Both the position numbers and the translations under genes were made by a program. Shown here piece after piece: positions 1-64,000 of a stretch of 64,000 nt of DNA. The notes under the pieces are model-generated. The model ran no database searches, was not told where the DNA came from, and saw nothing but the letters and a program-made list of their open reading frames with translations. Origin of the DNA: a bacterium (GTDB lineage: Bacteria > Patescibacteriota > Minisyncoccia > Phycocordibacterales > Phycocordibacteraceae); assembly GCA_037200965.1 (NCBI GenBank), contig JBBCGK010000001.1, positions 480,001-544,000 of the forward strand. Reading direction: 5' to 3'. How positions within the stretch are numbered: the stretch's first letter is position 1; each line of letters begins with the position of its first letter.

Positions 1-350
1 AACGCAAGCTCATTACGGGCGGCACCGCGAAGACCGTGTATACCGTCACCGGGACGCTCTACGAAAAGAAGATGCCGCCGCTTCCCAAGGCGAGCGTCAA
101 GCACAAAGTCCCTTCGGGCTATTGGAAGATCGTCGCCGTCGAGACGGACGACGGGATCGACGCCGTGGCGTTCGTCATGCCGCAGGATACACCCAAAGCC
201 GCCGATTATTGCGAAACGCGCACCACCATCGGCGACGTTGAGACGCGCTCGGGCCTCAAGTTCTTCCTCGATCTCAACGAGACCGACCGCACGCAGCTTG
301 AGGAGAGCGAGGCGAAGACCGGCCTCTATGAGGATTTGGGCTGCGAGTAG
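1..350 (+). CDS. 5'-partial CDS, C-terminal part of a putative DNA/RNA non-specific endonuclease-like protein
   Basis: The frame is open from the window edge through GTG at 36 to the stop at 350. The ...VPSGYWKIVAV...AVAFVMPQDT... pattern resembles the C-terminal region of the Endonuclease_NS family; this is a weak match made by eye. Confidence 0.35.
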   Translation, partial: RKLITGGTAKTVYTVTGTLYEKKMPPLPKASVKHKVPSGYWKIVAVETDDGIDAVAFVMPQDTPKAADYCETRTTIGDVETRSGLKFFLDLNETDRTQLEESEAKTGLYEDLGCE

Positions 351-372
351 CACGAGCGCGGGAAGATACGGC

Positions 373-660
373 ATGCGCAAGGCATTCATACTGACGCTGG
401 TGGCGTTCTCCGCACTTGCGGCAACCCCACTCATCGCGCGGACCACGGATGCGGAAGTCCGGGGACAAATGATCCGCGAGTCCATCGCAAGCTATCCCGG
501 CAACTGCCCGTGTCCGTACAGCACGATGCGAAACGGGCGCTCCTGCGGCGGGCGAAGCGCGTACAGTCGGCCCGGCGGATATGCTCCGCTGTGCTACCCG
601 TCTGACGTTTCGGACGATATGGTGCGCGGCTATCGAAGCACGCATGGGCTCGGGAACTGA
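373..660 (+). CDS. small secreted Cys-rich protein (hypothetical)
   Basis: ATG at 373 opens with a hydrophobic signal-like N-terminus (MRKAFILTLVAFSALAATPLIA) followed by several Cys; there is no family match. Confidence 0.35.
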   Translation: MRKAFILTLVAFSALAATPLIARTTDAEVRGQMIRESIASYPGNCPCPYSTMRNGRSCGGRSAYSRPGGYAPLCYPSDVSDDMVRGYRSTHGLGN

Positions 661-856
661 TCGATCCGATTGATATCTGGCGAAGCGCGCAAACGCTCAT
701 CTCGCTCTATGGCGATGAGGCGGAACAGTTCGCGCTTCGCCGCGCCGCTACCCTGCTCGGCGAAGGAGACCGGGAGGGCCATGCGGCAATGGCAAGCGTT
801 GCGGAAGCGGTGAAGAAGCTGCGGCAGGAGCGGCCCGAAAGCGGCGATGCCGTCCA

Positions 857-1330
857 CTAGTCGGCGTCCGGCAGCTTATCGGAAGCCTCGGCAAACTCCC
901 GCACCAGCGCGACGATGTGCTTGCGCCGGGCGGGCGACTTGACCTGCGCGAACGCTCTCGCAAGCGCCCGCCCGTCGGCGCTCGAAAGCAGCGGCATTTC
1001 TTCCGCGAACAGTGCCGAACGGGCTTTGTCGTATGCCTCGGAAACGAAGTATTCCCAGGGCAGATCAAGCACCACCATCATCCGCAACAGCGCTTCAAGC
1101 GGCAGCCGGTTGGTTCCCTTTTCATACTTCTGCATCTGTTGGAAACTAACGCCGAGGCGCTTTCCGAGAGCGAGTTGCGACAGGCCGCGCAGCGTCCGTG
1201 CGGCAAATATCTTTTGGCCGATAATCTTATTGATCTCTGACGAACTGTGCTTGCGCGGGGCCATTCTCAATCCCGTTATACTATCGATCTCGCAAATTCT
1301 ATGGCGCGAAAACCCCATTGTCGCGCGCAA
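857..1330 (-). CDS. XRE-family helix-turn-helix transcriptional regulator
   Basis: A 157-aa ORF with an HTH_3-like segment (IGQKIFAARTLRGLSQLALGKRLGVSFQQMQKYEKG). Confidence 0.6.
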   Translation of the reverse strand: MRATMGFSRHRICEIDSITGLRMAPRKHSSSEINKIIGQKIFAARTLRGLSQLALGKRLGVSFQQMQKYEKGTNRLPLEALLRMMVVLDLPWEYFVSEAYDKARSALFAEEMPLLSSADGRALARAFAQVKSPARRKHIVALVREFAEASDKLPDAD

Positions 1331-1340
1331 TCTCAGCCTG

Positions 1341-2384
1341 TTACGCCTCCTTCATCCACTCCCGGTGCATGCGCTCCCATTCCGGGCGCGGCGCTTCGAA
1401 CTCTTCCCGGAACCACGGCATATGCTCTGGCACGAAGACCGTCTCGCGCAGGAACGCGAGCGTCGATTTGACGGCGGGTTTTGCGGCATGCACGCGGTTA
1501 TATGAGATGTAGAGCTTGCCGGGAAGGCGAAACGCAAGCGGAAGGGCGACGAGGTCCGGGTCGCCAAGCGCGTGGTAGGTAGGTGCGAGCGCGATGCCCG
1601 CGCCAAAATGCAGGCACCGCTCGAAGAAGCTCGTCTGGTTGGTGAGGATCGACACGTTCTTGACGACGTTTCCGCCCGACCATGCGGCCCAGGATGCCGT
1701 GCGCGTCTGATACTGGGCGAGATCGAGCAACCGGTGCTCGCTAAGCGCTTCGCTCGTCTGCGGCGTCCCGTGTTTTTGCAGATAGGACTTCGACGCGAAC
1801 AGGGCGTAATGGACGGTCGCGAGCGGCCTCGACACCTGATCCGAATTTCCCGGATCGTAGAAGTGGATGCGGATGTCGAAGCTGTCGCTTCGGGGCGCGG
1901 TGATGTCCTGATCGGGCGATACCTTGAGCTCAATGTTCGGATGCCGTTCGAGGAAGCTCGGCATGAACTGCGCCAGCCAGAGGCTCGCAACCCCGTCCGC
2001 GACCAGGATGCGGCAGTCGCCTTGAACGCTGCCTCCGCTGTCCTTCGCGTCCCTGCGAAGGAGCGCAATGCATTTGCGCGCCTCAAACGCGTTCGGAAGC
2101 AGACGTTCGCCGAGGTCGGTGAGCGCGCAGCCGTCGGTGCCGCGTATGAATACGCGCCCGCCGATCCACTGTTCGAAGCTGCGCAGCCGCTTGCTCACGG
2201 TTGCCTGCGTTGATCCGAGCATCGCCGCGGCCCGCTTGATGCTGCCGCCCTCGGCGATTGCGAGAAAATAGCGGAGATCGTTCCACTGCTCGGGCGAGGG
2301 GTCATCACTATTGGAAAGTACCATCTTCCGTCCCTTGGCTTCCGGGCGGCGATAATCGAATGGCAATTTAAGCTCCGGCAACAA
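1341..2384 (-). CDS. LysR-family transcriptional regulator (the true start may be the internal Met near 2324)
   Basis: N-terminal LysR HTH (LRYFLAIAEGGSIKRAAAMLGSTQATVSKRLRSFEQWIGGRVFIR) followed by a substrate-binding-like body of about 300 aa. Confidence 0.65.
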   Translation of the reverse strand: MLPELKLPFDYRRPEAKGRKMVLSNSDDPSPEQWNDLRYFLAIAEGGSIKRAAAMLGSTQATVSKRLRSFEQWIGGRVFIRGTDGCALTDLGERLLPNAFEARKCIALLRRDAKDSGGSVQGDCRILVADGVASLWLAQFMPSFLERHPNIELKVSPDQDITAPRSDSFDIRIHFYDPGNSDQVSRPLATVHYALFASKSYLQKHGTPQTSEALSEHRLLDLAQYQTRTASWAAWSGGNVVKNVSILTNQTSFFERCLHFGAGIALAPTYHALGDPDLVALPLAFRLPGKLYISYNRVHAAKPAVKSTLAFLRETVFVPEHMPWFREEFEAPRPEWERMHREWMKEA

Positions 2385-2425
2385 AAAAATGCATAAGGCG
2401 CCAGGCGGCGCCGTGGAGTAATTCC

Positions 2426-3592
2426 TTGGAAAAGAACGATTTTAGCGCGATACGAAGCGGTACCTACGGGCCCGAACATGCCGCAGCGCATCCCGATGGG
2501 GGAAGCGTATGGCTGCGTCCGGCCGGGGTCGGGGATATTCCGTTTGTGCATAGCCTGACCGTCTCGGACATCTCCGCCGAAACGGCACCGGAGGAGGTTA
2601 TTCGGGCTGTTCACGCCCGCAATCCCGATGCCCTGTGGCTTATCGAGCGCCAAAGAGGCGGGGAGCCACCGGCCCCTATCGGCTATTTCGGCTTCCTGCC
2701 GCTCACCGATCCCGGTCTCGACGCGCTCAAGGAAGGCGCGCTCGACCGCAAGAGCCCGCCGCTTGAGCTTGTGGCCGAGGGCGGCACGCGTCCGGCGGCG
2801 GTGTACGTGTGGGGCGTCGTGGCGCATCGCCTAGTGCGGGTCACCGCGCCGCTCCTCACCCTCGCGCTTTCGCCTTACATCGACGTTCCCTTCTACACCG
2901 TCTCCCAGACCGAAGAGGGGCTGCGCTCGGCCCGTAGGCGCGGCTTCGTGCCGGTCGATGCGCGGATCGGCGACCGGGGCGGGCTCGTGCTGCTGCCGCT
3001 TGGCAGCCTTCTTGCGCCGCCGCCAAGCAAAGTCGCGCAGCTCGACGTGATCGTGGCCTCGAACGCCGAGCACCTCATGATGTGCGCCTATGTTCGCGGC
3101 GTGGTGTTCGGCGCGGAGCAGCTCGCCCCCTACCGCGAGGAATTCGACGGCAACGACTTCTGCGGCATCCAGCTTCTGGGGTTCGTGAACAACGAGCCTG
3201 CGGCAGTGCTTCGCATCCGTCACTTCGCGTCATTCGCGAAATTCGAGCGGTATGCCGTGCTCGAGCGCTTCCGCAAAACGCGGATCAAGTACGAAATCCT
3301 GGAGTTCGGAATCGAGCTGTGCCGCCGCAAGGGATACACGAAGCTCTACGCGCACTCGCAGGTGCGCCTCGTCCGCTTCTATGAGCGGTTCGGCTTTCGT
3401 CTGTGCGCCGCGCAGCGTCCGCTCGTCTTCGCGGATCACGAATACGTCGAGATCGAAGCCGACCTCGCGCCGCATCCCGAGGCGATCACGACCGCCACCG
3501 ATCCCTACGTGATCATCCGACCCGAAGGGGCGTGGGACAGGCGCGGCGTTCTTGACCAGTCAGCGGCACGGCCCGCGACTAATCCCGTCTAG
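2426..3592 (+). CDS. GNAT-type N-acetyltransferase domain protein, with the GNAT fold in the C-terminal half
   Basis: C-terminal motif-A-like RRKGYTKLYAHSQVRLVRFYERFGF; the N-terminal 200 aa are uncharacterised. Confidence 0.45.
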   Translation: MEKNDFSAIRSGTYGPEHAAAHPDGGSVWLRPAGVGDIPFVHSLTVSDISAETAPEEVIRAVHARNPDALWLIERQRGGEPPAPIGYFGFLPLTDPGLDALKEGALDRKSPPLELVAEGGTRPAAVYVWGVVAHRLVRVTAPLLTLALSPYIDVPFYTVSQTEEGLRSARRRGFVPVDARIGDRGGLVLLPLGSLLAPPPSKVAQLDVIVASNAEHLMMCAYVRGVVFGAEQLAPYREEFDGNDFCGIQLLGFVNNEPAAVLRIRHFASFAKFERYAVLERFRKTRIKYEILEFGIELCRRKGYTKLYAHSQVRLVRFYERFGFRLCAAQRPLVFADHEYVEIEADLAPHPEAITTATDPYVIIRPEGAWDRRGVLDQSAARPATNPV

Positions 3593-3594
3593 GA

Positions 3595-3831
3595 GTGCTC
3601 GACATGGCCGGAACGCTCGATTGCTTTGTCCGCCTTGTTGAACTCGACACCTGCGTGCGTGAGTTGGCACAGCGCAAGCGCGCGAATAATAGGATCAGCA
3701 TATCCGATCTTGATGACGTTCTCCTGGCGCTTGCTGAAGCTCGGGAAACGATCCAGGACGACGCGTATGACGAGATGGCGAGGCGGCGAGCGATAACAAC
3801 GGCGGACATAATGCAGTTCGCAAAAGATTAG
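3595..3831 (+). CDS. hypothetical small protein (78 aa)
   Basis: ORF immediately downstream of the GNAT gene; no recognisable motif. Confidence 0.3.
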   Translation: MLDMAGTLDCFVRLVELDTCVRELAQRKRANNRISISDLDDVLLALAEARETIQDDAYDEMARRRAITTADIMQFAKD

Positions 3832-4098
3832 CGAAAGCGCGCGGCTCTATTCAAAACGCGGCCTACGACAAGTTCGCAACTATTCGTCCGACAACACTCG
3901 CCCGATAACGGATCATTCGGCAACCAGAGGATAATGAGTATATCGCGGGAGCGAAGCATAGGAGACGATGCAGTGCATAGTCCGTCATAAATTCAACGGC
4001 GGCATCCTGATGGTAGCTGTATAACAGCGTGGTGCCGGAACTTCCCCTTGTAGCCAATACCGGGCTTCGTTACAAAGCTTCAAGGGGAGGCTATATGC

Positions 4099-5770
4099 AT
4101 GCTTAATCACACCTTTGGAGTGATCTCGCTGGGTCGTTTCCTCACTGCTATACGTCCTGCGCGTTATGCGGTCCGCTCTGCCAATCGAACACGCTTCGGC
4201 CAAGGGCTGGTCTCGGTCCGCACCCTAGTCGTCGCTGCGTGCGTTGCAATGAGTTGGCTAGCCGCATTGCCGCAAGCCGCCATCGCGAGCAGCGTCTTGA
4301 TGAGCGTGCCAGGCGAAAGCGACGTAAACTCGGCGGGTGCCTTCACATATTCACTTCCTATTGCAGTTCCGCCCGGGACTGCCCGCATCGTACCGCGACT
4401 GTCGCTTGATTATTCCAGTCAAAGCGGCAATGGCCTCCAAGGCCTCGGCTGGTCGCTTTCCGGATTGCCGGCAATAGGAAGATGCGCGCGCACGGTGGCG
4501 CAAGACGGCGTGCATGGCAGTGTCAATTACGACGGCAGCGACAAATTCTGCTTGGAAGGCCAGCGCCTAGTCGCCCTAAGCGGCGTCTATGGCGCGAACA
4601 ATACGGAATATCGTACCGAAATAGAGAGTTTCACCAAAATTATTTCATACGGAACGGCGGGTAACGGGCCAGCCTCGTTCAAAGCGTGGACCAAGTCCGG
4701 TCAAATCCTGGAATTCGGAAACACGGCGGATTCCCGTATCGAAGCGGTCGGCAAGACAACGGTGCGCGCGTGGGCCGTCAATAAGGTTTCCGATGCCAAA
4801 GGAAACTACGTCACGGTCGAATACACCGACGACCAAACTAACGGAGAGGCGTATCCGGTTCGGATTGATTATACCGGCAATCCCAACGCAACGCCGGTGG
4901 TTATGCCGTACAATTCCGTGCAGTTCACATACACAACGCGCGCAGATATCACGATTGCCTATCAGGCCGGTTCGCAGCAGAAGATCACAAAACTTCTCAC
5001 CAATATTAAGACTTATCAAGCCGCGAATTTGGTTTCCGACTATCGCCTTGCCTATCAAGCCGGCTCATCGCTCGCACATTCGCGTCTAACGTCCATCACG
5101 TTATGTGATGGGTCGGGTACGCCGGTATGCCTTGCCCCCACGACCTTTGGCTGGCAGGGTGGCAGCGGTAGCCTGCCGACAATGACCGGGACCGCATCCA
5201 CTATCATTCCGACGCAAAGCGGTGATTTCAACGTTGACGGATTAACAGACCCCTTTGTCAAAGCCCCGTATTTTGGAACTCAGAGCGGAACGTTCGTCGC
5301 GAGCGGCATGACTATAAGCTATACCGACCCCATATCGGGATTGCCGTGGTCGGGTCTAACGGCTTTCCCCAACACAATGGTCGGGTTTGTATTGGGTGAT
5401 ACCGACGGAGACGGGTATAGCGACGTCACCGCGATGCGGGGTATCGCACATGGCGCTTATGCCAGGTTGGTGGTTACGCGCAACGACCAGCTCGGAAATC
5501 TTGGTCAGATCGGCCTGATCGATCCGCTGCATGCTGGCGCCATATTCAGCGGCGACTTCAATGGAGACGCGCGCACGGACGTTTTCGTGACGGGTGTAGC
5601 TTCTTATAACAGTACGACGTATCTGAGCCTGGGGACCGGATCGTTCACCGCCATCAACATGAGTTCGGTATATGAACCCATCACGACCGCCGATTTTGAT
5701 GGTGACGGATGCACCGATTTCTTGGGATCGACTAGTTGCACAACCTCCTTTTTACGAACGATCCTGCAGG
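4099..5770 (+). CDS. 3'-truncated Tc-toxin/Rhs-type protein N-terminus (SpvB domain plus FG-GAP/VCBS beta-propeller repeats); coding terminates inside repeat R1, so it is likely a gene fragment
   Basis: Good SD (AGGGGAGG) 8 nt before ATG 4099. The SpvB signature is PRLSLDYSSQSGNGLQGLGWSLSGLP...DKFCLEGQRLV. FG-GAP-like DxDGDG repeats are present (DTDGDGYSD, DFNGDARTD, DFDGDGCTD). There are no RHS/YD repeats or C-terminal toxin: after 5735 the frame runs into the 36-bp repeat and then into antisense, Arg-rich sequence. Confidence 0.7.
5735..5770. repeat. 36-bp direct repeat R1 (GTTGCACAACCTCCTTTTTACGAACGATCCTGCAGG), distal to cas2
   Basis: Exact 36/36 identity with the copies at 7319, 8730 and 11669, read directly from the sequence. 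Confidence 0.97.
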
Positions 5771-5784
5771 TTTCCGTTAATCTT

Positions 5785-7125
5785 CTAAGTCTCTTGTTGA
5801 GACGCAACACAGCCCCACGCCGCTTTTACCGAGTCATAGATAAAGCCTACCGTCAGAACCTTGGATATAACCGTCGTGGTTGGCAACGCCGTGCCTTCTG
5901 CCACGAACGACGCCCCCCAGGTAATCGCCCGGGCCGTACCGTCGTCTTTGATCCTGAAGATGAGCGTCTGGAAGTTCGTGGGTGTACCGGAGAGATTTGT
6001 CGTCATCGACGTGATCGCGGTCGCAAGAGCAGTAATCGTCACGGCGTCGCACCCATCGCTATTCACTGTAGGGGTTGCCGAAGAAACAATCGTCGTTATG
6101 CGTGGAGTATTTCTCTTATTTGCAAGAGTCTGTGTACCATTGTTAGTCACGACACTGTCAGCGTTTGTGCCTGCAACCGAGATTCTCAAATCTCCTGTTC
6201 CAACGGTAAGCACTCCTGAGGTGTGCGTTGCAACCCAGTTACCGTTACTAATGTTCCAGGTAAAACCAGTAGCACTAAAGAGATCGGCCCATCCAAGCGC
6301 GGTCGTCCCAAGAGCGGCAATATCATTCGTGACCGGGGAAAGAGCGGAGGAGGTAAGTTGTATCGTTCCTGTTCCGTTGATAGCCAGACCAAGCGTATTG
6401 GTTGTAGGAAGGTAGAGGCGATTACCGGTAGCAGTTGAAGAGGTAGGAGCAAAGCCAGCCGCAGTTGCCAGCGATGCCAACGTCAAAGCTCCGGCGTCGG
6501 TCAAGGTTGCATTGGTGGATGTTGCTTGTGCGCCGCGCGAAGTACCATCGGACCGAAGTATAGATTCATCTGTGGCAAAAGTGGCGGCAGCGGTGACTAC
6601 ATTACTCGGTATATCGCTTGTAAGAGCGACGGTACCCGTGGACGCCGGAAGGGTAATGGTGTTAGTTCCAGCGATTGCCGTAGGGACGAGGGCGATGGTA
6701 CCGGAAGTTGAACCCGAGAAGGTTACACCCTGGGTACCGGAAATGATGCCAGTGGTGTCAGCAATAAGCACTGCCGAGTTCTGGATCAGCTTACCAGTGG
6801 TAGTGTCGAAGCGGGCCACGGCGTTATCAGTTGCTGAAGCCGGGCCTACAACATAGGTAGCAAGGGAAGCAGTCGTAGGAATAACATAGCCGCTTTGGAG
6901 CGCTATAGCGATCGTTCCGGAAGTAGTGATCGGTACGCCGGATACCGTAAGTCCTGTCGGTACCGTAGCGTCAACGGATGTAACCGTACCTCCTCCTCCG
7001 GGGAGGTCTATAAGAAGCCTGTGCGTCGTCGGGTCTGCATATAGACGCACAGGCGTCTTGCCGTCAGCGCTTGAAGCTGCTATCAGCGTTGGAACATCGT
7101 TCTGGTCTCGGTAAGCATCAGCCAT
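5785..7125 (-). CDS. S/T/G-rich fibre-like protein (possible phage tail-fibre / adhesin-like), 446 aa
   Basis: Long low-complexity T/S/G/A-rich body with a distinct C-terminal globular-looking region (FQTLIFRIKDDGTARAITWGASFV...). It ends 14 bp before R1, and its N-terminal motif SSADGKTPVRLYADPTTH is duplicated in the upstream fragment. Confidence 0.4.
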   Translation of the reverse strand: MADAYRDQNDVPTLIAASSADGKTPVRLYADPTTHRLLIDLPGGGGTVTSVDATVPTGLTVSGVPITTSGTIAIALQSGYVIPTTASLATYVVGPASATDNAVARFDTTTGKLIQNSAVLIADTTGIISGTQGVTFSGSTSGTIALVPTAIAGTNTITLPASTGTVALTSDIPSNVVTAAATFATDESILRSDGTSRGAQATSTNATLTDAGALTLASLATAAGFAPTSSTATGNRLYLPTTNTLGLAINGTGTIQLTSSALSPVTNDIAALGTTALGWADLFSATGFTWNISNGNWVATHTSGVLTVGTGDLRISVAGTNADSVVTNNGTQTLANKRNTPRITTIVSSATPTVNSDGCDAVTITALATAITSMTTNLSGTPTNFQTLIFRIKDDGTARAITWGASFVAEGTALPTTTVISKVLTVGFIYDSVKAAWGCVASQQET

Positions 7126-7127
7126 AA

Positions 7128-7325
7128 TCAGGTACTTTGTACGAGTAATTCCCCGGCACTATTGGCGTAGAGCACCACAGGCGTCTTGCCGTCAGCGCTT
7201 GAGACAGCCATGAGTGCAGGAACAAAGTTTGCGTCCCGCAGATCGTCTACCGGCCCAAAGTCCGACCCGGTAGTGTCGTCGTCCGCCATAAGCGCATGTG
7301 TTGAAGGGTCAGCAACGAGTTGCAC
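7128..7325 (-). pseudogene. out-of-frame duplicated N-terminal fragment of the fibre-like gene; its GTG start lies inside repeat R2
   Basis: GTG at 7325..7323 sits 2 nt after the AAGGAGG of the repeat (minus sense). The encoded ...ADPSTHALMADDDTT...SSADGKTPVVLYAN repeats the N-terminal motif of 5785..7125. A stop at 7130..7128 then puts it in a different frame from the ATG at 7125. Confidence 0.4.
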
Positions 7326-7354
7326 AACCTCCTTTTTACGAACGATCCTGCAGG
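7319..7354. repeat. 36-bp direct repeat R2
   Basis: Exact copy of the 36-mer. Confidence 0.97.
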
Positions 7355-7451
7355 AGTATGAGTACTGATACCGTCCAATCTGCCATTGAATATGCGCGAC
7401 ACTCGCCGTCGTGACGACGTTGAGTTAAGTCAATGGCGATTTATGTTACTG

Positions 7452-7973
7452 TCACCGGACCGGCACGAACCCTTCGGGAAGAAACTGCGTCGGGTCCTTC
7501 CACGGTTCAATAGCAACTGCTTTGGGGTATTTGCTTATCATGTAAGCATCGGTGCAATACACCAAACTTTCGGGATCATCGTCCGAAGGCTCAAGGCCTG
7601 AAAATTCAACCATCACAGATTTCTGGTTGGTAATTTTTCCAAAGGTGTCAATGAACCGCTTGATTTTGTCAAACTCACGCACAAAATCGTCGGGCTCAAA
7701 TAGATAGGAATACACTACTACTGTATTCTCGCCGACGATCCGTTCGGAACCGTCCTCATTTTTCACGCGGAAACGCCCAGCGGCGAGCGGCAATTGGGTT
7801 ACACCGCCATTGATCCGCACCATAATTTCCATGGCGCTATCGACCCATTTGTCAAAATTTTCAACAGGCTTCTGATCGCGATCTTGGTTAGGCAAATAAA
7901 CTGCAAACCGTTGTACCGATTCAGATGTATCGGCACCTAGCGCGGTCTTGAGGTCAAAATCTACGAGCGCCAT
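7452..7973 (-). CDS. hypothetical protein (173 aa), upstream partner of the PRTase-domain gene
   Basis: Clean ORF with balanced composition and no recognisable motif; it is co-oriented with, and 86 bp downstream of, the PRTase gene. Confidence 0.45.
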   Translation of the reverse strand: MALVDFDLKTALGADTSESVQRFAVYLPNQDRDQKPVENFDKWVDSAMEIMVRINGGVTQLPLAAGRFRVKNEDGSERIVGENTVVVYSYLFEPDDFVREFDKIKRFIDTFGKITNQKSVMVEFSGLEPSDDDPESLVYCTDAYMISKYPKAVAIEPWKDPTQFLPEGFVPVR

Positions 7974-8059
7974 GATCGCTTCCTATTAGCCATCAATGAA
8001 AAGGCCCCATAGCCGGGGCCTTAAAGTAGGCAAAATGCCAAATTGCAACGCTGATGCCG

Positions 8060-8716
8060 CTACCGCGGTCTTGAAGGTCTCCGAATTCCGAGCACCGTTT
8101 TAGGGTCCCGCTTGATCTTTAGAAACCGTCCAAATCCCGAACGAGCGTCTTCAGGTTTCTCCGCTTGTTGGGAAGCTGAACGAATCGCTGTCACTATCTC
8201 GTTAGCAGCTTCTGATATGGGCGGCAAATTTTGCCGGTTATAGTCGCCTGGCGGGATTCCCGCGTGCTTCTTTTTCATATGATTTTCTCCTGTTTCTTCA
8301 CAGGGTTGCGACCCATCGGTCTCAGCCCCGTGTTGATCGGGAGAAAGCCCTTCAAGAATCGGGCCGCGTACGTCGGTTTCCCAGGTTAAGGCTTCGACGC
8401 GAATATCCTGGCCACGGTCCGTCCTTATGCTTTCGCGATGGGGACCATACCCACATAGTACCACAGCGGCATGCGTAGTCGCGCCCGAAATCTCGTGGAC
8501 TATATCCGCAGCAGCGCCAATACCAGCGCCCGTTACTATCAAGTCATAGACCATCAAGATGCGATCACCGGAAAGCGGTTTGTCTGCCGTTATTGCTACG
8601 CCCTTCGCCCAACGCGTCTCGCGATAGATGCAGGCGGGCAATCCGGTTTCGGCGACGAGGGACGAGAGCATCGAAATCGCGCCGACCGGCCCCATCTCTT
8701 TTTCGATAAAGCACAA
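8060..8716 (-). CDS. phosphoribosyltransferase (PRTase type I) domain protein; start at TTG 8716 or ATG 8695
   Basis: PRPP-binding-loop-like DRILMVYDLIVTGAGIGAAADIV. Such PRTase-domain proteins occur as effectors in some anti-phage systems; that point is from general knowledge, not from a search. Confidence 0.55.
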   Translation of the reverse strand: MCFIEKEMGPVGAISMLSSLVAETGLPACIYRETRWAKGVAITADKPLSGDRILMVYDLIVTGAGIGAAADIVHEISGATTHAAVVLCGYGPHRESIRTDRGQDIRVEALTWETDVRGPILEGLSPDQHGAETDGSQPCEETGENHMKKKHAGIPPGDYNRQNLPPISEAANEIVTAIRSASQQAEKPEDARSGFGRFLKIKRDPKTVLGIRRPSRPR

Positions 8717-8729
8717 TCGCGTAATGCCG

Positions 8730-8765
8730 GTTGCACAACCTCCTTTTTACGAACGATCCTGCAGG
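8730..8765. repeat. 36-bp direct repeat R3
   Basis: Exact copy of the 36-mer. Confidence 0.97.
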
Positions 8766-9363
8766 AAACCATGAGAGAACCCGAGTTGATCTCGGTGGCC
8801 ACGATCTTCAAAGGCGACAACTCGTTAAATTCCTCATAGTTCAGGTCAGCGAACCGAATTCGATCAGGCACTCCATCGTGATCACGACCATTTGCGGCAT
8901 ATAATTCCCGCATACGTTCTCGAAGAACTGTGTTGATGAATTCACGAATGGGCGTTGTGGTGAAAAAGCCTAAGTGCCGCCATATGCGCAGCATTCCAAA
9001 CGTAACTAGGGGAGCTGTTAAAAAAGACAATAATACACCCCCCAACGCCGTAGCGGACAATGCCCATCGAAGTCCCTGGCGGAGGCGAACAAATCTACGC
9101 CAATCATCAGCCCCCAATAACGTTACGGGGGTCAAGTTATGTAGGCTGAGAATATTTTGATCCCTAATGTCGGGATTCATCAAAGTCGAAGCACTGTATC
9201 CCGCCGCGACTAGCGTTGCCACGATCGCGCCAGCTGACGCCCCGGCTACACCTACGAAGGCGAGCCCATTCTTCGCGGCACCCTCCAAAGCACCAATATG
9301 CGCTATGCCCTTAGCACCGCCACCTTCGAATATGCCAAAGGCTGGCCTCTTAGCGTCCATCAC
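8766..9363 (-). CDS. patatin-like phospholipase, 3'-truncated at repeat R3 (lacks the region that would carry the catalytic Asp)
   Basis: GGGAKG oxyanion motif and GASAG (GxSxG) serine motif near the N-terminus. The ORF reads straight into the repeat (…SGSLMVS|CRIVRKKEVVQ) before any DG[A/G] Asp motif and then continues as Arg-rich antisense of the PRTase gene. Confidence 0.6.
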
Positions 9364-9496
9364 TGTATGTATCCTTTCGCAAATCAGGTCGGGGCCTGCA
9401 CAAACGACAGAACATCGGACAGGCTGGTGAAATAATGAGATACCAGCCTTCGCACATTGCTGTTCCGCATACAGATACAGCAGTTGCTAGTTCAAA

Positions 9497-11068
9497 TCAG
9501 TTCAGTTGCTCCCGCACCAACGAAAGATCGTTGAACAACGTTCTCGTAAGATTCGGGATTTTTTCCAGTTTGTCTGCTTGTATTAACTTCGCCATAAAAC
9601 GAATGCTTCCCTCCACTCGCTCGTCATAGAATATTTCGTGCAGAAACTTCCGCCCCTGCCGCAAATCCGTAGCATCAAACAGAAATTCCAGCTTGGCTTC
9701 GTTATCGACCATAGCAACTGCACGCCAAAAGAATCGAGGAAAATTCGCTGTCAGGAGGCTCTTGCGGACTATCTTGCTTAGGGAGGAGCGCGAAACAATC
9801 TCGCGTTTCAGATCGCTTGGGCCATTCAAAAATATGTCCCACTCGAAACGAGCCATATCACTATTGCTCGATAATTTTTTAAGCATCTCTAAAATATGAT
9901 CAAATGCCAGGATAGCATCGTACACGTCGTCAAATCGGACGCGAATTTTGCTATAGAGCGGCACGAGACACAAATCCGCGCGAGCACGGGTTATCTTCGT
10001 CCCACGCTTTCGAGACCAAGTTGTCGTTATGATGTTAGATGGGCCGCTCAGCTTGATCTCAGAGTATGGGCCGATGCCGTCGTCATGCGCATACAGTTTG
10101 GTTATGCGCGTCGCCCGTAGAAGAAAACCCGTGCGAGGTTCGGGTACTATGGGACCAGTTGTGGGCCCAAGGCCGCTGAGTGCGACCGCGTGAAATGCTC
10201 GTTTGCTTTTCTTGGAGCGTTCTAAGTTGAAGTCAAAACTCAGAATGATCGGAATATTGCCCCTCAAGAATGCATTTGCTGCGGCTTGGATATTGGCTCG
10301 CTCGGGCGTCATAAACAAATCCGCTTCGAGACCGACATTGCGCAAAACGCCAGCCATTTGATCGATATCCAAGCCGTCGTTCGGGAGAGCTAGGCCAGCT
10401 GTTGGCAGCGAAGCAAACGCTCGTTTGGTTATTTCAATAGGTGATAAGATTGGATTGTCATACAAATTCGCCGTGCCATGCAGTGTAGTCCACAGAGCGC
10501 TGGTAGCGCATGCGCCAACCTCTCGGTCTTGTTCTTGAAAAGGCAGCGCACGTACAGGCAGATCTATGCCGAAAAGATTTGGTACATATCCGCGCTCAGT
10601 GAGGAAGCGACTCGATGGATTACTCCCAACCGGCGCCAAACACGTTCGCCCAATGATGGTTTCGGGAAGAGGTTTGACAACTACAAAGCCGTGATATCCC
10701 AAGACGTCGAACCTACACTCACCGCGGCCCGAAACGAAAAGCGCTTCGACCATATCTTTATCGAACGGTTGCCGAAAAAAGTGAATTCGTGAACATTCTT
10801 TCGGATAGTTCGCGTGGCATCTCGCGTAGTATCCTGTATGATCTTCGGCGAAATGCTTGTCGATGTAGTCGCGCTCAAATACAAGAGTTTCGATTTTCGC
10901 GGCTTCACAGTAACGAGCTAGAAAAATGACCTGGGGCTTTTGTGCAATTTGCTCCAGTCTAGGTTTAAATGCTCCGGCAACAAAAAGCGCTACCAAGTTC
11001 TCTCGATTGTACTTGAGTACTTGGTAGCGCTCGCCCATGTGATCTAACTGAATATCCGCGTACGTCAC
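9497..11068 (-). CDS. hypothetical 523-aa protein with a possible papain-fold / peptidase-C39-like Cys-His domain
   Basis: Candidate catalytic Cys in EVGACATSALWTTLHG and downstream His/Asp in AFHAVALSGLG / YAHDDGIGPY. This is pattern recognition only. Its start overlaps the end of 11065..11529 by 4 nt. Confidence 0.3.
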   Translation of the reverse strand: MTYADIQLDHMGERYQVLKYNRENLVALFVAGAFKPRLEQIAQKPQVIFLARYCEAAKIETLVFERDYIDKHFAEDHTGYYARCHANYPKECSRIHFFRQPFDKDMVEALFVSGRGECRFDVLGYHGFVVVKPLPETIIGRTCLAPVGSNPSSRFLTERGYVPNLFGIDLPVRALPFQEQDREVGACATSALWTTLHGTANLYDNPILSPIEITKRAFASLPTAGLALPNDGLDIDQMAGVLRNVGLEADLFMTPERANIQAAANAFLRGNIPIILSFDFNLERSKKSKRAFHAVALSGLGPTTGPIVPEPRTGFLLRATRITKLYAHDDGIGPYSEIKLSGPSNIITTTWSRKRGTKITRARADLCLVPLYSKIRVRFDDVYDAILAFDHILEMLKKLSSNSDMARFEWDIFLNGPSDLKREIVSRSSLSKIVRKSLLTANFPRFFWRAVAMVDNEAKLEFLFDATDLRQGRKFLHEIFYDERVEGSIRFMAKLIQADKLEKIPNLTRTLFNDLSLVREQLN

Positions 11069-11529
11069 ACTGTGAACGGGATACGCCGACGGTCAGGAGA
11101 AATCTGGTTGGCTTGTTCTCGACTTTCAATTGCCTTGAGCATTGGCGAAAGACGCTTAGCGACTTGCGCAGTAAGATCAGTTCTGGAGGCCGTCGCCTTG
11201 GACTTGGGCCGTGCAGAACTCTTCGTCTTTTTGTGACGCATAGCGCAACCTCCAATTTCGGTGAGCAGGATGTTGCCCTCAGTTCCAGCCCGGCGGGTAT
11301 AAACTCCAACACGGGGATCAAAATCAAGCTCATGGACTTGACTTCCTGGAACGGGGCCGCCTAGGGCTCCCCTGTAACGAATCAGCCCTGTTCTTAACGT
11401 ACCACGAGCGCCTTCGTATCCCCAATATTTTGTATGTGGATAATCCACCAACACAAGTTCTTTGAATGGTGAGGCTGGCCGTTGCCTTTCCTCAGTGGCG
11501 TCGCCGTCCGTTGACCCAATCGCCTGCAT
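11065..11529 (-). CDS. hypothetical protein (154 aa), first gene of the R4-R3 segment, translationally coupled to the 523-aa gene
   Basis: ORF overlapping the downstream gene by 4 nt (ATGA-type overlap); no recognisable motif. Confidence 0.45.
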   Translation of the reverse strand: MQAIGSTDGDATEERQRPASPFKELVLVDYPHTKYWGYEGARGTLRTGLIRYRGALGGPVPGSQVHELDFDPRVGVYTRRAGTEGNILLTEIGGCAMRHKKTKSSARPKSKATASRTDLTAQVAKRLSPMLKAIESREQANQISPDRRRIPFTV

Positions 11530-11668
11530 AACAATTTAATGCCTTCCTTCTGGCAGCAGACCACTAGGAGCGGCAGACGGCCGTTCATTATCAGCGTGGA
11601 TCATTGGCTGGACCGAGCCCCAATCGGTGACTGATTCGTACGGCTAAAGACCGCTCGGGTCAACTAAG

Positions 11669-11704
11669 GTTGCACAACCTCCTTTTTACGAACGATCCTG
11701 CAGG
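11669..11704. repeat. 36-bp direct repeat R4, 32 bp from the cas2 stop codon
   Basis: Exact copy of the 36-mer; the cas2 stop codon is at 11737..11739. Confidence 0.97.
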
Positions 11705-11736
11705 AGTCCGTGTATATTGAGCGGTAACGCGAATTA

Positions 11737-12033
11737 CTAGACAATCTCAAAGGACTTGATCTTATAATACTCCCCGATAACGGCATCGGCAGTTGAATTA
11801 AGTGCGCATGATTTGCAGGAAGAAAATAGATGCAGCCGATCCCGTTTTCCCGTGAATAGCGATCGCATCTTCATTTCAAATTCCCGGCGCTCCTTAAAGG
11901 AAAGGCGTCCGACGTAGAGAGTCTGTTGAAGTGCGGATAAACCATAGTCCTTTGATAACTTTTCCGCGCGGATCTGGCGCTGCCGATTGGCGGTTCTCCA
12001 GGCGACTATTGCAAGGAAGCATGGATCATTCAT
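11737..12033 (-). CDS. cas2: CRISPR-associated endoribonuclease Cas2
   Basis: A 98-aa ORF overlapping cas1 by 4 nt. It has the Cas2-like pattern ...LYVGRLSFKERRE... (compare E. coli Cas2 GVYVGDVSAKIRE) and a hydrophobic N-terminal strand. Confidence 0.7.
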   Translation of the reverse strand: MNDPCFLAIVAWRTANRQRQIRAEKLSKDYGLSALQQTLYVGRLSFKERREFEMKMRSLFTGKRDRLHLFSSCKSCALNSTADAVIGEYYKIKSFEIV

Positions 12034-13085
12034 GGTGCCGCATATTCAAACGGCACATATAAGGGCGCTTTTTCAAGAAATACCCGGCTTAAGAGCTCGC
12101 TCTGTTCCGTAATGGTATTGCGGAGCGTACGGCGTTTCCCGTGATGGAGGACTTTCGACTCGAGGCGCTTAAGCACCGCCTCAACCACCTTGCTCTTTCC
12201 TTGCGCAGAAAGCCGATATTCGATCTTGCTTACCTGCTCGAAATCGCCGCGCTTGCCAAGTTCCTGAGAAATGAAGAGCGGCATGACTGCAGCGTCGACG
12301 ACGGGGACCCGAAACTCTTCGACCAGATCGAGGACGAGCGCGGGCTTGCCGTAACGCTCGGAATGATAAAGTCCGAGATACGGGTCGAGACCGATATAAA
12401 GGCACGCCCGCTCGACTTCGTTATAGAGGATGCCGTATCCGTAATTAAGAGCGCTGTTGAACTTGTCCCTGCCTTGCGGTATCCGGCCCGGGAACTTAAA
12501 AAGCGATTTCATGCCTTGCCAATAGCGCTCTGCAATGGATCCTTCAAGGCCAAGCAGTTCCTCGTTCACCCGGTTGCTCGGAAGCAGCTTCGCTATCGAC
12601 TCAAAAACCGCCTCCGCCTGCATCCGCTCCTTCGCATTCTCCGCACCGTATCGGTCGGCAAGATGGCGCATAAAGCGGATTTGGTTGCGGCACTTACCGA
12701 CAACGAAGGTACGCGCAAGTTCGAAGGATTTAGCCGGATCGGAGGAAGTCGTAAGCTGTGCGCGGCGCAATGTCGCGAGCCCCTTCGGGTCGCTTGAGAA
12801 AATGCGCCCGACGGGTTTCCCAAATGCGCCGAGATAGACGATATCGACTTCGTGCTCGAGCGCGAGTTGCACCGCATGCATGGAAATGGAGGACGGACGG
12901 AGTATGACGATCTTAGCAAGCCGCCGGACCGGATACTCCTTCTTAACCCGGAGAAGCTTTACCGCAGTTCCCCGCTTGCGACGCCTGCCACCCCCAAGCG
13001 GCTTTCGCGGAACCGGGAGACTGACCGTAATACGCTCGCCCGTCGCGCCGATGAAGCTGCCATAGGTATCTATCAGCAAATCCAT
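12030..13085 (-). CDS. cas1: CRISPR-associated integrase Cas1
   Basis: Hallmark NALNYGYGILYNEVERACLYIGLDPYLGLYHSERYGKPALVLDLVEEFRVPVVD (Cas1 catalytic region with conserved H/E/D), 351 aa. Confidence 0.85.
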   Translation of the reverse strand: MDLLIDTYGSFIGATGERITVSLPVPRKPLGGGRRRKRGTAVKLLRVKKEYPVRRLAKIVILRPSSISMHAVQLALEHEVDIVYLGAFGKPVGRIFSSDPKGLATLRRAQLTTSSDPAKSFELARTFVVGKCRNQIRFMRHLADRYGAENAKERMQAEAVFESIAKLLPSNRVNEELLGLEGSIAERYWQGMKSLFKFPGRIPQGRDKFNSALNYGYGILYNEVERACLYIGLDPYLGLYHSERYGKPALVLDLVEEFRVPVVDAAVMPLFISQELGKRGDFEQVSKIEYRLSAQGKSKVVEAVLKRLESKVLHHGKRRTLRNTITEQSELLSRVFLEKAPLYVPFEYAAP

Positions 13086-13140
13086 GGGGCGTATATACTA
13101 CCGCCTTGACCTAGTGTCAAGGATCACGCAACGCCCTCGC

Positions 13141-14571
13141 TTACCCAAGCCTCGGAAACAGATTCTCCGGTTTCTTATTTTCCGTAACCGCCTCTTTTAT
13201 TTTCTCGCTCGTCGACGGCATGAAAGGACTGAGGAAACGGGCAATCCAATAGAGCTCGGCGGCGAGCCCGGCAATGATCGCTCTTCCCTTTTCCGGATCG
13301 TTCTTCACGAGCTTGAACGGCTCTTCGGCCGTGATGCGTTCGTCGGCAGCTTGTATGCGCGCGAATATGTAATCGAGCGCCTGATCGAAACGGAAAGCTG
13401 CGAACGCATCAATATATTCTTTCGGAAACGCTTCCGACGGGGCAGGACGCGCGACCGGCTCCGGAAGGTGCGTCTCGGCAAGCTTCATCACACGCGCGAC
13501 GAGGTTCCCGAGGCCGTTCGTAAGATTCGCGGTATACCACTCATCAAGCCGCTCCCACGTGACATCGGAATCTTCAACCGGATGCACGTGCCGAAGCAGC
13601 ATGTAGCGGGTGGCGTCCGTACCGTATTTCGCAACAAGCTCGCCCGGGCTTATGACATTCCCGAGACTCTTGCTCATCCGCTGCCCGCCGGAATTTATGA
13701 ATCCGTGATAGAAGACCTGATCGGTGTTCTTAATGCCGGCCGAAAAGAGCATCGCCTGCCACATAAGCGACTGGAATCGCACCTGATCCTTCCCTGCCGT
13801 CTGGAGCGTTTGTCCTTCCTCCCAGAACTTCTTGAAATTGCCGTCCGCGTCTCCGGGCCATCCGAGCGCCGAGATGTAGTTCGTAAGAGCGTCGAACCAG
13901 ACGTACATAACCTGCGTATCGTCTCCCGGAACCGGAACCCCCCACGAAAGCCGCGCTTTCTCGCGCGAGATACTGAAATCCTCGAGCCCTCCTTTCACGA
14001 AGCTGAGCGCCTCCTCCCTCCTCCACTCAGGAATTACGACATCCGGACGGGCGAGGTACTCGATCAGGCGGTCCTGATACTTTGAATATCTAAAGAAATG
14101 ATTTTCTTCCGAAATCTCCTGGAGCTCGAGATTTGGGTGGAGCACGCAATGCCCGTCGGCCAGCTCCTTTTCCGTCTTGTACGCTTCGCATCCGACGCAA
14201 TACCAGCCAACATAGGCCTTCTTATATATATCCCCCGCTGCCTCGCACCGCTTCCACATCTCCTCGGCAGCCCTGATATGCTCGGGGCTCGTCGTCCGCA
14301 TGAACCCGTCGTTAGTGAGTGCGAGCGTCTCCCTAAGCGAGCGTACCCGTCCCGCATAGTCGTCGACGTAGGCCTGCACATCCTGTCCTACTTTTTCGGC
14401 TGACTGGAATATCTTTTGCCCGTGCTCGTCGGTTCCAGTCGAGAAAAATACTTCTTCGCCAGAAAGCCGCCAGAAACGCGCAAGCGCGTCGGCCTGCACA
14501 AGCTCGAGCGCGAAGCCGATATGCTGATCGGCATTCACGTACGGAATCGTTGTCGTTACGTATCTCGCCAT
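13141..14571 (-). CDS. metG: methionyl-tRNA synthetase, short form without a C-terminal tRNA-binding domain
   Basis: Class I HIGH-like PYVNADQHIGF, Zn-knuckle CVGCEAY...GHC, KMSKS (RMSKSLGNVISP); 476 aa. Confidence 0.85.
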   Translation of the reverse strand: MARYVTTTIPYVNADQHIGFALELVQADALARFWRLSGEEVFFSTGTDEHGQKIFQSAEKVGQDVQAYVDDYAGRVRSLRETLALTNDGFMRTTSPEHIRAAEEMWKRCEAAGDIYKKAYVGWYCVGCEAYKTEKELADGHCVLHPNLELQEISEENHFFRYSKYQDRLIEYLARPDVVIPEWRREEALSFVKGGLEDFSISREKARLSWGVPVPGDDTQVMYVWFDALTNYISALGWPGDADGNFKKFWEEGQTLQTAGKDQVRFQSLMWQAMLFSAGIKNTDQVFYHGFINSGGQRMSKSLGNVISPGELVAKYGTDATRYMLLRHVHPVEDSDVTWERLDEWYTANLTNGLGNLVARVMKLAETHLPEPVARPAPSEAFPKEYIDAFAAFRFDQALDYIFARIQAADERITAEEPFKLVKNDPEKGRAIIAGLAAELYWIARFLSPFMPSTSEKIKEAVTENKKPENLFPRLG

Positions 14572-15621
14572 TTATGCCGCAAGGCGCGCGCGCTCCCTGC
14601 GCGCCTTGTCAATGTCGCTCACGAACTCCTGGAGAATCGCCGCGAGCGGGACCGAGAGGAAAACCCCGAGGAACCCGGCGAGTTCCCCGCCCGCGATAAG
14701 GGCGACGATGACGAGGAGCGGCGGCACGCCGATGATCTTCTTCACCACGAGCGGGTAGATGAGGTTCGCCTCGAACTGGTTCACGACGACGAAGAGCCCG
14801 GCGACAATGAACGCAAGGGGCGTCCCGCCGAATGTCCAGGCGACGACGATCGCCGGAACCGCCGCGATGAAGGAGCCGAAGACCGGGATGATTTCGCACA
14901 TCGCCGTGAAGATGCCAAGAAGCAGAGCATAGGGAACGCCGAGAATGAGGAGGCCGAGATAGACGAGAATGCCTGCGAGAAGCGACATGAGAAGCTGTCC
15001 CTGCATCCAGAGGCCGATCTTCTGCTGCGAACGCCGCCAGAGGCCGACGACATACTGCTCCTTCGAGACCGGCGTGATGAGGCGTATGAAATCCTCGACG
15101 CCCGACTCCTGCACGGAGAAATAAAACGAGAGGACGATAACGAGGAAGAGCGAGAACGCGCCGCCGAAGAACGCGGCAAGAAGATTGATCGCGCCTTGGG
15201 AACCGGCCGCAAGCCCGTCGCGAAGCGCGAGCAGCTCGCCAAGCACGTTGCCTCCCCCGCCCTGGTCGGTGAGCGAAGCGGGAAGATTCACGCTCTCAAG
15301 ATAGTGCGGGACGCTTGAGAAGAAGCCGCCCGCCTCGTCGAGTATCGGCGGGAAGAAGAAAAACAGCACGATGAACACCGCGCCGAACACGATGAGATAC
15401 ATGGCAAGGACCGCCAACACGCGCGGGAAGCGGTACCGCATAAAGAAATGCACGCCGGGGCGTATCGCCGAGGCGAGGACGACGGCGGTAATGAGGAGAA
15501 GCACGAGGCCCTTGAGCGTCCAGAGGGCATAGGCGCCCGCGGCGATAACGAGCGCCATGAGCATCGTTCCCGGGGTGATGGTGATCGAGAACTGCTTATC
15601 CATGGCGGAATAGTAACACAA
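14572..15621 (-). CDS. AI-2E family transporter (PerM/YhhT-like, UPF0118)
   Basis: Polytopic membrane protein of ~340 aa with typical AI-2E topology and sequence feel. Confidence 0.6.
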   Translation of the reverse strand: MCYYSAMDKQFSITITPGTMLMALVIAAGAYALWTLKGLVLLLITAVVLASAIRPGVHFFMRYRFPRVLAVLAMYLIVFGAVFIVLFFFFPPILDEAGGFFSSVPHYLESVNLPASLTDQGGGGNVLGELLALRDGLAAGSQGAINLLAAFFGGAFSLFLVIVLSFYFSVQESGVEDFIRLITPVSKEQYVVGLWRRSQQKIGLWMQGQLLMSLLAGILVYLGLLILGVPYALLLGIFTAMCEIIPVFGSFIAAVPAIVVAWTFGGTPLAFIVAGLFVVVNQFEANLIYPLVVKKIIGVPPLLVIVALIAGGELAGFLGVFLSVPLAAILQEFVSDIDKARRERARLAA

Positions 15622-15668
15622 AGGGCGCTCCGAATGGAGCGCCCTGAGTTTCCGTTTCCGGCACTCCT

Positions 15669-16190
15669 TCAGCGTGCCGCAGCGCCAAGCTGCTCGTCGG
15701 GGAGCCTGTCGTCGGGCGACATGAAGAGCGCAACCACCCCAAGGACGACAGACAGAAATCCGAATCCCGGATTAGCTCCGAGGCCTGCGGAGAGGAGCAC
15801 GAGCGCGGGCATGGTGAGCGAAATCGTCGTCGCCCCCAAGTGGAGGACCGGGTGTTCGATCGCGTTCACGCTGCGCGGATAGCCGAAGTCCGAGACGTAA
15901 AGCAGAAGAAGCAGTGTGGCTGCGGTACTCGCGACGCCGATCACCCAAGAACCGCCGAGGAAAAGCATGACGGTGCCCGCGGCCGCAAAGACTGCCGAAG
16001 GCGCCGCAATGGTTGCCTGCATTTTATTCATCTTTTGCAGGATGCCCATGCCGACCGCAAGCAAGAATACAATACCCATCACCCTATTCTGCTGGGCGAG
16101 CACATTGACATGAAACAGGGAGCTGGTGACGTAAAAGTACAAAGGACCGGTTGCCATGAGGGCAGCCGCGAATATCTTGTTCATGAGCAA
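15669..16190 (-). CDS. hypothetical integral membrane protein
   Basis: A 173-aa ORF with several hydrophobic helices. Confidence 0.4.
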   Translation of the reverse strand: MLMNKIFAAALMATGPLYFYVTSSLFHVNVLAQQNRVMGIVFLLAVGMGILQKMNKMQATIAAPSAVFAAAGTVMLFLGGSWVIGVASTAATLLLLLYVSDFGYPRSVNAIEHPVLHLGATTISLTMPALVLLSAGLGANPGFGFLSVVLGVVALFMSPDDRLPDEQLGAAAR

Positions 16191-16276
16191 TCTCCCGATT
16201 TGGCACGCAGGATGCGGGCCGAGCCTCTGAGCAGCAGAGTAGCGCTGCTTGTAGAAAGTGCAAGAGGTTCTTCTGC

Positions 16277-17674
16277 TTATGAAAGCGTTGCCCTTAGTCT
16301 CTCGGCAACCTGCCCGACCGTAAGGCGCTCCTGCGCTCCGGTATCCCGGTCGCGAAGCGTCACGGTGTCCTTAAGTTCCGGCATCTCCCCGAGCGTATCG
16401 AAGTCGATTGTCACGCACCAGGGCGTTCCGATCTCGTCCTGCCTCCGGTAGCGCTTGCCGATGTTGCCGTTATCGTCCCAGGCGATTGCCGGATGGATCT
16501 TCTTAAGGGCCGCGCGCACTTCCCTCGCCTTTTCGACGAGTTCCGGCTTGTTTTTGAGGAGCGGAAAGACCGCCGCTTTCACCGGCGCGACCTTCGGCGA
16601 GAGCGCGAGACGTATCCGCTTTTCTCCGCCAAGTTCGTCCTCCTGATACGCATCGAGAAGAATCGCGAAGAACAGGCGCCCGACACCTCCCGAGGATTCT
16701 ATGATGTGCGGGATGAAGCGGGTGCCGCTTTCTTCGTCGAAGTAATCGAGCGACTTCCCGCTTCCTTTCGAGTGCTGCGTAAGGTCGTAATCGCCGCGCG
16801 CGTGAATACCCTCGAGCTCGTCGAACCCCCACGGGAAACGATATTCGATATCCCACGCGTCTTTCGCATAGAACACGAGATTCTCATGCCGTTTCCAGCG
16901 AAGATTGTCCGCGTCAAATCCCAGTTCGAGGATCGCATTCCATCGGTACTCCCTGAGTTTCTCGTACTCGGACATCTCCTGCTCCGGACGCGTAAAATAC
17001 TGCATTTCCATCTGTTCGAACTCGCGCCCGCGAAAGAGAAACTGCCGCGGCGATATTTCGTTCCGGAACGCCTTGCCGATCTGCGCGATGCCAAACGGCA
17101 ATTTCATGGGGTTCGAGTCGAGCACGTTCTTGTAGTCCACGTAAATGCCCTGGCATGTCTCTCCGCGAAGATATGCCGGGGCGCTGCCCTGTTCGGTGAA
17201 GTCGCCGAGATTCGACTTCACGAGCAGATTGAACTTTCGCGCCAGAGAGAAATCGTGGCTCCCGCACTTCTCGCACGCGATTTCCGCCCGGTGCGCGTCG
17301 AAGAGCTTGTTTATCTCGTCCTCGCTCATCTTCTCGTCAGCCACGATTCCTATCGATTCGAGCGCCTTATCAACCCGTATGCGCGTATTGCACACCTTGC
17401 ACTCCGCCATCGGGTCTGAGAAGCCTTTCGTATGGCCGCTCGCTTCCCAGACGCGCGGATTCATGAAGATCGCCGCATCGAGGCCGACGATATCGTCCCG
17501 ATCGTATACCATCTTTCTCCACCACTGCGCTTTCAGGTTGTTTTCGAGTTCGACGCCGAGAGGGCCGAAATCGTAGACCCCGGCGAAACCGCCGTAGATT
17601 TCGGAGCTCGGATACACGAACCCCCGGCGCTTCGCGAGCGACACGATCTTCTCCATCTTGTCCGCAGCCTCCAT
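16277..17674 (-). CDS. glyQS: glycyl-tRNA synthetase (dimeric alpha2 type)
   Basis: 465 aa with the class II GlyRS pattern (…RRGFVYPSSEIYGGFAGVYDFGPLG…) and a C-terminal anticodon-binding domain. Confidence 0.85.
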   Translation of the reverse strand: MEAADKMEKIVSLAKRRGFVYPSSEIYGGFAGVYDFGPLGVELENNLKAQWWRKMVYDRDDIVGLDAAIFMNPRVWEASGHTKGFSDPMAECKVCNTRIRVDKALESIGIVADEKMSEDEINKLFDAHRAEIACEKCGSHDFSLARKFNLLVKSNLGDFTEQGSAPAYLRGETCQGIYVDYKNVLDSNPMKLPFGIAQIGKAFRNEISPRQFLFRGREFEQMEMQYFTRPEQEMSEYEKLREYRWNAILELGFDADNLRWKRHENLVFYAKDAWDIEYRFPWGFDELEGIHARGDYDLTQHSKGSGKSLDYFDEESGTRFIPHIIESSGGVGRLFFAILLDAYQEDELGGEKRIRLALSPKVAPVKAAVFPLLKNKPELVEKAREVRAALKKIHPAIAWDDNGNIGKRYRRQDEIGTPWCVTIDFDTLGEMPELKDTVTLRDRDTGAQERLTVGQVAERLRATLS

Positions 17675-17702
17675 ATCGAATCCGTTATAGCAAAGCCGCG
17701 GA

Positions 17703-19577
17703 TTATTGCACGTCCGACGTGTCCGGACGGTACGCCGGATCGCGGTCCATTTGCGTCGTGACGACGCTTCCCTGTCCCGTGACCGTCACCTGCGCGAAAC
17801 GGTCGACGCCCGTGATCGTCGGCGCGTTTACCAAGACCGGACTTCCCCCGCGCTGGTTGACGCTTGGCGTGAAGCCGATCTGGAACATCGCCTGAGCCGA
17901 GGCGCCTGCGGCTATGTCGCCCGCGCTCCAGGTAACGGTGCGGGACGACGGGTTATAGGAAACGGAACCGTCGGCGGGAGAGGTCGCGCCGGTGAAGCGT
18001 ACATAGGGCGGCAGCGTCGCCGAGACGCTCGCGCCCGCAAGCGCGTTCGCGCTGTTCTTCACGTTCCAGACGATCGTGTAGGTAGTCTCGCTGTTGGCCA
18101 CGGGCGGAAAGGGTCCCATGTTGAGGAACGGCCCGGCCGTGTAGAGCCCGTAGGAATCGAGCGTGAGCGCGGTCACGAGCCGTATGGTGCTCACCATCGT
18201 CGACGACACGCTTTCGGGAACCGAGGATTCCCCGACGCGCGTTCCGGCGACCGAAGTAGTGAGCGTGAGCGTCGGGTTGCGGAGATTTCCTTCCGAAAGC
18301 GTCGAGAAGCTGAACGAGCCGATACCGGATTCTCCCGGAGAAAGCGAAGAGAGCGAAGGATCGGTCTGGCCGTTGAAGACGATCGTGTTGTCGGCGGAGC
18401 GGAAGAAGCCGCGGTCGACGCGCACGCTCCCGGGATCGAGCGCGGCGCCCGAAAGCGCTATCTCGATGCTCGCGTTCGTGATCGCGGTCGACAGCGCGTT
18501 CTTCCAGGACACGCGGCCCTGTATCGGAGCTCCGGCGGACGCGGTGCTCTGGGTCGATGTGCTGCCGTTAAGCGTAAGCGTGGTCGCAAGAAACGGCGCC
18601 GCTATCTTCACCGTCGCGTCCTGCGTCATATAGGCGAGCGAGAGCGCCTGCGCGTTCGTCGGGCTTCCGGTACCGACCGTAAAGCGGAAAATGCGGGTAT
18701 CTCCCTGCCCTCCCGCGAGCATGCCGGTGATCTTGATTTCCTTCGTGTCCCCCGGCTGAAGGGTCCCGAGCGGGAATGTATTGCCTTCCGGAGCGATGCT
18801 GGTCGAGGAAACGCTGAAGCCGAACGGATAGGCGGCTTGGAGAAGCACACCCGAAACGGGAGTCGTCGCGTTCGAGCGCACGGTCACATTGAGCGTGATG
18901 GGCTTCCCTGATACCGCTTCCGAGAGCGTCGCAACCGAAACCGAGATCGGCGCCGTCGAGATGGCGAGGCTGTACGATGACTGCTTTATGAACGTCGCGT
19001 TCGAATTCTGCGCGCCGTACGAAAGCGTGACGGGCAGCGCTACCTGGTCGCCCCCTTTCCCGAAGATGACCGCCTTGACCGAGCGCGTAACGGAAGCGCC
19101 CGGGGCGAGCGCGCCCAGGTTCTCGCTGTAGCGCGGGAGCGGCGTAAGCACGTTGTCCGCGGAGCGCGTCCCTTCGGGAAAATCGATCGTGAGGATGGCG
19201 TTCGTAACCGCGACCGGGTTCCTGTTCGTGACGGTGACCGAAAGCGGAACCGTGTCTCCCCCGGCGACCGATGTGGGACCCTGGAGCGCTATCGCGATGT
19301 TATCGGCCGAGACGCTGCGGCTTCCGGAAAGGAACAGATATGCGGCGGCACCCGCAGCGACGATGAAAAAGACCAGGGCGAAGATGAAGAATTTGGTCGC
19401 GAAGCGCATAGGCCGGTGCGTATCTCTTATGACTTCGGGCGCATCTTCCCACGCGTGCGGCAGATCGCGCGCATCCCGGCCGCGAAAGTCCGGGCGCGGC
19501 GCCTCGATATCCATCTGGGGCGCATAGAGCTTCTTGCGGGCGCGCTCGAGGCTGCTTTCATCTTCTTCAGGGGGCAT
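17703..19577 (-). CDS. membrane-anchored cell-surface protein with DUF11/CARDB-like repeat domains
   Basis: Charged cytoplasmic N-terminus, a single TM helix (FFIFALVFFIVAAGAAAYLFL), then a long S/T-rich extracellular region with repeated ...VTVTNRNPVAVTNA... type units. Confidence 0.45.
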   Translation of the reverse strand: MPPEEDESSLERARKKLYAPQMDIEAPRPDFRGRDARDLPHAWEDAPEVIRDTHRPMRFATKFFIFALVFFIVAAGAAAYLFLSGSRSVSADNIAIALQGPTSVAGGDTVPLSVTVTNRNPVAVTNAILTIDFPEGTRSADNVLTPLPRYSENLGALAPGASVTRSVKAVIFGKGGDQVALPVTLSYGAQNSNATFIKQSSYSLAISTAPISVSVATLSEAVSGKPITLNVTVRSNATTPVSGVLLQAAYPFGFSVSSTSIAPEGNTFPLGTLQPGDTKEIKITGMLAGGQGDTRIFRFTVGTGSPTNAQALSLAYMTQDATVKIAAPFLATTLTLNGSTSTQSTASAGAPIQGRVSWKNALSTAITNASIEIALSGAALDPGSVRVDRGFFRSADNTIVFNGQTDPSLSSLSPGESGIGSFSFSTLSEGNLRNPTLTLTTSVAGTRVGESSVPESVSSTMVSTIRLVTALTLDSYGLYTAGPFLNMGPFPPVANSETTYTIVWNVKNSANALAGASVSATLPPYVRFTGATSPADGSVSYNPSSRTVTWSAGDIAAGASAQAMFQIGFTPSVNQRGGSPVLVNAPTITGVDRFAQVTVTGQGSVVTTQMDRDPAYRPDTSDVQ

Positions 19578-19612
19578 ACGGTATGAGTATAGCGCATGCG
19601 TCCATAAGGTAC

Positions 19613-20167
19613 TTATGTAATATTTTCAAAGCTGGCAGCCCTGTTTTCAACCGGAAATGGAACCGTTGGAATTTCCTTCCCAAGAAAGGGGGCGAGCGTA
19701 TCCCATCCGTCGCCTCCGGCTATATTCATGATAAGAGAATCGCCGGACCGGTCTTTGAAATACGCATCGAGTTCTGCCTGGTATCTCCAATAGTCTTCGG
19801 CCCACGCTTTCCGGTCCACGGTCAGCCAGTCGTGCTTGTAATCCGGATCCCGCTGGTTTCGGATGACGTGTTTCTCCCTGCTATCAAGCCAGCCTTCGAG
19901 ATCACGGATAGTGAGGATAAACTTGCTTCCCGGATATTGTTCGTCCAGTTCCCTGAAATAATATTTGCCGTTGAAATCAGAAAAGAAATTATAGTCTTCC
20001 AAAGACTCGAAGAAACGCCGGTTTCGGCTCTTCTCTTCCTCAATAACATCGCACAGCCTCCTGTCCTCGTACAACCAGTGAAGAGACCGGAAACCCAGCA
20101 CCTCGCATGCGCGGGTAAGAGAGGTTGTGCCGGATTTATTGAAACCTATATTGAAAACCTTATTCAT
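19613..20167 (-). CDS. sulfotransferase-family protein
   Basis: N-terminal IGFNKSGTTSL (PAPS-binding PSB-loop-like); 184 aa. Confidence 0.5.
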   Translation of the reverse strand: MNKVFNIGFNKSGTTSLTRACEVLGFRSLHWLYEDRRLCDVIEEEKSRNRRFFESLEDYNFFSDFNGKYYFRELDEQYPGSKFILTIRDLEGWLDSREKHVIRNQRDPDYKHDWLTVDRKAWAEDYWRYQAELDAYFKDRSGDSLIMNIAGGDGWDTLAPFLGKEIPTVPFPVENRAASFENIT

Positions 20168-20713
20168 AACCCCGATGCCGTAAGGCCCCGGTTGATGCGG
20201 GACACAACGGAACTGCGATTGGCGCTAATGGCTGCCAGTTCCGCGGAGCCGAATGCGCCGGGTGCTTCGGCTCCCGCATCGAGCCCGAGCGCCCGAAGTA
20301 TGCGGAGTGCCGCAAGACACTCCGCAGCATCATGCTCGCTTTCGGGACGCGATGCGAGCGCTTCAAGAAAACCCGAGAAGACCGCGTAGAGAGCGGGGTC
20401 GGCCGACTCCCCCGCGACGAGACGGAGGATAAGGCCGGAAACGCGGGCCGCCCTAAGGCGCGCGCCGTGCGGCATGGCCTGGAAGCGGTTTTGGGACAGG
20501 ACCGCGCCCGACAACCGCCAGGCATCCTTTCCGCGAACGAGTATGACTTCGCTTTCCGAAAGAGTTTGGAGCGCGGCGGCAAGCTTCGCACCCGGCTTTC
20601 TGAGTCCCTGGGCACGGGCGCGCACGAGGCCGAGGTCGGTCGTAAGGAGGGTAACGAGGGCGCTGTCTTCGGAGAGCGGAGCGCGCGCGAGCACGATAGC
20701 GGATGTCCCGTAC

Positions 20714-24085
<3,372 letters not shown>

Positions 24086-24119
24086 AGTCCCCTATCGTAT
24101 CATGCGGGGTTTTTTGCTT

Positions 24120-24827
24120 CTAATCCGTGACTTTCTGGGCCAGACAAATGATCGTCTTAACTTTTATTACCGCACTTTTAAACTCATAAGATGGTGCTAA
24201 GTTGCAGAACGGATGATTGATCTCTTCAAACGAGAGAATATCGAAGCCGCCCCTTACTAGGGCTTCTTGCATTTCGCTATCTGCCTTCGCAAGATTATGG
24301 ACAGTCGTATAAACCGTTTCATCTCCGAGGCGCAAAGGAATCTCGGTGTTATAAAGAACAGGATCGCTTAGTTCGAAAGTATTGAATGTTGCTAAGAAGT
24401 ATCCTCCGTTCGCAAGAACGCGCGCGACCTCCGCAATCGGGCTCTGTACATTTTTAAAATGATGGAGTACGAAATTCGCGAAAACCACTTGAAAATATCC
24501 GTCTTCAAACGGTATCGCCTCCCCGCCCGCTTCAATAAAGTTGATATCTGAGGCGGCCTCACGCGCACGGCTTATCATTTCTGCGCTCGAATCAATACCG
24601 ATGACTTCCGCCGCGCCCATGTCTCGAAAGAGAATCGCGTACCTCCCATCGCCGCACCCGAAGTCCAAGATGCGCTTACCAGAGACGCCTATTTCGTTGA
24701 GAATCTCGAGCGAACGCTTGTCCGTAACATTGAAGGAATTCTTCGCTTTGTAGTAGGAATCCGTGACTGTCTTTGAGTACTCCATATTCCAATATGGAAA
24801 GCATAACAACGCATAGAAGCATTGCAA
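24120..24827 (-). CDS. class I SAM-dependent methyltransferase
   Basis: Motif I LDFGCGDGRYAILF; 235 aa. Confidence 0.65.
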   Translation of the reverse strand: MQCFYALLCFPYWNMEYSKTVTDSYYKAKNSFNVTDKRSLEILNEIGVSGKRILDFGCGDGRYAILFRDMGAAEVIGIDSSAEMISRAREAASDINFIEAGGEAIPFEDGYFQVVFANFVLHHFKNVQSPIAEVARVLANGGYFLATFNTFELSDPVLYNTEIPLRLGDETVYTTVHNLAKADSEMQEALVRGGFDILSFEEINHPFCNLAPSYEFKSAVIKVKTIICLAQKVTD

Positions 24828-24856
24828 AATGAACCTTTGGTAGTAGAGTAAATTAC

Positions 24857-25210
24857 GTGAAAATTCTCCTGAATGAGCTCGTATTCATGGTTGCCACGGC
24901 GTCTATGAAAAAGAAAGAACGTCTCCTCAGCCGTTTGAAATCGACATCGAAATCGAGCTCTGTTCGGACCTGCCCGGCACAAGCGACGATGTACGAGACA
25001 CTATTTCATTGGTTCGACCTGAAGGAAGAGATTAAAACTATCGTCGAGGAGAAGAGCTTTAATCTCGTAGAGCGGTTGGCAAGCGAAATCATGGATCTTG
25101 TGCTTGCGCACAAACAAGCATGCTCGGTTCAAGTTTCCGTCAAGAAGCCCCAGGCATGGAAAGGCAGCGGCTATCCGAGCGTTACGCTCAGGAAGGTAAA
25201 AGGAATATAA
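24857..25210 (+). CDS. folB: dihydroneopterin aldolase (FolB) with an apparent compensated double frameshift
   Basis: Frame A gives the N-terminus (KILLNELVF) and C-terminus (FNLVERLASEIMDLVL…KKPQAWKGSG) typical of FolB. The conserved middle (…HGCHGVYEKERTSPQPFEIDIEIEL…SDDVRDTISL) is only readable in a +2 frame between about 24886 and 25010. Confidence 0.55.
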   Translation: MKILLNELVFMVATASMKKKERLLSRLKSTSKSSSVRTCPAQATMYETLFHWFDLKEEIKTIVEEKSFNLVERLASEIMDLVLAHKQACSVQVSVKKPQAWKGSGYPSVTLRKVKGI

Positions 25211-25791
25211 TGAACTACAAAACTCTGGTGGCGCAGATTGCGGGCCTGGATTGGACTCAGGCTGTGCCGCAGGACATCATTATTTTGTCGAAATATACTG
25301 CAGTCGAATTCGCAAGCAGCCTGCGAGAAGCGATGAGACTTTATCCAGATGACAGCCGTCTTAAGGAAATGGCAGACGGGGAGCTGAAAACGGACAATAT
25401 GTCGTTCGATGATTATTCCGGCCCCGGCGATCATTGGGAGTATCTGGCACATTTCATTAATACATTTGGCATCGTTCCATCGAATCCTGGGATAGAAGAA
25501 TCGGCGCGGCGCTATACGGGATCGGTCGAAGCATTATCCCCTTCCGATAGAGCCATGACGGTCTTCTCTCGGGAGGAAGAGCTTACGCTTATTTTCCGGA
25601 AGATAATCGATGCGCATGATTGGAACGCTCTCGGATTTGGATTTTACAGACACTACCTCGAATCGCATATCCTTTTCGATTCCGGAGAAGGCGGGCATCA
25701 CCACCTGACCGAACACTTCCCGTTGCACGAGAACGTGCTTGAAGCGTTTTACCGAAGTCGATTGGAACTTTATTCTGCTCTCTTTAAATAA
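25210..25791 (+). CDS. conserved hypothetical protein, paralog A (GHHHL motif family)
   Basis: ATG at 25210 overlaps the folB stop. It is about 60% identical by eye to 54326..54967, sharing FSREEELT…DSGEGGHHHLTEHFPLHE. Confidence 0.5.
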   Translation: MNYKTLVAQIAGLDWTQAVPQDIIILSKYTAVEFASSLREAMRLYPDDSRLKEMADGELKTDNMSFDDYSGPGDHWEYLAHFINTFGIVPSNPGIEESARRYTGSVEALSPSDRAMTVFSREEELTLIFRKIIDAHDWNALGFGFYRHYLESHILFDSGEGGHHHLTEHFPLHENVLEAFYRSRLELYSALFK

Positions 25792-25794
25792 AAG

Positions 25795-26688
25795 TTATTT
25801 GCTTACAGTAATCTGCTCCGGACTCTCGATAACGATCTCGGCCTTGCCCTGGTATTCCCTGATCTCGCCCGTGAGGACGAGGGTTTTGCCCTGATATTGT
25901 TTAATGTTGGCGAACTCGCGCGCCGCGGAAGCGAATATGACCGCACTGAAGGGGCACGTCTTATAAGAAGAGCAGTAGTCGAAGAAGATCGTGCCGCTTT
26001 TTGAGGTATAGACCTTCGCGATGCGGCCGGTGACGGCGGCGTATTCCCCGATATGGTTCTTCGCCTGCGCATAATCGTACGTACCCCGTATTTCTCTCGG
26101 ATTTGAAGTACTGGCCGCGGAAACGACCGGTATCGCGCCGCCCTTATTAGCCGCGATGATCTTCTTCAAAAGCCCGAGGTACTGATCATGCACGTAGCCG
26201 TTCGTGCCGATCTCGAGCAGCTCGTCGTTCGCGTTCGTCGCGCTTGCCGTCCAGTTATAGCTGCCCGACGCATATCCCGCGTCCGTCACGATTGCCTTGA
26301 TGTGCATGATGCCGTCTTCGTGCGCCTGCGTCGCGATCAATATTCCGGCCGCAACGAGCTTTTTGATAACTCCCTGTTCGAAACTTTCGCCCGCTTGCCC
26401 TCGATCGACGATTCCCTCGACGATCAACCCCCGCTTCTTCGCGCGCACGAGCGCGTCGGCGATGTCGTCTTTGGTGAACGTATAGATGGCGAAATAGACA
26501 TATTCGGTTGCTTGGTCGATAAGCGAGATAATCTCCTTGTCGTTCTTATGCGCGTCGAGGCTATAGACCACGCGGAACTGATGCTCGGTGTACGCTTTCG
26601 CGACGAAGGCGCAGATGAGCGCAAGACAAACAGCGCTGATGAGAAGAGTTTTGTGGCGAAGAAGGTATGTGCGAAAGCCGGATGCCAT
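25795..26688 (-). CDS. phospholipase-D-like (HKD, Nuc-type) nuclease with N-terminal TM anchor and C-terminal OB-fold domain
   Basis: HKD motif HIKAIVTD…GSYNWT, an N-terminal hydrophobic anchor, and a C-terminal OB-like segment. Confidence 0.55.
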   Translation of the reverse strand: MASGFRTYLLRHKTLLISAVCLALICAFVAKAYTEHQFRVVYSLDAHKNDKEIISLIDQATEYVYFAIYTFTKDDIADALVRAKKRGLIVEGIVDRGQAGESFEQGVIKKLVAAGILIATQAHEDGIMHIKAIVTDAGYASGSYNWTASATNANDELLEIGTNGYVHDQYLGLLKKIIAANKGGAIPVVSAASTSNPREIRGTYDYAQAKNHIGEYAAVTGRIAKVYTSKSGTIFFDYCSSYKTCPFSAVIFASAAREFANIKQYQGKTLVLTGEIREYQGKAEIVIESPEQITVSK

Positions 26689-26780
26689 CCGGAGTTTCTA
26701 GCAAAAGCTGCTTAAGATATTTTTAAAATGACAGCGTGCGGTCTATAGGTTCTCTTGCGCTGCAAATCTACATTCCTCGC

Positions 26781-26810
26781 AAAAAGAGACCCGCGCCTTT
26801 GGCGCGGGTC
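26781..26810 (-). terminator. rho-independent terminator (10-bp perfect stem GACCCGCGCC/GGCGCGGGTC, 3-nt loop, U-run on minus strand)
   Basis: Hairpin at 26788..26810 followed on the minus strand by TCTTTTT; it is downstream of the gene at 26913..27245. Confidence 0.55.
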
Positions 26811-26912
26811 TAAAGACTTTCCGATCTCGACGGCTGCCCCGACAACGAGATACGCTTCTAATTGATTGCCTTCCGTACGGACAAGTTCTCGATTCTTTCG
26901 GGGCCGGTGACG

Positions 26913-27245
26913 TTATCGACGGCGCAGCAGCCTAAGAAACCAGACGTTGAACTTAATCGAACAAAGCACTCCGGGAATTAACAACGCCCCCCAGGCAAAA
27001 TCCGCCAGAGATACGGGGCGCCGCAGAGCCAACCAATCGCCGGATAGAGACCATTCCGGATGCCTTGTATGGGCGATAATTAAGAACCCGAGCGCGAGGA
27101 CGAACACCGAAACCAAGGAAATAAAGAATGTTGATCGTCCGCGATTCTCGAGCATCGCTTCAAGCAAGGCAGTGAAGCACAGTGCGACAGTCGTTACCGC
27201 ACCCGTCACGAGTTGCGGCCAGTGCGCATACAGCCAACCAGACAT
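26913..27245 (-). CDS. hypothetical small membrane protein
   Basis: 110 aa, three hydrophobic segments. Confidence 0.35.
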   Translation of the reverse strand: MSGWLYAHWPQLVTGAVTTVALCFTALLEAMLENRGRSTFFISLVSVFVLALGFLIIAHTRHPEWSLSGDWLALRRPVSLADFAWGALLIPGVLCSIKFNVWFLRLLRRR

Positions 27246-27507
27246 TTGCGAGACTCCTTTTTGAATTTAGGCCTTGCGAACAAGGCTTTGGTTAGAGAGG
27301 CTGGGGTGGCAGGCTTTTGTTTGGCGAAAGCCAGAAACCTTAACCGCCGAAGCGGTCGTAGGGATAAACCCTAGCGTGTGTATGCCCCGTTCTTCATCAG
27401 TGACACGCAGCCTGATGAGTACTTACCGCTACTATACCTCAGGAGATCGTCGAGTCAATCTCTCAATCGCGCAGCATTCCCTTTTACAAAACTGGCCCTC
27501 CAAGCGG

Positions 27508-29154
27508 CTACATCCGCTCCGGCGCCTTGATGCCAAGAAGCCAGAGTCCCCGTTCCATGGTTTTCTCAAATACCCGCGCGACCTCGAGCTTGTACGCTTC
27601 GTGCTCGCCGCCGATGATTTGCTCCTTCGCGTAGAATGCGTTCCATGCAGATGCAAGCTCGGTGAGGTACGTTACAACCTGATTCGGAGCAAGCGCGGAG
27701 GCAGCACGGGTGACGATAGACGGGAAGCGCATGAGCAGCCGCTCGATGACGTACGGCTCCGCCGGGGCATCGCCCGTTGCAGCTGTGCCCACCTTCGCGA
27801 TGATGGATTTCGCGCGCACCAGCGCGTATTGGAGATACGGCCCCGAATCCCCCTCAAGCGACAGCGACTTCTCTTTGTCGAAAATGATGTCGGAGCCCGG
27901 CACCTGACGCAATATCATGTATTTGATTGCGCCTACAGCAACCTCGTTCGCGACAAACGGATCCTCATTCTTCTCAAATACTTTCTCGGTAACGTCCCGC
28001 AGAAAGGCATCCGCGGTTATGACATTACCCTCGCGCGATGACATCTTTCCCGCCGTAAGGCGGAGGAATCCTGTCGCTACATGCACCATCTTGCGCGCAA
28101 GCTCCGGAGCTATTTCGGAAAGCGCCGCGAGCACGGTCTTGAAGCGTCCGGTCTGCTCATTGCCCGTAAGGATGATGACCTTGTCGGAAGGCCACCGCTC
28201 TTCCTTGAGGAAAGCGAAGCCGATATCCTTCGCTTCATACGTTGGAGTATCATGCGAGGTGATGAAAACCATCGTGTGAACTCCCTTATTCTCCCCGTTG
28301 TAGATTATGGCTCCATCACTCTCTTCGAAGATTCCTTTCTTGAGACCTTCATGTACGATCTTAATGCCAAGCTGCGTTGTATCGCTATCAAAAAACTCAA
28401 AATCGAAGCGTGTCCCCAGAAGCTGCCAGATGCGGCGGAATTCTTTCATCGAAACTTCCCTCCCCTTGCGCCAGAGCTCCATGAGTTCGCGGTCGGTACC
28501 CGCATAGATTGCTTGATTGAGGGCGTCTATCTCCGCTTGCGCCCGTGGCTCGTCCTCATAAGCGCGCGACCCTTCGATATATGCCTCGCCTATCTCTTTT
28601 GCCGTCGTCGGCTCGGTAATACCCCGCTTACGCAGTCCCCAGAGCGCCTTCGCGACATTCGGGCCGACATCGCCGCCGAAGGTATCGCGCGCCACCGTCG
28701 CGCCCGCGTTCTCGATAAGGCGCGAGAGCGACTCGCCGACCACCGTGCCGACGAGATGCCCTAAGTGCATCTCTTTAAAAGGATTCGGTACAGAATATTC
28801 GATGATGACGCGCTTCCCTATTTCTTCGACTCCCTTCCCCCATCTATCCCCGGCTGCGAGCGCTCTATACACCGCTTCGGTGACCGCGCCACGAGAGAGT
28901 GTGACGTTCACGAATCCCGGTCCCGCGACTTCGACGCGGGAAGCATCGGAACCCAGTGCCGCGCGAAGCGCCTCCGCGATCTCTTCCGCGATTTCCTTCG
29001 GATTCTTCCCGAACTTCTTGGCCGCCGCCATCGCGGCGTTCACGGCGAAATCGCCGTGCGAAAGATCCGCGGGCCACTCGACCGCGAATGCGGTCTCCAC
29101 CGTTCCGAGTTCCGCAAGCTTGTCCGCCACCGCCTTCCGTATCCGTTCTTCCAT
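27508..29154 (-). CDS. argS: arginyl-tRNA synthetase
   Basis: 548 aa with an N-terminal Arg-tRNA-binding-like domain, HIGH-like PNPFKEMHLGHL, and a DALR-type C-terminus. Confidence 0.85.
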   Translation of the reverse strand: MEERIRKAVADKLAELGTVETAFAVEWPADLSHGDFAVNAAMAAAKKFGKNPKEIAEEIAEALRAALGSDASRVEVAGPGFVNVTLSRGAVTEAVYRALAAGDRWGKGVEEIGKRVIIEYSVPNPFKEMHLGHLVGTVVGESLSRLIENAGATVARDTFGGDVGPNVAKALWGLRKRGITEPTTAKEIGEAYIEGSRAYEDEPRAQAEIDALNQAIYAGTDRELMELWRKGREVSMKEFRRIWQLLGTRFDFEFFDSDTTQLGIKIVHEGLKKGIFEESDGAIIYNGENKGVHTMVFITSHDTPTYEAKDIGFAFLKEERWPSDKVIILTGNEQTGRFKTVLAALSEIAPELARKMVHVATGFLRLTAGKMSSREGNVITADAFLRDVTEKVFEKNEDPFVANEVAVGAIKYMILRQVPGSDIIFDKEKSLSLEGDSGPYLQYALVRAKSIIAKVGTAATGDAPAEPYVIERLLMRFPSIVTRAASALAPNQVVTYLTELASAWNAFYAKEQIIGGEHEAYKLEVARVFEKTMERGLWLLGIKAPERM

Positions 29155-29224
29155 TGAGCCGAGTCTAGCAGAAAACCCCGCCGACGCGAGCGCGCAGGCG
29201 GGGTTTCCATAAGCACGCGCGGAA

Positions 29225-29737
29225 TTATCTGTCCTTATCGGCTTTCGCGTGCATGAAGAAGTTCATGACCGGCCACTTGTCGAGGCGATACCACGGCCAG
29301 CGCGGCCCGTCCTTCGCTTCGCCGATCGACCAATCGCGCACGGTGTCGGCGTTCACTTCAAACGCACCGTCGAGCATGCCGCTGAAGCTGACATAGTCAC
29401 CATCCGAGATCGCGCCAAGCGAAGAGCCGGAGCTGTCCGCTTCCACAAAATCAGTGTCGGCGTCGGTATCGATCCGCCAGGTGAGTGAGGTGCCGTTCAC
29501 GGCCGTAACGGCAGTGATAACATCGTCCGAGATATCGGTGACTTTCGCCCCGCGGACAAGCGTCGAGCCGTTGCCGGAAATCGAGATTGAGACGGTGGTC
29601 TTATCGATGGCCGGTATCTTGAGGTTATTGTCGGAGTTATCGTCGTGCGCAAGCGCGAAGGCCGGAAGAACGGCGAAGGCGAGTCCGGCAGCAATCGTCC
29701 CTGTCGTTCGTAAAAACGCGAGTTCGGTACGTCTCAT
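29225..29737 (-). CDS. secreted hypothetical protein (possible Tat/Sec signal)
   Basis: Internal start MRRTELAFLRTTGTIAAGLAFAVLPAFALA, then an Asp/Ser-rich body; the upstream part of the 260-aa ORF looks non-coding. Confidence 0.4.
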   Translation of the reverse strand: MRRTELAFLRTTGTIAAGLAFAVLPAFALAHDDNSDNNLKIPAIDKTTVSISISGNGSTLVRGAKVTDISDDVITAVTAVNGTSLTWRIDTDADTDFVEADSSGSSLGAISDGDYVSFSGMLDGAFEVNADTVRDWSIGEAKDGPRWPWYRLDKWPVMNFFMHAKADKDR

Positions 29738-29861
29738 GGAGGTTAAGTTTAGGGTGGGTAAGGCTATGGAGATCATAGCCGAACGCCCCGCCTGCGTTAC
29801 GCAATTCGCGGGGCGCGGCTGCGTAACAGCATACTCAGAGGAGATGAAGGGCGGATGAAAT

Positions 29862-31142
29862 CTACGGGAACGATTCTGGAATCGGGCGCAAAAGCGCGAG
29901 CGCCCGGATTTCTCCCCGCACGCGGGCGACGGTCGCCTCGTCGCGCTTGGCAAGGACCTCAAGCATGAGTTCCGCGACGCGTTTCGAGTCTGTTGCATCA
30001 AACCCACGCGTCGTGATTGCGGGCGTGCCGAAGCGGATGCCGGACGGGTCCATGGGCTTCCTGGAGTCGTCGGCGATCATATTCTTATTAAGCGTCATGC
30101 CCGCAGCATCGAGAAGTTTCTCCGCTTCCCCTCCCGAGAGGCCGAGGGAACCGGACACATCCGCCAGAAGGAGATGGTTATCAGTACCGCCCGCGATGAG
30201 GCGCATACCGCCCGACGTGAAAACCTCCGCCATCGCTTTCGCGTTGTCGACCACCTGCTTCGCGTAGGTCTTGAACGAGGGCCGGAGCGCCTCGCCAAAC
30301 GCGACCGCTTTCGCCGCGATCTGATGCATGTGCGGGCCGCCTTGAAGGCCCGGGAACACGGCCTTGTCGATTTTTTTGGCGAGCACCTCGTCTTCGCGCG
30401 TGAGGATGAGCCCGCCGCGCGGTCCCCGCAGCGTCTTGTGCGTCGTGGTCGTCATGAGGTCGAAACCGTAATCAAAGGGATTTTTTGCCGCGCCTCCGGC
30501 GATAAGCCCCGCGATATGCGACACGTCGGCGACCGCGACGGCGCCGACCTCCTTCGCCGCATCCGCGATCTTTTGCCAGTCGAGCTCGCGCGGGTACGCG
30601 GAGAACCCGGCAAGAATCACTTTCGGACGTTCCTTCTTCGCGGTCTCAAGAAGCGCGCCGTAGTCTATCTCGCCGGTGTCGGCGTTTTTCATGCCGTACC
30701 GTACGAAATTGAATATCTTCGAGATATAGGTCACGGGGCTCCCGTGCGTGAGATGTCCGCCGTGCGAGAGATCCATCCCGAGTATCGTGTCGCCCGGCTC
30801 CATAAGCGCCATGTACGCGGCGATGTTCGCGTTCGCCCCCCCGAGCGGCTGCACGTTCGCGAAGCCCGCGCCAAAGAGCTTCTTCGCCCGATCGATCGCG
30901 AGAAGCTCGATTTTATCCGTGAACTCCTGGCCGCCGTAGTAGCGCCTGCCGGGGTACCCTTCCGAGTATTTGTTGGTAAGTGCGCTTGCCATCGCCTCGC
31001 GGACGGCGCGGGAGACGTAATTCTCCGAAGGGATGAGCTCGAGGCTCTCTGTCTGCCGTTCTTCCTCAGCCAGAAGAATTGCCGCGACTGCGGTATCTTC
31101 CTTCTCGATGGTATGAAAATGCATCCTGCCATCTTGGCACAA
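29862..31142 (-). CDS. glyA: serine hydroxymethyltransferase
   Basis: LELIPSENYVS…, PLP-lysine region …TTTHKTLRGPRGG…; about 420 aa. Confidence 0.85.
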   Translation of the reverse strand: MCQDGRMHFHTIEKEDTAVAAILLAEEERQTESLELIPSENYVSRAVREAMASALTNKYSEGYPGRRYYGGQEFTDKIELLAIDRAKKLFGAGFANVQPLGGANANIAAYMALMEPGDTILGMDLSHGGHLTHGSPVTYISKIFNFVRYGMKNADTGEIDYGALLETAKKERPKVILAGFSAYPRELDWQKIADAAKEVGAVAVADVSHIAGLIAGGAAKNPFDYGFDLMTTTTHKTLRGPRGGLILTREDEVLAKKIDKAVFPGLQGGPHMHQIAAKAVAFGEALRPSFKTYAKQVVDNAKAMAEVFTSGGMRLIAGGTDNHLLLADVSGSLGLSGGEAEKLLDAAGMTLNKNMIADDSRKPMDPSGIRFGTPAITTRGFDATDSKRVAELMLEVLAKRDEATVARVRGEIRALALLRPIPESFP

Positions 31143-31199
31143 AAGACCACGATATCAAGAAATGGAAACATTTCTTCCTTTGCTATACTTCGTACGCAT

Positions 31200-32099
31200 A
31201 TGAGCGCTATCACCCTCACGCGCATCCACTCTCCGAAGTCCACCGCGGACATGCTCCGGCAGATCGTTTTCCGCGGGGTGTATGATAGGCGCGGAAGCTC
31301 CGTACGGCCTTATGAGGACGCGCGCTTCTCCATCACGACGGTTTACCCACAAAGCTCGCCCGGAGGGTCGCCGGAAATCAAGATCGGGAAAAGACGCGAA
31401 CCCCTTTTTACCCCGCAGCCGACCATCTACGAGAATCAGACGAAGATTCTGGAGGAGGTGGATTCGTTCCTGCTCGGGCACGACGTGCGTATGAGCGAAC
31501 TGCGCGGCGCCGTCGAGTATTCGTGGGAAGGCCGGGGGGACTTCCATATCCTTCCGCCCGTCATCGAAAAGCACACCTTTCACCTCCGGGACGGATACCT
31601 TGATCTGGGGAAGTTATTGAAACGCTTCAAGGGCCTCCACGTTAAAGACGCCCGCGGAAAACTCCACCGCCTCTCGGACCGCTATCTGCGCTCGTTTTAT
31701 ATAGACGAGGTGAGCAAGATCGAACACCTCGACGTATTCAACTCGAACGTTCCGATCATCAACTACGGACTCGGGCATAACGGCGCTTTCAGCTTCTATA
31801 TCGTCTGCGACGGCGCGCACCGGCTTGACCTTATCCTCGAAAAAATAAAGAAGCCCATGAACGTGCTCCTGGTCGAGCACCTGGAAAAGGACGCGCATCT
31901 CTACCCCTATTACGCCTTTCCCGTCCCGTTCCGGCCGTCGCTCCGGCTCTCAAGCAAGCTCTCCGAAAAGATGTACCACCGCCTGGAGCGCGACAAGATT
32001 CACATGTTCAACGATTTCATCAAGAAAACCCTCCACTACGACTGGGAAGCGGGCGGACTTAAGGTAAGTAAGCTCAGGAGCAACGCGGAAATCTTCTGA
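31200..32099 (+). CDS. hypothetical protein, possible ParB/sulfiredoxin-like domain
   Basis: ATG at 31200; …NYGLGHNGAFSFYIVCDGAHRLDLI… resembles the DGxHR motif of ParB-like nuclease domains (tentative). Confidence 0.35.
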   Translation: MSAITLTRIHSPKSTADMLRQIVFRGVYDRRGSSVRPYEDARFSITTVYPQSSPGGSPEIKIGKRREPLFTPQPTIYENQTKILEEVDSFLLGHDVRMSELRGAVEYSWEGRGDFHILPPVIEKHTFHLRDGYLDLGKLLKRFKGLHVKDARGKLHRLSDRYLRSFYIDEVSKIEHLDVFNSNVPIINYGLGHNGAFSFYIVCDGAHRLDLILEKIKKPMNVLLVEHLEKDAHLYPYYAFPVPFRPSLRLSSKLSEKMYHRLERDKIHMFNDFIKKTLHYDWEAGGLKVSKLRSNAEIF

Positions 32100-32106
32100 C
32101 TACCCT

Positions 32107-33000
32107 ATGCGTATGAACCCCTCCGATATCACCTCTCTCACACGCGCGCTTGAACTTTCGATATCGACGGCTCCTCCCCAAAAGCAGCATGCGGTTACGG
32201 CATCGGTCGCCTATTCCCGAAGCGGAGCTTCGTATCCGGCCGGAACCGTATCGTCGCAGACGCACATCCTCGACCTCCCTTCCGAACTCGCCGCGCTCGT
32301 CCGCGCTACGCATCACGGGGACTATCCGATCACCGAGGTGCACACGATGGCAGTCGATCCTGCGACGCCCGTCTCGCCGCTTGCGCTCAAAGCCCTCGCC
32401 GACCACACCGCGCGCACGGGTACCGCCATACGCTACGCGGTATTCGATATGGACGGAAACATTCTCTTCTCGGTCGACGACGCGCGCAATGCTCTCCCCT
32501 TTTACCGGATGCCCGAGCACTTGCTCTCAGCCGCAACAGATCCTACGCGGATCGTTGCGCTTCCCCAGGCGCGCGAAGTCGCAGGAGAGAGCATCGAGTC
32601 CCAGCTCCGCCGCTTGTCGCTTGCCGGAACCACGCTCAATTTCCCGACGCGAGACGGCGCGTCGGGCTATGGTGCCGCCGTGCGCACCAAGGACGGCACC
32701 TTCTACTACGGCGGCCAGTACTCGAGCTTCGATAAACGCCTTGGCATACATGCGGAAGTCGCCGTGCTCGTAAACGCGCTTATGAGCGGCGCAAGCGACA
32801 TCACGCACCTGGGCATCATCTCTTCGAAAGCAACCGATACGCCCTGTAACCCTTGCGGTTGCTGCCGCCAGTTCATCAGCGAATTAGCGCGGGCCCGCAC
32901 GTTCGAGCCGCAAATATGGTGTTTCGCCTCCGCCACCGAACAGGCCAACTCTTATGCCATCGACGAGTTGCTTCCCTCCGTATGGACAAATCGCCGATGA
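32107..33000 (+). CDS. cytidine/deoxycytidylate-deaminase-fold protein
   Basis: Zinc-binding HAEVAVL … PCNPCGCCRQF in the C-terminal half; 297 aa. Confidence 0.5.
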   Translation: MRMNPSDITSLTRALELSISTAPPQKQHAVTASVAYSRSGASYPAGTVSSQTHILDLPSELAALVRATHHGDYPITEVHTMAVDPATPVSPLALKALADHTARTGTAIRYAVFDMDGNILFSVDDARNALPFYRMPEHLLSAATDPTRIVALPQAREVAGESIESQLRRLSLAGTTLNFPTRDGASGYGAAVRTKDGTFYYGGQYSSFDKRLGIHAEVAVLVNALMSGASDITHLGIISSKATDTPCNPCGCCRQFISELARARTFEPQIWCFASATEQANSYAIDELLPSVWTNRR

Positions 33001-35396
33001 CAAGCGCAAGACCGCAATTCCCCATCGTCGACGCGCTGCTTTTCGCGCCGCCCGAGTCGGCGAACGGCCGGATCGGCATCTGCACGAATACGAGCGCGCC
33101 GGGCCAGATCTATAACGACGTCGAGGAGAACAACCGCTTGGCGGTATCGATACTCGGGCCCCTGATCGTAAGCCGCGACGGGACGGAGCGCATGATCCTC
33201 AACTCGCTCGCGCACCCCACCCTTTCCTATCTCATACTTTTTTCCGAGGAGTCGCTTACGTTTTCGCCAAGCACCAACTTGCTGCTTGCGCTCATGCACG
33301 GCCTCGACGAGAGCCGCAGCGGCAACTACATCAGGGACGGACAGGCCGTATCCGCGCACTATCCCAATCTCTCAAAAGACATCCTCCGTCTCTTCGGGGA
33401 AACCATCGTCGTGCTCCCGCTCTATATGTCGCAGAACAAGGAGAGCGCCGCGGTCGTTGCCGAGTATCTTGCCTGGCTTGGTCCGCGCATTCCGGAAGAT
33501 GTCTCGTCGTTCCTTAGGGAAGCGAACGCGAAGGAGAAAAAGTATTTCGACGCGCTTAACAAGCTTATCGGGCTCCTGAGAAAGATTCCGGAAAAGGAAA
33601 AGCCTCCGGTCATGCTCGACCCGAAGGACTTCCAGCATCTTCAGCCTCCCACGGTCACGATCCCGAACGAGCGGATACGCGCTACGGTGCCGTTTCGCGT
33701 AACGCTCGAAGGCGGGCTGCTCCGGCTTGACCTACGGCTTGGCGAACGGACGTACTTCATCCGCGACGAAAACGATTTCCGCATCGAGTATTCGCTGATG
33801 AAGTACCTCGGCGAGAGAAAGTCGGAGTTTACGCCGCTTGAGCAGTTACTTATCGGCGCCGAACTGAACCGGGCGAACGTGGAACGCACGAGCGGCCTCG
33901 CCGCGGAACCGTTCACGGAACCGAACGACATACGGGGAACCGAGGAAATCCTGCTCGAACCGAACGTGGCGCTCATCCCCGACCAGGAGTACTACTACAA
34001 AATCGGCCTTAAGGGCGAGCAGGTTTCGGTGATGTGCATGGCGTTCGATATCTGCGAGGAAGTGTTCGAGCTCCGCTCGAAAGAAGCGGGCGGCATATTC
34101 AAGTGGCTGAGCGAAAAAGACCGGTTCCAGAAATACGAAATGGACATGCTCCATCGAATGGATGTCGGCGGCCAGATCGGACGTGCCGCGATCGCGGCGC
34201 GCTTCGGTTATTCGTTCATCCAGGACTTCTCGAGCATTTTCAAGCTCAATACCGAAACGCTTCCGCTTATCCTCGCCGAAGGCGACTCGTTCCTCGATGT
34301 ACACCGGTCGCTTCTTCTCAAGACCTATACCGAAGGCATTACGGAGCCGCACGGCGACGAACGGAAAGGGCTCTCCCGCACCGCCGTCGTACTTGCCGTC
34401 TACCGGGACGGCGCGACCGCGCTCGCGCAGATGCCGGGTATTTATAAGCAAGGCGACCAGTCGACGGAAGAGATGCGCGACGCGTACGCGAAGCAGCTGC
34501 TCCGGCTTGATCACGACGGCGACTATAGCTACGGGGAGCGCACGCGCGTACATTTCGGTTTCGACCAGCTGGAAACCGCGAAAAAAGCGCTCGCGGACAA
34601 CCCGGGACGCGCGACCATCGTGCAGCGCTTTGATCCGACCGAGGATATGGGCAGGTCGCGTAACCCGGATACGGGCCGGACCGAATACACGCACGATCCC
34701 TGCCTTACGCACGACATCTTTTTCGTCCAAAACGGAAAGCTGCATTCGTTCCACGTCGCCCGGGCCCATAACCTTCCGAACGCGTACCCGGAGAACATTT
34801 TCGGTCTTCATGATGCGTATGTCCGCCCCGTCCGCGACAGCCTTGCCCTCGCCTCCGGAGACCTGTACATGCTGTCGAGTCGGGGAAACATCCTCCTCCT
34901 TACCGAGGAGCAGCGCGTGCGGAAGATCATCGCGGAACCGTCGAAACCGATGGGCGCGGTCGATAGCGTAAGCGGCCCGTTTCTTATCGGACCGAACGTG
35001 CGTTCCCCGGCCGTTCCCCAAGGAGGAATTTCTTATACGACTATCAAGCTCGAAGAAAACACTTCCTGCTCCCATCCTTTCCTCGATCGCTTCGCTTCGT
35101 TTGAAGGCATCGATACCATCGAACGGGCTATTTCCTATCTCGAAACTAAGGGCGGGGCGCACAACAACCCCATCCTCACCACATACCAGGCCGGAAAGTC
35201 GGACCCGCAGGAGGACCATCTTGTCTTCTTCCAGGCGAACGTGTTCGGAAAGCGCCTGCAGGCGACCGCCGTATTCGCGAACCACGCGCCGGAACCCGTG
35301 GACCGTGCGCTTATTTTCGCGCTTGCCACGCGCTTCGCAGGCCGGCTCAAGGTCGGGCTCGGAAATGCCGCCATTTTCTATGTCAACGCAGGCTGA
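32997..35396 (+). CDS. large (799 aa) protein with a C-terminal thymidylate-synthase / dCMP-hydroxymethylase-fold domain
   Basis: ATG at 32997 overlaps the upstream stop (ATGA). The C-terminus has DQLETAKKALADNPGRATIVQRFDPTE (compare TS DQ…NPDSRRIIVSAWNP) and HDPCLTHDIFFVQNGKLHSFHVARAHNLPNAYPENIFGLHDAY (compare PCH…NG.LS…QRS.D…PFNI). The N-terminal 500 aa are unknown. Confidence 0.5.
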   Translation: MTSARPQFPIVDALLFAPPESANGRIGICTNTSAPGQIYNDVEENNRLAVSILGPLIVSRDGTERMILNSLAHPTLSYLILFSEESLTFSPSTNLLLALMHGLDESRSGNYIRDGQAVSAHYPNLSKDILRLFGETIVVLPLYMSQNKESAAVVAEYLAWLGPRIPEDVSSFLREANAKEKKYFDALNKLIGLLRKIPEKEKPPVMLDPKDFQHLQPPTVTIPNERIRATVPFRVTLEGGLLRLDLRLGERTYFIRDENDFRIEYSLMKYLGERKSEFTPLEQLLIGAELNRANVERTSGLAAEPFTEPNDIRGTEEILLEPNVALIPDQEYYYKIGLKGEQVSVMCMAFDICEEVFELRSKEAGGIFKWLSEKDRFQKYEMDMLHRMDVGGQIGRAAIAARFGYSFIQDFSSIFKLNTETLPLILAEGDSFLDVHRSLLLKTYTEGITEPHGDERKGLSRTAVVLAVYRDGATALAQMPGIYKQGDQSTEEMRDAYAKQLLRLDHDGDYSYGERTRVHFGFDQLETAKKALADNPGRATIVQRFDPTEDMGRSRNPDTGRTEYTHDPCLTHDIFFVQNGKLHSFHVARAHNLPNAYPENIFGLHDAYVRPVRDSLALASGDLYMLSSRGNILLLTEEQRVRKIIAEPSKPMGAVDSVSGPFLIGPNVRSPAVPQGGISYTTIKLEENTSCSHPFLDRFASFEGIDTIERAISYLETKGGAHNNPILTTYQAGKSDPQEDHLVFFQANVFGKRLQATAVFANHAPEPVDRALIFALATRFAGRLKVGLGNAAIFYVNAG

Positions 35397-36057
35397 CCGA
35401 TTCAAAGACGTGCGCGTCGTCGGATTCGATCTCGACCAGACGCTGTATCCGAAATCGCCGGATATCGATACGATGATCCAAAAGTACCTGTATGAAAAGA
35501 TAGCCGAGCACCGCGGCATCGCCCTTATCGACGCAGAGCTGCTGTTTAAAGAGCTGTACCGGGACGGTTCGGGACTGTCGGGGCGGCAGACCCTCGAATC
35601 GCTCGGGCTTTCCGAGGCGTCGAACCTGGTGCAAGAGGCCCTCGAGCGCGCCGACATCGCCGCGGTGCTGCGTCCGGATCAGACAGTGAACCGATTCCTT
35701 GCCGAGCTGCGCGTTTCCTGTGATGGAATGGATCTGATTACCGGCTCGAACCTGTCTCAAACACAAAAGAAGCTCGCGGCTCTCGGGCTTTCTCCCGAAA
35801 GCTTCACCCACTGCCTTACCGAAGACCAGGCGAGCAAATCGGACGGTGCGGCATACCGGCTGTGGCTTTCCCTCTATCCGCACCTTCCGCCGCGGCACTT
35901 TCTCTATATCGGGGACCGGGTGCAAAGCGACCACGTGGTCCCGGCGGCGCTTGGCATACGCACCGCACTCGTTAATGTGCGAGCTGTCGACGCGCAAATC
36001 AGCGTCCCCCAGCTTCCGAGTTTGCTTGATCTGCGGGGCCTGCTCCCGGCACGATAG
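35380..36057 (+). CDS. HAD-superfamily hydrolase/phosphatase
   Basis: Motif I VVGFDLDQTLY immediately after the start; about 225 aa. Confidence 0.6.
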   Translation: MSTQADRFKDVRVVGFDLDQTLYPKSPDIDTMIQKYLYEKIAEHRGIALIDAELLFKELYRDGSGLSGRQTLESLGLSEASNLVQEALERADIAAVLRPDQTVNRFLAELRVSCDGMDLITGSNLSQTQKKLAALGLSPESFTHCLTEDQASKSDGAAYRLWLSLYPHLPPRHFLYIGDRVQSDHVVPAALGIRTALVNVRAVDAQISVPQLPSLLDLRGLLPAR

Positions 36058-36070
36058 CTATAATAAAAAC

Positions 36071-36098
36071 AGGCGCCGTTTAGGGCGCCTGTTTTTAT
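36071..36098 (+). terminator. rho-independent terminator (AGGCGCC…GGCGCCT hairpin plus T-run)
   Basis: aggcgccgtttagggcgcctgttttta directly after the HAD gene. Confidence 0.5.
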
Positions 36099-36105
36099 AT
36101 TCAAA

Positions 36106-37022
36106 GGGTAATCCCTAATTCCTGCCACCAAACCCAGTGCCCTGAACGAGCGTGAGCAGACGCTCCTCCTGCTCGGCAAGCGTCTTCGTGCGGCGGTTGA
36201 ACTTCCAGGCGATCTCTCCGACGAAGAGGTACAGATGCGTACGGCGCATGCCGCCGATGCATCCGAGACGACGCTTCAAGAGCCCCCAGAAGCCCTCGAT
36301 GTTGTTCGTATGCACGTCGCCGCGTACGAGCTCTCCGCCGTCATGATCCACGTACTCGTGACGGTACCCCCGCTTCTTGAGGCCGCGGTATGTTTTGAAG
36401 CCGTCGGTATACACGTACGCTCCCTCCGGCACCAGCCGCTCGATCGTGCTGAAGATGGTCCTCCAATCAAGCTTCTTGGGGAGTATGGCGACATATACCT
36501 GTCCGGAGGTCCGCGAAAAGAGCCCGAAGATGGGAAGCTTGTCGGTCCCGTGACCGCGCTTCGTTTCCAGACGCCGGATGTGGAGACGTTTGTTCTTGCG
36601 CTGGCCGCCGATGTACGTTTCGTCCATCTCGATTGGACCGGGAAGCACGGCTGGCTGGTCAGCCGTCATGACCGTACGGAGATGGAGTGCCATGCGCTCC
36701 ACGCGCGAATGCGGTATTCCCGTCTCCTCAACGATACGTTTGATCGTCCGCTCCCTGAGGAAGACACGTATGCACTTCCGCCACTCGGCTTCCGTGCTGC
36801 GGATGCCCTCAACTGGAGCTGCGTGCCCGCTCCACTCGCGTCTGCACCGCCTGCACTTCAGTTTGTTCCTGCGGAGTTTCCAGGCACGGCGGAAGGCGCA
36901 ATACGGACATACAGGAGCGGGCATATATGGTGGCACTATTAGGTATTGCACCACTGTGCCCGTCAGAGAGCCTCACGCAAGGATATTTCAAAGATATGTG
37001 GTGGCAGAGTTAGGGATTACCC
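36106..37022 (-). mobile_element. IS1595-family insertion sequence, 917 bp, with perfect 13-bp terminal inverted repeats (GGGTAATCCCTAA) and 7-bp flanking duplication ATTCAAA
   Basis: IRs at 36106..36118 and 37010..37022 seen directly; ATTCAAA flanks both ends (36099..36105 and 37023..37029); a single transposase ORF lies inside. Confidence 0.75.
36115..36954 (-). CDS. IS1595-family (ISXO2-like) DDE transposase
   Basis: N-terminal Zn-finger-like CPYC…CRRC, DETYIGG…, NIEGFWGLLKR motif; 279 aa. Confidence 0.8.
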   Translation of the reverse strand: MVQYLIVPPYMPAPVCPYCAFRRAWKLRRNKLKCRRCRREWSGHAAPVEGIRSTEAEWRKCIRVFLRERTIKRIVEETGIPHSRVERMALHLRTVMTADQPAVLPGPIEMDETYIGGQRKNKRLHIRRLETKRGHGTDKLPIFGLFSRTSGQVYVAILPKKLDWRTIFSTIERLVPEGAYVYTDGFKTYRGLKKRGYRHEYVDHDGGELVRGDVHTNNIEGFWGLLKRRLGCIGGMRRTHLYLFVGEIAWKFNRRTKTLAEQEERLLTLVQGTGFGGRN

Positions 37023-37032
37023 ATTCAAAAAC

Positions 37033-37452
37033 TTATTTGACCTCCACGCCCATCGAACGGGCAGTTCCCTCAACAAGGCGGTCGGCAGCTTCAAGCGAAC
37101 CGGCGTTGAGGTCCGGCATCTTCTCCTCGGAGATAGCGCGCACCTGGGCCTTCGAGAGCGTGCCTGCTTTCTCAAGCGGAGTCTTCCCGGAACCCTTCTC
37201 GATACCGAGCGCCTTGAGGATAAGGCGGGACGCGGGCGGGGTCTTTAGGATAAAGGTGAAGCTGCGGTCGTCGAAGACCGAGAGTTCGACCGGGATGATA
37301 ATACCCATCTTCTCGCGGGTAGCTTCGTTGAACTTCGAGACGAAGTCGCCGATGTTGACGCCCGCCGGGCCAAGCGCGGTACCGACCGGAGGAGCGGGCG
37401 TCGCCTTCCCGCCCGGGATCTGGAGCTTTATCTTCTTTACGAGCTTTGCCAT
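37033..37452 (-). CDS. rplK: 50S ribosomal protein L11
   Basis: [43 protein letters not shown]…. Confidence 0.9.
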
Positions 37453-37470
37453 ACGTATGGAGACTCTACG

Positions 37471-38043
37471 CTAGAGCTTCCTGATCTGCAAGAAATCGAG
37501 CTCGACCGGCGTCTCGCGGCCGAACATGGCGACCAGAACCTTGACCTTGCCGCGGTCCTCGTCGATCTCCCCCACCTTGCCCTCGAGGTCCTTGAACGGC
37601 CCGTCGTTTATGACGACCGGATCGTCTTTCACGAGGTCGATCTTGTGCTTCGCGACCTCAGCATTCATGCGCTTCATGAGGACGGCGACTTCCGCCTCGT
37701 CCATCGGGACAGGGGTTACGCCCGAGCCCACGAACCCGGTCACGCGAGGGGTGTTGCGCACCACGAACCACGAGTCATCGTCGACGAGCATCCGCACGAG
37801 AATATACCCCGGATAAATCTTTTCCTCTTCGGTCACGCGCTTCCCAGCTTTCACGCGGATCTTCTTCTCGGTCGGGACGACGACGTCGAATATCTTCTCC
37901 TCCATGCCGAGGGACTCAATGCGCTGCTTGAGGTTGCGCTCCACGGCGTTCTCGTATCCGGCGTACGTGTGGATCGCGTACCAGCGGGCGTCTTCCTTGC
38001 CGAGCCTGGTCTGGTCGGTGATATGGGTGCTGTTGGGTTCCAT
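37471..38043 (-). CDS. nusG: transcription termination/antitermination factor NusG
   Basis: NGN domain WYAIHTYAGYENAV… and C-terminal KOW (…GPFKDLEGKVGEIDEDRGKVKVLV…). Confidence 0.85.
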   Translation of the reverse strand: MEPNSTHITDQTRLGKEDARWYAIHTYAGYENAVERNLKQRIESLGMEEKIFDVVVPTEKKIRVKAGKRVTEEEKIYPGYILVRMLVDDDSWFVVRNTPRVTGFVGSGVTPVPMDEAEVAVLMKRMNAEVAKHKIDLVKDDPVVINDGPFKDLEGKVGEIDEDRGKVKVLVAMFGRETPVELDFLQIRKL

Positions 38044-38054
38044 GGCCGGGGAAG

Positions 38055-38240
38055 TTATGCGCCGACGTAGTAGCTCACGACGGTCGTGAAGACGTAGTCG
38101 AGGGCGCCGATAAGAAGCGCGGTTATAAGCGAAATGAAGAGTACGAGGAGCGTGTGCTCAATCGCTTCCTTTCGTGAAGGCCAGGTAACGTGCGAGAGTT
38201 CTGCGCGCACGTGCGTGAGATACGAGAAAAGTGAAGTCAT
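38055..38240 (-). CDS. secE: preprotein translocase subunit SecE
   Basis: 61 aa with a single TM helix, positioned immediately upstream of nusG as in the conserved secE-nusG-rplK arrangement. Confidence 0.6.
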   Translation of the reverse strand: MTSLFSYLTHVRAELSHVTWPSRKEAIEHTLLVLFISLITALLIGALDYVFTTVVSYYVGA

Positions 38241-38327
38241 AGGGTGGTGGGTAAAAGCGGATTCGCCAATTAAAAAACCCCTGCGGGGTCGGTACGTTTC
38301 CCATGATAGTACGGGCCGGAAATCGAG

Positions 38328-39371
38328 TCAAGCAGCTGTACGCGTCCAGTACCTCTGGCACTCCTCGGCCGTTAATGAGGAGAGTATATACCGGAGCGGC
38401 GGCACCTGTCCCAGGGACTCGTGCGGACGCCGGGCGTTGTACCAGAGCAGCCAGTCGACCAGCTTCAGGTTGAATGCCGCGACGTCGTCCCGCAGGAGCG
38501 GCCGATTGAGCATGATGCAGTCCTCCGAGATCGTCCGGTTGAACCGCTCGACGAACGCGTTCATCTTCGGGCTGCGGGGAAACGTATTGAAGTGGGTGAG
38601 GCCGAGGGCGCGGCACCCCGCCTCGAAGTTCTTGGCGAACTCCGGGCCGTTGTCGGTCTGGAGCTCCGTGATGTCGAAGGGGCACACCGCGATGACGCGC
38701 GCGAGGAAATCGGCGGCGGACGCGGAGGAGTGGACGGTATACGCGCCGGCGAAGGCGAACTTCTTCTCGACATCGATGGCGGTCAGGACGTACCGCTTCA
38801 CGCCGTCGATGAAGCGGACGACGGTGTCGAGCTCCATGCCCCGCTTGTGCCGCCTGCGCAGCTTCGTGCGCTTCGATACGGGCTTCTCCCGATACGTGCC
38901 GCTTCGCGCATAGTATGAGAGCGGCTTGTGCGGGAGCAGCAGCCCTCTCCTCTTGAGGTCCGCGACGACCCTCCCGACATACGATTCGGATACCCGGTAC
39001 CCGTCCTCCCGCAGCAGGGCTGCGAGCTTCGCCTTGCCGAGCCTCGGATGCTCCGCGCGCTCCTTCAGGATGAACGTCTCGACCTCGGGGAGGACGATGC
39101 GTCTCCTCCGATTCTTCGGTGCCGTCGACTTGGGATCGAGCGCGTCGAGTCTCCCGTGCGCGCGGTCGAGCTTCGCCTGCCAACGGAAGAGCGTGCGGCG
39201 AGAGACGCTGAAGGCGTCCCTGGCCGCACGCTCCCCGTGCGTTTTCCAGAAGTCCAGCACCTTGACCCGATGCCGCACCTCGTCGTTGTTCCTCATATGC
39301 AGGAAGCGTATGCTCCGCTCGCGCATATACAACCAGCCCTCGGTATCCTTCAGTATGTTGAATTGACGCAT
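38328..39371 (-). CDS. IS481-family transposase (HTH + rve/DDE integrase core)
   Basis: …ELQTDNGPEF… DDE core; 347 aa. Confidence 0.75.
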   Translation of the reverse strand: MRQFNILKDTEGWLYMRERSIRFLHMRNNDEVRHRVKVLDFWKTHGERAARDAFSVSRRTLFRWQAKLDRAHGRLDALDPKSTAPKNRRRRIVLPEVETFILKERAEHPRLGKAKLAALLREDGYRVSESYVGRVVADLKRRGLLLPHKPLSYYARSGTYREKPVSKRTKLRRRHKRGMELDTVVRFIDGVKRYVLTAIDVEKKFAFAGAYTVHSSASAADFLARVIAVCPFDITELQTDNGPEFAKNFEAGCRALGLTHFNTFPRSPKMNAFVERFNRTISEDCIMLNRPLLRDDVAAFNLKLVDWLLWYNARRPHESLGQVPPLRYILSSLTAEECQRYWTRTAA

Positions 39372-39398
39372 CGCTCCTCAGTTAGGAGGAGTGCCATA
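38354..39398 (-). mobile_element. IS481-family-like insertion sequence (~1.05 kb) with imperfect ~27-bp terminal inverted repeats (TGGCACTCCTC… core)
   Basis: Left end tggcactcctcggccgttaatgaggag at 38356; right end is the reverse complement tggcactcctcctaactgaggag ending at 39396. It contains a single HTH+rve ORF. Confidence 0.55.
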
Positions 39399-39491
39399 TG
39401 TATCTGAACTTGTGCAGCGGTGTGCAAGTATAAAAAAGACCTCCGCAACCTTAACGGTGCGGAGGTTTGAAGTGTCGAGGAGTCGTGGCGA

Positions 39492-39884
39492 TCAGGCCGC
39501 GATGCGATCGCAAGTTCGCGCTTGGCGGAGTACTGCCGCCCGGCGCGCGATTTCTGCGTCGCTGAGTGAGCTGGGATGGCGTGCCACAGCGAGCTCGGCC
39601 CTGAAGCCCTCCAGCTCGTCGATGCCGGAAGCCTGCGCGTTCCTGAGCGCTTCGGCGACCGTATACGCACCGTCCCGAACCAGGGTCTTGAGGCGCGCTT
39701 TGATGCCATCCTTCACGGTGGCGAGATCGCGCTCGAGGTCGCGGACCAGGCCCACGAAACCGGCGGCGCGCGCCTGGCTGATGCCCTGTTCGAGGGTGAT
39801 TTCGCGGCCGCGCACGCGACGGCGGATGTCTCCTTCCGTTACGAGCTTCGCGCGCTGACGGAGGACTTTGGCGGTGATATCCAT
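39492..39884 (-). CDS. hypothetical protein (130 aa) in a high-GC pocket next to the IS
   Basis: ATG with a GGGG SD 7 nt upstream; helical-looking sequence with no motif. Several overlapping alternative ORFs exist on both strands. Confidence 0.35.
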   Translation of the reverse strand: MDITAKVLRQRAKLVTEGDIRRRVRGREITLEQGISQARAAGFVGLVRDLERDLATVKDGIKARLKTLVRDGAYTVAEALRNAQASGIDELEGFRAELAVARHPSSLSDAEIARRAAVLRQARTCDRIAA

Positions 39885-40034
39885 GGCATACCCCTTTTTG
39901 CATAGGAACGGCCCAATGCCGGTTCCTGACTAGAATGTAGCATAGTAGTATACGTCTGTCAAGCGAGGTTTCTTAAAATACGAGAAAACGCCGTATATAC
40001 GGCGTTTCTGTCCCTTACACCGGGATCAGTATGG

Positions 40035-40835
40035 CTATCTGATTTCGTAGGTGATGGAAACGGTCGAGGTAGTCTCATTCTCCCCTGTCGGAAGCGAAGG
40101 CGCTGCGGCCATATCCATGGCCTTGCCGCCAAACGCGCTTTGCGAGTACATAGGATACGGCTGGCCGCCGGTTTCTTCGTAGAAGTTCACGACGCGGCCG
40201 AGGCGGACCCCGAGTTCCTTGGCGAGCGCCTGCGCTTTTTCCTTCGCGTCCGCGATCGCTTCCGCGCGTGCCGCGGCCTTCACGCTGCCGTCCTCGTCGA
40301 CGGTGAAATTGGGGCCGCTGATGTTCTGAACGCCAAGGGTTCCGAGCTCCTGGAGCACGTCACCAGCCTTCGCGGTGTCGCGCACCGTCACTTGGATAGT
40401 CTGCGATACGTCATAGCCCGTGATCGTTGCCGTGTTGTTCGGACAGAAGACCCCCGGAGGACAGGTCGGATACGTGTATTGCGGGGATACGCTGTACGCA
40501 AGCGTCTTCACGTCCTTGTCCTCGATGCCGGAATCCTTAAGCGCAGCAAGCGCGTCGTTGCTCTTTTTGGTCGCGGCAGTCTGCGCGTCACCGACCGACT
40601 TCGCGGTCTCGGTCACGGTGTACGTGATCTTGGCCACGTCCGGCACCGCGTTCGCGGTTCCCTGTCCGCTTACGGTAATAGTGTCGGTTGCGGGCGCGCT
40701 CGGGTGGTTAAGGTCGCGGATCACCGAAAGCGATTCCACGAGAAGGAAGAGTGCGAGCATGGCGAGCGCAAACGCTCCCACCTGCACGATGCGGTGCGGC
40801 GGTTCGATGCGCAGGGTCTTTTCGTTTTCGTTCAT
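40035..40835 (-). CDS. SIMPL-domain (DUF541, YggE-like) protein with N-terminal TM anchor
   Basis: N-terminal TM, then the SIMPL-like ITVSGQGTA… layout; 266 aa. Confidence 0.6.
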   Translation of the reverse strand: MNENEKTLRIEPPHRIVQVGAFALAMLALFLLVESLSVIRDLNHPSAPATDTITVSGQGTANAVPDVAKITYTVTETAKSVGDAQTAATKKSNDALAALKDSGIEDKDVKTLAYSVSPQYTYPTCPPGVFCPNNTATITGYDVSQTIQVTVRDTAKAGDVLQELGTLGVQNISGPNFTVDEDGSVKAAARAEAIADAKEKAQALAKELGVRLGRVVNFYEETGGQPYPMYSQSAFGGKAMDMAAAPSLPTGENETTSTVSITYEIR

Positions 40836-40882
40836 ATAGTAAATCGGTTAACGGGTAAGTGCGGACAGTATAGCAGAATCTC

Positions 40883-41578
40883 TCAGGCAAAGCGCCGCTT
40901 GCGTCCTTCCCCTTTTTGAAGGTTTACATACTTTCGGTATTCGCAGCCGATGCCTTCCCAATTTTCTGCCGAGAGGTGTACCGGCTTTCCGTTGAAACTA
41001 AGAAGCGGCATAGCCTCATGACCTTCCTGCGCAAGCGCCGCGGCCGTCTCCTCCGGCGGCCTATCCGGAGCGAGGCGAAGCATCGTGGGCCTTGACCCGG
41101 GACCTATGGGAAACGGCTTATACAGGTCGACGAGTTCGGGATGCTGGTATGCGATGTCGATCAGCACTTCGGTCCACAGGAACGAGTGATTGAATCCCCA
41201 TGCGGAAAGTATCTCCGGCAGAAGCTCCGCTACGCCGCGGTGTTCGCTCCTCCTCAGGATTTCTGCGCAGTCCCGGATACGGTTCGGCAGATAGGCACAG
41301 AGAAGCTTCTCGCGCGTCGGATACCTGCTGTTAAGAATAGTACTTATCGGAAACACGTACGGAACGCCGTACTTCGGGCGCGGATGCGCGAGCAATCGTT
41401 CATGCACTTCCTCGTTCTCTTTGACATCGAACGAAAGAAGCCCGGTCGAGCGAAGCGTCTCGGGCCGCGCGACAAGGCGCGCGAAGAACAGATTCATAAG
41501 CAAAAGAGAGAAATCCCCGGCAAGCGGGGCGAGCATACGATGATACTCGACGGTCTGCCGGTCGAGTTCGCGGTACAC
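40883..41578 (-). CDS. hypothetical protein (231 aa)
   Basis: ORF with balanced composition and no motif. Confidence 0.4.
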   Translation of the reverse strand: MYRELDRQTVEYHRMLAPLAGDFSLLLMNLFFARLVARPETLRSTGLLSFDVKENEEVHERLLAHPRPKYGVPYVFPISTILNSRYPTREKLLCAYLPNRIRDCAEILRRSEHRGVAELLPEILSAWGFNHSFLWTEVLIDIAYQHPELVDLYKPFPIGPGSRPTMLRLAPDRPPEETAAALAQEGHEAMPLLSFNGKPVHLSAENWEGIGCEYRKYVNLQKGEGRKRRFA

Positions 41579-42072
41579 GTTACAAAAGCGTTACGCCGCA
41601 AGAACCGGATCGTCGAGCTACGTTAAATTCCGTGTTGGTCAAAATACGCAAAAAAGCTTGAGGTATCGAGCCCTTTTGCCTGTTTTGAACGCGAATATAC
41701 AAACACTTGTTTAATTGGCGGGAAAAACGTATTTTTCAAGAACCTCTCCGGGAGCAACGGACCTGTTCCGGCTCGTATGTACGGGCTGGAATTTTCGCAT
41801 TTAAAGGAATACCGCTTTCTCCGGTACGGAAAGATACCAACACGAATGGTTACTTAACTCCGGATCGTCCGTGTACGGCGCGGCAAGACCGCGCGATTTC
41901 TTGTCCCAAATACGCATGCGCTCTCCCGCAAATGCGATGACGGGATCAAGAAGCGCCCGCGAAATGGAATCGTGCGAAACGGCTGGTTCAGGCCGCTTCG
42001 CATGATTCTCCCAATGCTTATACAAACCCTTGAGTTCTTCTGGAATTTCGTAGAGCTCCATGAGCTCCTGCC

Positions 42073-42753
42073 CTATGGCTTCGATACCTGGAGCGTCGAG
42101 AGCATCTTGAGGAGCGCGGCATGCGCCGGAAGCTCCGAGACTACAAGCTTCGGGTCGGACCAGTCAAGCACCTCCTTATCAAGAGCCTCGAACCGGAGCA
42201 CGTCGGTTGCGCGCGGGAGATAGTAGAGGGTGTGCACGTACGCTTCGAAACGCTCGACCGTAACCGAATAAAACGTTTTCCCGCCTACGACGACCGGCTT
42301 GAATTCCTTCATCGACTCCGCCATGTTCCCGGAAGATTCGTATTGCGTGTTCGCGATCATCACATCCTCCGCGCTTTTCCCTTCCGGAACCGGATATTCC
42401 CGGATCACGATCGTCTCCGTGCTTGAGGCGACGAACGCGGCGCGAAGCGTCGGCTCCGCCCCGATCGCGTTCTCGTCCGCCGCAAAGCCCGCGGGAAGCG
42501 CGTACGCGATTCCCTCCTCGCCCATCTCAATATTCGGAAACGCGCAGGGGGCGAAGACGCACCCGGGACCCGAGCGCCCCACCGCCGTGCCATCGGGACA
42601 TATCTTCGCCTCAAGCGTACAGGCGGTCGCGCCGGGCGCCATAGGCTCTCCGCGATGCTCGACCGCGTTCCTGTAAAGGAATCCGGCGACGCCGATAAGG
42701 ACGAGGAGCGCGACGCACGCGAGAAGCTGTTTCATATCCTTCCAGTCTATCAT
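42073..42753 (-). CDS. secreted hypothetical protein (signal peptide, Cys-containing)
   Basis: MKQLLACVALLVLIGVAGF signal-like N-terminus. Confidence 0.45.
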   Translation of the reverse strand: MIDWKDMKQLLACVALLVLIGVAGFLYRNAVEHRGEPMAPGATACTLEAKICPDGTAVGRSGPGCVFAPCAFPNIEMGEEGIAYALPAGFAADENAIGAEPTLRAAFVASSTETIVIREYPVPEGKSAEDVMIANTQYESSGNMAESMKEFKPVVVGGKTFYSVTVERFEAYVHTLYYLPRATDVLRFEALDKEVLDWSDPKLVVSELPAHAALLKMLSTLQVSKP

Positions 42754-43175
42754 TTCGGCCGTTTGAGCTCGTCCCGTATCTCCCGCAGCAGGATTACCTG
42801 CTCGCTCTCAACCGGCTTCGCAGCCTGTTCCTCCTGCTTCTTCTTATACGTCAGGCGGTTCAGGAGCTTCACGACCAGGAAGAGCGCGAACGCGATCAGT
42901 ATGAAATTGAGCACGGCTTGCAGGAAGAGCCCGTACTGTATCTCGGCACTTCCGCCAAGCGGAAAAGAAAGCTTCGAGAAGTCGAAACCGCCGAGCAAGA
43001 GGCCGACGGGAGGCGTAAGGATGTTCGTCGCAAGCGTGGTCGTGATCTGGTTGAACGCCGCACCGATCACGACGCCAACCGCGAGATCAAGGGCGTTCCC
43101 CCGCACGGCAAAGGTTTCAAATTCCTTGAAGAAGGATTTCATGCGGGTAGTATATTCTTTCGTGAGGCCAAACAA
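42750..43175 (-). CDS. mscL: large-conductance mechanosensitive channel MscL
   Basis: FKEFETFAVRGNALDLAVGVVIGAAFNQI… canonical MscL N-terminus. Confidence 0.85.
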   Translation of the reverse strand: MFGLTKEYTTRMKSFFKEFETFAVRGNALDLAVGVVIGAAFNQITTTLATNILTPPVGLLLGGFDFSKLSFPLGGSAEIQYGLFLQAVLNFILIAFALFLVVKLLNRLTYKKKQEEQAAKPVESEQVILLREIRDELKRPK

Positions 43176-43221
43176 AAGCGGGGCCGCGGCGGCGTGTTAT
43201 TCCAAAGTGAGCCAGCGTTTA

Positions 43222-43851
43222 CTAGCTAAGCATTTTTTCCTGCCCATTGTCTATAATCAGAACTTCCCCGTCTCTCATAACCATCGATTCATAAGGGAGA
43301 TGTTTCATCCTTTCTAGAGCCTCTTTCTGTAAAGGAAGGTACTTCTCCATATCCCAGTGCGGCCATATAAAATAGGGTATAAGACCGAGGCCTTCCCACA
43401 CTATCTCCGGTGCTTTGCCCGGATCATCCATAAGCTCAATAAGACGCAGCGAAGGCCCGGCCACGACTGCTCCGGCACTCCAACCTCCATAGGCAATACC
43501 TTCTGCAAGAAGGGTCCTGATGATTTCGTCGAAGCCACTTGTCTTCATGGCATATCGTAATGAGAAAGAGTTTCCTCCGGCGCACCAGATAAGATTACAT
43601 GTTCTTAGTTTCGTAATCAGCTCTGCAGTTTTGCCTGTATACTCGCGTAAGTCGATGTTCACCGGCTCGAAATCCAATGAACTAAAAGTATCGTTCAGGG
43701 CACCAATCCGTTCCATTGCGAGGTCTTCAGGGTATGGATCCTGTGCATTATTAATAAGAGCAACCTTCGCCACTTCGCCAGGAGATACCGCAAGAAGTTC
43801 TCGGAGCTGGTCAGATCTTGGAACTCCTTCGGAGGACAGAAATAGTTTCAT
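43222..43851 (-). CDS. peptidase S51 (dipeptidase E-like) family protein
   Basis: …IWCAGGNSFSL… and …GWSAGAVVAG… (S51 nucleophile region). Confidence 0.55.
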   Translation of the reverse strand: MKLFLSSEGVPRSDQLRELLAVSPGEVAKVALINNAQDPYPEDLAMERIGALNDTFSSLDFEPVNIDLREYTGKTAELITKLRTCNLIWCAGGNSFSLRYAMKTSGFDEIIRTLLAEGIAYGGWSAGAVVAGPSLRLIELMDDPGKAPEIVWEGLGLIPYFIWPHWDMEKYLPLQKEALERMKHLPYESMVMRDGEVLIIDNGQEKMLS

Positions 43852-43854
43852 ATC

Positions 43855-44955
43855 TTAACCGCATTCCTCCACAAACTTCTCAAGTACTTGTTGGAAAAGC
43901 GCGAGACTTTTTAGATCAACCCATTCGTCCGGCCCATGCGCTCCGTTACCTTCTGGTCTTGTCACGACGACTGGAATGCCCGTGTGTGCGAAAAATCGCG
44001 CATCACAGGTTGACGGATATACGCTCGTTTTTACTGATCGCCCCGTCTTCTCTTCGATTATCTTTAAAAGTTTCTGCGGTAGCGGGTGCGCAAGATTTGC
44101 CTGGTACGGCTCAATACTTCTTTTGATAATCACCTCGGACACGCCTTCAAGGCCCTCGGCGGTCTTCTTGAGCTCGTCAAAATCGAAATGCTCGGTGAAA
44201 CGAAGATTAAAGCTTGCAAACGCATGGTCTGGGATGACGTTCGAACTGGTGTTCTTTGTGCTGATCGATATCGGGACGAGCGTAGTCTCGTGCGTTTCTT
44301 TCTCCTGCATTCCAGGGTACTTCTTTTCCAGAGCGACGAGCAGCTTCGCCATAAGTTGTATGGCATTCTTGCCTTCCCATGGCCGCGATACGTGCCCGGC
44401 TTTAGTGTTTATCGTTACATCGAGCCATCCCACCCCCTTGCCGCCTTCCGCGACTTCAAACGCGTTGCCGCCATCGGGAACGATGGCGATCTCGGGCTTC
44501 AGAGGATGCTCGACCAGGATACGGCCTACGCCGTCTTTCCCGCCAACTTCCTCATCACTTGTTATGAGCACGCCGACGCTCGGCACAGAACCATCTGTAC
44601 GCGCGGTTTTCATAGCTTTTTGGAAAACAAGGAGAGAAGCGATGAGCGGACCTTTCATGTCGAAGGAGCCGCGACCGTACAAACGGCCGTTCGCTATTCG
44701 CGGCGCGAACTGTGGCTCCTCAGCCGGAACCACATCTATGTGGCCGACAAAAAGAATTCTCGGATTTGGTATTCCGCTTGGAGTTAAGAGGAGACTGGGC
44801 GCAGATGGATGTGGAAAACGCGTTACAGAAACGCTACTACCGAATTCCTTCTCGATCGAACCGATACACGCCTCGATTTCCTTTGCTTCCGTCTTTATGG
44901 TCTTGAACTTTAGCAAGCTGAGAGCGAGCTTTTCGAGTGCTGCAATCTCTTCCAT
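43855..44955 (-). CDS. M20-family metallopeptidase (ArgE/DapE-like)
   Basis: …FVGHIDVVPA…GRGSFDMKG… metal-binding motifs; 366 aa. Confidence 0.7.
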   Translation of the reverse strand: MEEIAALEKLALSLLKFKTIKTEAKEIEACIGSIEKEFGSSVSVTRFPHPSAPSLLLTPSGIPNPRILFVGHIDVVPAEEPQFAPRIANGRLYGRGSFDMKGPLIASLLVFQKAMKTARTDGSVPSVGVLITSDEEVGGKDGVGRILVEHPLKPEIAIVPDGGNAFEVAEGGKGVGWLDVTINTKAGHVSRPWEGKNAIQLMAKLLVALEKKYPGMQEKETHETTLVPISISTKNTSSNVIPDHAFASFNLRFTEHFDFDELKKTAEGLEGVSEVIIKRSIEPYQANLAHPLPQKLLKIIEEKTGRSVKTSVYPSTCDARFFAHTGIPVVVTRPEGNGAHGPDEWVDLKSLALFQQVLEKFVEECG

Positions 44956-45026
44956 GTGCGCTCAGTATAGCCTGCTGCATAGGTAAAAAGAAAAGCCGCC
45001 TCCAACGGCTCCCCGTTGTGGCGGTC

Positions 45027-45413
45027 TTAAACCGCGATTGTTGGTGTACCCCAGATCTTGTCGAGCACCCATTCGGGCAGATATGCGGAGCGATTGAACG
45101 TCTTCGCCACCCAAGCGATGGCTTCGTAGCAACTGCCATCGACCTCGTCATGGCCATATCGGTACGCCACCTCAAATTGAGACGACTTGCAGTTCCGCCA
45201 TTCGCAACGATATCTGTCGCTGATATTGTGGTCTGAGAAACGAACTCGCATCACTTGGCTGCCGGGCTGCTCTTCATCCCAAATCTCCACGTATTCTGAC
45301 TCGGAAATCCGGGAAACATCCCATGCGGCAACGAGTCCGATGGTCTCACAAACGCTGAGCACTATCTTGGCGCGTTTGCATAGGTGCTCGGGACGTAGTC
45401 TCTCGAAGTACAT
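45027..45413 (-). CDS. hypothetical protein (128 aa)
   Basis: ORF with no motif. Confidence 0.4.
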   Translation of the reverse strand: MYFERLRPEHLCKRAKIVLSVCETIGLVAAWDVSRISESEYVEIWDEEQPGSQVMRVRFSDHNISDRYRCEWRNCKSSQFEVAYRYGHDEVDGSCYEAIAWVAKTFNRSAYLPEWVLDKIWGTPTIAV

Positions 45414-45479
45414 TCGCGCCTCCTTTCAAGTCTGCGCAGCACGAACTACCCTACCATACGTATACACTGATGTCAATCA

Positions 45480-46523
45480 ATGCGTAAGCTACTCTCAACC
45501 TCTAACTGCCCGCATATGATACCACGTATGTATACCCACCTAACGTTCGAGGAACGAGAATGCATTGGTCTTATGCGTGCAGCCTACTTCTGGCCAGTCG
45601 AAATCGCACGCGAGCTCAATCGCGATCCTAAAACCATCAGACGAGAGCTCAGACGCTCGAAACCGTTGTTTGAAGGATACCGACCAAGCCGGGCACACAA
45701 AGATGCACGAAAGAAAAAGAAAATCCCGAGACGCGGGAAGAAGCTCAACTACGCGCCTCTTCAGCGTGTCGTGTATGCAAAGCTCCGGCTTCGCTGGAGC
45801 CCGGAGCAGATTGCGCAGTACTTGAAACAGCACTACGCTACAGATACTCGTATGCAAGTCTCCCACGAATCCATCTACACCTATATCTATGTGCTCCCGC
45901 GCGGGAGCCTCCGCAAGGAGCTTACGTCGTACCTGCGCCAGGGCGCCGAAGGGCGCAGGCGCAGGTATCGGGTGCACGACAGGCGAGGAAAGATACCCAA
46001 TATGGTGAGTATTCACGAGCGCCCCAAAGAAACGGAAGACCGCTCAGTACCTGGACACTGGGAGAGCGACCTCATTATCGGCAAAGGACATCAATCAGCC
46101 ATTGCGACCTTGGTGGAACGCACCACGCGCATGACCATTCTGGTGCCGCTCAGAGAAAAGACCGCTCCTGCGGTGCGCATGGCACTTACGAAAACCGTGA
46201 AGAGCTTGCCCCGCGAAGCCTTCCGATCAATCACCCATGATCGCGGCAGCGAGATGGCTGAGCACGAACTCTTCACCAAAGAGACCAGGGTGCAGGTGTA
46301 TTTCGCTGATCCACAAAGCCCGTGGCAGCGTGGTACAAACGAAAATACCAATGGCCTTATTCGTCAGTATTTCCCCAAGGGAACGGACTTCCGGCGGGTG
46401 CCAACTAAGTATTTGAAGCAAGCGCAGAAGCAGCTCAATACTCGGCCCAGAAAAGCTATCGGCTTCAAAACACCTGAAGAAGCATTTGCGCTATTATTAA
46501 AGAAGCGGGCATTTAGAGTTTGA
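45480..46523 (+). CDS. IS30-family transposase
   Basis: …HWESDLIIG… and …NENTNGLIRQYFPKGTDF… IS30 DDE signatures. Confidence 0.8.
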   Translation: MRKLLSTSNCPHMIPRMYTHLTFEERECIGLMRAAYFWPVEIARELNRDPKTIRRELRRSKPLFEGYRPSRAHKDARKKKKIPRRGKKLNYAPLQRVVYAKLRLRWSPEQIAQYLKQHYATDTRMQVSHESIYTYIYVLPRGSLRKELTSYLRQGAEGRRRRYRVHDRRGKIPNMVSIHERPKETEDRSVPGHWESDLIIGKGHQSAIATLVERTTRMTILVPLREKTAPAVRMALTKTVKSLPREAFRSITHDRGSEMAEHELFTKETRVQVYFADPQSPWQRGTNENTNGLIRQYFPKGTDFRRVPTKYLKQAQKQLNTRPRKAIGFKTPEEAFALLLKKRAFRV

Positions 46524-46532
46524 ATTCAAGTA

Positions 46533-47450
46533 ATGGTTCAATACCTTGGCACCACTAAGCCAAGTCGCATGCCATACACCACCAACCCCCGTATGCCCCG
46601 CATCCGCCGCGAAGCGGCGGATCTCTTCCGCCAAGGCTGGAGCGCGCGCAAGATCGGGCGGCATCTCGGGTACCATCACACCGCCGTCATGAAATGGGTG
46701 CGAAGGGCCGAACGCATCGGATACCACCCGATACCGACGCGCTCGTCGCGTCCGAAGCGCCATCCCCGGCAGCTCTCAGACGAACTCCGCTGGAAGATCT
46801 TCCATACCCGGCTCAAGTCGAAGCGAAGCGCGGAAGTCATTCAGCGCATACTGGAGGAGGAAGGGGTGGTGATTTCACTCTCCACCATCAAGCGAACGCT
46901 TGACCGCATGGGCCTCCTCAAGAAGAGGAGCCCGTACAAGCGATACCACCCACAGGTCGACCGCCCCCTGCCGGAGAAACCCGGTTCCCTCGTCCAGATC
47001 GACACCATTCACACCATGCTCGATTTGAAGAAGCGGATGTATACCTTCACCCTCATCGACGTGCATTCCCGCACCGCGTACGCGAAGACCTATGCGCGCA
47101 TGGATGCCGCGACCGCCGTGCGCTTCGTCGAGGAGGCGCAGCGGAGAGCGTCCTTCCGCTTCGAAATGCTCCAGAGCGACCATGGTCCCGAGTTCGGGGC
47201 GTGGTTCGTCGAGCGCATCCGGAGGAAGCACCGGTATTCCCGCATCGGGAAACCCAACGACAATGCGCATATCGAGCGATTCAACCGCACGCTTCAGGAG
47301 GAGTGCCTCGACCATGCGCGCAGAAGTCCGGAAGCGTTCAATGCGGCTCTGAAGAAATACATCCCCTGGTACAACCGGGAGCGGCACCATTTCGGCCTGA
47401 ATCTCCTGACCCCGGCACAAGTACTCAAGGAGGTGGTGCCAAGGTGTTGA
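46533..47450 (+). CDS. IS481-family transposase (second, non-identical copy), 10 bp after the IS30 transposase gene
   Basis: HTH then rve core …LQSDHGPEFGAWF…NDNAHIERFNRTLQEE…. Confidence 0.75.
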   Translation: MVQYLGTTKPSRMPYTTNPRMPRIRREAADLFRQGWSARKIGRHLGYHHTAVMKWVRRAERIGYHPIPTRSSRPKRHPRQLSDELRWKIFHTRLKSKRSAEVIQRILEEEGVVISLSTIKRTLDRMGLLKKRSPYKRYHPQVDRPLPEKPGSLVQIDTIHTMLDLKKRMYTFTLIDVHSRTAYAKTYARMDAATAVRFVEEAQRRASFRFEMLQSDHGPEFGAWFVERIRRKHRYSRIGKPNDNAHIERFNRTLQEECLDHARRSPEAFNAALKKYIPWYNRERHHFGLNLLTPAQVLKEVVPRC

Positions 47451-47460
47451 TTAGAAGACG

Positions 47461-48645
47461 TCAATGCGGATGGAGGGAGGTTTGTGCAGGCCTTTCTTTC
47501 GGAGCGATGAGATACACCGCTATCAGCGTCGTGATCGGCACCGCAAGCACGAGGCCGATCGAGCCGATGAGGATGCGCACGATCTCGCTCGCAAATACTT
47601 CCCCGTTGAGGATATAACCTACCGACGCCTCCGCGTTCCGGAACAAGAGGAGGAGCGGGAGCGCCGCTCCCACGTACGCGATCGCGAGCGTATTCACCAG
47701 GGCCCCGATATGCTCGCGCCCGATGCGGATCGCCTTGCGGTATAGTTCGCGCTTCGTGAGATGGCGGCCCGCGCTCATGAGTTCCTCGACCGAAACCGCC
47801 TGCCCTATCGCAATATCGTAGAGGACGCCGAGAAGCCCGACCAGGATGCCGCCAAGAAGCACTCCCACGAGATCGATGGTGCCGTTGAACTGGAAATGGA
47901 GATAGGTGCTGTCTTCGCTGTTGTATCCCGAAAGCTGCGCCGCGTGTACGACATACGAGGCCGCGAGGCCCGTAATGATAACGGTCGCCACCATCCCGAG
48001 GACCGCCGCGGTCGTGGTACGGTTCCATCCGTGCGTTATGTACGAACCGACGATGATGATAAGGGAAGCGACGCCTATGGCGACAAGGACGGGAGAATAC
48101 CCCGCGATGATGCCGGGCAGGAGAAGATAGAAAATGAGCGCGAGGCTTCCCGCAAGGCTCAGGAGCCCCCGCACGCCCTGTATCCCGCCGAAGGCGAACA
48201 CGAGAAGGAGAAATATCGCGGCGAGCGCGAGAAGAATATCGAGCCGGTACGGATCGGCTACCGAATAAAAGTCGCTGCCTTCCGAGGTATGCGTATGCCG
48301 GAGATAGAAGACGTCGCCAACGGAAAGCTGCGCGAAGTCGTTGTCGAACGTATATACCGCGCCCTCATCGGGACCGCCGAGCACTGTCGCCGAGAGCGTT
48401 TGCACGTGCGACGGTGCGCTCGTGCCGGGCGGGGTGATAACGCGGGGATTCGAGATTTCGAGCACCACCGCTTTTTCGAGGACTTCGGTATCCGGCTGCG
48501 GGGTTTGTGCTCGCGTAAGAATCGGTATTGTGACTACACTAAACAGCAATAGTGCCCCACAGAACCAATATATGTTTCGCATAACCTGACTTTCGCGTGA
48601 TTCCATTTTTTTATTAAAAGCAGCTAGGAACCCTCGTGCGGCCAC
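47461..48645 (-). CDS. YibE/F-like polytopic membrane protein
   Basis: N-terminal extracytoplasmic segment followed by many TM helices in YibE/F-like organisation. Confidence 0.45.
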   Translation of the reverse strand: MAARGFLAAFNKKMESRESQVMRNIYWFCGALLLFSVVTIPILTRAQTPQPDTEVLEKAVVLEISNPRVITPPGTSAPSHVQTLSATVLGGPDEGAVYTFDNDFAQLSVGDVFYLRHTHTSEGSDFYSVADPYRLDILLALAAIFLLLVFAFGGIQGVRGLLSLAGSLALIFYLLLPGIIAGYSPVLVAIGVASLIIIVGSYITHGWNRTTTAAVLGMVATVIITGLAASYVVHAAQLSGYNSEDSTYLHFQFNGTIDLVGVLLGGILVGLLGVLYDIAIGQAVSVEELMSAGRHLTKRELYRKAIRIGREHIGALVNTLAIAYVGAALPLLLLFRNAEASVGYILNGEVFASEIVRILIGSIGLVLAVPITTLIAVYLIAPKERPAQTSLHPH

Positions 48646-49508
48646 TGCCCTCGCGCAACCATATTAACTGAGGTGATATGGGATTGTGAGCATAAAATGC
48701 CAACGATTGCCTCCGCAACGGCAATAGGCGGCATGGCCGGAAGACCGGACTGAGAATAATCATAACCGTAACTTTTACCCATCATCGAAACAGTGTCTTG
48801 TACGACTTTCGAGTCGTACATTCCGGTATCGACGATTCCCGGACGGATATCGGTGATAAAGACTTTCTCCTTATCGAGTTCAATCATCGCCGCATTGGCG
48901 AAGCGGCTGATAGCTCCCTTGGCAGCCATATGCATACTCCCCGAAATGACCGAGCGGACGGCACTCATAGAAGAAACGATGCAGACGCGGGTTTCTTCCT
49001 GCTTTCTGAAACGCGGCAGAAGAAGGCGCATGAGAGTTACCGTTGCTTTCAATACCGAAAGCTCCGCCTCTACCAGTTCATCCGAGAGGTTACCGATAGC
49101 AAGATAGGGGTTGTCGTCCTTCAACTTGACTGTACCGGCTCCGAGTCCAACCGATTGCACCCAATACAGCGGCAAATCGTTAGGGATAGAATCGGCCAGA
49201 GTTTGAAGCGATCGCAGGTCGTTTAGATCAACCGAAGAATATTCCACTGACGCTCCGGGAACTTCTTGCTCAATCCATTCTTTAACTATTTTAAGATTGT
49301 TCTCCGTGCGGGCGATCATATGCACAACCGCTCCGGCTCTGACGCACTCAAGTGCGGCAGCCGCGCCGATATTCCCTTTATACTCTTGGCCGTCTGCCCA
49401 GATCGGCGTATGAGTCGGTTTGCCGGTAACGATATCTGTAAACACGGTCGCGAGCGGCTTAATACCTACGCCAGTTATCAGAACACGCTTCCCTCCTAAG
49501 CGATTCAT
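48624..49508 (-). CDS. SDR-like Rossmann-fold oxidoreductase
   Basis: N-terminal GKRVLITGVGIKPLA (dinucleotide-binding-like); 294 aa. Confidence 0.45.
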   Translation of the reverse strand: MNRLGGKRVLITGVGIKPLATVFTDIVTGKPTHTPIWADGQEYKGNIGAAAALECVRAGAVVHMIARTENNLKIVKEWIEQEVPGASVEYSSVDLNDLRSLQTLADSIPNDLPLYWVQSVGLGAGTVKLKDDNPYLAIGNLSDELVEAELSVLKATVTLMRLLLPRFRKQEETRVCIVSSMSAVRSVISGSMHMAAKGAISRFANAAMIELDKEKVFITDIRPGIVDTGMYDSKVVQDTVSMMGKSYGYDYSQSGLPAMPPIAVAEAIVGILCSQSHITSVNMVARGQWPHEGS

Positions 49509-49577
49509 AAGAAAAGTATAGCCCGATTCTTGCCAGACGGCAGGCTGAGGCGGCTACCCTGCCGCCTCACGGAAGGC

Positions 49578-50324
49578 CTACACGCCCGCGAAGTGAATCG
49601 CCGCGAACATCACGAGCATCCCGAGCACCGTCATGAAACTCGTGAAGAGGCGCGGATGGCGGTGATGGCTTTCGGGAAGAAGCTCGCTCGCGCCGATATA
49701 GAGGAAGAAGCCCGAGAAAAGAGCGAGGATAAGCGCCAGGTACTGCTCCGGGACGCTAAAGAAGAGCGTCGAGCCGATACCCAGAAGAGGCGCGAGCGCG
49801 TCGGCGGTAAGCCAGCGACGGGCGATGTGATGCTTCCCCGTTCCCACCATGCTCAGGTTCACCGTATTAACGCCGTCGGAGAAGTCGTGGACGAGAACTG
49901 CAACCGCGACGATGGCGCCAAGTGCCGCGGATACCTGAAACGCAAGCCCGATCGCAACGCCGTCGAGGAAGCTATGCACTGTGAGACTCCCTGCGCCAAG
50001 GTGCCCCCGATGCCCGTGTCCGCCGTGCCCCTCCTCTTCCTTCACGCCGATCATAAAGATCCGGTCGAGGATCATAAAGGCCGCAAAGCCGAATACCGCA
50101 ACCGCAGTGATGGCACCGGTTTCGTAATACTGCCCGCCGAGCTCGAGGGCCTCAGGCAGAAGGTCGATGAGCGCGACCGCGATCACTGCCCCGGCGCTGA
50201 AACCGAGGATGAGATGTATTTTGTTTTGGAACCTGAGCGCGAGTGAGCCGCCGATGTAGGTAGCGAGCCCTGCTGCGATGCCGATGATGAGTAGGGTCAT
50301 AAAAAGAGGTAAGGTTAAGCGCAC
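49578..50324 (-). CDS. ZIP-family zinc/metal transporter (ZupT-like)
   Basis: Multiple TM helices plus a His-rich loop (HGGHGHRGH) and the HDFSDGV motif. Confidence 0.7.
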   Translation of the reverse strand: MRLTLPLFMTLLIIGIAAGLATYIGGSLALRFQNKIHLILGFSAGAVIAVALIDLLPEALELGGQYYETGAITAVAVFGFAAFMILDRIFMIGVKEEEGHGGHGHRGHLGAGSLTVHSFLDGVAIGLAFQVSAALGAIVAVAVLVHDFSDGVNTVNLSMVGTGKHHIARRWLTADALAPLLGIGSTLFFSVPEQYLALILALFSGFFLYIGASELLPESHHRHPRLFTSFMTVLGMLVMFAAIHFAGV

Positions 50325-50767
50325 GCGTTACAGGTCCCGAAAAGCTCGAACGCGTGGTCAGAGAGGCGCGCGAAGCCTTTGGCGCTCCTTGGCACCTTTC
50401 CTTCCACACCCGGCACGGGGCACGGGATCGCCTCAAGCACTCCGCATCCTTCGCAGACGAGATGGTGGTGATGCTCTCCGCTTCGGGCGAGCTCGTAGTC
50501 CTGATGCCCGTGCCGCAGATCCGCAAGCCGGATAAGACCGGCGGTGCGAAGCGCTTCGAGCGCGCGGTATATCGTCACCGTGTCCATTTGTTCCTTCGCC
50601 CCGAGCTTTTTTCGAAGCGCCGGAATACCGAGCGGCTCCTTCGCCGCACCGAGCGCTTTCAAAAGCGCCAATCTTCCTGGTGTTGCTTTAAGGTTCGCAC
50701 TTCGGAGCATTTCCGCGTATTCGTTCTCTTGTTTCTTTTGCACAAAACCAGCGTATAGCAAACGCAA
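50315..50767 (-). CDS. Fur-family regulator, probably Zur
   Basis: …ATPGRLALLKAL… DNA-binding helix and HHHHLVCEGCG metal site; overlaps the downstream ZIP gene by 10 nt. Confidence 0.75.
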   Translation of the reverse strand: MRLLYAGFVQKKQENEYAEMLRSANLKATPGRLALLKALGAAKEPLGIPALRKKLGAKEQMDTVTIYRALEALRTAGLIRLADLRHGHQDYELARSGEHHHHLVCEGCGVLEAIPCPVPGVEGKVPRSAKGFARLSDHAFELFGTCNACA

Positions 50768-50780
50768 GTATATTGCAAGT
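50764..50780. promoter_or_regulatory. candidate Fur/Zur operator: imperfect palindrome GCAAGTATATTGCAAGT just upstream of the zur-zip operon
   Basis: AT-rich partial dyad seen by eye immediately 5' of the regulator gene; not compared with a Zur-box matrix. Confidence 0.25.
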
Positions 50781-50791
50781 ACAAACTCAGA

Positions 50792-51757
50792 TTAATAGAA
50801 AATCGTCAGGGTTTTATGGTGCGGTTTGGTGAACACGGTTGCCTGAGCTTTAACCCAGAAAATCCAGTCAAATTCCCGCGTGGTTATGGCGCGACCCATG
50901 CTCCGCATCGCCGCGACGATTTGCTCGCATGCCACGATCGTGTTCGCGCGTATCTCGATTTCCTTGAGCGATCCGGCGGGAATAAGACGTTCCTCAATTA
51001 TGTCACTTGCGAGCTCTTCGTCGTAGACGATTACCCCGAGCGCCTCCAGAAGCTGCGGAAGCTTATAGTCGGCAAAGATTGTAAGATTCTCAAGGTTCTT
51101 GAATTTGAACAAAGGATGTTCTACGCCCGAGAAATAGAGATCGGAAGGAAAAATCTGCGCGCGTTTAAGGAAAAGTACGGGTTTCCCATGACGTTCGGCA
51201 ACGTCCCGGAACGTCGGAAAATGTTCAAGGAGCAAAGTAACGAGCTTGTCGACATCCTGTCCGGCTTGTTCGAGAAGATTGAGGACGCTGCCGTCGAAAC
51301 GATCCCTGAGTATACCGAAGTTTTCACGGATTATCTTATGTCGTTCATCCATGAGAAGGAACTTGTTGCGTCCCGGGAACAGGGCTGCAAAGTCCTCTTT
51401 TGAGATATCGGCAAGAGAGGAGGCATCAAGGAGCCGCGGATTTTTCTTAAATGCGTCTTTCACCGCCCGGGAGAAGGCGTAATAACCGCCGCGCCATTCC
51501 CCGTCGATCAGGTACTCCCACCGCGTCTGCCCTTTCGGGCCCCAGAAGCATCCTTGAGCGCTGTCGAGGAAGAAATAATAGTAAGCAGTCTCTTCCGGGG
51601 TGCCAGAGAGCTGCAAATCGTTATTCCAGGGCGGCACCGGCTCATTGAGAAGCGCTTTCGCCGTATTTTCGACTTCGGAGGGAATGACGGATACGTGTTT
51701 GCTCGACTCGATGACGGGCCGTATGGATTCGAGGATCTTCGCGCGCGTCGTCTGCAT
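50792..51757 (-). CDS. conserved hypothetical protein (321 aa), tentatively DUF2419/queuosine-salvage-like
   Basis: Clean ORF; the family assignment is an unverified recollection. Confidence 0.3.
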   Translation of the reverse strand: MQTTRAKILESIRPVIESSKHVSVIPSEVENTAKALLNEPVPPWNNDLQLSGTPEETAYYYFFLDSAQGCFWGPKGQTRWEYLIDGEWRGGYYAFSRAVKDAFKKNPRLLDASSLADISKEDFAALFPGRNKFLLMDERHKIIRENFGILRDRFDGSVLNLLEQAGQDVDKLVTLLLEHFPTFRDVAERHGKPVLFLKRAQIFPSDLYFSGVEHPLFKFKNLENLTIFADYKLPQLLEALGVIVYDEELASDIIEERLIPAGSLKEIEIRANTIVACEQIVAAMRSMGRAITTREFDWIFWVKAQATVFTKPHHKTLTIFY

Positions 51758-51767
51758 ATCCCCTATC

Positions 51768-52394
51768 CTACCGCAGGATGAAAAGCCAGGAAATCATGTT
51801 TCCATATTCTTTTATCTTCGCCCCGGTCTGTCGTTGCTCGTCTCGCTCAACGCGGAAACCCGCACTTAGGATGAGGCGCTTCATTTCCTCAAGAGAAACG
51901 AGATTTATTTGTTCGTGCCAATCGTTTAAGAACACAATGTCACACGCCTCCTGGTCTTCGGGAGAAGCGATGGAAGTATCGAAAAGACAGATGTTGGTAA
52001 AGAGATAGAAAACGCCGCCGTCTTCAAGAAGTTGTTTGGCCGAAGAGAGTGCTGCCGGAAGCAGGCTCTTTGGCATGTGCGGGAACGCGTAGAAAGAGAA
52101 AATGGTGTCAAACTTCTGATCCGGCGCGTAGTCCGTGATGCTTGCACACTTGAAAACGATATCGCTTGGTTGCGCGGCGGCAAGCGCAATCTGATCGGCG
52201 GAATTGTCGATAGCTGTAATCGCGGCTTCTGGAAATTCTGCCGCGACACGTTTGGTGAGCTTCCCGTCCCCGCAACCGATATCGAGCATTCGGGACGGCT
52301 GAGCTTTGTACAGAAGAGTAACAAGAAGTGTCTCGTCCGCGTCGTTAAAATCTCCTTTTAAGTCTTTATAGGTGTTGGCGTCAAATTCCTTCAT
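51768..52394 (-). CDS. class I SAM-dependent methyltransferase
   Basis: Motif I MLDIGCGDGKLTKRV. Confidence 0.6.
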   Translation of the reverse strand: MKEFDANTYKDLKGDFNDADETLLVTLLYKAQPSRMLDIGCGDGKLTKRVAAEFPEAAITAIDNSADQIALAAAQPSDIVFKCASITDYAPDQKFDTIFSFYAFPHMPKSLLPAALSSAKQLLEDGGVFYLFTNICLFDTSIASPEDQEACDIVFLNDWHEQINLVSLEEMKRLILSAGFRVERDEQRQTGAKIKEYGNMISWLFILR

Positions 52395-52399
52395 AACTG

Positions 52400-52471
52400 G
52401 GCGGCTAGAGAGAATCGAACTCTCGACGCGGGTACCACAAACCCGAGTTTTACCACTAAACTATAGCCGCC
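52400..52471 (-). tRNA. tRNA-His (GTG) with genome-encoded G-1 and 8-bp acceptor stem
   Basis: Manual fold: G-1 + GCGGCTA / TAGCCGC + C73, anticodon arm CGGGT-TTGTGGT-ACCCG, T-arm GAGAG-TTCGATT-CTCTC. Confidence 0.8.
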
Positions 52472-52956
52472 ATGAATTGCTCTCGCGGCTCTTCGTAATG
52501 ATGTACGAGGAAGTGGCAGTTATGGCACAGCCACGCGAGATTACTCAACTTATTGTTTTTCCGGTTCTTGTCAATGTGGTGCACAGCAAGCACCCGGATA
52601 TCTGTAGTTTTGCACAAACGGCATAATTTAGGAACCTTGTGACGACTGAGTACTGAACGGTAGGAATGCAGCCCTGTTGTAAAGTTTGAATGCTTGTTGC
52701 CGACATAAAGTTGATTGCGCCAGCGTGTTTGGCAACTTTTGCCACAGAAAAATAGTTTGCTCTTAGACCCTTTGAGTTGCTTTGGTTTCTTGTAGGAATC
52801 TTTCCCGCAGATAAAACATGGCATTTCCTTTCCTTTGCGCATTCCTGCGTACTGACAGGTCGGAGAGCAGTACTTGCCATAACCTTTTTTTATCCAATAA
52901 GGTTTTGCGTTGAAGTTTTTACCGCAGAATGTGCAAGTGACGAGTGCCATTCTCAT
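52456..52956 (-). CDS. HNH endonuclease-domain protein
   Basis: Multiple CxxC pairs and HHIDKNRKNNKLSNLAWLCHNCH; the 3' end overlaps the tRNA-His gene by ~16 nt. Confidence 0.55.
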   Translation of the reverse strand: MRMALVTCTFCGKNFNAKPYWIKKGYGKYCSPTCQYAGMRKGKEMPCFICGKDSYKKPKQLKGSKSKLFFCGKSCQTRWRNQLYVGNKHSNFTTGLHSYRSVLSRHKVPKLCRLCKTTDIRVLAVHHIDKNRKNNKLSNLAWLCHNCHFLVHHYEEPREQFMAAIV

Positions 52957-53010
52957 ATTTTATCGACCAAAACTGAAAGGTAAACAGGAGGAATTGTGGA
53001 TATTATAAAT

Positions 53011-53580
53011 TTAACGATAGCTCGGCGACTCTTCGGCTATGCCGGACTTGAAATTCGCAAGGCGCGCGAGCGCGAAGAGGAGCGAGGAGAGACGGTTGAG
53101 ATACGCGCGGGTGTTCGGGGAAAGCGCGCGGAGGCCCAGCTCGTGCACTCCGACCGCGCGGCGCTCCGCACGCCTTGCAAGGGTGCGCGCGACGTCAAGG
53201 AGCGCGGAAAGCTCGGTGCCGCCCGCAATCGAGAAACGCGTGATCGGAGGGATTTCTTTCTCGATCGTGTTGATGATGTTCTCGAGGCTCGTCACTTTCC
53301 CCTTCCCTGTTTTCTTCGGTGCCCCCGCCATTTCCGCCTGGATGATGAAGAGGGTCCCCTGTACGTCGCGGAGGATCGCGGAGATGGTGAGTTTCTTCTT
53401 CCCTATCGTTACGCCCGAATCCTGCACGCTCTTCGCGCGCACCTTGCAGAGCCCAAGGTATGAGTTGAGCTCGTCTAAAGTACCAAGCGCCTCCGGAAGC
53501 TCCGAAGACTTCGAAATACGCTGCTGGTCGCAGCCGAACGTCTTGGTGGTCCCACCATCCCCTTTGCCGGTATAGAGCAT
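53011..53580 (-). CDS. PduO-type ATP:cob(I)alamin adenosyltransferase-like protein
   Basis: MLYTGKGDGGTT… N-terminus and …GTLDELNSYLG… typical of Cob_adeno_trans. Confidence 0.7.
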   Translation of the reverse strand: MLYTGKGDGGTTKTFGCDQQRISKSSELPEALGTLDELNSYLGLCKVRAKSVQDSGVTIGKKKLTISAILRDVQGTLFIIQAEMAGAPKKTGKGKVTSLENIINTIEKEIPPITRFSIAGGTELSALLDVARTLARRAERRAVGVHELGLRALSPNTRAYLNRLSSLLFALARLANFKSGIAEESPSYR

Positions 53581-53606
53581 AGAGTAAGTTATGGCATTAT
53601 ATCAGT

Positions 53607-54200
53607 ATGCGGACACGGGGATTCACCCTCATCGAGCTCCTGGTTGTCATTGCCATCATCGGCATCCTTTCTTCGGTCGTGGTCGTCTCTCTTAATGCCG
53701 CGCGAGCGAAGGCCCGCGATGCCAAGCGCATCTCTGACATCCATCAGATCCAGAAAGCGGTTGAGATATATAACGCGACCGTCGGCTTGCCTCCTGCCCC
53801 GGCGGCATACGGACGAGGCAATTCCTCACCGGGGAATTTCGACACCTGGTGGGACCTCTCGACGAACGATCCGTCCAACTTCATGAGCTTCCTCAAAAGC
53901 TCCGGCGTGATGCCGCAGGTCTCGGTCGACCCGGTGAACGATCCGGCGAGTTTCAACGGAGTCGCCGGAGCCGCAGGACACCGCTACTTCTATTTCTTCG
54001 TGCCCGCGAATTACCTATACCAGGGCGGGGCGTGCCGCAATAATGCCGCGACCTATATGCTCGGCATTACCGACCTTGAGACGGACGCTTCGCGCCCGTC
54101 GACGAAGTTCAGCGGAGGCGGGTGCTCCTGTCTCTGGAACAACGCGCAGAACTTCTTCGACGCGAGCTTTGATTACGTCGTGTGCGGGAGCGTGAGCTAG
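53607..54200 (+). CDS. type IV pilin / pseudopilin-like protein (prepilin N-terminal methylation motif)
   Basis: MRTRGFTLIELLVVIAIIGIL (class III signal, G|FTLIE). Confidence 0.75.
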   Translation: MRTRGFTLIELLVVIAIIGILSSVVVVSLNAARAKARDAKRISDIHQIQKAVEIYNATVGLPPAPAAYGRGNSSPGNFDTWWDLSTNDPSNFMSFLKSSGVMPQVSVDPVNDPASFNGVAGAAGHRYFYFFVPANYLYQGGACRNNAATYMLGITDLETDASRPSTKFSGGGCSCLWNNAQNFFDASFDYVVCGSVS

Positions 54201-54216
54201 GGATACGAACAAAATG

Positions 54217-54244
54217 AAAAACCGCCTTCGGGCGGTTTTTCATT
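54217..54244 (+). terminator. rho-independent terminator (ACCGCC-TTCG-GGCGGT plus T-run)
   Basis: aaaaaccgccttcgggcggtttttcatttt directly after the pilin gene. Confidence 0.6.
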
Positions 54245-54325
54245 TTAGTGCCCAGGTTGACCTCTTTTCCGAACTGCCTCAAATCTACAAGGCAGTACAG
54301 GAAAGCATGGTCGGAATAGAGCGTC

Positions 54326-54967
54326 TTAGGTTCTTGAAGTCCCTTTATCGAATAGCGACTGATACATCTTTAGGCGCTCCTGATAGAACTTCTCAAGTAT
54401 CTCCGGATGGAGCGGGAAATGCTGAGTAAGGTGATGATGCCCGCCGTCGCCTGAATCAAAGAAAATGTGCTGTTTGAGGTAATAGAGATAGAAGCCGTAG
54501 CCGAGCTTCTCCCAGTCATGCGCAGCGACCACCTTCTCGAATATGGAGGTAAGTTCTTCCTCGCGAGAGAAGACTGTCATCGCTCGGTCTGCTGGAGACA
54601 ATGTTTCGACTGCATGAACGTACTCTTGTGATGCTGCCTCAACTTCAGGCTTTGATGAGGCAATACTGTACTTCTTTACGAAGTGGTCGAGGAACTGCCA
54701 GTGGTCTCCCTTTGAGACGTAATCATCAAAAGTCATGTTGTCGGTCTCTAGTTCTCCACTGACCATCTCCATCATCCGACTGTCTTCAGGATAAAGTTCG
54801 ACACCGGCACGAAGGCTGCTGGCAAACTCTTTTGCAGTCGCAAGCGAGAGGAGAATGATGTCGCGCGGGTCAGCGTCCTGCCACGGAAGTCCGGCAATCT
54901 GCTTAACGAGTTCCTTGTGACGATAGACACCTTCAGGAGCTGGCATGGTTTCTGACATGAACACCAC
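54326..54967 (-). CDS. conserved hypothetical protein, paralog B of 25210..25791
   Basis: Shares …FSREEELTSIF…DSGDGGHHHLTQHFPLHPEILE… with paralog A. Confidence 0.5.
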   Translation of the reverse strand: MVFMSETMPAPEGVYRHKELVKQIAGLPWQDADPRDIILLSLATAKEFASSLRAGVELYPEDSRMMEMVSGELETDNMTFDDYVSKGDHWQFLDHFVKKYSIASSKPEVEAASQEYVHAVETLSPADRAMTVFSREEELTSIFEKVVAAHDWEKLGYGFYLYYLKQHIFFDSGDGGHHHLTQHFPLHPEILEKFYQERLKMYQSLFDKGTSRT

Positions 54968-55080
54968 TATATCTTGAAGTCAACGAGTTCGGAACGGGTC
55001 AAAACGGTTTCGTTTTTTACGAACCTAAAAATCAGAAACGACTGGGTGTTTGCTCAGTCGTTTCTGTTATCTGTCCTATC

Positions 55081-55167
55081 TGGTGCCCAGGAGAGGACTC
55101 GAACCTCCAAGCCCTTGCGGGCGCTACCACCTCAAGGTAGTACGTCTACCAATTTCGCCACCTGGGC
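55081..55167 (-). tRNA. tRNA-Leu (GAG), type II with long variable arm, CCA encoded
   Basis: Manual fold: GCCCAGG acceptor, anticodon loop TTGAGGT, long variable arm, T-arm GGTTCGAGTCC, 3' …CCTGGGCACCA. Confidence 0.8.
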
Positions 55168-55195
55168 AGATGAGCACCTGAGGACTATATCGCAA

Positions 55196-55699
55196 TTACG
55201 ACGCGGCTTCCACCTTCTCTTCGGCAACTGCCTCCGCCGGTGCTTCAACAGGCGTCTCCGCTACTTCCGCAACAGGGCTCTCTTCAGGCTCGCTCGAGGT
55301 GGAAACGTTCATCATGCGGGCGTTTCTCAGCTGCCGCTTCACTTCGCGCGCGACCTTCTCGCGGATGAAGTAGAGCTTCGCGCGGCGCACCTTGGAGCGG
55401 CGCTTGATCTCGATCTTCTCGATATTCGGCGAGTAGAGCGGAAAGATCTTCTCGACGCCGATGCCCGAGAGCACGGCGCGGACCGTGAAACTCGCTCCGG
55501 CTTCGGTGCCGTGCTTCACCGCAAGCACGAGGCCCTCGAACGCCTGCTGGCGCGTGCTCTTGGTGGTCTTTTCTTTCTTGTCGGCGCCCTTGGCCTTCTT
55601 GATCTCGATGATGTTCTGCATGACGCGCACGGTGTCGCCCGGGCGTATCCCGAGACCCGCGCGGTCCTTTACGTTGACCGGAGAAATTACCTGCTGCAT
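55196..55699 (-). CDS. rplS: 50S ribosomal protein L19 with a C-terminal Ala/Glu-rich extension
   Basis: …RPGDTVRVMQNIIE…FTVRAVLSGIGVEKIFPLYSPNIEKIEIKRRSKVRRAKLYFIR…. Confidence 0.85.
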   Translation of the reverse strand: MQQVISPVNVKDRAGLGIRPGDTVRVMQNIIEIKKAKGADKKEKTTKSTRQQAFEGLVLAVKHGTEAGASFTVRAVLSGIGVEKIFPLYSPNIEKIEIKRRSKVRRAKLYFIREKVAREVKRQLRNARMMNVSTSSEPEESPVAEVAETPVEAPAEAVAEEKVEAAS

Positions 55700-55757
55700 A
55701 TGGGCGACACTGTACCACTCGGCCTATAAAAAAGCAAAACCGCGGCCTTGTATCTGC

Positions 55758-56486
55758 TTAAAACGGCCCGGCCGAGGGAAACGCAGCAAAGGCCGGCTTT
55801 AAGTCCTTAGGAATCGGCGCGACGACCTCCTTACGGCTGCCGGAAGGGAGCGGAAAGTCGAGGCTATAGGCATGGAGGGCAAGGCGCGAGGTGCCAAGAT
55901 CGCAGGGGTGATTTGGCGCGTAGAGGGGGTCGCAGACGACGGGATGGTGGATGGCCTTCAAATGCACGCGTATCTGGTGAGTACGTCCGGTCTCGGGGTT
56001 CACCTTAAGAAGCGAGTGCCCTTCGGCTTCCGCAAGCACTTCGTAGCGGGTGAGCGCTTCGCGCATGATGCCTTTCGCTTTCGGCTGCGCGGAGCGGAGC
56101 CGAAAGTCCTTCCTTGAGCGGCCGATGGCAAAATCGATGATCCCCTTCTTTTCTTTAGGCACGCCATAGACGAAGGCGAGATAGGTCTTTTTGATCTCCC
56201 GGTCCTGGAATGCCTTCTTAAGAAACGCGTGCGCCTCTTGCGTTTTTGCGAGAAGCAGCACTCCGGAGGTATCGGTATCGAGCCGGTGCACGATGCCGGG
56301 GCGCGCGAGCTCCGTACCGTCCGGCAGCCGCTGCGTCTCCCCCACCCCGGCCGATTCCGGATACCGCTTCGCGAACCAGTCCGCGACTGTTTCCTCGGCG
56401 GTTCTTCCGTCGCCATGCGTCATTATGCCCGCGGGCTTTGTTATCGCGACGAGGTCGCTGTCTTCGTAGAGGACCGGGAATTCCAT
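55758..56486 (-). CDS. RluA-family pseudouridine synthase
   Basis: Catalytic HRLDTDTSGVLLLAKT motif. Confidence 0.8.
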   Translation of the reverse strand: MEFPVLYEDSDLVAITKPAGIMTHGDGRTAEETVADWFAKRYPESAGVGETQRLPDGTELARPGIVHRLDTDTSGVLLLAKTQEAHAFLKKAFQDREIKKTYLAFVYGVPKEKKGIIDFAIGRSRKDFRLRSAQPKAKGIMREALTRYEVLAEAEGHSLLKVNPETGRTHQIRVHLKAIHHPVVCDPLYAPNHPCDLGTSRLALHAYSLDFPLPSGSRKEVVAPIPKDLKPAFAAFPSAGPF

Positions 56487-56518
56487 ATATGCACCCTAGC
56501 CCGGATGCGCTACGCGCG

Positions 56519-57247
56519 CTAGCGCCCGTGCCTGCGCTCGCGGGAAGCAAAGTCCGCAAAAATCCGCTCGAGCTCCTTGCGCGAGAAGTCGGGCCAGAGC
56601 GTGTCGGTGAAGGCGAGCTCGGCATACGCCGACTCCCAAAGGAGGAAATTGGAAAGCCGCTTCTCTCCCCCGGTCCGGATGATAAGGTCGGGCTCGGGAA
56701 TGCCCCGCGTCCAGAGCGCATCTGTAAGGGCGACTTCGGTGATCTCCTTGGCGCCTCCCGCCATAAGGCCATTCGCCGCCTGGAGGATGTCGGGGCGGCC
56801 TCCGTAGGAAACCGCAAGCGCGATCGTACCCTCCGCACCTCCCGCCGTCTTGGCTTCAAGCTCGTTCATCATTTCCTGGAGCTTTCCGGAGAACCGGCCG
56901 CGTTCGCCAAGAAAGCGCATTCGTACCCCGTCTGAAAGGAGCTGCGGAAGGCGCTCTTCGATCTTCGAGAATGCATGCTCGAAAAGTCCGAGTAGGTCCG
57001 CGACTTCGGCCTCCGCGCGGTTCCGGTTCTCGGTCGAGAACGTATAGAAAATGTAGTGCGCAGCGCCCCACGCGTCGCGAAGCGGGCGGTAGTCGTCAAG
57101 AAGGCGAAGGAGCACCTCTTCGCCGGCTTGGTGGCCGCGGGCGCTCGACAACCCTTTCGCTTTCGCCCACCGGCGATTGCCATCCATGATGATGCCGATC
57201 GACTTCGGTCCCGCCTGCTCAATCATACGCAATCTCGAAGGAATCAT
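56519..57247 (-). CDS. uppS: isoprenyl transferase (undecaprenyl-diphosphate synthase)
   Basis: …IGIIMDGNRRWAK… and the C-terminal …RFSNFLLWESAYAEL… motif. The start was chosen at the internal Met; the ORF extends to 57337. Confidence 0.8.
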   Translation of the reverse strand: MIPSRLRMIEQAGPKSIGIIMDGNRRWAKAKGLSSARGHQAGEEVLLRLLDDYRPLRDAWGAAHYIFYTFSTENRNRAEAEVADLLGLFEHAFSKIEERLPQLLSDGVRMRFLGERGRFSGKLQEMMNELEAKTAGGAEGTIALAVSYGGRPDILQAANGLMAGGAKEITEVALTDALWTRGIPEPDLIIRTGGEKRLSNFLLWESAYAELAFTDTLWPDFSRKELERIFADFASRERRHGR

Positions 57248-57497
57248 ACTGCCCCGACGGCGCGGTCTTCGAAACCTGTATGTCGCGCACGTCGGAAAGG
57301 AACGACCCGCGCCGCACGCGCGCGAGAAGCCCCGCAAGAGCGTCCGGCGGGCCCTCCGCGATAACGCGCACCGTACCGTCCGTGAGGTTCTTAACCTCTC
57401 CCGTAACGCCGATGCGGCGGGCGAAGCGCGCGACGAAGTCGCGATACATCACCATCTGCACGCGGCCGGAGACGATTGCTTCGAAACGTTCGTTCAT
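57219..57497 (-). CDS. acylphosphatase
   Basis: …IVSGRVQMVMYRDFV… and …GEVKNLTDGTVRVIAEG… acylphosphatase signatures; 92 aa. Confidence 0.65.
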   Translation of the reverse strand: MNERFEAIVSGRVQMVMYRDFVARFARRIGVTGEVKNLTDGTVRVIAEGPPDALAGLLARVRRGSFLSDVRDIQVSKTAPSGQYDSFEIAYD

Positions 57498-57539
57498 AAG
57501 GATGCTAACTATAGAAAGAAGCGTCGGGTTTCAAAGGAG

Positions 57540-57815
57540 TCAATCAAACTTCTTCTCCAGCCGCTTATAAAGCGAGCCGCAGACGAGCAGGATGCCGATC
57601 CCTATAAAGAGCGGAATCAGCGGATGCTCCCGCAACAAGGGCACCTCGTCGAGGATCTGCTCGAAGCCATAGAGCGTCGTGACGACGCCGAAGGTCCCGA
57701 GGAGCGAGAACGCAAGCGGATAGCGGCCAAATACGGTCCGGTTGTGCCGCCGCATATACTCGTCGAGCTTGCGCGTCGTCCGCTCGATTTCTTCAAGAGG
57801 GTCGGTAACGGCCAT
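57540..57815 (-). CDS. hypothetical small membrane protein
   Basis: 91 aa with two hydrophobic helices. Confidence 0.35.
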   Translation of the reverse strand: MAVTDPLEEIERTTRKLDEYMRRHNRTVFGRYPLAFSLLGTFGVVTTLYGFEQILDEVPLLREHPLIPLFIGIGILLVCGSLYKRLEKKFD

Positions 57816-57891
57816 GCAGCAGGAAGTGTAGCACCCGGGGGCCCGCCTGAGTGGTTTGAAAACTCCCCGGTCTCGCGTATGCTCTTTGCAA

Positions 57892-57964
57892 GGGCGATTA
57901 GCTCAGTTGGTAGAGCAACTCATTTACACTGAGAAGGTCACAGGTTCGAGTCCTGTATCGCCCA
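57892..57964 (+). tRNA. tRNA-Val (TAC)
   Basis: GGGCGATTAGCTCAGTTGGTAGAGC…anticodon loop TTTACAC…GGTTCGAGTCC…ATCGCCCA; CCA not encoded. Confidence 0.85.
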
Positions 57965-57993
57965 CAATACGCATGCTGACGCGTTCTTAAAAG

Positions 57994-58076
57994 TGGGCAC
58001 GGAGAGATTTGAACTCTCAAGGGGTCGCCCCCATACGGTTCTGAGCCGTACGCGTATACCGTTCCGCCACGTGCCC
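57994..58076 (-). tRNA. tRNA-Leu (CAG), type II
   Basis: Manual fold on the minus strand: GGGCACG acceptor, anticodon loop CTCAGAA, long variable arm, T-arm GAGAGTTCAAATCTCTC. Confidence 0.7.
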
Positions 58077-58079
58077 GTG

Positions 58080-58151
58080 TGCCCCCGCCTGGAATCGAAC
58101 CAAGATCAAGAGCTTAGAAGTCTCCTGCACGATCCATTGTGCTACGGGGGC
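58080..58151 (-). tRNA. tRNA-Arg (TCT), short D-loop, one A:G mismatch at the base of the anticodon stem
   Basis: GCCCCCG acceptor, anticodon loop CTTCTAA, T-arm CTTGGTTCGATTCCAGG; 3 nt from tRNA-Leu(CAG). Confidence 0.55.
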
Positions 58152-58207
58152 GATGCTTAACACCTCTACCCTATCCCGCTCACTTGCGCGGGTCAACGAA
58201 CTCCGTC

Positions 58208-58534
58208 TTATTTCGCGCCCGTGCCAGGGGGCACGACGCGATCCGGCACCATGAACGCAAACGTTTCTTCCGTTCCGACGGCAAAGAGCATGCCGTTCGA
58301 TTCAAGCCCCTTGATGGTCCGGGGTTCGAGGTTCGTGACGAAGGCGAGCTGGCGGCCGACCAGAGCTTCCGGTTCCGGCACGTACGCCGAGATCCCGGAG
58401 ACGATCTGCCGCGGCACCGCTTCGCCAAGGTCGACCATGAGCCGCAGGAGCTTGTCGGTCTCGGGAACGCGTTCGGCGCTTCTGACCGTGCCTATCTTCA
58501 CCTCTATGTTCTTGAACTCGTCGATGGAAATCAT
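58208..58534 (-). CDS. stand-alone tRNA-binding protein (Trbp111/CsaA-like, MetRS-C-terminal-type OB fold)
   Basis: …EVKIGTVRSAERVPETDKLLRLMVDLGE…QIVSGI… typical EMAP/Trbp111 fold; 108 aa. Confidence 0.65.
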   Translation of the reverse strand: MISIDEFKNIEVKIGTVRSAERVPETDKLLRLMVDLGEAVPRQIVSGISAYVPEPEALVGRQLAFVTNLEPRTIKGLESNGMLFAVGTEETFAFMVPDRVVPPGTGAK

Positions 58535-58944
58535 GCGTGCTTCTCTTTAGAAAGGTAACTGGTAAGGATGAGGGCGGCGGCGGAAGAATCGATGTCGGGA
58601 TGCGCCGAAGGCGCGCGGGACTTTTGCATTTTCTCCGGGGCCCGGCGCGCCTCGGCGCTCGTAAGCCCTTCCCACTCATAGAATACCGGGAGGCCCGCGC
58701 GTTCGGAAAGCACTTCGCCAAGCGCGCGGGCGCCGACCGCCACGGCGTTATCCCTGCCGTGGTAATCCTTGGAGTCGCCGATCACGATCGCGCCGACGCC
58801 TTCTTTTGCGGCAAGCGCGAGCAGGTCGCCGACAAGCCTTGGCGTGTTCGGGAGTATGGAATGCGGGAATCCCATCGAGCCGTTCTCGTCAGAGAGAGCG
58901 AGTCCGATTTTCTTCGTACCGTAATCGATGCCGAGATAGCGCAT
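58531..58944 (-). CDS. ruvX: Holliday-junction resolvase-like RuvX (YqgF)
   Basis: MRYLGIDYGTKKIGLALSDENG…. Confidence 0.85.
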   Translation of the reverse strand: MRYLGIDYGTKKIGLALSDENGSMGFPHSILPNTPRLVGDLLALAAKEGVGAIVIGDSKDYHGRDNAVAVGARALGEVLSERAGLPVFYEWEGLTSAEARRAPEKMQKSRAPSAHPDIDSSAAALILTSYLSKEKHA

Positions 58945-58978
58945 ACCGCCATCCTACACCACGGCAAAACATGCTATA

Positions 58979-59263
58979 GTGCCGCGCATGTATCCCGCAT
59001 ACCACACCTTCGGCGCCATGCCCTTCTTCCACAGCCTCGCATTCCTCTTCCTGCTTCCGGTATTCGCCGTACTTGCGGCCTGGGTCGTCATTATAAAAGG
59101 CTTCGCGCTCTGGCATGCCGCCCGAAACAGTCAGAAGCTGTGGTTCGTGGAGCTTCTCGTCGTTAACACCCTCGGTATTCTCGAGGTGCTGTATCTCGTT
59201 TTCTGGCGAAAGGATAAGAACGCTTCCGCTGCTGTACCCTCATCAGCGGAGAAAGCAGAATAA
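58979..59263 (+). CDS. hypothetical small membrane protein
   Basis: 94 aa, two to three TM helices. Confidence 0.3.
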   Translation: MPRMYPAYHTFGAMPFFHSLAFLFLLPVFAVLAAWVVIIKGFALWHAARNSQKLWFVELLVVNTLGILEVLYLVFWRKDKNASAAVPSSAEKAE

Positions 59264-59266
59264 CAG

Positions 59267-59354
59267 GGATGGGTGGCCGAGAGGTCTAAGGCATCGGTCT
59301 TGAAAACCGACACACCGCAAGGTGTCGTGAGTTCGAATCTCACCCCATCCGCCA
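59267..59354 (+). tRNA. tRNA-Ser (TGA), type II, CCA encoded
   Basis: GGATGGGTGGCCGAGAGGTCTAAGGC…anticodon loop CTTGAAA…long variable arm…GTTCGAATCTCACCCCATCCGCCA. Confidence 0.85.
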
Positions 59355-59357
59355 AAC

Positions 59358-59996
59358 ATGAAACCGCTCACTGGAGCGGTTTTAGTGTGTACCCAATATG
59401 CGGGTTCGGACCTTTGCTATACTTTGCCTGTGAAATGGCAAGATGCGATTCTGCATCAAAAATTTCATGACCGTAACCCCGCTGAAGTTGCCAAAGAGCT
59501 CATCGGTAAGCTTTTGGTGAGAAGAATCGATGGAGAATATCTCGTCGGAATGATTTCTGAAACCGAAGCCTATCTCCCATCAGGTGATGCCGCCGCTCAT
59601 AATTTCAAAGGCCAGACAAAGCGCAATGCAAGTCTATACAAGGAAGGTGGGCACGCCTACGTCCACAGCATGAGACAGTATTGCCTTCTCGATGCGGTGA
59701 CGCAGGGTCGAGACGTGCCCGGTTCCGTACTTATCCGCGCCATAGAACCGATTGAGGGCGTTCAAGGGCTTGTGAATGGTCCTGGAAAGGTATGTCGCGA
59801 ATTCAAGATAGCGAAAACTCTGGATGGAGTCGATATGACGAATCCAGAAAGCGAATTATTCATAGCTGAAGACGAAAAGGACGTTCTTCATAAAATCAAT
59901 ATCTCTTCGAGAGTCGGCATCTCGAAAGCAAAAGATATGCCGTTGAGGTTTTATGTCTCCGCGGTCTCTGCTAAGAGTTTGGGTACGAAGAAGTAA
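59358..59996 (+). CDS. DNA-3-methyladenine glycosylase (Mpg/AAG family); start uncertain
   Basis: …NPAEVAKELIGKLLVRR…ISETEAYLPSGDAAAHNFKGQTKRNASLY…GHAYVH…VLIRAIEP… matches the AAG-family pattern. Confidence 0.6.
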   Translation: MKPLTGAVLVCTQYAGSDLCYTLPVKWQDAILHQKFHDRNPAEVAKELIGKLLVRRIDGEYLVGMISETEAYLPSGDAAAHNFKGQTKRNASLYKEGGHAYVHSMRQYCLLDAVTQGRDVPGSVLIRAIEPIEGVQGLVNGPGKVCREFKIAKTLDGVDMTNPESELFIAEDEKDVLHKINISSRVGISKAKDMPLRFYVSAVSAKSLGTKK

Positions 59997-60045
59997 TTGG
60001 GAGAAACCGCCCAATAAGTTCTAATCTCGTCCACTATCCTCCGCA

Positions 60046-60843
60046 CTATCTTTTAAGCAGTTGCTTCGCGTGTTTGACTACAGCTTCTTTCCACGCGCGC
60101 TCATCGGTGGTATCGATTTCAGCAAAGACCGGAAATGACAGCTTCCTTCGGGTCCAAGTCCCGCCTCCCTCGTTTTTCCACGCGTAGTGGAGCGGCGTAC
60201 GCCGCCACATCTCGCGTATTTTCACTATCGCTCCTTTCGGCCGGTCGCTTCCCTTCCAGGAAGAGGAAGCGCCTCCGAAAAAGTCGTTCGGACTGCCGCT
60301 ATGCTGCGCAAGAATCATGCGGCCAAGCATCGTATCGATGTCTGCATACGTACGAACAAATACAAGGCGCGCGTCAACATCTTTTGCGTTCTTAATAAAG
60401 TTCGCGCGCTTCTCCATATCCAAAAAGTCGGAGTCGAGTATCGCATTCCCTCCCCGGCCCACGACTTCGAGCGCCGCGTTTTCGCCGATTACGCGCACGC
60501 GCCGGTACGATTCCTTTTGCTTGCGGAGCGCCACGCGTATCGCGTCGGCTTCGACGACGGTGCCGCCGATATGCCGCGCGAATTCGCGGGCGACCGAACT
60601 CTTGCCCGAGCCGACAAGGCCGACAAGCGCCACCATGACTGGCTTTTTCGTTTTACGTTTGGAAATCCGAAGCGACGAGATAAACGTGTCCTGCACCCCG
60701 CGTTCCTTTTTACCCAGGATTTCTTTTTGTTGTTTCATAAAGATAAGTATAGGGGATGGTGGGGCGTGGATTAACCGTTGACTTCCCCGCAGTGGCTGAT
60801 ACAGTGCCTCCCCATGGCCCCAAACGTACGGGCCTGTGTACAT
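60046..60843 (-). CDS. P-loop NTPase / predicted kinase (AAA_33 / zeta-toxin-like fold)
   Basis: Walker A VALVGLVGSGKSSVA; the true start is probably an internal Met. Confidence 0.45.
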   Translation of the reverse strand: MYTGPYVWGHGEALYQPLRGSQRLIHAPPSPILIFMKQQKEILGKKERGVQDTFISSLRISKRKTKKPVMVALVGLVGSGKSSVAREFARHIGGTVVEADAIRVALRKQKESYRRVRVIGENAALEVVGRGGNAILDSDFLDMEKRANFIKNAKDVDARLVFVRTYADIDTMLGRMILAQHSGSPNDFFGGASSSWKGSDRPKGAIVKIREMWRRTPLHYAWKNEGGGTWTRRKLSFPVFAEIDTTDERAWKEAVVKHAKQLLKR

Positions 60844-60878
60844 GCTTCATCACCAACCACCAACCTTTGGGGAATTGA

Positions 60879-61421
60879 ATGGTTCAAATCACCACCGTCC
60901 TTAGCAGGAACACCGCCGATCCGCGGATTGTCTGCTGGACTCGCGCATCCACGATCGAACATTTCGCCGCGCTCTTGGTCAATGACCGGAGCGTTCGGGT
61001 CGAACCGATGACTACTGTCAAGAAGGAGATGCTCGAGCTTCCTCTCTTGATCGACTCGGGCAAGGCTGTCAGGACCTTCGAGACAGGTCCGGGAGACATG
61101 CGTTCGTTCGTGCATCTCATCGAAATCCTCGCGCCGTATCGGCCCGAGCTTGTGCGCGACGGCCGCTGGCGCGCAGCCGCGACAAGGGCGGGCGTTCCCC
61201 CGCTCGAACTCGCCGACGCCGCGAAAGCGGCGCTCGAAAGCGTCGCGGACGATCATCTGAAGCTCGTCGCGGTCGCTCTCGGAATCGTCGAGACGGGCGA
61301 GCTGCATGACGCGAAGCTCCGGACCTACACGCTTCACGAATTCTTCGGCGCTCTGTGGAAGGCCGTCGCTGGCGACGGATCAATTGACCAGCACCTGCCG
61401 GCAGTGGCCGCGTCAGGATAA
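60879..61421 (+). CDS. hypothetical protein (180 aa) in a high-GC pocket; an equally long antisense ORF (60771..61337) exists
   Basis: The plus-strand ORF has the more protein-like composition; no motif. Strand choice is uncertain. Confidence 0.3.
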   Translation: MVQITTVLSRNTADPRIVCWTRASTIEHFAALLVNDRSVRVEPMTTVKKEMLELPLLIDSGKAVRTFETGPGDMRSFVHLIEILAPYRPELVRDGRWRAAATRAGVPPLELADAAKAALESVADDHLKLVAVALGIVETGELHDAKLRTYTLHEFFGALWKAVAGDGSIDQHLPAVAASG

Positions 61422-61543
61422 TCGGGTATTGGTGGTTATGGGCTCGGGGGCGCGGCTTCGGTCGCGCCTTTGGCTTTTTATGCAGTTCACATCCGGGCCC
61501 GAGCGGCCGTATGCGGGGCCGGACCGGTGCTATAGTTACGCAT

Positions 61544-62017
61544 ATGGCGCAGAATTTTGCCTTCGAGTGGCAAGGCAAGGAGTACGAATACGACGAGAAG
61601 ACCGCCGACTGGTACTGGGCTCTTGGCATCCTCGCGACCGCGGCGGTGCTCGCCTGCATATTGCTTGGCGATTTTCTCCTTGCCGTCCTCATTATCGCGG
61701 CCGCGATCGCGATCGCGCTCCAGTCCGCAAAGCGCTCCGTGATACACCGCTTCAGGCTCGACGCGGAGGGCCTCTCCATCAACGGCGACCTCTATACGTT
61801 CCACAATATGCAGTCCTTTTCTATTCTTGAATATATCGACGAGACGCTTCCTCCTTCCCTTTCGATCAAGACTTCGAGCCTCCTCACGCCCCACCTCATC
61901 ATCCCGCTCGTCGGCGTCGATCCCGTGAGCGTCTACGAATACCTCAATATCCATGTCGAGCACGTGTACCACCCCGAGACCCTCATGGAACGCGTGGTGG
62001 AATTTTTGCGTCTCTAG
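61544..62017 (+). CDS. hypothetical membrane protein
   Basis: MAQNFAFEWQGKEYEYDEKTADWYWALGILATAAVLACILLG… two TM helices, then a soluble domain. Confidence 0.4.
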   Translation: MAQNFAFEWQGKEYEYDEKTADWYWALGILATAAVLACILLGDFLLAVLIIAAAIAIALQSAKRSVIHRFRLDAEGLSINGDLYTFHNMQSFSILEYIDETLPPSLSIKTSSLLTPHLIIPLVGVDPVSVYEYLNIHVEHVYHPETLMERVVEFLRL

Positions 62018-62048
62018 TGTACAGTCAAGCAGTTAGCGGTGCGGCATT

Positions 62049-62120
62049 GCTCCCGTCGTTCAATGGATAGGACGCAACCTTGCGGAGGTTGTGATGTAGG
62101 TTCGATTCCTACCGGGAGCA
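62049..62120 (+). tRNA. tRNA-Arg (GCG)
   Basis: GCTCCCG acceptor, D-arm GTTCAATGGATAGGAC, anticodon arm CAACC-TTGCGGA-GGTTG, T-arm GTAGGTTCGATTCCTAC. Confidence 0.7.
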
Positions 62121-62213
62121 CACATTCACGTTAACTCCAGCGGGCAAGCGCTTCTTTGATAAGCTTTTGCGTTGTATGGAAGGGGCGCGTATCATCGGTT
62201 TGTTCCGTCTTCC

Positions 62214-62285
62214 GCTCTCGTCGTTCAATGGATAGGACAGCTCCCTCCGAAGGAGCAGATATAGGTTCGATTCCTATCGAGAGCA
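62214..62285 (+). tRNA. tRNA-Arg (CCG), paralogous to the upstream tRNA-Arg
   Basis: GCTCTCG acceptor, anticodon arm GCTCC-CTCCGAA-GGAGC, T-arm ATAGGTTCGATTCCTAT. Confidence 0.75.
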
Positions 62286-62388
62286 CAGCGGTTAGAGACC
62301 AAAACAATGTCCGTGAGGCGCCGCAAACGGTGCGATATCGCGCGGGATGTTTGCACGCAAAAAACGGAACGAGATTCCGGCTTTTGCG

Positions 62389-62631
62389 CTATCCGGCATA
62401 GAAGTGAGTCCGCAAGTCGTCCTCTGAAATGTAGTGCGATGCCTGTCGGAAGATTCCGACCACCGCTCCCGTCTTGAGCTCCTTGTGATCCGGGATGAGG
62501 AGCGCTTGCCGGTGCCCGTTTCGTTCGCGTACAAGCGTTATGTGGCTCCCGCGTTGACGCTCTATCTCGAACCCAAACTGCGCGAGTATCTTGACTACTT
62601 CCTGTCCCGAGAGACGCCTCGGCTTAGGCAT
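62389..62631 (-). CDS. hicA: HicA-family mRNA-interferase toxin
   Basis: …LSGQEVVKILAQFGFEIERQRGSHITL… YcfA/HicA fold; 80 aa. Confidence 0.7.
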   Translation of the reverse strand: MPKPRRLSGQEVVKILAQFGFEIERQRGSHITLVRERNGHRQALLIPDHKELKTGAVVGIFRQASHYISEDDLRTHFYAG

Positions 62632-62851
62632 GCGCGAGCGCCGGAAGCTCGAAATTCACGAGCACCGAAGGAGTAGCGGCAAAGCCGAGCTCGGAAAGGT
62701 CCTCACCCTCCAAGAACAGGCCGACTGCTTCGCGGATATTGGCCATAAGCTCGTCAAGGGTGTCACCTTGAGTAACAATAGGCACGGACACGCCTTCGGC
62801 GACGTAGCCCCCATCGCTCTCGGACACCTGAAATTGCAGGATGTTTTTCAT
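62624..62851 (-). CDS. hicB: HicB-family antitoxin
   Basis: 75-aa ORF overlapping hicA by 8 nt, with the HicB-like motif …YVAEGVSVPIVTQGDTLDEL…. Confidence 0.6.
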   Translation of the reverse strand: MKNILQFQVSESDGGYVAEGVSVPIVTQGDTLDELMANIREAVGLFLEGEDLSELGFAATPSVLVNFELPALAHA

Positions 62852-62996
62852 AGGAGTATTATACCACCCGCCTGATTTTCGAGTGAGATTTGCCCATCTG
62901 TCATAACAAGCCTGTTACGCCAGTGCTCCGGCGGCGAAACTCGCCAAAAGACTTCTGTCACGACAACATTCACGGCCGAGTTGGAGCACAAAAAAC

Positions 62997-63030
62997 ACAA
63001 AGCCTGCATGCGCGGGCCTTTTGTTGTTTG
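62997..63030 (-). terminator. probable rho-independent terminator downstream of rpsT
   Basis: On the minus strand, a GCCCGCGCATGCAGGC hairpin (one wobble) followed by TTTGTGTTTTTT. Confidence 0.4.
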
Positions 63031-63038
63031 TGAAAAAC

Positions 63039-63305
63039 TTACTTCCCTATCCTCCGGATCGCCTTCACGAGACGGCTCTTCTTGCGGGATGCGGCATTGG
63101 CCTTGATGACGCCGCTCTTGGCCGCCTTGTCGATCGCCTCCTGCGCCTTTGCGAGGAGTTTTTCCGCGTCGACTGCCTTGCCCGCGGCGATGAGCTTCTT
63201 CACTTCCTTGGTCGCGTCGCCAAGCGCGCGCTTGCGGCGCACGTTGAACAGATGCCGCTTTTTGGAAACGCGCTGCGCTTTCTTCGCCGATTTGGTGATT
63301 GCCAT
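63039..63305 (-). CDS. rpsT: 30S ribosomal protein S20
   Basis: MAITKSAKKAQRVSKKRHLFNVRRKRALGDATKEVKK…. Confidence 0.85.
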   Translation of the reverse strand: MAITKSAKKAQRVSKKRHLFNVRRKRALGDATKEVKKLIAAGKAVDAEKLLAKAQEAIDKAAKSGVIKANAASRKKSRLVKAIRRIGK

Positions 63306-63360
63306 TGCCCGATACTATGCCACCCGCCTTGTTTTAGCAAGCAAATGGTACGATACGGGC

Positions 63361-63915
63361 ATGATTCGCCAGATACGCGGCACGGTGCTCTCGATCGAGC
63401 AGGAAGGGGTGGTGGTCGAGGTGGGAGGGGGGTTCGGCGTGTTCGTCCGCACCGCTTCGCCCGAAGTTTTCTCGACTGGCGCCGAAGCGGCGCTTTCAAC
63501 CCACCTTGCCGTGAAGCAGGACGGGCTCGAACTCTACGGATTCCCCGATCCGGCCGACCTCGCGTTCTTCGAGCTTCTCCTGCAGGTCTCGGGAGTCGGC
63601 CCGAAAACCGCGCTTTCGATCCTGAAGCGCGCGCCGAGAGAAGCGCTTGAAAACGCGATCGCCAAGCGCGATATTCCGTATCTCACGAGAGTCGTCGGTC
63701 TCGGGAAAAAGGCGGCGGAAAAGCTTGCCGTGGAGCTATCAGAGAAAATGAAAAGGGGGGCGGGCGAAGCGGGGGCGGACGCCGAAGTGTTCGACATGCT
63801 GGTGGCACTCGGCTACACCGAGCGAGAAGCCCGCAAAGCGCTTACGGGAGTCCCCGCGGAAGTGCTCGGTACCGACGCCCGCTTCAAAGCGGCGCTCGCC
63901 TCTAATACCCGCTAG
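63361..63915 (+). CDS. ruvA: Holliday junction DNA helicase RuvA
   Basis: MIRQIRGTVLSIEQEGVVVEVGGGFGVFV… OB domain, then HhH …LLQVSGVGPKTALSIL… and a C-terminal domain. Confidence 0.8.
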   Translation: MIRQIRGTVLSIEQEGVVVEVGGGFGVFVRTASPEVFSTGAEAALSTHLAVKQDGLELYGFPDPADLAFFELLLQVSGVGPKTALSILKRAPREALENAIAKRDIPYLTRVVGLGKKAAEKLAVELSEKMKRGAGEAGADAEVFDMLVALGYTEREARKALTGVPAEVLGTDARFKAALASNTR

Positions 63916-63917
63916 CG

Positions 63918-64000
63918 ATGAAGAATTTTCTCTCCTCGCTTCTCCCCCGCTCCGCGTACCGGGAACTCGTAAAGCCCTACCACTACGCCTTCGCGCTCGG
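63918..64000 (+). CDS. 3'-partial CDS continuing beyond the window
   Basis: ATG at 63918 directly after the ruvA stop; only 27 codons are visible. Confidence 0.3.
   Translation, partial: MKNFLSSLLPRSAYRELVKPYHYAFAL

Follow-up and report, generated by a model that had tools for sequence, protein, structure and literature searches.

Kilobase-sized inserts between CRISPR-type repeats downstream of cas1-cas2 in a Patescibacteriota genome

The cas1-cas2 locus and its inserts

The window analysed here (the whole stretch of 64,000 nucleotides) contains overlapping genes for Cas1 and Cas2, followed by four copies of a 36-nt repeat with long inserts between them. The features of the locus, beginning upstream of cas1, are:

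13092..13120, minus strand: putative promoter upstream of cas1, TTGACA (13120-13115), 17 nt, TATATA (13097-13092), found by eye
12030..13085, minus strand: cas1, 351 aa, Pfam PF01867 (Cas_Cas1), E=1e-63
11737..12033, minus strand: cas2, 98 aa, start overlapping the cas1 stop (ATGA)
11705..11736, minus strand: leader, 32 nt from the cas2 stop to repeat 1, ending in GACT (family consensus GGCT)
11669..11704, minus strand: repeat 1, leader-proximal, CCTGCAGGATCGTTCGTAAAAAGGAGGTTGTGCAAC on the cas strand, exact-match scan
8766..11668, minus strand: insert 1, 2903 nt, GC 0.51, between repeats 1 and 2
8730..8765, minus strand: repeat 2, exact-match scan
7355..8729, minus strand: insert 2, 1375 nt, GC 0.52, between repeats 2 and 3
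7319..7354, minus strand: repeat 3, exact-match scan
5771..7318, minus strand: insert 3, 1548 nt, GC 0.54, between repeats 3 and 4
5735..5770, minus strand: repeat 4, distal, exact-match scan
4099..5734, plus strand: SpvB/FG-GAP gene, convergent, 3' part missing, Pfam SpvB 2e-17

PADLOC assigned the cas1 product to Cas1/Cas1b (3e-68). The G-x-EG, H and DLxEEFR motifs are retained in an alignment with the solved Synechocystis Cas1 7CR6 (E=2e-31), and E181, H241 and E256 are invariant across 32 relatives. Judged by its sequence, the window Cas1 groups with CRISPR Cas1b-type proteins. The cas2 product was assigned to Cas2b (PADLOC, 9e-7), its Pfam score of 18 bits staying below the threshold of 23.8. 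Over its whole length it can be aligned with the bona fide Cas2 of a DPANN Cas14b locus (L029), and the family profile matches PDB Cas2 chains at 8e-6. In contrast to canonical CRISPR systems, Cas2 lacks the usual N-terminal Asp motif throughout the family, the 'YDI' of beta1 with its catalytic Asp being changed to W-x-T. The element in front of cas1 may act as promoter. It contains an inverted repeat (TTGAC-N5-GTCAA), similar sequences precede cas1 at the loci L002, L009 and L128, and it was not flagged by a consensus scanner. No terminator is predicted after cas2 in the window.

A preliminary description had reported four identical, co-oriented 36-bp repeats, the first of them 32 bp past the cas2 stop codon, and our re-scan returned the same coordinates. 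The repeat reads GTTGCACAACCTCCTTTTTACGAACGATCCTGCAGG on the plus strand, and the start-to-start distances are 1584, 1411 and 2939 nt. There is no further copy in the window on either strand with up to 3 mismatches, a threshold at which 100 shuffles gave 0 matches expected by chance; with up to 16 mismatches only background-level matches appeared. The termini of the repeat are inverted (TGCAC/GTGCA).

In the three intervals, every ORF of appreciable size lies on the cas strand. Insert 1 carries a complete 58-aa ORF (11065-11241) and a 523-aa ORF (9497-11068), a pair of small ORF and ~520-aa ORF that recurs in other phyla in defence-island-like surroundings. These are followed by a patatin-like gene that is severed by repeat 2; its remaining 5' part (9363 to 8767) covers only positions 2-118 of the 191 of the Patatin profile. 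Insert 2 carries one ORF without Pfam match, open from the junction down to 8060, and a complete 173-aa ORF (7452-7973); in the former, a motif resembling a PRPP-binding loop was noticed by eye. Insert 3 begins with the 3' end of a tail-fibre-like ORF (7318-7128), open from the junction, followed by a complete tail-fibre-like ORF of 446 aa (5785-7125). The tail-fibre-like match (phrog_3030, 1e-22) is accompanied by tblastn matches in 207 phage records and by 379 relatives in IMG/VR viral contigs. Beyond the array, the last FG-GAP repeat of the SpvB/FG-GAP gene stops at profile position 19 of 37 (residues 529-542), and the reading frame continues directly into and through repeat 4.

Recurrence in the Cas1 lineage and origin of the repeat

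Our survey took in Cas1 relatives of at least 54% identity with enough flanking sequence. In all of these, cas1-cas2 is followed by a short conserved leader with GGCT at its end and by a homologous repeat of 36-37 nt, located 32-110 nt after cas2 (distance from the cas2 tblastn match), and in none of them does an effector or cas4 adjoin cas1-cas2. At the leader end, 23-25 of 26 loci have G, C and T at positions -3, -2 and -1, respectively, and 19 of 26 have G at position -4. The family consensus of the repeat is CCTGCA-N8-TCG-N-A-N-AA-N-G-N5-TGTGCAAC.

Arrays of the lineage comprise 1-8 repeats, with a single repeat at many loci; the closed 876-kb long-read chromosome L014 has 8 and L002 has 5. 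The 41 distinct spacers measure 140-4242 nt, never 30-40 nt, with a sharp mode at 1.2-1.5 kb (16/41). A degenerate-pattern scan of JGI metagenomes yielded 114 loci, 0 of them with conventional spacing, and no short spacers are left at any of about 140 loci. The same design accompanies 84 distinct 37-nt repeat variants from many environments. The kb-scale intervals of the preliminary description are real, and the layout is found throughout the Cas1 lineage.

The inserts of the lineage look like random fragments of varied origin rather than cassettes. Their cargo includes phage, defence-island and housekeeping genes; among the relatives, a dnaX gene is severed about 10 codons from its start at a repeat junction, and in three spacers (L016 sp1, L096 sp3, L014 sp6) a single frame is open from end to end. 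Orientation over the loci is mixed (~22 sense vs 13 antisense; L002 has 4/4 antisense), different arrays have no spacer in common, and GC varies from spacer to spacer within an array and is unlike that of the flanks. The spacer-end motif is weak, the last base being A in 24/41. In the L096 array, a repeat SNP occurs in two copies at one end and is absent from the other two. This fits copying of the first repeat, provided that the SNP end faces the leader (the contig is without cas genes).

The nearest outgroup Cas1s (33-37% identity) adjoin conventional arrays with 37-nt repeats and a period of 72-78 bp; one of these loci is cas1-cas2-cas4-cas12f (Cas14b/V-F). Repeats of the DPANN outgroup (ATTGCAG...GGAATGCAAC) match the window repeat in termini and orientation. 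On the strength of this homology, with orientation and length (~37 nt) in agreement, the window 36-mer is to be regarded as a genuine CRISPR-type repeat tied to cas1-cas2, as had been proposed. The nearest sequence relatives found are the type V-F (Cas14b/Cas12f) loci of DPANN archaea (L026, L029), with a Cas1 34-37% identical, a Cas2 aligned over its full length and a 37-nt repeat with similar ends (xxTGCAG...TGCAAC) that follows the cas genes in the same orientation. However, these loci have cas4, cas12f and conventional arrays (73-75-bp period), whereas the window lineage has none of them.

Gain and loss at repeat junctions

Whole units of insert plus repeat distinguish the population variants. 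One population contains two array forms with flanks 98-100% identical. Variant A reads cas2-leader-R-trailer (R, repeat), variant B cas2-leader-R-[~1670 nt]-R-[1345 nt]-R-trailer, the trailer being as in variant A; the variant-B array was obtained by joining two contigs via a 68-nt exact overlap. Divergence begins exactly at the last base of the repeat. Three independent cas deletions were also detected. In L090 a tRNA-promoter stretch is fused to R, in L119/L140 cas1 codons 1 to ~70 and in L151/L167 codons 1 to ~113 are fused to R. The endpoint of all three deletions is the first repeat base, at the leader-repeat junction, which is where the first Cas1-Cas2 transesterification takes place in established systems.

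Proposed mechanism and alternative explanations

We consider it likely that the array arose by ruler-less Cas1-Cas2 integration of long DNA with duplication of the repeat. A CRISPR adaptation module without effector (promoter, cas1, cas2, ~32-nt leader, 36-nt repeat) would insert long dsDNA fragments of about 0.14-4.2 kb, presumably at the leader-proximal repeat, and duplicate the repeat at every insertion. The chemistry would be that of ordinary spacer acquisition minus the length ruler and minus Cas4 trimming, whose loss is the probable cause of the long inserts. The window array would record three insertion events. The captured DNA would be arbitrary (phage, defence islands, chromosomal genes of other cells), ending wherever the fragment ended. 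Cas1-Cas2 is the presumed catalyst, although a recombinase encoded elsewhere in these genomes may take this role. Among the origins listed in the preliminary description, long-insert integration is favoured by the population gain variants and the junction-exact losses. The lack of effector, cas4 and cas6 genes within the 64-kb window counts against this explanation, as does the sharp length mode at 1.2-1.5 kb, because a simple ruler-less model predicts none. To our knowledge, no Cas1-Cas2 accepts kb-long substrates. Short arrays (up to 8 repeats) and many single-repeat loci imply that the activity must be rare.

The locus resembles a canonical CRISPR adaptation module (Cas1b/I-B-like, V-F-associated branch) in its overlapping cas1-cas2 operon, the intact Cas1 catalytic motifs, the short conserved leader abutting repeat 1, the 36-37-nt repeats with inverted termini that are identical within the array, and the units of insert plus repeat between leader and trailer, strains differing at the leader end. 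It differs by inserts of 140-4242 nt, widely varied within one array, instead of ~30-40 nt, by only 1-8 repeats and by the lack of a cas4, effector or crRNA-processing gene nearby. Casposons (Cas1-solo) are the closest functional precedent for a Cas1 handling long DNA, since there, too, a Cas1-family integrase joins kb-long DNA to a target whose sequence is duplicated. A PolB gene, terminal inverted repeats and target-site duplications of 14-15 bp characterise casposons, which are without Cas2 and integrate their own DNA rather than arbitrary DNA. Here Cas2 accompanies Cas1, the target that is duplicated is a CRISPR repeat of 36-37 nt, and the inserts are heterogeneous.

Alternatively, the ~1.4-kb promoter-cas1-cas2-leader(-repeat) unit might be a minimal casposon-like selfish element moving between sites and genomes, the kb inserts being by-products of an integrase acting on any available DNA ends. 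The unit occurs in unrelated contexts among close relatives (window, L002, L003, L009), is 99.86% identical over 1467 nt between different contexts of one MAG (L016 and L022), often lies directly downstream of a tRNA gene and is precisely what is missing from L090. Its GC is unlike the host flanks, at 1403-1450 nt it is as long as the modal insert, and an 18-nt duplication flanks the 1450-nt unit in L003. No such duplication was seen at other loci, however, and 24 loci showed neither terminal inverted repeats nor a copy of the repeat upstream. This explanation is compatible with ruler-less integration, to which it adds a claim of selection and mobility, and we regard it as unlikely. The preliminary description suggested a gene-cassette platform analogous to an integron. 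In such a platform, circular cassettes with one repeat copy each would enter and leave the repeat by site-specific recombination, through Cas1-Cas2 or some other recombinase, and the cas promoter would drive their expression. Integrons likewise combine a fixed platform beside an integrase gene with an array whose kb-sized inserts alternate with a recombination site and may be read from a promoter; inserts of 0.4-1.5 kb resemble their cassettes, the insert ORFs of the window all run in the direction of the cas promoter, and complete genes are present in some inserts (e.g. the 58-aa and 523-aa ORFs of insert 1, the 173-aa and the 446-aa ORF). An integron-like cassette nature of the inserts is not supported, genes being severed at arbitrary points. 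Circular permutation does not account for inserts 1 and 2, because the missing gene part is absent from the other end of the same insert. The end-to-end open frames, the mixed orientation and the lack of common spacers also argue against it, no tyrosine recombinase (integron integrase) adjoins the array, and the identical repeats are not attI/attC-like, with no covariation pointing to a hairpin. An integron-like system is therefore quite improbable.

That the repeats are dispersed REP- or MITE-like elements or protein-binding sites within native DNA, or that mobile elements entered a once-conventional array, is very improbable, and the junction data already contradict it. Repeats do occur singly and away from cas genes (e.g. 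L103, L107, L124 group), and REP-like palindromes are plentiful in one lineage genome. But the sequences flanking a repeat do not add up to one gene (at repeat 2 the patatin-like gene meets an unrelated ORF), the loci retain no short spacers, the place of the first repeat, after cas2 and a conserved leader, is fixed, and the population variants differ by entire units. There is hardly any chance that the array is an assembly chimera or a cloning or engineering artefact, as had been considered. Short-read contigs often end at the repeat, which contains an SbfI/PstI site (CCTGCAGG); in the family CCTGCA may be followed by C, T or G, which makes the SbfI site an incidental variant of this start. 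A second, independent assembly (GCA_015655515.1, JAATEX010000139.1) matches the window over 21 kb with 99.976% identity, including the same four repeats, and closed or near-closed long-read MAGs show the same design.

As to the role of the stored DNA, we tentatively and only slightly favour a capture of DNA or genes that are now and then expressed from the cas promoter. A mobile cas1-cas2 module acting selfishly or neutrally is nearly as probable, and a memory that is read by some means other than a known effector somewhat less so. We found no description of a kb-insert Cas1-Cas2 array in the literature. The layout shared by the whole Cas1 lineage suggests a CRISPR integrase that has dispensed with its spacer-length ruler.

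The array and its cas genes

The exact 36-mer GTTGCACAACCTCCTTTTTACGAACGATCCTGCAGG (plus strand) occurs in exactly four copies in the window, starting at 5735, 7319, 8730 and 11669, which are the positions of the four identical direct repeats in the preliminary description. Further copies with up to three mismatches were found on neither strand of the window nor in shuffled sequence, and a 16-mismatch scan of the window for degenerate extra repeats yielded matches at background level only. The kilobase-scale intervals described earlier were recovered as well, with inserts of 2903, 1375 and 1548 nt. Numbered from cas2 outward, the locus reads as follows.

Features of the locus in the window
Upstream of cas1, minus strand: promoter-like element TTGACA-17-TATATA, recognised by eye and not flagged by the consensus scanner
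13085-12030, minus strand: cas1, Pfam Cas_Cas1 (PF01867), 1e-63
12033-11737, minus strand: cas2, overlapping cas1 by ATGA
Between cas2 and repeat 1, minus strand: leader of 32 nt
After the leader, minus strand: repeat 1, insert of 2903 nt, repeat 2, insert of 1375 nt, repeat 3, insert of 1548 nt, repeat 4

With 215 bits against a curated cut-off of 22.3 for PF01867, the first protein belongs to the Cas1 family. Its catalytic Glu/His/Glu(Asp) motifs can be aligned with 7CR6 and do not vary among 32 relatives or across the lineage. Cas2 scored 18 bits with Pfam PF09827, under the cut-off of 23.8, and was called Cas2b by PADLOC (9e-7). It aligns over its full length with the Cas2 of a Cas14b locus, and a profile of its family, one bona fide Cas2 included, matches PDB Cas2 chains at 8e-6. 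The N-terminal catalytic Asp motif is missing from this protein. There are no other cas genes in the 64-kb window, and neither an effector module nor crRNA processing genes were detected there or beside any relative examined.

The array lies among housekeeping genes encoding MetRS, an AI-2E transporter, GlyRS, IleRS, ArgRS and SHMT. The possibility of an assembly artefact, raised earlier, is countered by a second assembly (GCA_015655515.1), which is 99.976% identical and shows an array of identical layout.

Some further features of the window were recorded. In the IleRS (20714-24085, minus strand, 1123 aa), the catalytic domain is interrupted by a whole histidine-phosphatase domain at residues 502-674 (Pfam His_Phos_1, 7e-31). 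Two genes for rve-family (DDE) transposases with HTH domains, at 38328-39371 (minus) and 45480-46523 (plus), are IS elements within the otherwise housekeeping region. Eight tRNA genes (His, Leu x2, Val, Arg x3, Ser) lie within 10 kb at 52399-62286, and two ORFs without a Pfam family overlap on opposite strands, at 32853-35396 (plus, 847 aa) and 33846-35657 (minus, 603 aa).

Content of the inserts

In the window, genes are truncated where they meet a repeat. Insert 1 ends in a patatin-like ORF that reaches repeat 2 after 199 codons and covers only positions 2-118 of the 191 in the Pfam profile; past this repeat lies an unrelated ORF whose frame is open from the junction. Insert 3 begins within a tail-fibre-like gene, and past repeat 4 lies a convergent SpvB/FG-GAP gene, broken midway through an FG-GAP repeat. 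Where an insert holds a cut gene, the other half of that gene does not lie at its far end. This speaks against reading the inserts as gene cassettes.

Insert 3 is phage-like (phrog_3030), with tblastn matches in 207 phage records and 379 relatives in IMG/VR. It also contains a 74-nt imperfect direct repeat (7037-7110 and 7165-7238, 74% identity), because the end of one tail-fibre-like ORF resembles the start of the next. In insert 1, a small ORF and a 523-aa ORF form a complete gene pair, and the 523-aa ORF has no relatives in IMG/VR. Such a pair is a conserved two-gene unit, in which a small ORF (58-76 aa) is followed by a protein of about 505-541 aa without Pfam family (window 9497-11241, minus strand; L282-L286, loci in other assemblies). 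It was found in Pseudomonas, Phycisphaerae, Armatimonadota and others, in neighbourhoods resembling defence islands with NACHT, PIN-TPR-GreABC, Mrr and RelA/SpoT genes, and is possibly an uncharacterised defence or toxin module. PHROGs and PADLOC gave little information on most insert ORFs. The GC content of the inserts is 0.51-0.54 vs 0.57-0.60 in the flanks. No paralogues of the spacers exist elsewhere in the 64 kb, so that they do not come from the nearby genome.

Across the lineage, about 26 of about 33 spacers of at least 300 nt have an open frame of at least 100 aa entering a junction (counted by eye), and three spacers consist of one open frame from end to end. A search of 54 insert ORFs against Pfam and PHROGs returned mixed functions: three SAM methyltransferases, two DKNYY proteins, a 5-hmdU DNA kinase, RadC, an integrase, a major tail protein, NDK, spermidine synthase, PfkB, a CoiA nuclease, a protein kinase and dnaX, the last broken about 10 codons from its start. 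GC content varies among spacers within one array, and about 22 ORFs are in sense to cas vs about 13 in antisense orientation. Cut frames, mixed annotation, varying GC content and mixed orientation together indicate that the inserts are arbitrary fragments from several sources.

Recurrence, growth and loss across the Cas1 lineage

Hundreds of proteins are related to the Cas1 of the window, and most of them carry the label Patescibacteria, Paceibacterota, Saccharibacteria or Parcubacteria. All relatives of at least 54% identity with sufficient sequence possess cas1-cas2, neither effector nor cas4, and a homologous repeat of 36-37 nt located 32-110 nt after cas2, a gap counted from the end of the tblastn match to cas2, which sometimes falls short of the stop codon. 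No match to the exact 36-mer exists among 185,579 species-representative genomes; because the repeat differs even between close relatives, the search required a degenerate pattern. A scan of JGI metagenomes with such a pattern gave 114 loci, none of them with conventional spacing. The 41 distinct spacers measure 140-4242 nt.

Spacer lengths at related loci
L002: 1332, 1379, 1340 and 2377 nt; Cas1 85% identical (88% over the truncated gene call), 138-kb contig, differing genomic context
L014: 213, 2526, 144, 579, 4007, 386 and 140 nt; closed 876-kb chromosome, long reads
L016: 673, 2279 and 1228 nt
L189: 1491, 2416 and 1670 nt

On the cas strand the repeat has the consensus CCTGCA-N8-TCG-N-A-N-AA-N-G-N5-TGTGCAAC, with inverted termini TGCAC/GTGCA. 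In 23-25 of 26 loci, GGCT forms the end of the leader. Over 84 distinct repeats, pairing is confined to the invariant terminal TGCAC/GTGCA. An RNA hairpin was considered and rejected: an inner stem (12-16/25-29) was weakly above shuffles (30/2000), with unconvincing mutual information and no supporting covariation. At gathering threshold Rfam reported tRNAs alone and no CRISPR-DR family. Spacer ends show no PAM-like motif apart from a preference for A in the final position (24 of 41).

The next-nearest Cas1 proteins (33-37% identity), from DPANN archaea, Chloroflexi and Firmicutes, all adjoin ordinary arrays with 37-nt repeats and a period of 72-78 bp, some with more than 100 repeats. The DPANN repeats (ATTGCAG...GGAATGCAAC) agree with the lineage repeat in length, termini and orientation. 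This clear likeness to conventional outgroup repeats supports the lineage repeat being a true CRISPR repeat, as had been proposed. One of the outgroup loci, from DPANN, is organised as cas1-cas2-cas4-cas12f (Cas14b), whereas the lineage with kilobase inserts has neither cas4 nor effector; the switch to such inserts coincides with the loss of both at the base of the clade.

Gain of inserts is visible within one population, in which ruvB-cas1-cas2-leader-repeat is 99.95-100% identical over contigs from several samples. Precisely at the repeat's last base, the sequences split into two forms. Variant A reads leader-R-trailer (R, repeat), and variant B reads leader-R-[~1670 nt]-R-[1345 nt]-R followed by the same trailer. 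The other side was recovered by look-up of the first trailer gene, and the first insert of variant B was joined from two contigs via a 68-nt exact overlap. Comparison of related loci for gain or loss had been suggested before; here, whole insert-plus-repeat units separate the two variants. Indirectly, this bears the mark of acquisition accompanied by repeat duplication, putatively catalysed by Cas1-Cas2. In the array L096, a repeat SNP is common to the two repeats at one end and absent from the other two; this contig is without cas genes, and its leader-facing end was deduced from repeat orientation.

Three independent deletions share one type of endpoint, the repeat's first base. They fuse to it the promoter (L090, whose two flanks are both syntenic with L014), cas1 codons 1 to about 70 (L119/L140, syntenic with L019) and cas1 codons 1 to about 113 (L151/L167), respectively. 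In characterised systems, the first Cas1-Cas2 transesterification takes place at the leader-repeat junction.

Many solitary repeats without nearby cas genes were observed, too. Seven of these (L124, L136, L092, L089, L201, L191, L115) have no cas genes for several kb and share a conserved stretch of about 50 nt before the repeat, with a small hairpin CTCCGCAGAAAAGCGGAG; L191 has an additional 1.2-kb block upstream. At L102, L143, L148 and L187 only the last 28 cas2 codons, leader and repeat are left, with tandem repeats of about 165 nt upstream, apparently a decayed module.

The length distribution is not even: 16 of 41 spacers measure 1183-1548 nt, where about 3 are expected if lengths were log-uniform. 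This modal size is that of the promoter-cas1-cas2-leader unit itself (1403-1450 nt). The shortest spacers (140-213 nt) are near the bending persistence length of DNA. In close relatives the unit sits in unrelated contexts, often adjoining tRNA genes, and one MAG holds two copies of 99.86% identity. The unit may itself be mobile. In 24 loci, no repeat copy (R0) was found ahead of cas1, and no terminal inverted repeats. At locus L003, the 18-nt sequence AGGGAGTATGAGCGGGAT is present just upstream of cas1 (9969-9986) and directly after the single repeat (11419-11436), so that its copies bracket a 1450-nt cas1-cas2-leader-repeat unit in the manner of a target duplication. In L016 and L022 (MAG MFD05512.bin.1.167) a dispersed REP-like palindrome, TTGTCCACGACGGGGACCCGTCGTGGACAA, occurs in about 12 copies per 21 kb, one of which delimits the duplicated cas1-cas2 unit on its left.

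Relation to known systems and meaning

CRISPR arrays are operationally defined by near-identical direct repeats of about 23-55 bp, by short spacers of similar length, about 21-72 bp, and by a conserved leader that adjoins the first repeat beside cas1-cas2. The four identical 36-nt copies and the 32-nt leader abutting the first repeat beside cas1-cas2 conform to this type, whereas the spacers (1375-2903 nt in the window, 140-4242 nt in the lineage) do not. A complete CRISPR-Cas system would in addition comprise effector and crRNA processing, which are absent from the 64-kb window and from the neighbourhoods of the relatives examined. Casposons combine a Cas1 without Cas2 with a family-B DNA polymerase, terminal inverted repeats and a 14-15-bp TSD; here, in contrast, Cas2 is present, PolB was not found in the window and 24 loci are without terminal inverted repeats. 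Integrons rely on the tyrosine recombinase IntI next to attI, on attC sites of conserved structure and variable sequence, and on cassettes of complete ORFs. No integrase lies beside the array of the window, and the identical repeats, the missing hairpin covariation and the ORFs broken at junctions set the locus apart from integrons. Of the integron-like platform proposed in the preliminary description, the link of Cas1-Cas2 to CRISPR repeats with kilobase inserts stands, and the gene cassettes give way to captured fragments.

The locus behaves most like spacer acquisition without a ruler, the Cas1-Cas2 control of spacer length. Leader-proximal insertion with repeat duplication is indicated indirectly at the population level, with Cas1-Cas2 as the putative catalyst. 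Spacer-length control is regarded as built into Cas1-Cas2, the ruler being two Cas1 dimers on a Cas2 dimer, and trimming is done by Cas4 or host nucleases. In a more far-reaching reading, this Cas1-Cas2 lineage would write kilobase segments taken from foreign genomes into the chromosomes of ultra-small bacterial symbionts. The unit may be captured like other inserts and so spread as a self-propagating 'spacer', which, if true, would make it a present-day counterpart to the proposed transition from casposons to CRISPR. Another possibility is that the fragments provide effector-independent, homology-based protection. The full proposal, in which a CRISPR-derived lineage turned to free-standing, length-unrestricted DNA capture with either a self-propagating unit or protective fragments, is speculative and we regard it as rather unlikely.

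In the full-text literature searched there was no earlier description of Cas1-Cas2 arrays with kilobase spacers, reports beyond its coverage being possible; the spacers in the Vampirococcus paper measure 26-46 bp. If true, a widespread, conserved lineage integrating 0.14-4 kb would mean that the ruler can be lost. It would also supply an enzyme that inserts gene-sized DNA site-specifically and independently of homology at a 37-bp site, useful for DNA recording and genome writing, and would render the long-discussed link between casposons and CRISPR adaptation experimentally accessible. Patescibacteria, which live attached to other cells, are mostly without CRISPR-Cas systems; for them, ruler-free capture would, if true, constitute an unrecognised route of foreign-DNA acquisition.

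Follow-up and report, generated by a model that had tools for sequence, protein, structure and literature searches.

A putative stand-alone Cas1-Cas2 adaptation module with kilobase DNA segments between CRISPR-like repeats in a patescibacterial genome

What kind of process leaves perfect direct repeats between mutually unrelated, gene-sized pieces of DNA, with genes cut at several of those repeats? Based on interrogation of a 64-kb stretch of a patescibacterial genome (hereafter the window) and of related loci, we consider it probable that the locus is a CRISPR adaptation module standing on its own, made up of cas1, cas2, a short leader, and a repeat, and that its array holds kilobase DNA fragments, not spacers of ~35 nt. 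Stand-alone CRISPR adaptation modules have been noted in a phylogenomic study of Cas4 (PMC5704561). For the wider reading, to which we give somewhat better than even credence, a Cas1-Cas2 lineage that lacks a length ruler, and that occurs mainly in ultra-small Patescibacteria-like genomes, would archive fragments of 0.14 to >7 kb, taken from phages, foreign bacteria, and possibly the cell itself, in a CRISPR-like array that has no linked effector.

The window contains four direct repeats of 36 nt, all perfect copies of GTTGCACAACCTCCTTTTTACGAACGATCCTGCAGG (Table 1). No further copy was found in the 64 kb with up to three mismatches tolerated (chance expectation of 0), and no degenerate copy was found in positions 1–5734. 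The repeats delimit three mutually unrelated segments, and the sequences flanking the repeats likewise show no relatedness to each other. The first repeat begins 32 nt past the end of cas2; across 14 loci, the sequence before the first repeat ends in GGCT (GGACT in the window) with an A-rich stretch upstream, and the leader-repeat junction GGCT/CCTGCA is kept. The four copies adjoining a leader agree with the identical direct repeats of 23–55 nt of CRISPR arrays, whereas the short, near-uniform spacers of such arrays (about 26–72 nt) are replaced by segments of 1375, 1548, and 2903 nt. Structure within the repeat is confined to a TGCA end palindrome (4–6 bp), covariation is not above that of shuffled alignments (a score at least as high was obtained in 56 of 500 shuffles), and the repeat matched no Rfam family, and thus no CRISPR-DR model.

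Table 1. Features of the array and its surroundings in the window.
Feature	Positions	Strand	Remarks
cas1, 351 aa	12030..13085	-	Pfam Cas_Cas1, E 1.1e-63
cas2-like gene, 98 aa	11737..12033	-	4-nt overlap with cas1 stop
Leader-like 32 nt, cas2 stop to first repeat	11705..11736	-	
R4, leader-proximal repeat	11669..11704	-	reads CCTGCAGGATCGTTCGTAAAAAGGAGGTTGTGCAAC in cas orientation
Segment A, 2903 nt, GC 0.51	8766..11668		154-aa ORF, 523-aa ORF, C-truncated patatin
Patatin-like fragment	8766..9363	-	R3 cuts 3' side
R3, repeat	8730..8765	-	perfect copy
Segment B, 1375 nt, GC 0.52	7355..8729		N-truncated phosphoribosyltransferase-like ORF, 173-aa ORF
Phosphoribosyltransferase-like fragment	8060..8729	-	reading frame open to R3
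R2, repeat	7319..7354	-	perfect copy
Segment C, 1548 nt, GC 0.54, phage-like	5771..7318		379 related stretches in viral contigs
Small phage gene, 3' two-thirds	7128..7318	-	R2 cuts it
Fibre-like gene, complete, 446 aa	5785..7125	-	stop 14 nt before R1
R1, repeat, last detectable	5735..5770	-	perfect copy
SpvB/FG-GAP fragment, 545 aa	4099..5734	+	Pfam SpvB and FG-GAP; R1 cuts 3' side
Terminal flank, GC ~0.62	700..5734		HTH, LysR, GNAT, SpvB fragment

The cas1 product is a Cas1 homologue with its catalytic residues kept; E181, H241, D253, and E256 do not vary among 30 clade members. It matches the generic NCBIfam cas1 model at 221 bits (cut-off 71.7) and falls under every subtype-specific cut-off, and its top PDB match is the Synechocystis Cas1 7cr6 (E 1.8e-31), with a weaker match to casposase 6opm (E 7.6e-20). 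The adjacent gene is identified as Cas2-like from its matches to PADLOC Cas2b (E 9.4e-7) and Pfam CRISPR_Cas2 (E 0.0034, under the gathering score); a profile of the family found nine PDB sequences, six of which their depositors had named Cas2, with marginal E-values (0.004–0.14). The β1 Asp of the protein is changed to W-R/E-T, and a single-sequence AlphaFold model (pLDDT 48) is unusable. These two genes lay outside the region considered in an earlier note on this DNA. No effector or crRNA-processing gene is linked to them (as judged from ~10 kb on the cas side and from those large ORFs of the window that were scanned), and no gene recurs upstream of cas1 besides cas1-cas2 in 33 loci. As no effector was found nearby, the array may have arisen as a by-product, may serve to capture genes, or may act as a memory that an unlinked system reads.

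At four of the seven boundaries, a recognisable gene is interrupted: the SpvB/FG-GAP gene, a 91-aa phage gene, and the phosphoribosyltransferase-like and patatin genes. Homologues of the SpvB/FG-GAP fragment (42–51% identical, including those of Bradyrhizobium, Rhizomicrobium, and Thiobacillus) are mostly 880–950 aa long and have an extra TcdB_toxin_midN domain (PF12256), and relative to these the fragment is short by ~350–400 aa. The earlier note had this gene losing its reading frame exactly at R1, with the RHS or C-terminal region absent; the C-terminal truncation stands and recognisable sequence does end at 5734, but the frame is not lost, being open by chance to 6219 in a course antisense to the fibre gene, and the missing part corresponds to the TcdB mid-N region, not necessarily to RHS. 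The patatin gene does meet R3 before its catalytic-Asp region, as was claimed: the fragment covers positions 2–118 of the 191 in the Pfam Patatin profile, with GxSxG kept and the last 73 positions, the site of the catalytic Asp, absent, and alignment with PlpD and ExoU in the PDB is restricted to the N-terminal part. The phosphoribosyltransferase-like ORF (8729 to 8060), which the earlier note did not mention, reaches R3 from the side opposite the patatin; its residues 46–91 align with residues 109–154 of the 181 in APRT at weak E-values (0.006), which indicates that ~60 N-terminal residues are absent.

The phage-like segment required a different reading, in that what was presumed to be an out-of-frame, 65-aa copy of the N-terminus of the fibre gene is really the last ~62 codons of a separate phage gene, of which the ~29 first codons are removed at R2. 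This fragment is 57–71% identical to an ORF just upstream of the fibre gene in four phage contigs (L171, L172, L174, and L177), and the full-length ORF has 91 aa in L171 and L174. The C-terminus of the fibre-like protein matches phrog_3030 and phage proteins. Truncation does not extend to every repeat, as had been proposed: R4 shows no evident cut gene, the stop of the fibre gene precedes R1, and the 173-aa ORF of segment B stops 97 nt short of R2. The 523-aa ORF of segment A has no family matches. For one segment, the parental arrangement of genes is found intact in phage contigs. No near-identical donor emerged; no donor at least 90% identical was found for any ORF of the window, and excision and insertion are therefore not directly shown.

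A repeat of the same family (CCTGCA..AAGG..TTGTGCAAC) follows cas2 in all fetched loci that have Cas1 at least ~54% identical and extend far enough past cas2, and in 10 of the 13 with Cas1 40–50% identical. Of the five loci above 50% that were unsettled after the first repeat scan, four also carry the family; a clear copy is missing from L101, and L024 and L113 show only a diverged candidate. Repeats of the clade are solo or spaced 177–7709 nt apart and are identical inside each array (the exception is one SNP in one L008 copy), and the 28 segments between them measure 140–7672 nt (median ~1.36 kb). Distant Cas1 (28–37% identical; DPANN, Chloroflexota, and Bacillota) is accompanied by 37-nt repeats with a 72–78-nt period wherever an array was found. 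Fragments in the related arrays include a protein kinase (positions 157–259 of 263 in the Pkinase profile; 419 aa versus homologues of 608–624 aa), NDK (Ndk; profile 57–134 of 135), GntR (12–64 of 64), a DnaX whose frame runs open to the segment edge without a start codon, and a TPR fragment that is open at both ends. Segment GC is unlike that of the flanks, and ORF orientation is mixed. That the segments, here and in relatives, consist of pieces of unrelated genes, mixed in orientation and in composition, is consistent with the protospacer-like origin that had been suggested for them.

Population variants indicate where the arrays change. Nine contigs from different samples are identical through the cas2 end, leader, and repeat, and then continue into three different sequences, with the three alleles splitting exactly at the 3' end of the repeat (after GTGCAAC); the contigs end before the second repeat of the filled alleles. 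Comparable variant pairs are L103/L104 and L017/L022. Together with the adjoining cas1-cas2 and leader and the clade-wide layout, these breaks at the repeat end support the earlier proposal that segments were captured, as protospacers are, without regard to gene boundaries, and did not arise as integron cassettes or by duplication. Based on the sequence evidence, we infer that the insertions are catalysed by Cas1-Cas2 and that the leader end is the entry point of new segments. Cas1-Cas2 would link both 3' ends of a long linear fragment to both ends of the leader-proximal repeat, and gap repair would copy the 36–37-nt repeat, as with ordinary spacer acquisition; no molecular ruler would set the distance between the fragment ends. 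Phage-like DNA, other bacteria, and possibly the genome of the cell itself would be the sources of the fragments, which would be cut with only a weak preference for AT-rich sites, such that their ends would often fall inside genes.

Segment ends are AT-rich, albeit with a weak bias (the last base is A in 14 of 28). Among the 19 segments (from 14 arrays) that reach 1 kb, 42% of boundaries fall within open frames of 100 codons or more, versus 67% of random internal positions (Mann-Whitney p = 0.01); thus, capture is not completely indifferent to sequence, and this deficit together with the AT-enriched ends indicates that cutting is not arbitrary. Segment lengths bunch at 1.2–1.55 kb (10 of 28), a clustering that is not expected if there is no ruler.

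Other processes could place such repeats between unrelated sequences. A minimal, casposon-like element consisting of cas1-cas2 and the repeat could hop and rearrange, with host or foreign DNA trapped between events through successive insertions, deletions, and solo-repeat recombination; the segments would then not be individually acquired spacers. We regard this as unlikely. In its favour, two contigs from a single MAG, L017 and L022, have only a 1504-nt module in common (99.9% identity), and in L002, and there only, an 18-nt direct repeat flanks the cas1-cas2-leader-repeat module; mobility of the module could therefore play a part. Next to the last repeat lie truncated genes, and in two lineages a truncated cas1 is fused straight to the 5' end of a repeat, which would suit such an element but is also the expected product of a broken DNA end joined to the leader-repeat junction. 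Against the element, genes cut by a repeat are not resumed past it, and neighbouring segments differ in content and GC, which argues against simple insertion of the repeats into contiguous DNA; moreover, the population variants share an identical leader and repeat and differ only in what lies downstream. Casposons likewise tie a Cas1-family integrase to kilobase insertion with target duplication, and the module here seemingly occurs in more than one context. However, the neighbours include no family-B DNA polymerase (polB), the module ends have no terminal inverted repeats, Cas2 is present, the 36–37-nt repeat target is reused such that an array is built, and Cas1 is nearer to the CRISPR Cas1 than to the casposase.

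Cassette exchange is, in our assessment, quite unlikely. In that case the repeat would be an integron-like attachment site, at which an unlinked tyrosine or serine recombinase moves circular units of segment plus repeat, and cas1-cas2 would be a passenger or mere neighbour. The arrays do look like integron cassette arrays, being one-sided series of gene-sized, strain-variable inserts between direct repeats, beside a presumed integrase gene; boundaries somewhat avoid long open frames, and one L008 segment contains a truncated Phage_integrase ORF. Yet no recombinase, tyrosine or other, recurs beside the arrays in 33 loci, and the repeat family is strictly tied to this Cas1 clade, and accompanies cas1-cas2 as a 1.5-kb unit, across unrelated genomic contexts. 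The repeats are identical, with the end palindrome and no covariation, unlike the imperfect palindromes of attC, and ~40% of boundaries cut genes, the inserts often being truncated genes in either orientation and some short segments being internal gene fragments. The earlier exclusion of integron cassettes agrees with our finding of neither an integron integrase (IntI by attI) nor an attC-like site. Misassembly over the repeat, or an old ordinary array with spacers swollen by unrelated insertions, appears highly improbable. Most examples are metagenome assemblies with contigs that often end near repeats, but the window array is identical in two separate assembly records, eight identical repeats are present in a complete 876-kb chromosome (OY969557.1, long-read), and the pattern recurs in fourteen arrays drawn from different studies. 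All segments are at least 140 nt long, there is no remnant of ~35-nt spacers in the clade arrays, and the identity of repeats in each array argues against an old, decaying array.

The preferred reading, capture by Cas1-Cas2, accords with canonical CRISPR adaptation in the Glu/His/Asp-Glu positions of Cas1, the Cas2 partner, the short conserved leader, the identical 36–37-nt repeats in one orientation, the leader-proximal variation, the single-repeat "empty" arrays, and a content that includes phage-like DNA. It differs in that the segments vary in length and hold whole genes and gene fragments, whereas canonical spacers are fixed at 26–72 nt, in having no linked effector or crRNA-processing gene, and in a Cas1 under the subtype-specific NCBIfam cut-offs. 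A fixed spacer length, arising from how the Cas1-Cas2 complex is shaped, is viewed as defining CRISPR adaptation; if our reading is correct, the spacer-length ruler would be dispensable. The locus would then represent natural kilobase-scale DNA capture, and a living form midway from casposon-type integration to CRISPR adaptation, and would offer a testable model for the step from casposon integration to spacer acquisition. The ruler-less lineage could serve gene acquisition or long-RNA memory, could provide a route of DNA gain in episymbiotic bacteria with reduced genomes, and would be a candidate source of an enzyme for homology-free, site-specific insertion of long DNA. We found no description of kilobase spacers in the literature searched; standard CRISPR finders limit spacer length, so that kilobase arrays would go unreported and may be under-counted.

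In both the window and L008, the DNA past the last repeat starts within a gene and has no further detectable repeat; in the window, this terminal flank may be the oldest, unbounded segment or an acquired island. Every ORF in the three segments of the window is co-oriented with cas1-cas2, and all four ORFs in L008 have the opposite orientation.

The window contains four direct, mismatch-free copies of a 36-nt repeat (GTTGCACAACCTCCTTTTTACGAACGATCCTGCAGG; CCTGCAGGATCGTTCGTAAAAAGGAGGTTGTGCAAC in the orientation of the cas genes), of which R4 is closest to cas2, and the segments A, B, and C lie between neighboring copies. The sequences flanking the four copies are mutually unrelated. A fifth copy was not found in the 64 kb at up to three mismatches (chance expectation zero), and no credible degenerate copy was found in the window even with 16 mismatches allowed; none lies within 1–5734, although a truncated gene directly follows the last repeat, as is also the case in the related locus L008. 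The earlier note was confined to 5735–9363 and missed the decisive context, namely the cas1 and cas2-like genes just outside that stretch.

Repeats, segments, cut genes, and cas genes in the window
Feature	Position	Strand	Remark
Repeat R1	5735		perfect copy
Repeat R2	7319		perfect copy
Repeat R3	8730		perfect copy
Repeat R4	11669		perfect copy
Segment A	8766–11668		2903 nt
Segment B	7355–8729		1375 nt
Segment C	5771–7318		1548 nt
SpvB/FG-GAP gene	4099–5734	plus	recognizable up to R1
Small phage-gene frame, start of segment C	7318->7128	minus	open to R2
Phosphoribosyltransferase-like frame	8729->8060	minus	open to R3, on the side opposite patatin
Patatin gene	9363->8766	minus	Pfam profile positions 2–118 of 191, then R3
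cas2-like gene, 98 aa	11737–12033	minus	32 nt upstream of R4
cas1, 351 aa	12030–13085	minus	overlaps start of cas2-like gene

The only structure in the repeat is a short TGCA end palindrome; covariation did not exceed that of shuffled sequences, so that a conserved RNA structure is unsupported. An Rfam search of the repeat returned no match, hence no CRISPR-DR match, and a search of the genome collection with its first 22 nt was likewise negative. A synthetic construct or RBS cassette was considered because of the SbfI/PstI and AAGGAGG motifs in the repeat and a SpeI site overlapping R1, and was ruled out, since the flanks differ at the other copies and related genomes have diverged repeats without these motifs.

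Cas1 was identified by Pfam (E 1.1e-63), with 221 bits to the generic NCBIfam cas1 model and scores under all subtype-specific cut-offs; its best solved relative is Synechocystis Cas1 (7cr6, E 1.8e-31), with the casposase 6opm ranking behind. The cas2-like product matches PADLOC Cas2b (E 9.4e-7), and its family profile has matches of marginal E-value to nine PDB sequences, of which six were deposited under the name Cas2; a single-sequence structure prediction was unusable (pLDDT 48). In this Cas2 family, the position of the beta1 catalytic Asp (..YD..) is occupied by W-R/E/Q/H/D-T/S in 17 of 18 members and by W-T-T in L133, and the cysteines C73 and C76 near the C-terminus are invariant (alignment A4). 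A near-consensus promoter-like TTGACA-17 nt-TATATA lies at 13092–13120 on the minus strand, within the 55 nt that separate the MetRS stop from the cas1 start; this pair was seen by eye, and a consensus scan over the same stretch left it unlisted. The neighboring genes are housekeeping genes (MetRS, an AI-2E family transporter, a class II tRNA synthetase matching Pfam tRNA-synt_2b, and RecO), and no gene family recurs upstream of cas1 among 33 loci beyond local synteny. Nothing besides cas1, cas2, leader, and repeat was detected as part of the system.

The repeat proved to be a trait of one Cas1 clade, in a comparison of relatives drawn from the protein collection, a set with one genome per species, and metagenomes. 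A repeat family of 36–37 nt, CCTGCA...AAGG..TTGTGC(A/G)AC, is present about 30–35 nt after cas2 in every fetched locus with a Cas1 at least ~54% identical and enough sequence there, and in 10 of 13 loci at 40–50% identity. Of the five loci above 50% identity on which a first repeat scan had given no decision, four have it as well; L101 lacks a clear copy, and L024 and L113 have a diverged candidate only. The repeat is either single or multiple; multiple copies are spaced at 177 to 7709 nt and are identical, except for a single SNP in one of the L008 copies. Spacings are 1369, 1416, 1377, and 2414 nt in L008; 710, 2316, and 1265 nt in L017; 1299 and 1519 nt in L093; 7709 nt in L091; and 250, 2563, 181, 616, 4044, 423, and 177 nt between the eight copies in L014, a complete 876-kb chromosome (OY969557.1). 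The 28 segments from 14 loci measure 140–7672 nt (median 1358 nt), with none below 140 nt and an uneven distribution (mode 1.2–1.55 kb; 10 segments at 1228–1548 nt). More distant Cas1 proteins (28–37% identical; DPANN archaea, Chloroflexota, Bacillota) are associated, where an array was found, with 37-nt repeats at a period of 72–78 nt in up to 111 copies. Most source names in the clade refer to groups of Patescibacteria (Paceibacterota, Parcubacteria, Adlerbacteria, Saccharibacteria), and a few bins are labeled otherwise.

A recognizable gene is cut at four of the seven repeat boundaries in the window, so the proposal that genes are truncated at every repeat stands for these four, and the remaining three show no evident cut gene: the fibre gene ends 14 nt short of R1, a 173-aa ORF ends 97 nt short of R2, and none is evident at R4. 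Truncation of the patatin gene by R3 was borne out by its partial profile match. The SpvB/FG-GAP gene does not lose its frame at R1, as had been supposed; the frame is kept and, by chance, remains open as far as 6219, on the strand antisense to the gene that follows. Its homologues (42–51% identical) are mostly 880–950 aa with an extra TcdB_toxin_midN domain, which indicates that the window copy lacks about 350–400 C-terminal residues. Rhs/CDI-type orphan toxin cassettes with a common coding repeat were ruled out, since the repeat encodes no conserved motif in the SpvB frame and the segments are on the opposite strand and unrelated. In the phosphoribosyltransferase-like frame, residue 46 aligns with residue 109 of 181-aa APRTs, which suggests that about 60 residues are missing, at weak E-values. 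The stretch at the start of segment C, previously read as an out-of-frame duplicate of the fibre N-terminus, is instead the remnant of a 91-aa phage gene: the intact gene lies directly upstream of a homologous fibre gene in phage contigs L171 and L174, L172 and L177 have a homologous ORF in the same place, and the window frame is 57–71% identical to these ORFs and lacks about the first 29 codons. Intact parental gene order was recovered in this one case, and no near-identical donor was found for any ORF of the window (90%-identity clusters). Insertion of repeats into contiguous native DNA was ruled out, as the cut genes are not resumed beyond a repeat.

Segments of related arrays likewise consist of gene fragments. 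These include a Ser/Thr kinase without its N-lobe (Pkinase profile 157–259 of 263; 419 aa, whereas homologues up to 76% identical have 608–624 aa), an internal part of ndk measuring 386 nt (NDK profile 57–134 of 135), a GntR regulator missing the first ~11 profile positions, a DnaX that has no start codon and whose frame continues up to the edge of its segment, a TPR fragment of 673 nt with an open frame on either side, and, in L008, a TrpRS/TyrRS-like gene truncated by the last repeat. The GC content of segments is unlike that of the flanks (0.51–0.54 vs ~0.59 in the window). ORFs share one orientation within the arrays of the window and of L008; across arrays orientation is mixed. Sequence comparison suggests diverse origins of the segments: segment C resembles phage DNA, with a match to phrog_3030 and 379 related stretches in viral contigs; the SpvB fragment is similar to genes of proteobacteria; and the L014 ndk fragment is 78% identical at the DNA level to the ndk region of another clade member, which suggests that self or near-self DNA may also be captured. 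Searches of viral contigs with the 523-aa ORF and Cas1 gave no match, a chimeric query for the parents of three L014 fragments gave kinase relatives only, short segments showed no similarity to each other, and the internal tandem duplication in an L011 segment is a 165-nt repeat only.

The claim that cuts are made without regard to genes is supported, with limits. Among the 38 boundaries of the 19 segments that reach 1 kb or more, 42% lie within open frames of 100 codons or longer, compared with 67% of random internal positions in the same segments (Mann-Whitney p = 0.01). The terminal 5 nt of segments are 61% AT vs 51% overall, and half of the segments (14 of 28) end in A (uncorrected p = 0.005); a strict PAM-like motif is absent from segment ends. 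Thus, cutting through genes is common yet not fully random.

Evidence for insertion at the repeat comes from nine contigs of different samples, in which the cas2 end, leader, and repeat are all identical and are followed by three different continuations: AGGGAGTATGAGC... in five, CCTTTGGCCACGG... in three (at least 1130 nt), and ACCGTCTATCTC... in one. Divergence begins exactly after ..GTGCAAC, and the pairs L103/L104 and L017/L022 behave in the same way. The bases immediately preceding the first repeat (..GGCT) are conserved across 14 loci, as a leader-repeat junction would predict. Two lineages have a cas1 that is truncated (at residue ~250 or ~115) and fused directly to the repeat 5' end (L123 at 2230; L159 at 6093 and L160 at 1503), with the L123 junction at a CCTGCA microhomology between the cas1 codons for Pro-Ala of GKPA and the repeat start; this is the footprint that a broken end joined to the leader-repeat junction would leave.

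In the mechanism that we propose, a long DNA fragment would have its two 3' ends linked by Cas1-Cas2 to both borders of the leader-proximal repeat, which repair would then duplicate; the net process would be ordinary spacer acquisition minus the length ruler. Speculatively, the substrate may have to form a loop for both ends to be presented, which would agree with the lack of segments shorter than 140 nt. The arrays may be a side product of an integrase that has become relaxed, a means of capturing genes, or a memory that an unlinked system reads. The window locus resembles a CRISPR adaptation module in its Cas1, Cas2, repeat, and leader, but departs from short uniform spacers by about two orders of magnitude; no effector is linked to it, and none was found among the large ORFs scanned in the window. 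It lacks polB and terminal inverted repeats, and is thus not a casposon; nor is it an integron. We know of no earlier description of kilobase spacers, and none was found in the full-text literature searched, with few subscription-journal papers in scope. Stand-alone adaptation modules have already been described (PMC5704561).

An integron-like cassette system driven by another recombinase is quite unlikely: the repeat family is strictly linked to this cas1-cas2, no recombinase recurs near the arrays in 33 loci, and the segments are gene fragments, so the earlier note was right to set integron cassettes aside. Mobility of the cas1-cas2-repeat module, which could itself drive the rearrangements, is an unlikely main cause that may nevertheless contribute. 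The cas1-cas2-leader-repeat unit looks like a discrete module of ~1.45–1.5 kb; in L002 (stretches 9959–9986 and 11409–11436) an 18-nt direct repeat, AGGGAGTATGAGCGGGAT, lies on either side of it, and the only sequence common to L017 and L022, two contigs of one MAG, is the 1504-nt module (9899–11402, 99.9% identity). Such mobility leaves unexplained both the unrelated neighboring segments and the allele series behind a fixed leader. Misassembly or decay is very improbable, given that two separate NCBI assembly records (a 22-kb and a 960-kb contig) have the window's array in identical form, that a complete chromosome has an array, and that the repeats are identical.

Both assemblies break 4.4–5 kb past R1: the 960-kb contig (JBBCBH010010897.1) starts at window position 700, with 1–699 absent from that record, and in the other assembly the 22-kb contig stops close to 1291; the window may be two records joined. 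Elsewhere in the window, an 1123-aa class I aminoacyl-tRNA synthetase (20714–24085, minus strand) contains a complete His_Phos_1 (histidine-phosphatase) domain at residues 502–674, between matches to the synthetase catalytic-domain models and before the anticodon-binding domain. Two 74-nt direct repeats, 80% identical, at 62049–62122 and 62214–62287 look like adjacent tRNA genes.

Follow-up and report, generated by a model that had tools for sequence, protein, structure and literature searches.

A cas1–cas2 locus in a Patescibacteria genome with gene-sized DNA segments between CRISPR-like repeats

What process places segments of DNA large enough to hold whole genes between identical copies of a short repeat, directly beside a cas1–cas2 pair? 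The question is raised by one end of a 64,000-nt stretch of bacterial DNA (GCA_037200965.1, JBBCGK010000001.1:480001-544000; hereafter the window), whose features are collected in Table 1. We read positions 5735-13085 as an effector-less, CRISPR-derived Cas1–Cas2 locus in a Patescibacteria (CPR) genome that captures unmeasured kilobase-scale DNA, and we put the probability of this reading at roughly 0.7. No published description of such a system was found.

Table 1 Features of the locus and its left flank, in window coordinates.
Feature	Position	Strand	Evidence or remark
Left flank: HTH, LysR, GNAT, SpvB fragment	1..5734	.	Compositionally foreign
SpvB/FG-GAP (Tc-toxin/RHS-like) gene	4099..5734	+	Pfam SpvB and FG-GAP; C-terminus lost at repeat 5735-5770
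Repeat copy 4, distal array end	5735..5770	-	Perfect copy
Giant spacer S1, 1548 nt, phage genome fragment	5771..7318	-	Gene order and composition
Phage fibre-like/structural protein, 446 aa, intact	5785..7125	-	PHROG 3030, E=1e-22
Phage gene remnant, last ~63 codons	7128..7318	-	91 aa in related viral contigs; N-terminus cut at repeat 7319-7354
Repeat copy 3	7319..7354	-	Perfect copy
Giant spacer S2, 1375 nt, N-truncated PRTase-like ORF and 173-aa ORF	7355..8729	-	
173-aa ORF	7452..7973	-	
PRTase-like ORF lacking ~60 N-terminal residues	8060..8729	-	Frame open to repeat border
Repeat copy 2	8730..8765	-	Perfect copy
Giant spacer S3, 2903 nt, small ORF, C39-like gene and C-truncated patatin	8766..11668	-	
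Patatin-like phospholipase gene fragment	8766..9363	-	Pfam Patatin, E=4e-13; C-terminus lost at repeat 8730-8765
Papain/C39-like cysteine peptidase family protein, 523 aa	9497..11068	-	
Conserved small ORF, ~58 aa, ends RRRIPFTV	11065..11241	-	Overlaps 523-aa gene start; called in independent assembly
Repeat copy 1, cas2-proximal	11669..11704	-	Cas-strand reading CCTGCAGGATCGTTCGTAAAAAGGAGGTTGTGCAAC
Gap from cas2 stop to first repeat, 32 nt, leader-like position	11705..11736	-	30-55 nt gap in related loci
cas2, 98 aa	11737..12033	-	4-nt overlap with cas1 stop; PADLOC Cas2b, E=9e-7
cas1, 351 aa, stand-alone CRISPR-type integrase	12030..13085	-	Pfam Cas_Cas1, E=1e-63

The repeats and the adjoining cas1–cas2 pair

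All four copies of the 36-nt repeat are perfect (4/4, against a chance expectation of 0) and enclose the three segments S1, S2 and S3. In length, near-identity and position beside cas genes they agree with CRISPR direct repeats (about 23-55 nt), as do the repeats of related loci, and the window repeat belongs to a family of the form CCTGCA-N-AAAGGA-N-TGTGCAAC; no Rfam CRISPR-DR match was obtained. CRISPR spacers are short (about 21-72 nt) and near-uniform in length, which those of the window array are not. The entire array is present in an independent assembly, GCA_015655515.1, at 99.96% identity over 19.8 kb.

The Cas1 protein scores 221 bits against NCBIfam TIGR00287 (cut-off 71.7), and no NCBIfam subtype model reaches its cut-off. 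Its top PDB match is the CRISPR Cas1 7cr6 (1.8e-31), with the casposase 6opm behind (7.6e-20), and its catalytic residues E181, H241, D253 and E256, aligned to the solved 7cr6, are invariant across 21 relatives. Seven PADLOC Cas2 models match the product of cas2, Cas2b best, while Pfam Cas2 (E=0.003) falls below its cut-off. The position of cas2 downstream of cas1 is conserved in all related loci, and the tetranucleotide composition of the pair is typical of the 13-64 kb core of the window. A search of the window and of 10-kb flanks at five related loci turned up no effector, Cas6 or Cas4 gene, though effectors may be encoded in other parts of these genomes.

The form of the repeat bears on whether the array might be a working immune memory with long spacers, transcribed from the cas side, its repeat hairpins processed and its long RNAs, whole or in pieces, guiding remote effectors or acting antisense against phages and mobile elements. 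Folding gives a hairpin of -10 to -11 kcal/mol (z -2 to -2.8) for the repeat as read on the cas strand and none for its complement, which was folded for the window repeat only. Over 68 distinct repeats, 86% of the cells are paired, with frequent G-U pairs on the cas strand only, but the stem is partly fixed by the search pattern, G-T pairs form in single-stranded DNA too, and the covariation is weak, its score being reached in 18/500 shuffles and its compensatory cells in 12/500. The phage origin of S1 suits such a memory; however, the cargo is to a large extent ordinary DNA of bacterial chromosomal type, one spacer is self-derived, and neither an effector nor Cas6 nor any other cas gene occurs in the window or the neighbourhoods examined. 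We regard long-spacer immunity as unlikely.

Content and borders of the three segments

An earlier note on this DNA had taken the cargo for defence and toxin modules of heterogeneous foreign origin, and it left the segments unconnected to the adjoining cas1–cas2 pair. All the open reading frames that it listed are present at or near where it placed them. Its fibre-like protein in S1 is phage-related, with 379 relatives in IMG/VR besides the PHROG match and with a C-terminal domain present in 207 phage records. The IMG/VR contigs L058 and L061 keep the S1 gene order, a 91-aa gene and then the fibre-like gene, and in L059 and L064 a match to the 63-aa fragment of S1 adjoins their fibre-like gene.

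The PRTase that the note placed at 8060-8716 holds up in part: its PRPP-loop region matches APRT/PyrE, weakly (PDB 5b6h, E=0.006; NCBIfam APRT, E=1.6e-4), and Pfam has no match. Residues 44-91 of this ORF align to about 108-154 in enzymes of roughly 180 aa, so that ~60 N-terminal residues are missing at repeat 8730-8765. Searches of Pfam, PADLOC, PHROGs and NCBIfam gave nothing for the companion 173-aa ORF. Across the same repeat lies the patatin-like phospholipase fragment, correctly recognised as such by the note, which covers Pfam profile positions 2-118 of 191 and whose frame is open into the repeat; here a patatin without its C-terminus meets a PRTase without its N-terminus, and the two sides are non-contiguous.

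The remainder of S3 is taken up by the 523-aa gene and a small partner. The candidate papain/C39-like Cys-His site of the 523-aa protein is borne out, as a catalytic Cys and His, plus Asp/Asn, stand at the right positions for a papain fold. As to the translational coupling proposed for this gene, the overlap of start and stop is real, but the 154-aa partner is probably an over-extension, and the ~58-aa ORF the more probable partner. Small ORFs likewise lie upstream of 523-aa homologues, with the same C-terminal motif (RRRIPxTV) in L141 and a loose version (RRDLNRPISM) in L137. Homologues of the 523-aa protein occur in a Pseudomonas island beside PIN-TPR-GreABC and HetE-N, adjoining relaxase/TrwB genes, and on plasmids. 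The pair looks like the sole intact conflict-system or mobile-element-type module in the window segments and is best read here as passenger DNA, and S3 as a whole resembles mobile-element or genomic-island DNA from non-Patescibacteria.

Four of the seven borders in the window cut genes (SpvB-like, phage 91-aa gene, PRTase and patatin). The other three are intergenic, which exceeds what random cuts in gene-dense DNA would suggest and counts against our reading. An open-frame statistic at the borders does not distinguish intact from truncated genes. Of a PHROG profile with 2333 positions the SpvB-like gene matches 35-308, with its frame open into repeat 5735-5770, and the left flank that it closes (1-5734, with no further repeat copies) is possibly an older, larger captured segment, or an island. 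The closest relatives of the LysR encoded there are 54% identical and come from a genome with a 3.1-Mb contig; named matches are from Rhizomicrobium/Alphaproteobacteria.

The view of the segments as heterogeneous foreign DNA holds up. The contrast in GC content that the note had judged by eye is small: S1, S2 and S3 have values of 0.541, 0.516 and 0.506 against 0.571 +/- 0.03 in the 13-64 kb core, only S3 falls in the lowest 1%, and positions 1-3600 reach 0.63. Tetranucleotide frequencies set S1, S3 and the left flank apart as outliers, with 0/300 size-matched core windows equally extreme, whereas S2 is marginal (2.7%). No sequence above ~60% amino-acid identity was found as a donor for the window spacers, so it is homology and composition only that point to acquisition from a specific source.

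The claim of defence and toxin modules is not supported: the patatin and the PRTase are border-cut fragments, S1 is phage structural and the cargo of related arrays is unrelated. PADLOC matches are limited to Cas1, Cas2 and one weak phospholipase, the last being the sole match among cargo proteins, between the patatin fragment and a model for a phospholipase effector (E=1e-4, 49 residues), and no known anti-phage system with its full gene set, as modelled in PADLOC-DB, is present among them. Against the NCBIfam anti-phage phospholipase the patatin fragment scores 19.8 bits, where the cut-off is 400. The best explanation of the defence-like domains is that they are passengers and not the function of the locus.

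Recurrence of the architecture and a model for insertion

At least 15 genome loci of related Patescibacteria, and 83 metagenome contigs, show this architecture too. All Patescibacteria relatives with enough sequence have a 36-37-nt repeat 30-55 nt after cas2, and the fifteen genome loci hold 2-8 copies each, the same in sequence within a locus and different from locus to locus; single-repeat 'empty' loci also exist. The 49 spacers measured span 140-4242 nt (median 1374), none being shorter than 100 nt or canonical, and canonical spacing is absent from all 83 repeat-bearing metagenome contigs. More distant relatives of Cas1, at 30-35% identity (Methanospirillum, Methanocalculus, Bacteroidales), accompany normal arrays with 72-77-nt periods, whose 37-nt repeats have the CTTGCA...TGCAAC ends and the central A-rich block in common with the giant-spacer repeats.

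Cargo of the related arrays comprises truncated Ser/Thr kinase and GntR genes, TPR, a Cas1 fragment, NHL, Ppx, ThyA, Dcd, DnaX, a 727-aa glycosyltransferase and the C-terminal end of what by eye is a probable IS transposase. Border truncations are seen in the kinase (from profile position 157/263), GntR (12/64), Cas1 (95/283), NHL and Ppx; a TPR fragment is open at both ends, and some spacers lie wholly within one gene. Cargo genes are in mixed orientation, and no conserved motif was found at the spacer ends. Among strains with identical cas1–cas2, L002/L003 match L004/L005 at 100% identity up to and through the repeat and split from them exactly at its distal edge, the L004 and L005 contigs ending before a second repeat. 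One spacer consists of a 5'-truncated cas1–cas2 module that is 100% identical to a second copy in the same MAG. The cas1–cas2-repeat module itself is a discrete 1504-nt unit of Cas1 and Cas2 only, ending exactly at the repeat; it occupies various genomic sites, with several copies per genome, and looks mobile.

That the arrays might not be a Cas1–Cas2 product at all, arising instead from an assembly artefact, a normal CRISPR array disrupted by mobile elements, a 37-bp mobile/REP-like element dispersed through native DNA or the site of an unrelated recombinase, has largely been refuted and is very improbable. Short-read assemblies with k=31 do break at repeats; nevertheless, two independent assemblies concur on the window array, several related arrays come from what contig naming suggests are long-read assemblies, and an array of 8 repeats lies in the complete chromosome OY969557.1. 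A tyrosine-recombinase gene does occur inside one related spacer (L006), but only cas1 and cas2 are consistently linked to the repeat, at a fixed distance. There are no remnants of short spacers, the inserts end in truncated genes and not in element termini, and the DNA flanking each repeat is non-contiguous. Many metagenome contigs carry lone repeats with 6-10 kb flanks and without nearby cas genes, which fits a non-Cas1–Cas2 origin and counts against our reading; possible reasons are very long spacers, loci that have decayed and a different role of the repeat.

The sequences themselves show the anatomy of the locus and that it recurs, the cut genes, the difference between strains at the repeat, and the length, end motifs and A-rich centre common to these and canonical repeats. 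We infer that Cas1–Cas2 catalyses the insertions, and likewise a biological role, for which opportunistic DNA or gene capture is judged more likely than RNA-guided immunity. In such a scheme Cas1–Cas2 would attack the two ends of the cas2-proximal repeat in a staggered fashion and insert linear DNA there without measuring its length, and gap repair would then duplicate the repeat, as in normal CRISPR adaptation minus the 30-40-bp ruler. Each spacer would be an arbitrary piece of foreign double-stranded DNA. Because length would go unmeasured, fragments would enter either way round, no motif would mark their ends, and genes would be severed at the borders. Known Cas1–Cas2 complexes measure the prespacer strictly, and kilobase substrates would therefore require a different binding mode.

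Comparison with known systems

An alternative reading is an integron-like gene-capture platform, in which cassettes of use to the cell, such as defence or toxin genes, would be recruited and retained. As in integrons, kilobase inserts accumulate beside an integrase gene, the newest apparently integrase-proximal, offering a potential route to foreign genes; some inserts hold intact genes (446-aa; 523-aa with the small ORF; 727-aa glycosyltransferase; DnaX), and relatives of the 523-aa family occur in conflict-system or mobile-element contexts. Integron cassettes, however, bring along individual, variable attC sites and mostly consist of intact promoterless genes that share an orientation, whereas the sites between inserts here are identical repeat copies and not cassette-specific attC-like sites, and the inserts have random ends without a motif, many border-truncated genes, spacers wholly within one gene and mixed gene orientation. 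No common function links the cargo genes, among which are a Cas1 fragment and phage structural genes, and none gives a PADLOC system match. We consider such a platform quite unlikely. An integron proper is rejected, with the tyrosine recombinase IntI, which belongs to another enzyme family than Cas1–Cas2, not adjoining the array, along with the identical sites and the cut genes.

Casposon target duplications are 14-15 bp, and casposons are not known to carry Cas2. With them the locus shares a Cas1-family integrase tied to kilobase-scale insertion and target duplication, but its inserts are arbitrary and lack terminal repeats, Cas2 is present, what is duplicated as target is a CRISPR repeat of 36-37 bp, and its Cas1 lies nearer to the Cas1 of CRISPR systems than to casposase. 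Self-mobilisation, terminal inverted repeats and a family B polymerase characterise casposons (PMC6452270). A casposon is rejected here on the lack of shared insert-end motifs, the presence of Cas2, a module without PolB, and an 18-bp flanking duplication in only 1/19 loci.

Stand-alone adaptation modules have been noted by Koonin & Makarova 2019 (PMC6452270). The locus resembles a canonical CRISPR adaptation module in its bona fide Cas1 (TIGR00287, catalytic Glu/His/Asp motif kept) and Cas2, in its 36-37-nt partly palindromic repeats, with length, end motifs and central A-rich block in common, and in an array that adjoins cas2 and differs between strains at the cas-proximal repeat. It departs from canonical CRISPR in spacers that are highly variable in length (140-4242 nt vs about 25-50 nt) and bear whole and truncated genes, in the absence of effector, Cas4 and Cas6 nearby, and in the compact ~1.5-kb cas1–cas2-repeat unit, multi-site and multi-copy. 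The locus suggests storage of gene-sized DNA, instead of 30-bp spacers, by a CRISPR integrase.

Anatomy of the array and its cargo

Four perfect copies of the 36-nt direct repeat GTTGCACAACCTCCTTTTTACGAACGATCCTGCAGG occur in the window, against zero expected from shuffles, and they delimit three segments (S1, S2 and S3) next to a cas1–cas2 pair in which the Cas1 catalytic motif is conserved (see table). Bounded by repeats and lying beside cas1–cas2, these segments are therefore kilobase-long "spacers" of a CRISPR-like array. The 64-kb window contains no further cas genes, and the rest of it is occupied by housekeeping genes of the small-Patescibacteria-genome type, including MetRS, a class II aaRS, IleRS, ArgRS and eight tRNAs. 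A second, independent assembly (GCA_015655515.1) carries the same region at 99.96% identity over 19.8 kb, the entire array included. On the cas strand, the minus strand of the window, the window repeat forms a hairpin of −10 to −11 kcal/mol that the opposite strand of this repeat lacks. Across 68 repeat variants G-U pairs are frequent in the hairpin and covariation is weak, and an RNA-level role of the hairpin is conceivable. A search against Rfam returned neither CRISPR-DR nor another relevant family, and a promoter and terminator scan gave counts at or under shuffle expectation.

Coordinates of the array, its cut genes and other features in the window and in related loci (L-numbers); repeat copies are numbered from the cas2-proximal end
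Feature	Position	Strand	Remark
Repeat copy 4	5735		36 nt, identical
S1	5771-7318		1548 nt
Repeat copy 3	7319		36 nt, identical
S2	7355-8729		1375 nt
Repeat copy 2	8730		36 nt, identical
S3	8766-11668		2903 nt
Repeat copy 1	11669		36 nt, identical
cas2	11737-12033	minus	lies 32 nt beyond repeat copy 1; overlaps cas1
cas1	12030-13085	minus	overlaps cas2
SpvB/FG-GAP gene			runs into repeat copy 4; profile positions ~35-308 of 2333 only
Phage gene			N-terminus lost at repeat copy 3; 91 aa in related viral contigs, directly before fibre-like gene
PRTase ORF			N-terminus lost at repeat copy 2
Patatin gene			C-terminus lost at repeat copy 2
523-aa family with small ORF, window	9497-11241	minus
Same, L137	5736-7626
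Same, L141	3049-4777
IleRS-like protein	20714-24085	minus	1123 aa
PLD-like nuclease	25795-26688	minus
Unit copy, L027	9899-11402
Unit copies, L031, L037, L036	9899-11402
Unit copy, L039	10002-11121
18-nt direct repeat, L002	9969-9986 and 11419-11436		second copy right after the CRISPR-like repeat
Insertion, L009/L019	9373-16441		unit, one 4.2-kb spacer, second repeat
Duplication in L009/L019 spacer	12157-12321 and 13423-13587		~165 nt

Junctions read frame by frame, together with domain coordinates, reveal four gene truncations at the borders of the window array. At no repeat do the two sides belong to one continuous gene, and simple insertion of the repeat into native DNA is thereby ruled out. 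Truncation was judged by domain coordinates; a border open-frame statistic was dropped because genes that start at a border are not separable from genes cut there. The earlier note had taken this cargo for defence and toxin modules. The ORFs it named are present in the window and its domain calls were mostly right, yet two of the four "modules" prove to be truncated fragments. The patatin domain is confirmed but covers only profile positions 2-118 of 191, while the PRTase retains a weak APRT/PyrE match at the PRPP-loop only, with no Pfam hit and ~60 N-terminal residues missing by alignment offset. PADLOC finds no defence-system match in the window cargo, only one weak phospholipase match, and the segments are passenger DNA instead. 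The observation is partly confirmed and its interpretation partly supported. The feature deserving attention is the array with its integrase, which that account had not linked to the segments, and the case illustrates how domain content taken by itself, here patatin and PRTase, can falsely point to a defence island.

The proposal that the segments are heterogeneous foreign DNA was borne out. The fibre-like 446-aa protein of S1 is phage-related, with IMG/VR relatives at ≤60% identity; the 523-aa protein has no relative in the IMG/VR scan, the 173-aa ORF of S2 matches nothing in any library searched, and exact-protein look-ups for spacer donors returned only the same organism. GC contents of 0.541 (S1), 0.516 (S2) and 0.506 (S3) differ modestly from the 0.571 of the 13-64 kb core. 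Tetranucleotide composition sets apart S1, S3 and the left flank, none of 300 size-matched core windows being as extreme, but S2 is marginal; cas1–cas2 is typical of the core. Within the left flank, positions 1-3600 encode LysR, GNAT and HTH genes at a GC of 0.63, atypical for a Patescibacteria genome, whose nearest relatives lie in large-genome bacteria (54% identity in a genome that has a 3.1-Mb contig; Rhizomicrobium-like). The left flank and the truncated SpvB gene may together represent a segment of 5.7 kb or more that was captured earlier.

Three further gene contexts were seen. As partner of the 523-aa papain/C39-like protein, a conserved ORF of ~58 aa ending RRRIPxTV is more likely than the 154-aa ORF first claimed. 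A small ORF of 58-76 aa consistently precedes members of this family, two of these ORFs ending RRRIP(F/I)TV, and the family occurs in a Pseudomonas island with PIN-TPR-GreABC, HetE-N and Mrr/M78 genes, in a relaxase/TrwB element and on plasmids. The pair may be a peptide-protease conflict module not characterised before. Among the housekeeping genes, the catalytic domain of the IleRS-like protein is split into two halves by a complete His_Phos_1 (histidine-phosphatase) domain (residues 502-674), an unusual insertion or fusion. The PLD-like nuclease, also among housekeeping genes, gives DrmC/DpdK-type matches in PADLOC (E=1e-10), and no further component of either DISARM or Dpd was found in its vicinity.

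Recurrence in Patescibacteria and metagenomes

The Cas1 family is large in Patescibacteria, spanning Kaiserbacteria, Adlerbacteria, Paceibacterota, Parcubacteria and others, and every related locus with enough sequence has a same-family repeat of 36-37 nt located 30-55 nt after cas2, reading CCTGCA...AAAGGA...TGTGCAAC on the cas strand. Many of these loci have one repeat followed by housekeeping genes, and 15 genome loci carry 2-8 copies separated by long and uneven distances, as in the complete chromosome OY969557.1 (spacers of 213, 2526, 144, 579, 4007, 386 and 140 nt). A degenerate-pattern scan of metagenomes adds 83 contigs and 13 spacers, with canonical spacing in none. The 49 spacers measured in total range from 140 to 4242 nt (median 1374), and none is shorter than 100 nt. 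Repeats are identical inside a locus and differ from locus to locus. The pattern could in principle be an artefact of assembly, or come from a normal array that was disrupted, from a 37-bp element scattered in the DNA or from a different recombinase; all of these explanations are contradicted by independent assemblies that agree, some apparently long-read, by non-contiguous flanks, by truncated genes at the insert ends and by the fixed linkage to cas1–cas2.

Relatives of this Cas1 at 30-35% identity, in Methanospirillum, Methanocalculus, Bacteroidales and Iainarchaeum, have as neighbours ordinary arrays whose period is 72-77 nt. The 37-nt repeats of Methanospirillum and Methanocalculus resemble the long-spacer family in length, and have their ends and a central A-rich block in common with it. 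On these sequence grounds, the likeness of the repeats and the ordinary arrays beside distant Cas1 relatives, long-spacer arrays appear to descend from canonical CRISPR.

The cargo of related arrays, followed by Pfam scans of the ORFs abutting the borders, is arbitrary. A Ser/Thr kinase begins at profile position 157/263 and a GntR regulator at position 12/64, a TPR gene contains an entire 673-nt spacer, NHL, Ppx and ThyA occur as fragments, and Dcd, DnaX and a glycosyltransferase are also found. One spacer holds a Cas1 fragment; it is a 5′-truncated copy of the cas1–cas2 unit with 100% identity to another copy in the same MAG. In one metagenome group the C-terminal end of an IS transposase, read by eye, lies directly upstream of the repeat. 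Cargo genes are in mixed orientation relative to cas, and spacer ends have no conserved motif. All-against-all blastn of 35 spacers versus all loci collected found no common spacers beyond two exceptions, the self-derived cas1–cas2 fragment and a 191-nt match between an L029 spacer and L045. An integron-like array of selected cassettes fits poorly, as the repeats are identical, the genes truncated and the content random; integron identity was rejected for the locus.

Incomplete arrays were also observed. Five contigs of metagenome Ga0079224 (L153, L186, L194, L164, L213) share 123-nt overlaps at repeats and can be joined into one array with spacers of ~4.1 kb, 1286 nt and at least 2.8 kb, which shows how short-read assemblies fragment arrays at every repeat. 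Five other metagenome contigs (L152, L156, L157, L196, L200) have a single repeat with 3-10 kb on both sides, flanks in which no cas1, cas2 or second repeat occurs; such lone repeats could belong to spacers of great length or to loci in decay, or the repeat could have a different role. In long metagenome contigs with lone repeats, no cas gene occurs within 6-10 kb. A further group (L151, L179, L185, L214) has a ~28-aa Cas2 remnant directly upstream of the repeat, without cas1, and a very long ORF, reaching 1292 aa, that stops 141 nt before the repeat, an arrangement that looks like a decayed module.

Dynamics and possible mobility of the unit

Four contigs from different samples with identical Cas1 show a strain polymorphism at the locus: identity is 100% through cas1–cas2 and the repeat, beyond which two contigs continue into chromosomal flank and the other two into unrelated DNA, the break coinciding precisely with the repeat's distal edge. 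This is the break predicted for insertion at the cas-proximal repeat, and the contigs end before the second repeat of that event. The unit of cas1, cas2 and repeat is itself a discrete ~1504-nt block ending exactly at the repeat. One MAG (CAVYRH01...) has three full copies and one 5′-truncated copy at 99.8-100% identity in unrelated flanks, which suggests that the unit is mobile; the L027, L031, L036, L037 and L039 copies showed neither flanking duplications nor inverted repeats. In L002 the unit lies between two exact 18-nt copies of AGGGAGTATGAGCGGGAT in direct orientation, which look like a target-site duplication; this was found in one of 19 loci and is absent from the other 18. In L009/L019 the insertion lies inside a ribosomal protein operon, between rplE (L5) and rpsN (S14, ~15870-16052), just upstream of rpsH (S8); its spacer contains an internal duplication.

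Proposed mechanism and relation to known systems

Measured spacers of ~30-40 bp are the defining feature of CRISPR adaptation. In the best-supported model for the present arrays, Cas1–Cas2 would integrate linear DNA of unmeasured length into the cas2-adjacent repeat, and repair would then duplicate the repeat, like ordinary adaptation; the departure would lie in the loss of a length ruler, with no interference machinery nearby. Directly observed are the anatomy and its recurrence, the cut genes, the motif-free spacer ends, the strain polymorphism and the likeness of the repeats to canonical ones in length, end motifs and central A-rich block; we infer both Cas1–Cas2 as the catalyst and the biological role. 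Taken as a whole, the reading that a Patescibacteria Cas1–Cas2 lineage has lost its ruler and inserts any linear DNA (~0.14 to >4 kb) site-specifically into a 37-bp repeat, as a CRISPR-derived, homology-independent form of DNA capture that is itself a mobile 1.5-kb unit, has in our estimate slightly better than even odds (about 0.55). As to role, opportunistic capture of DNA or genes ranks first, followed by an immune memory that works through long transcripts; the data would also suit a mobile unit that is largely selfish.

Stand-alone adaptation modules are already known (PMC6452270). Searches of openly accessible full texts turned up no description of kilobase spacers, of this Patescibacteria Cas1–Cas2 clade or of gene capture by such a locus. 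The arrays stand a realistic chance of representing a new functional class, one that captures kilobase DNA site-specifically and without a ruler and that would lie between casposons, CRISPR adaptation and integrons. If a Cas1–Cas2 clade indeed stores gene-sized DNA between duplicated repeats, the ruler either can be lost or was never fixed, a point bearing directly on the casposon-to-CRISPR transition. For the hosts, it would reveal a hitherto unrecognised route of horizontal DNA acquisition in small Patescibacteria genomes. Genome engineering and DNA recording could profit as well: such a two-protein integrase, possibly a natural enzyme for kilobase DNA insertion, would be able to deliver payloads to a short, defined target.

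Among known systems, casposon identity is ruled out by the presence of Cas2, the absence of terminal inverted repeats and PolB, and a Cas1 nearer to CRISPR Cas1. The locus matches a CRISPR adaptation module in its Cas1, Cas2 and repeat, but differs from it in spacers that are neither short nor uniform and in having no effector near the locus.
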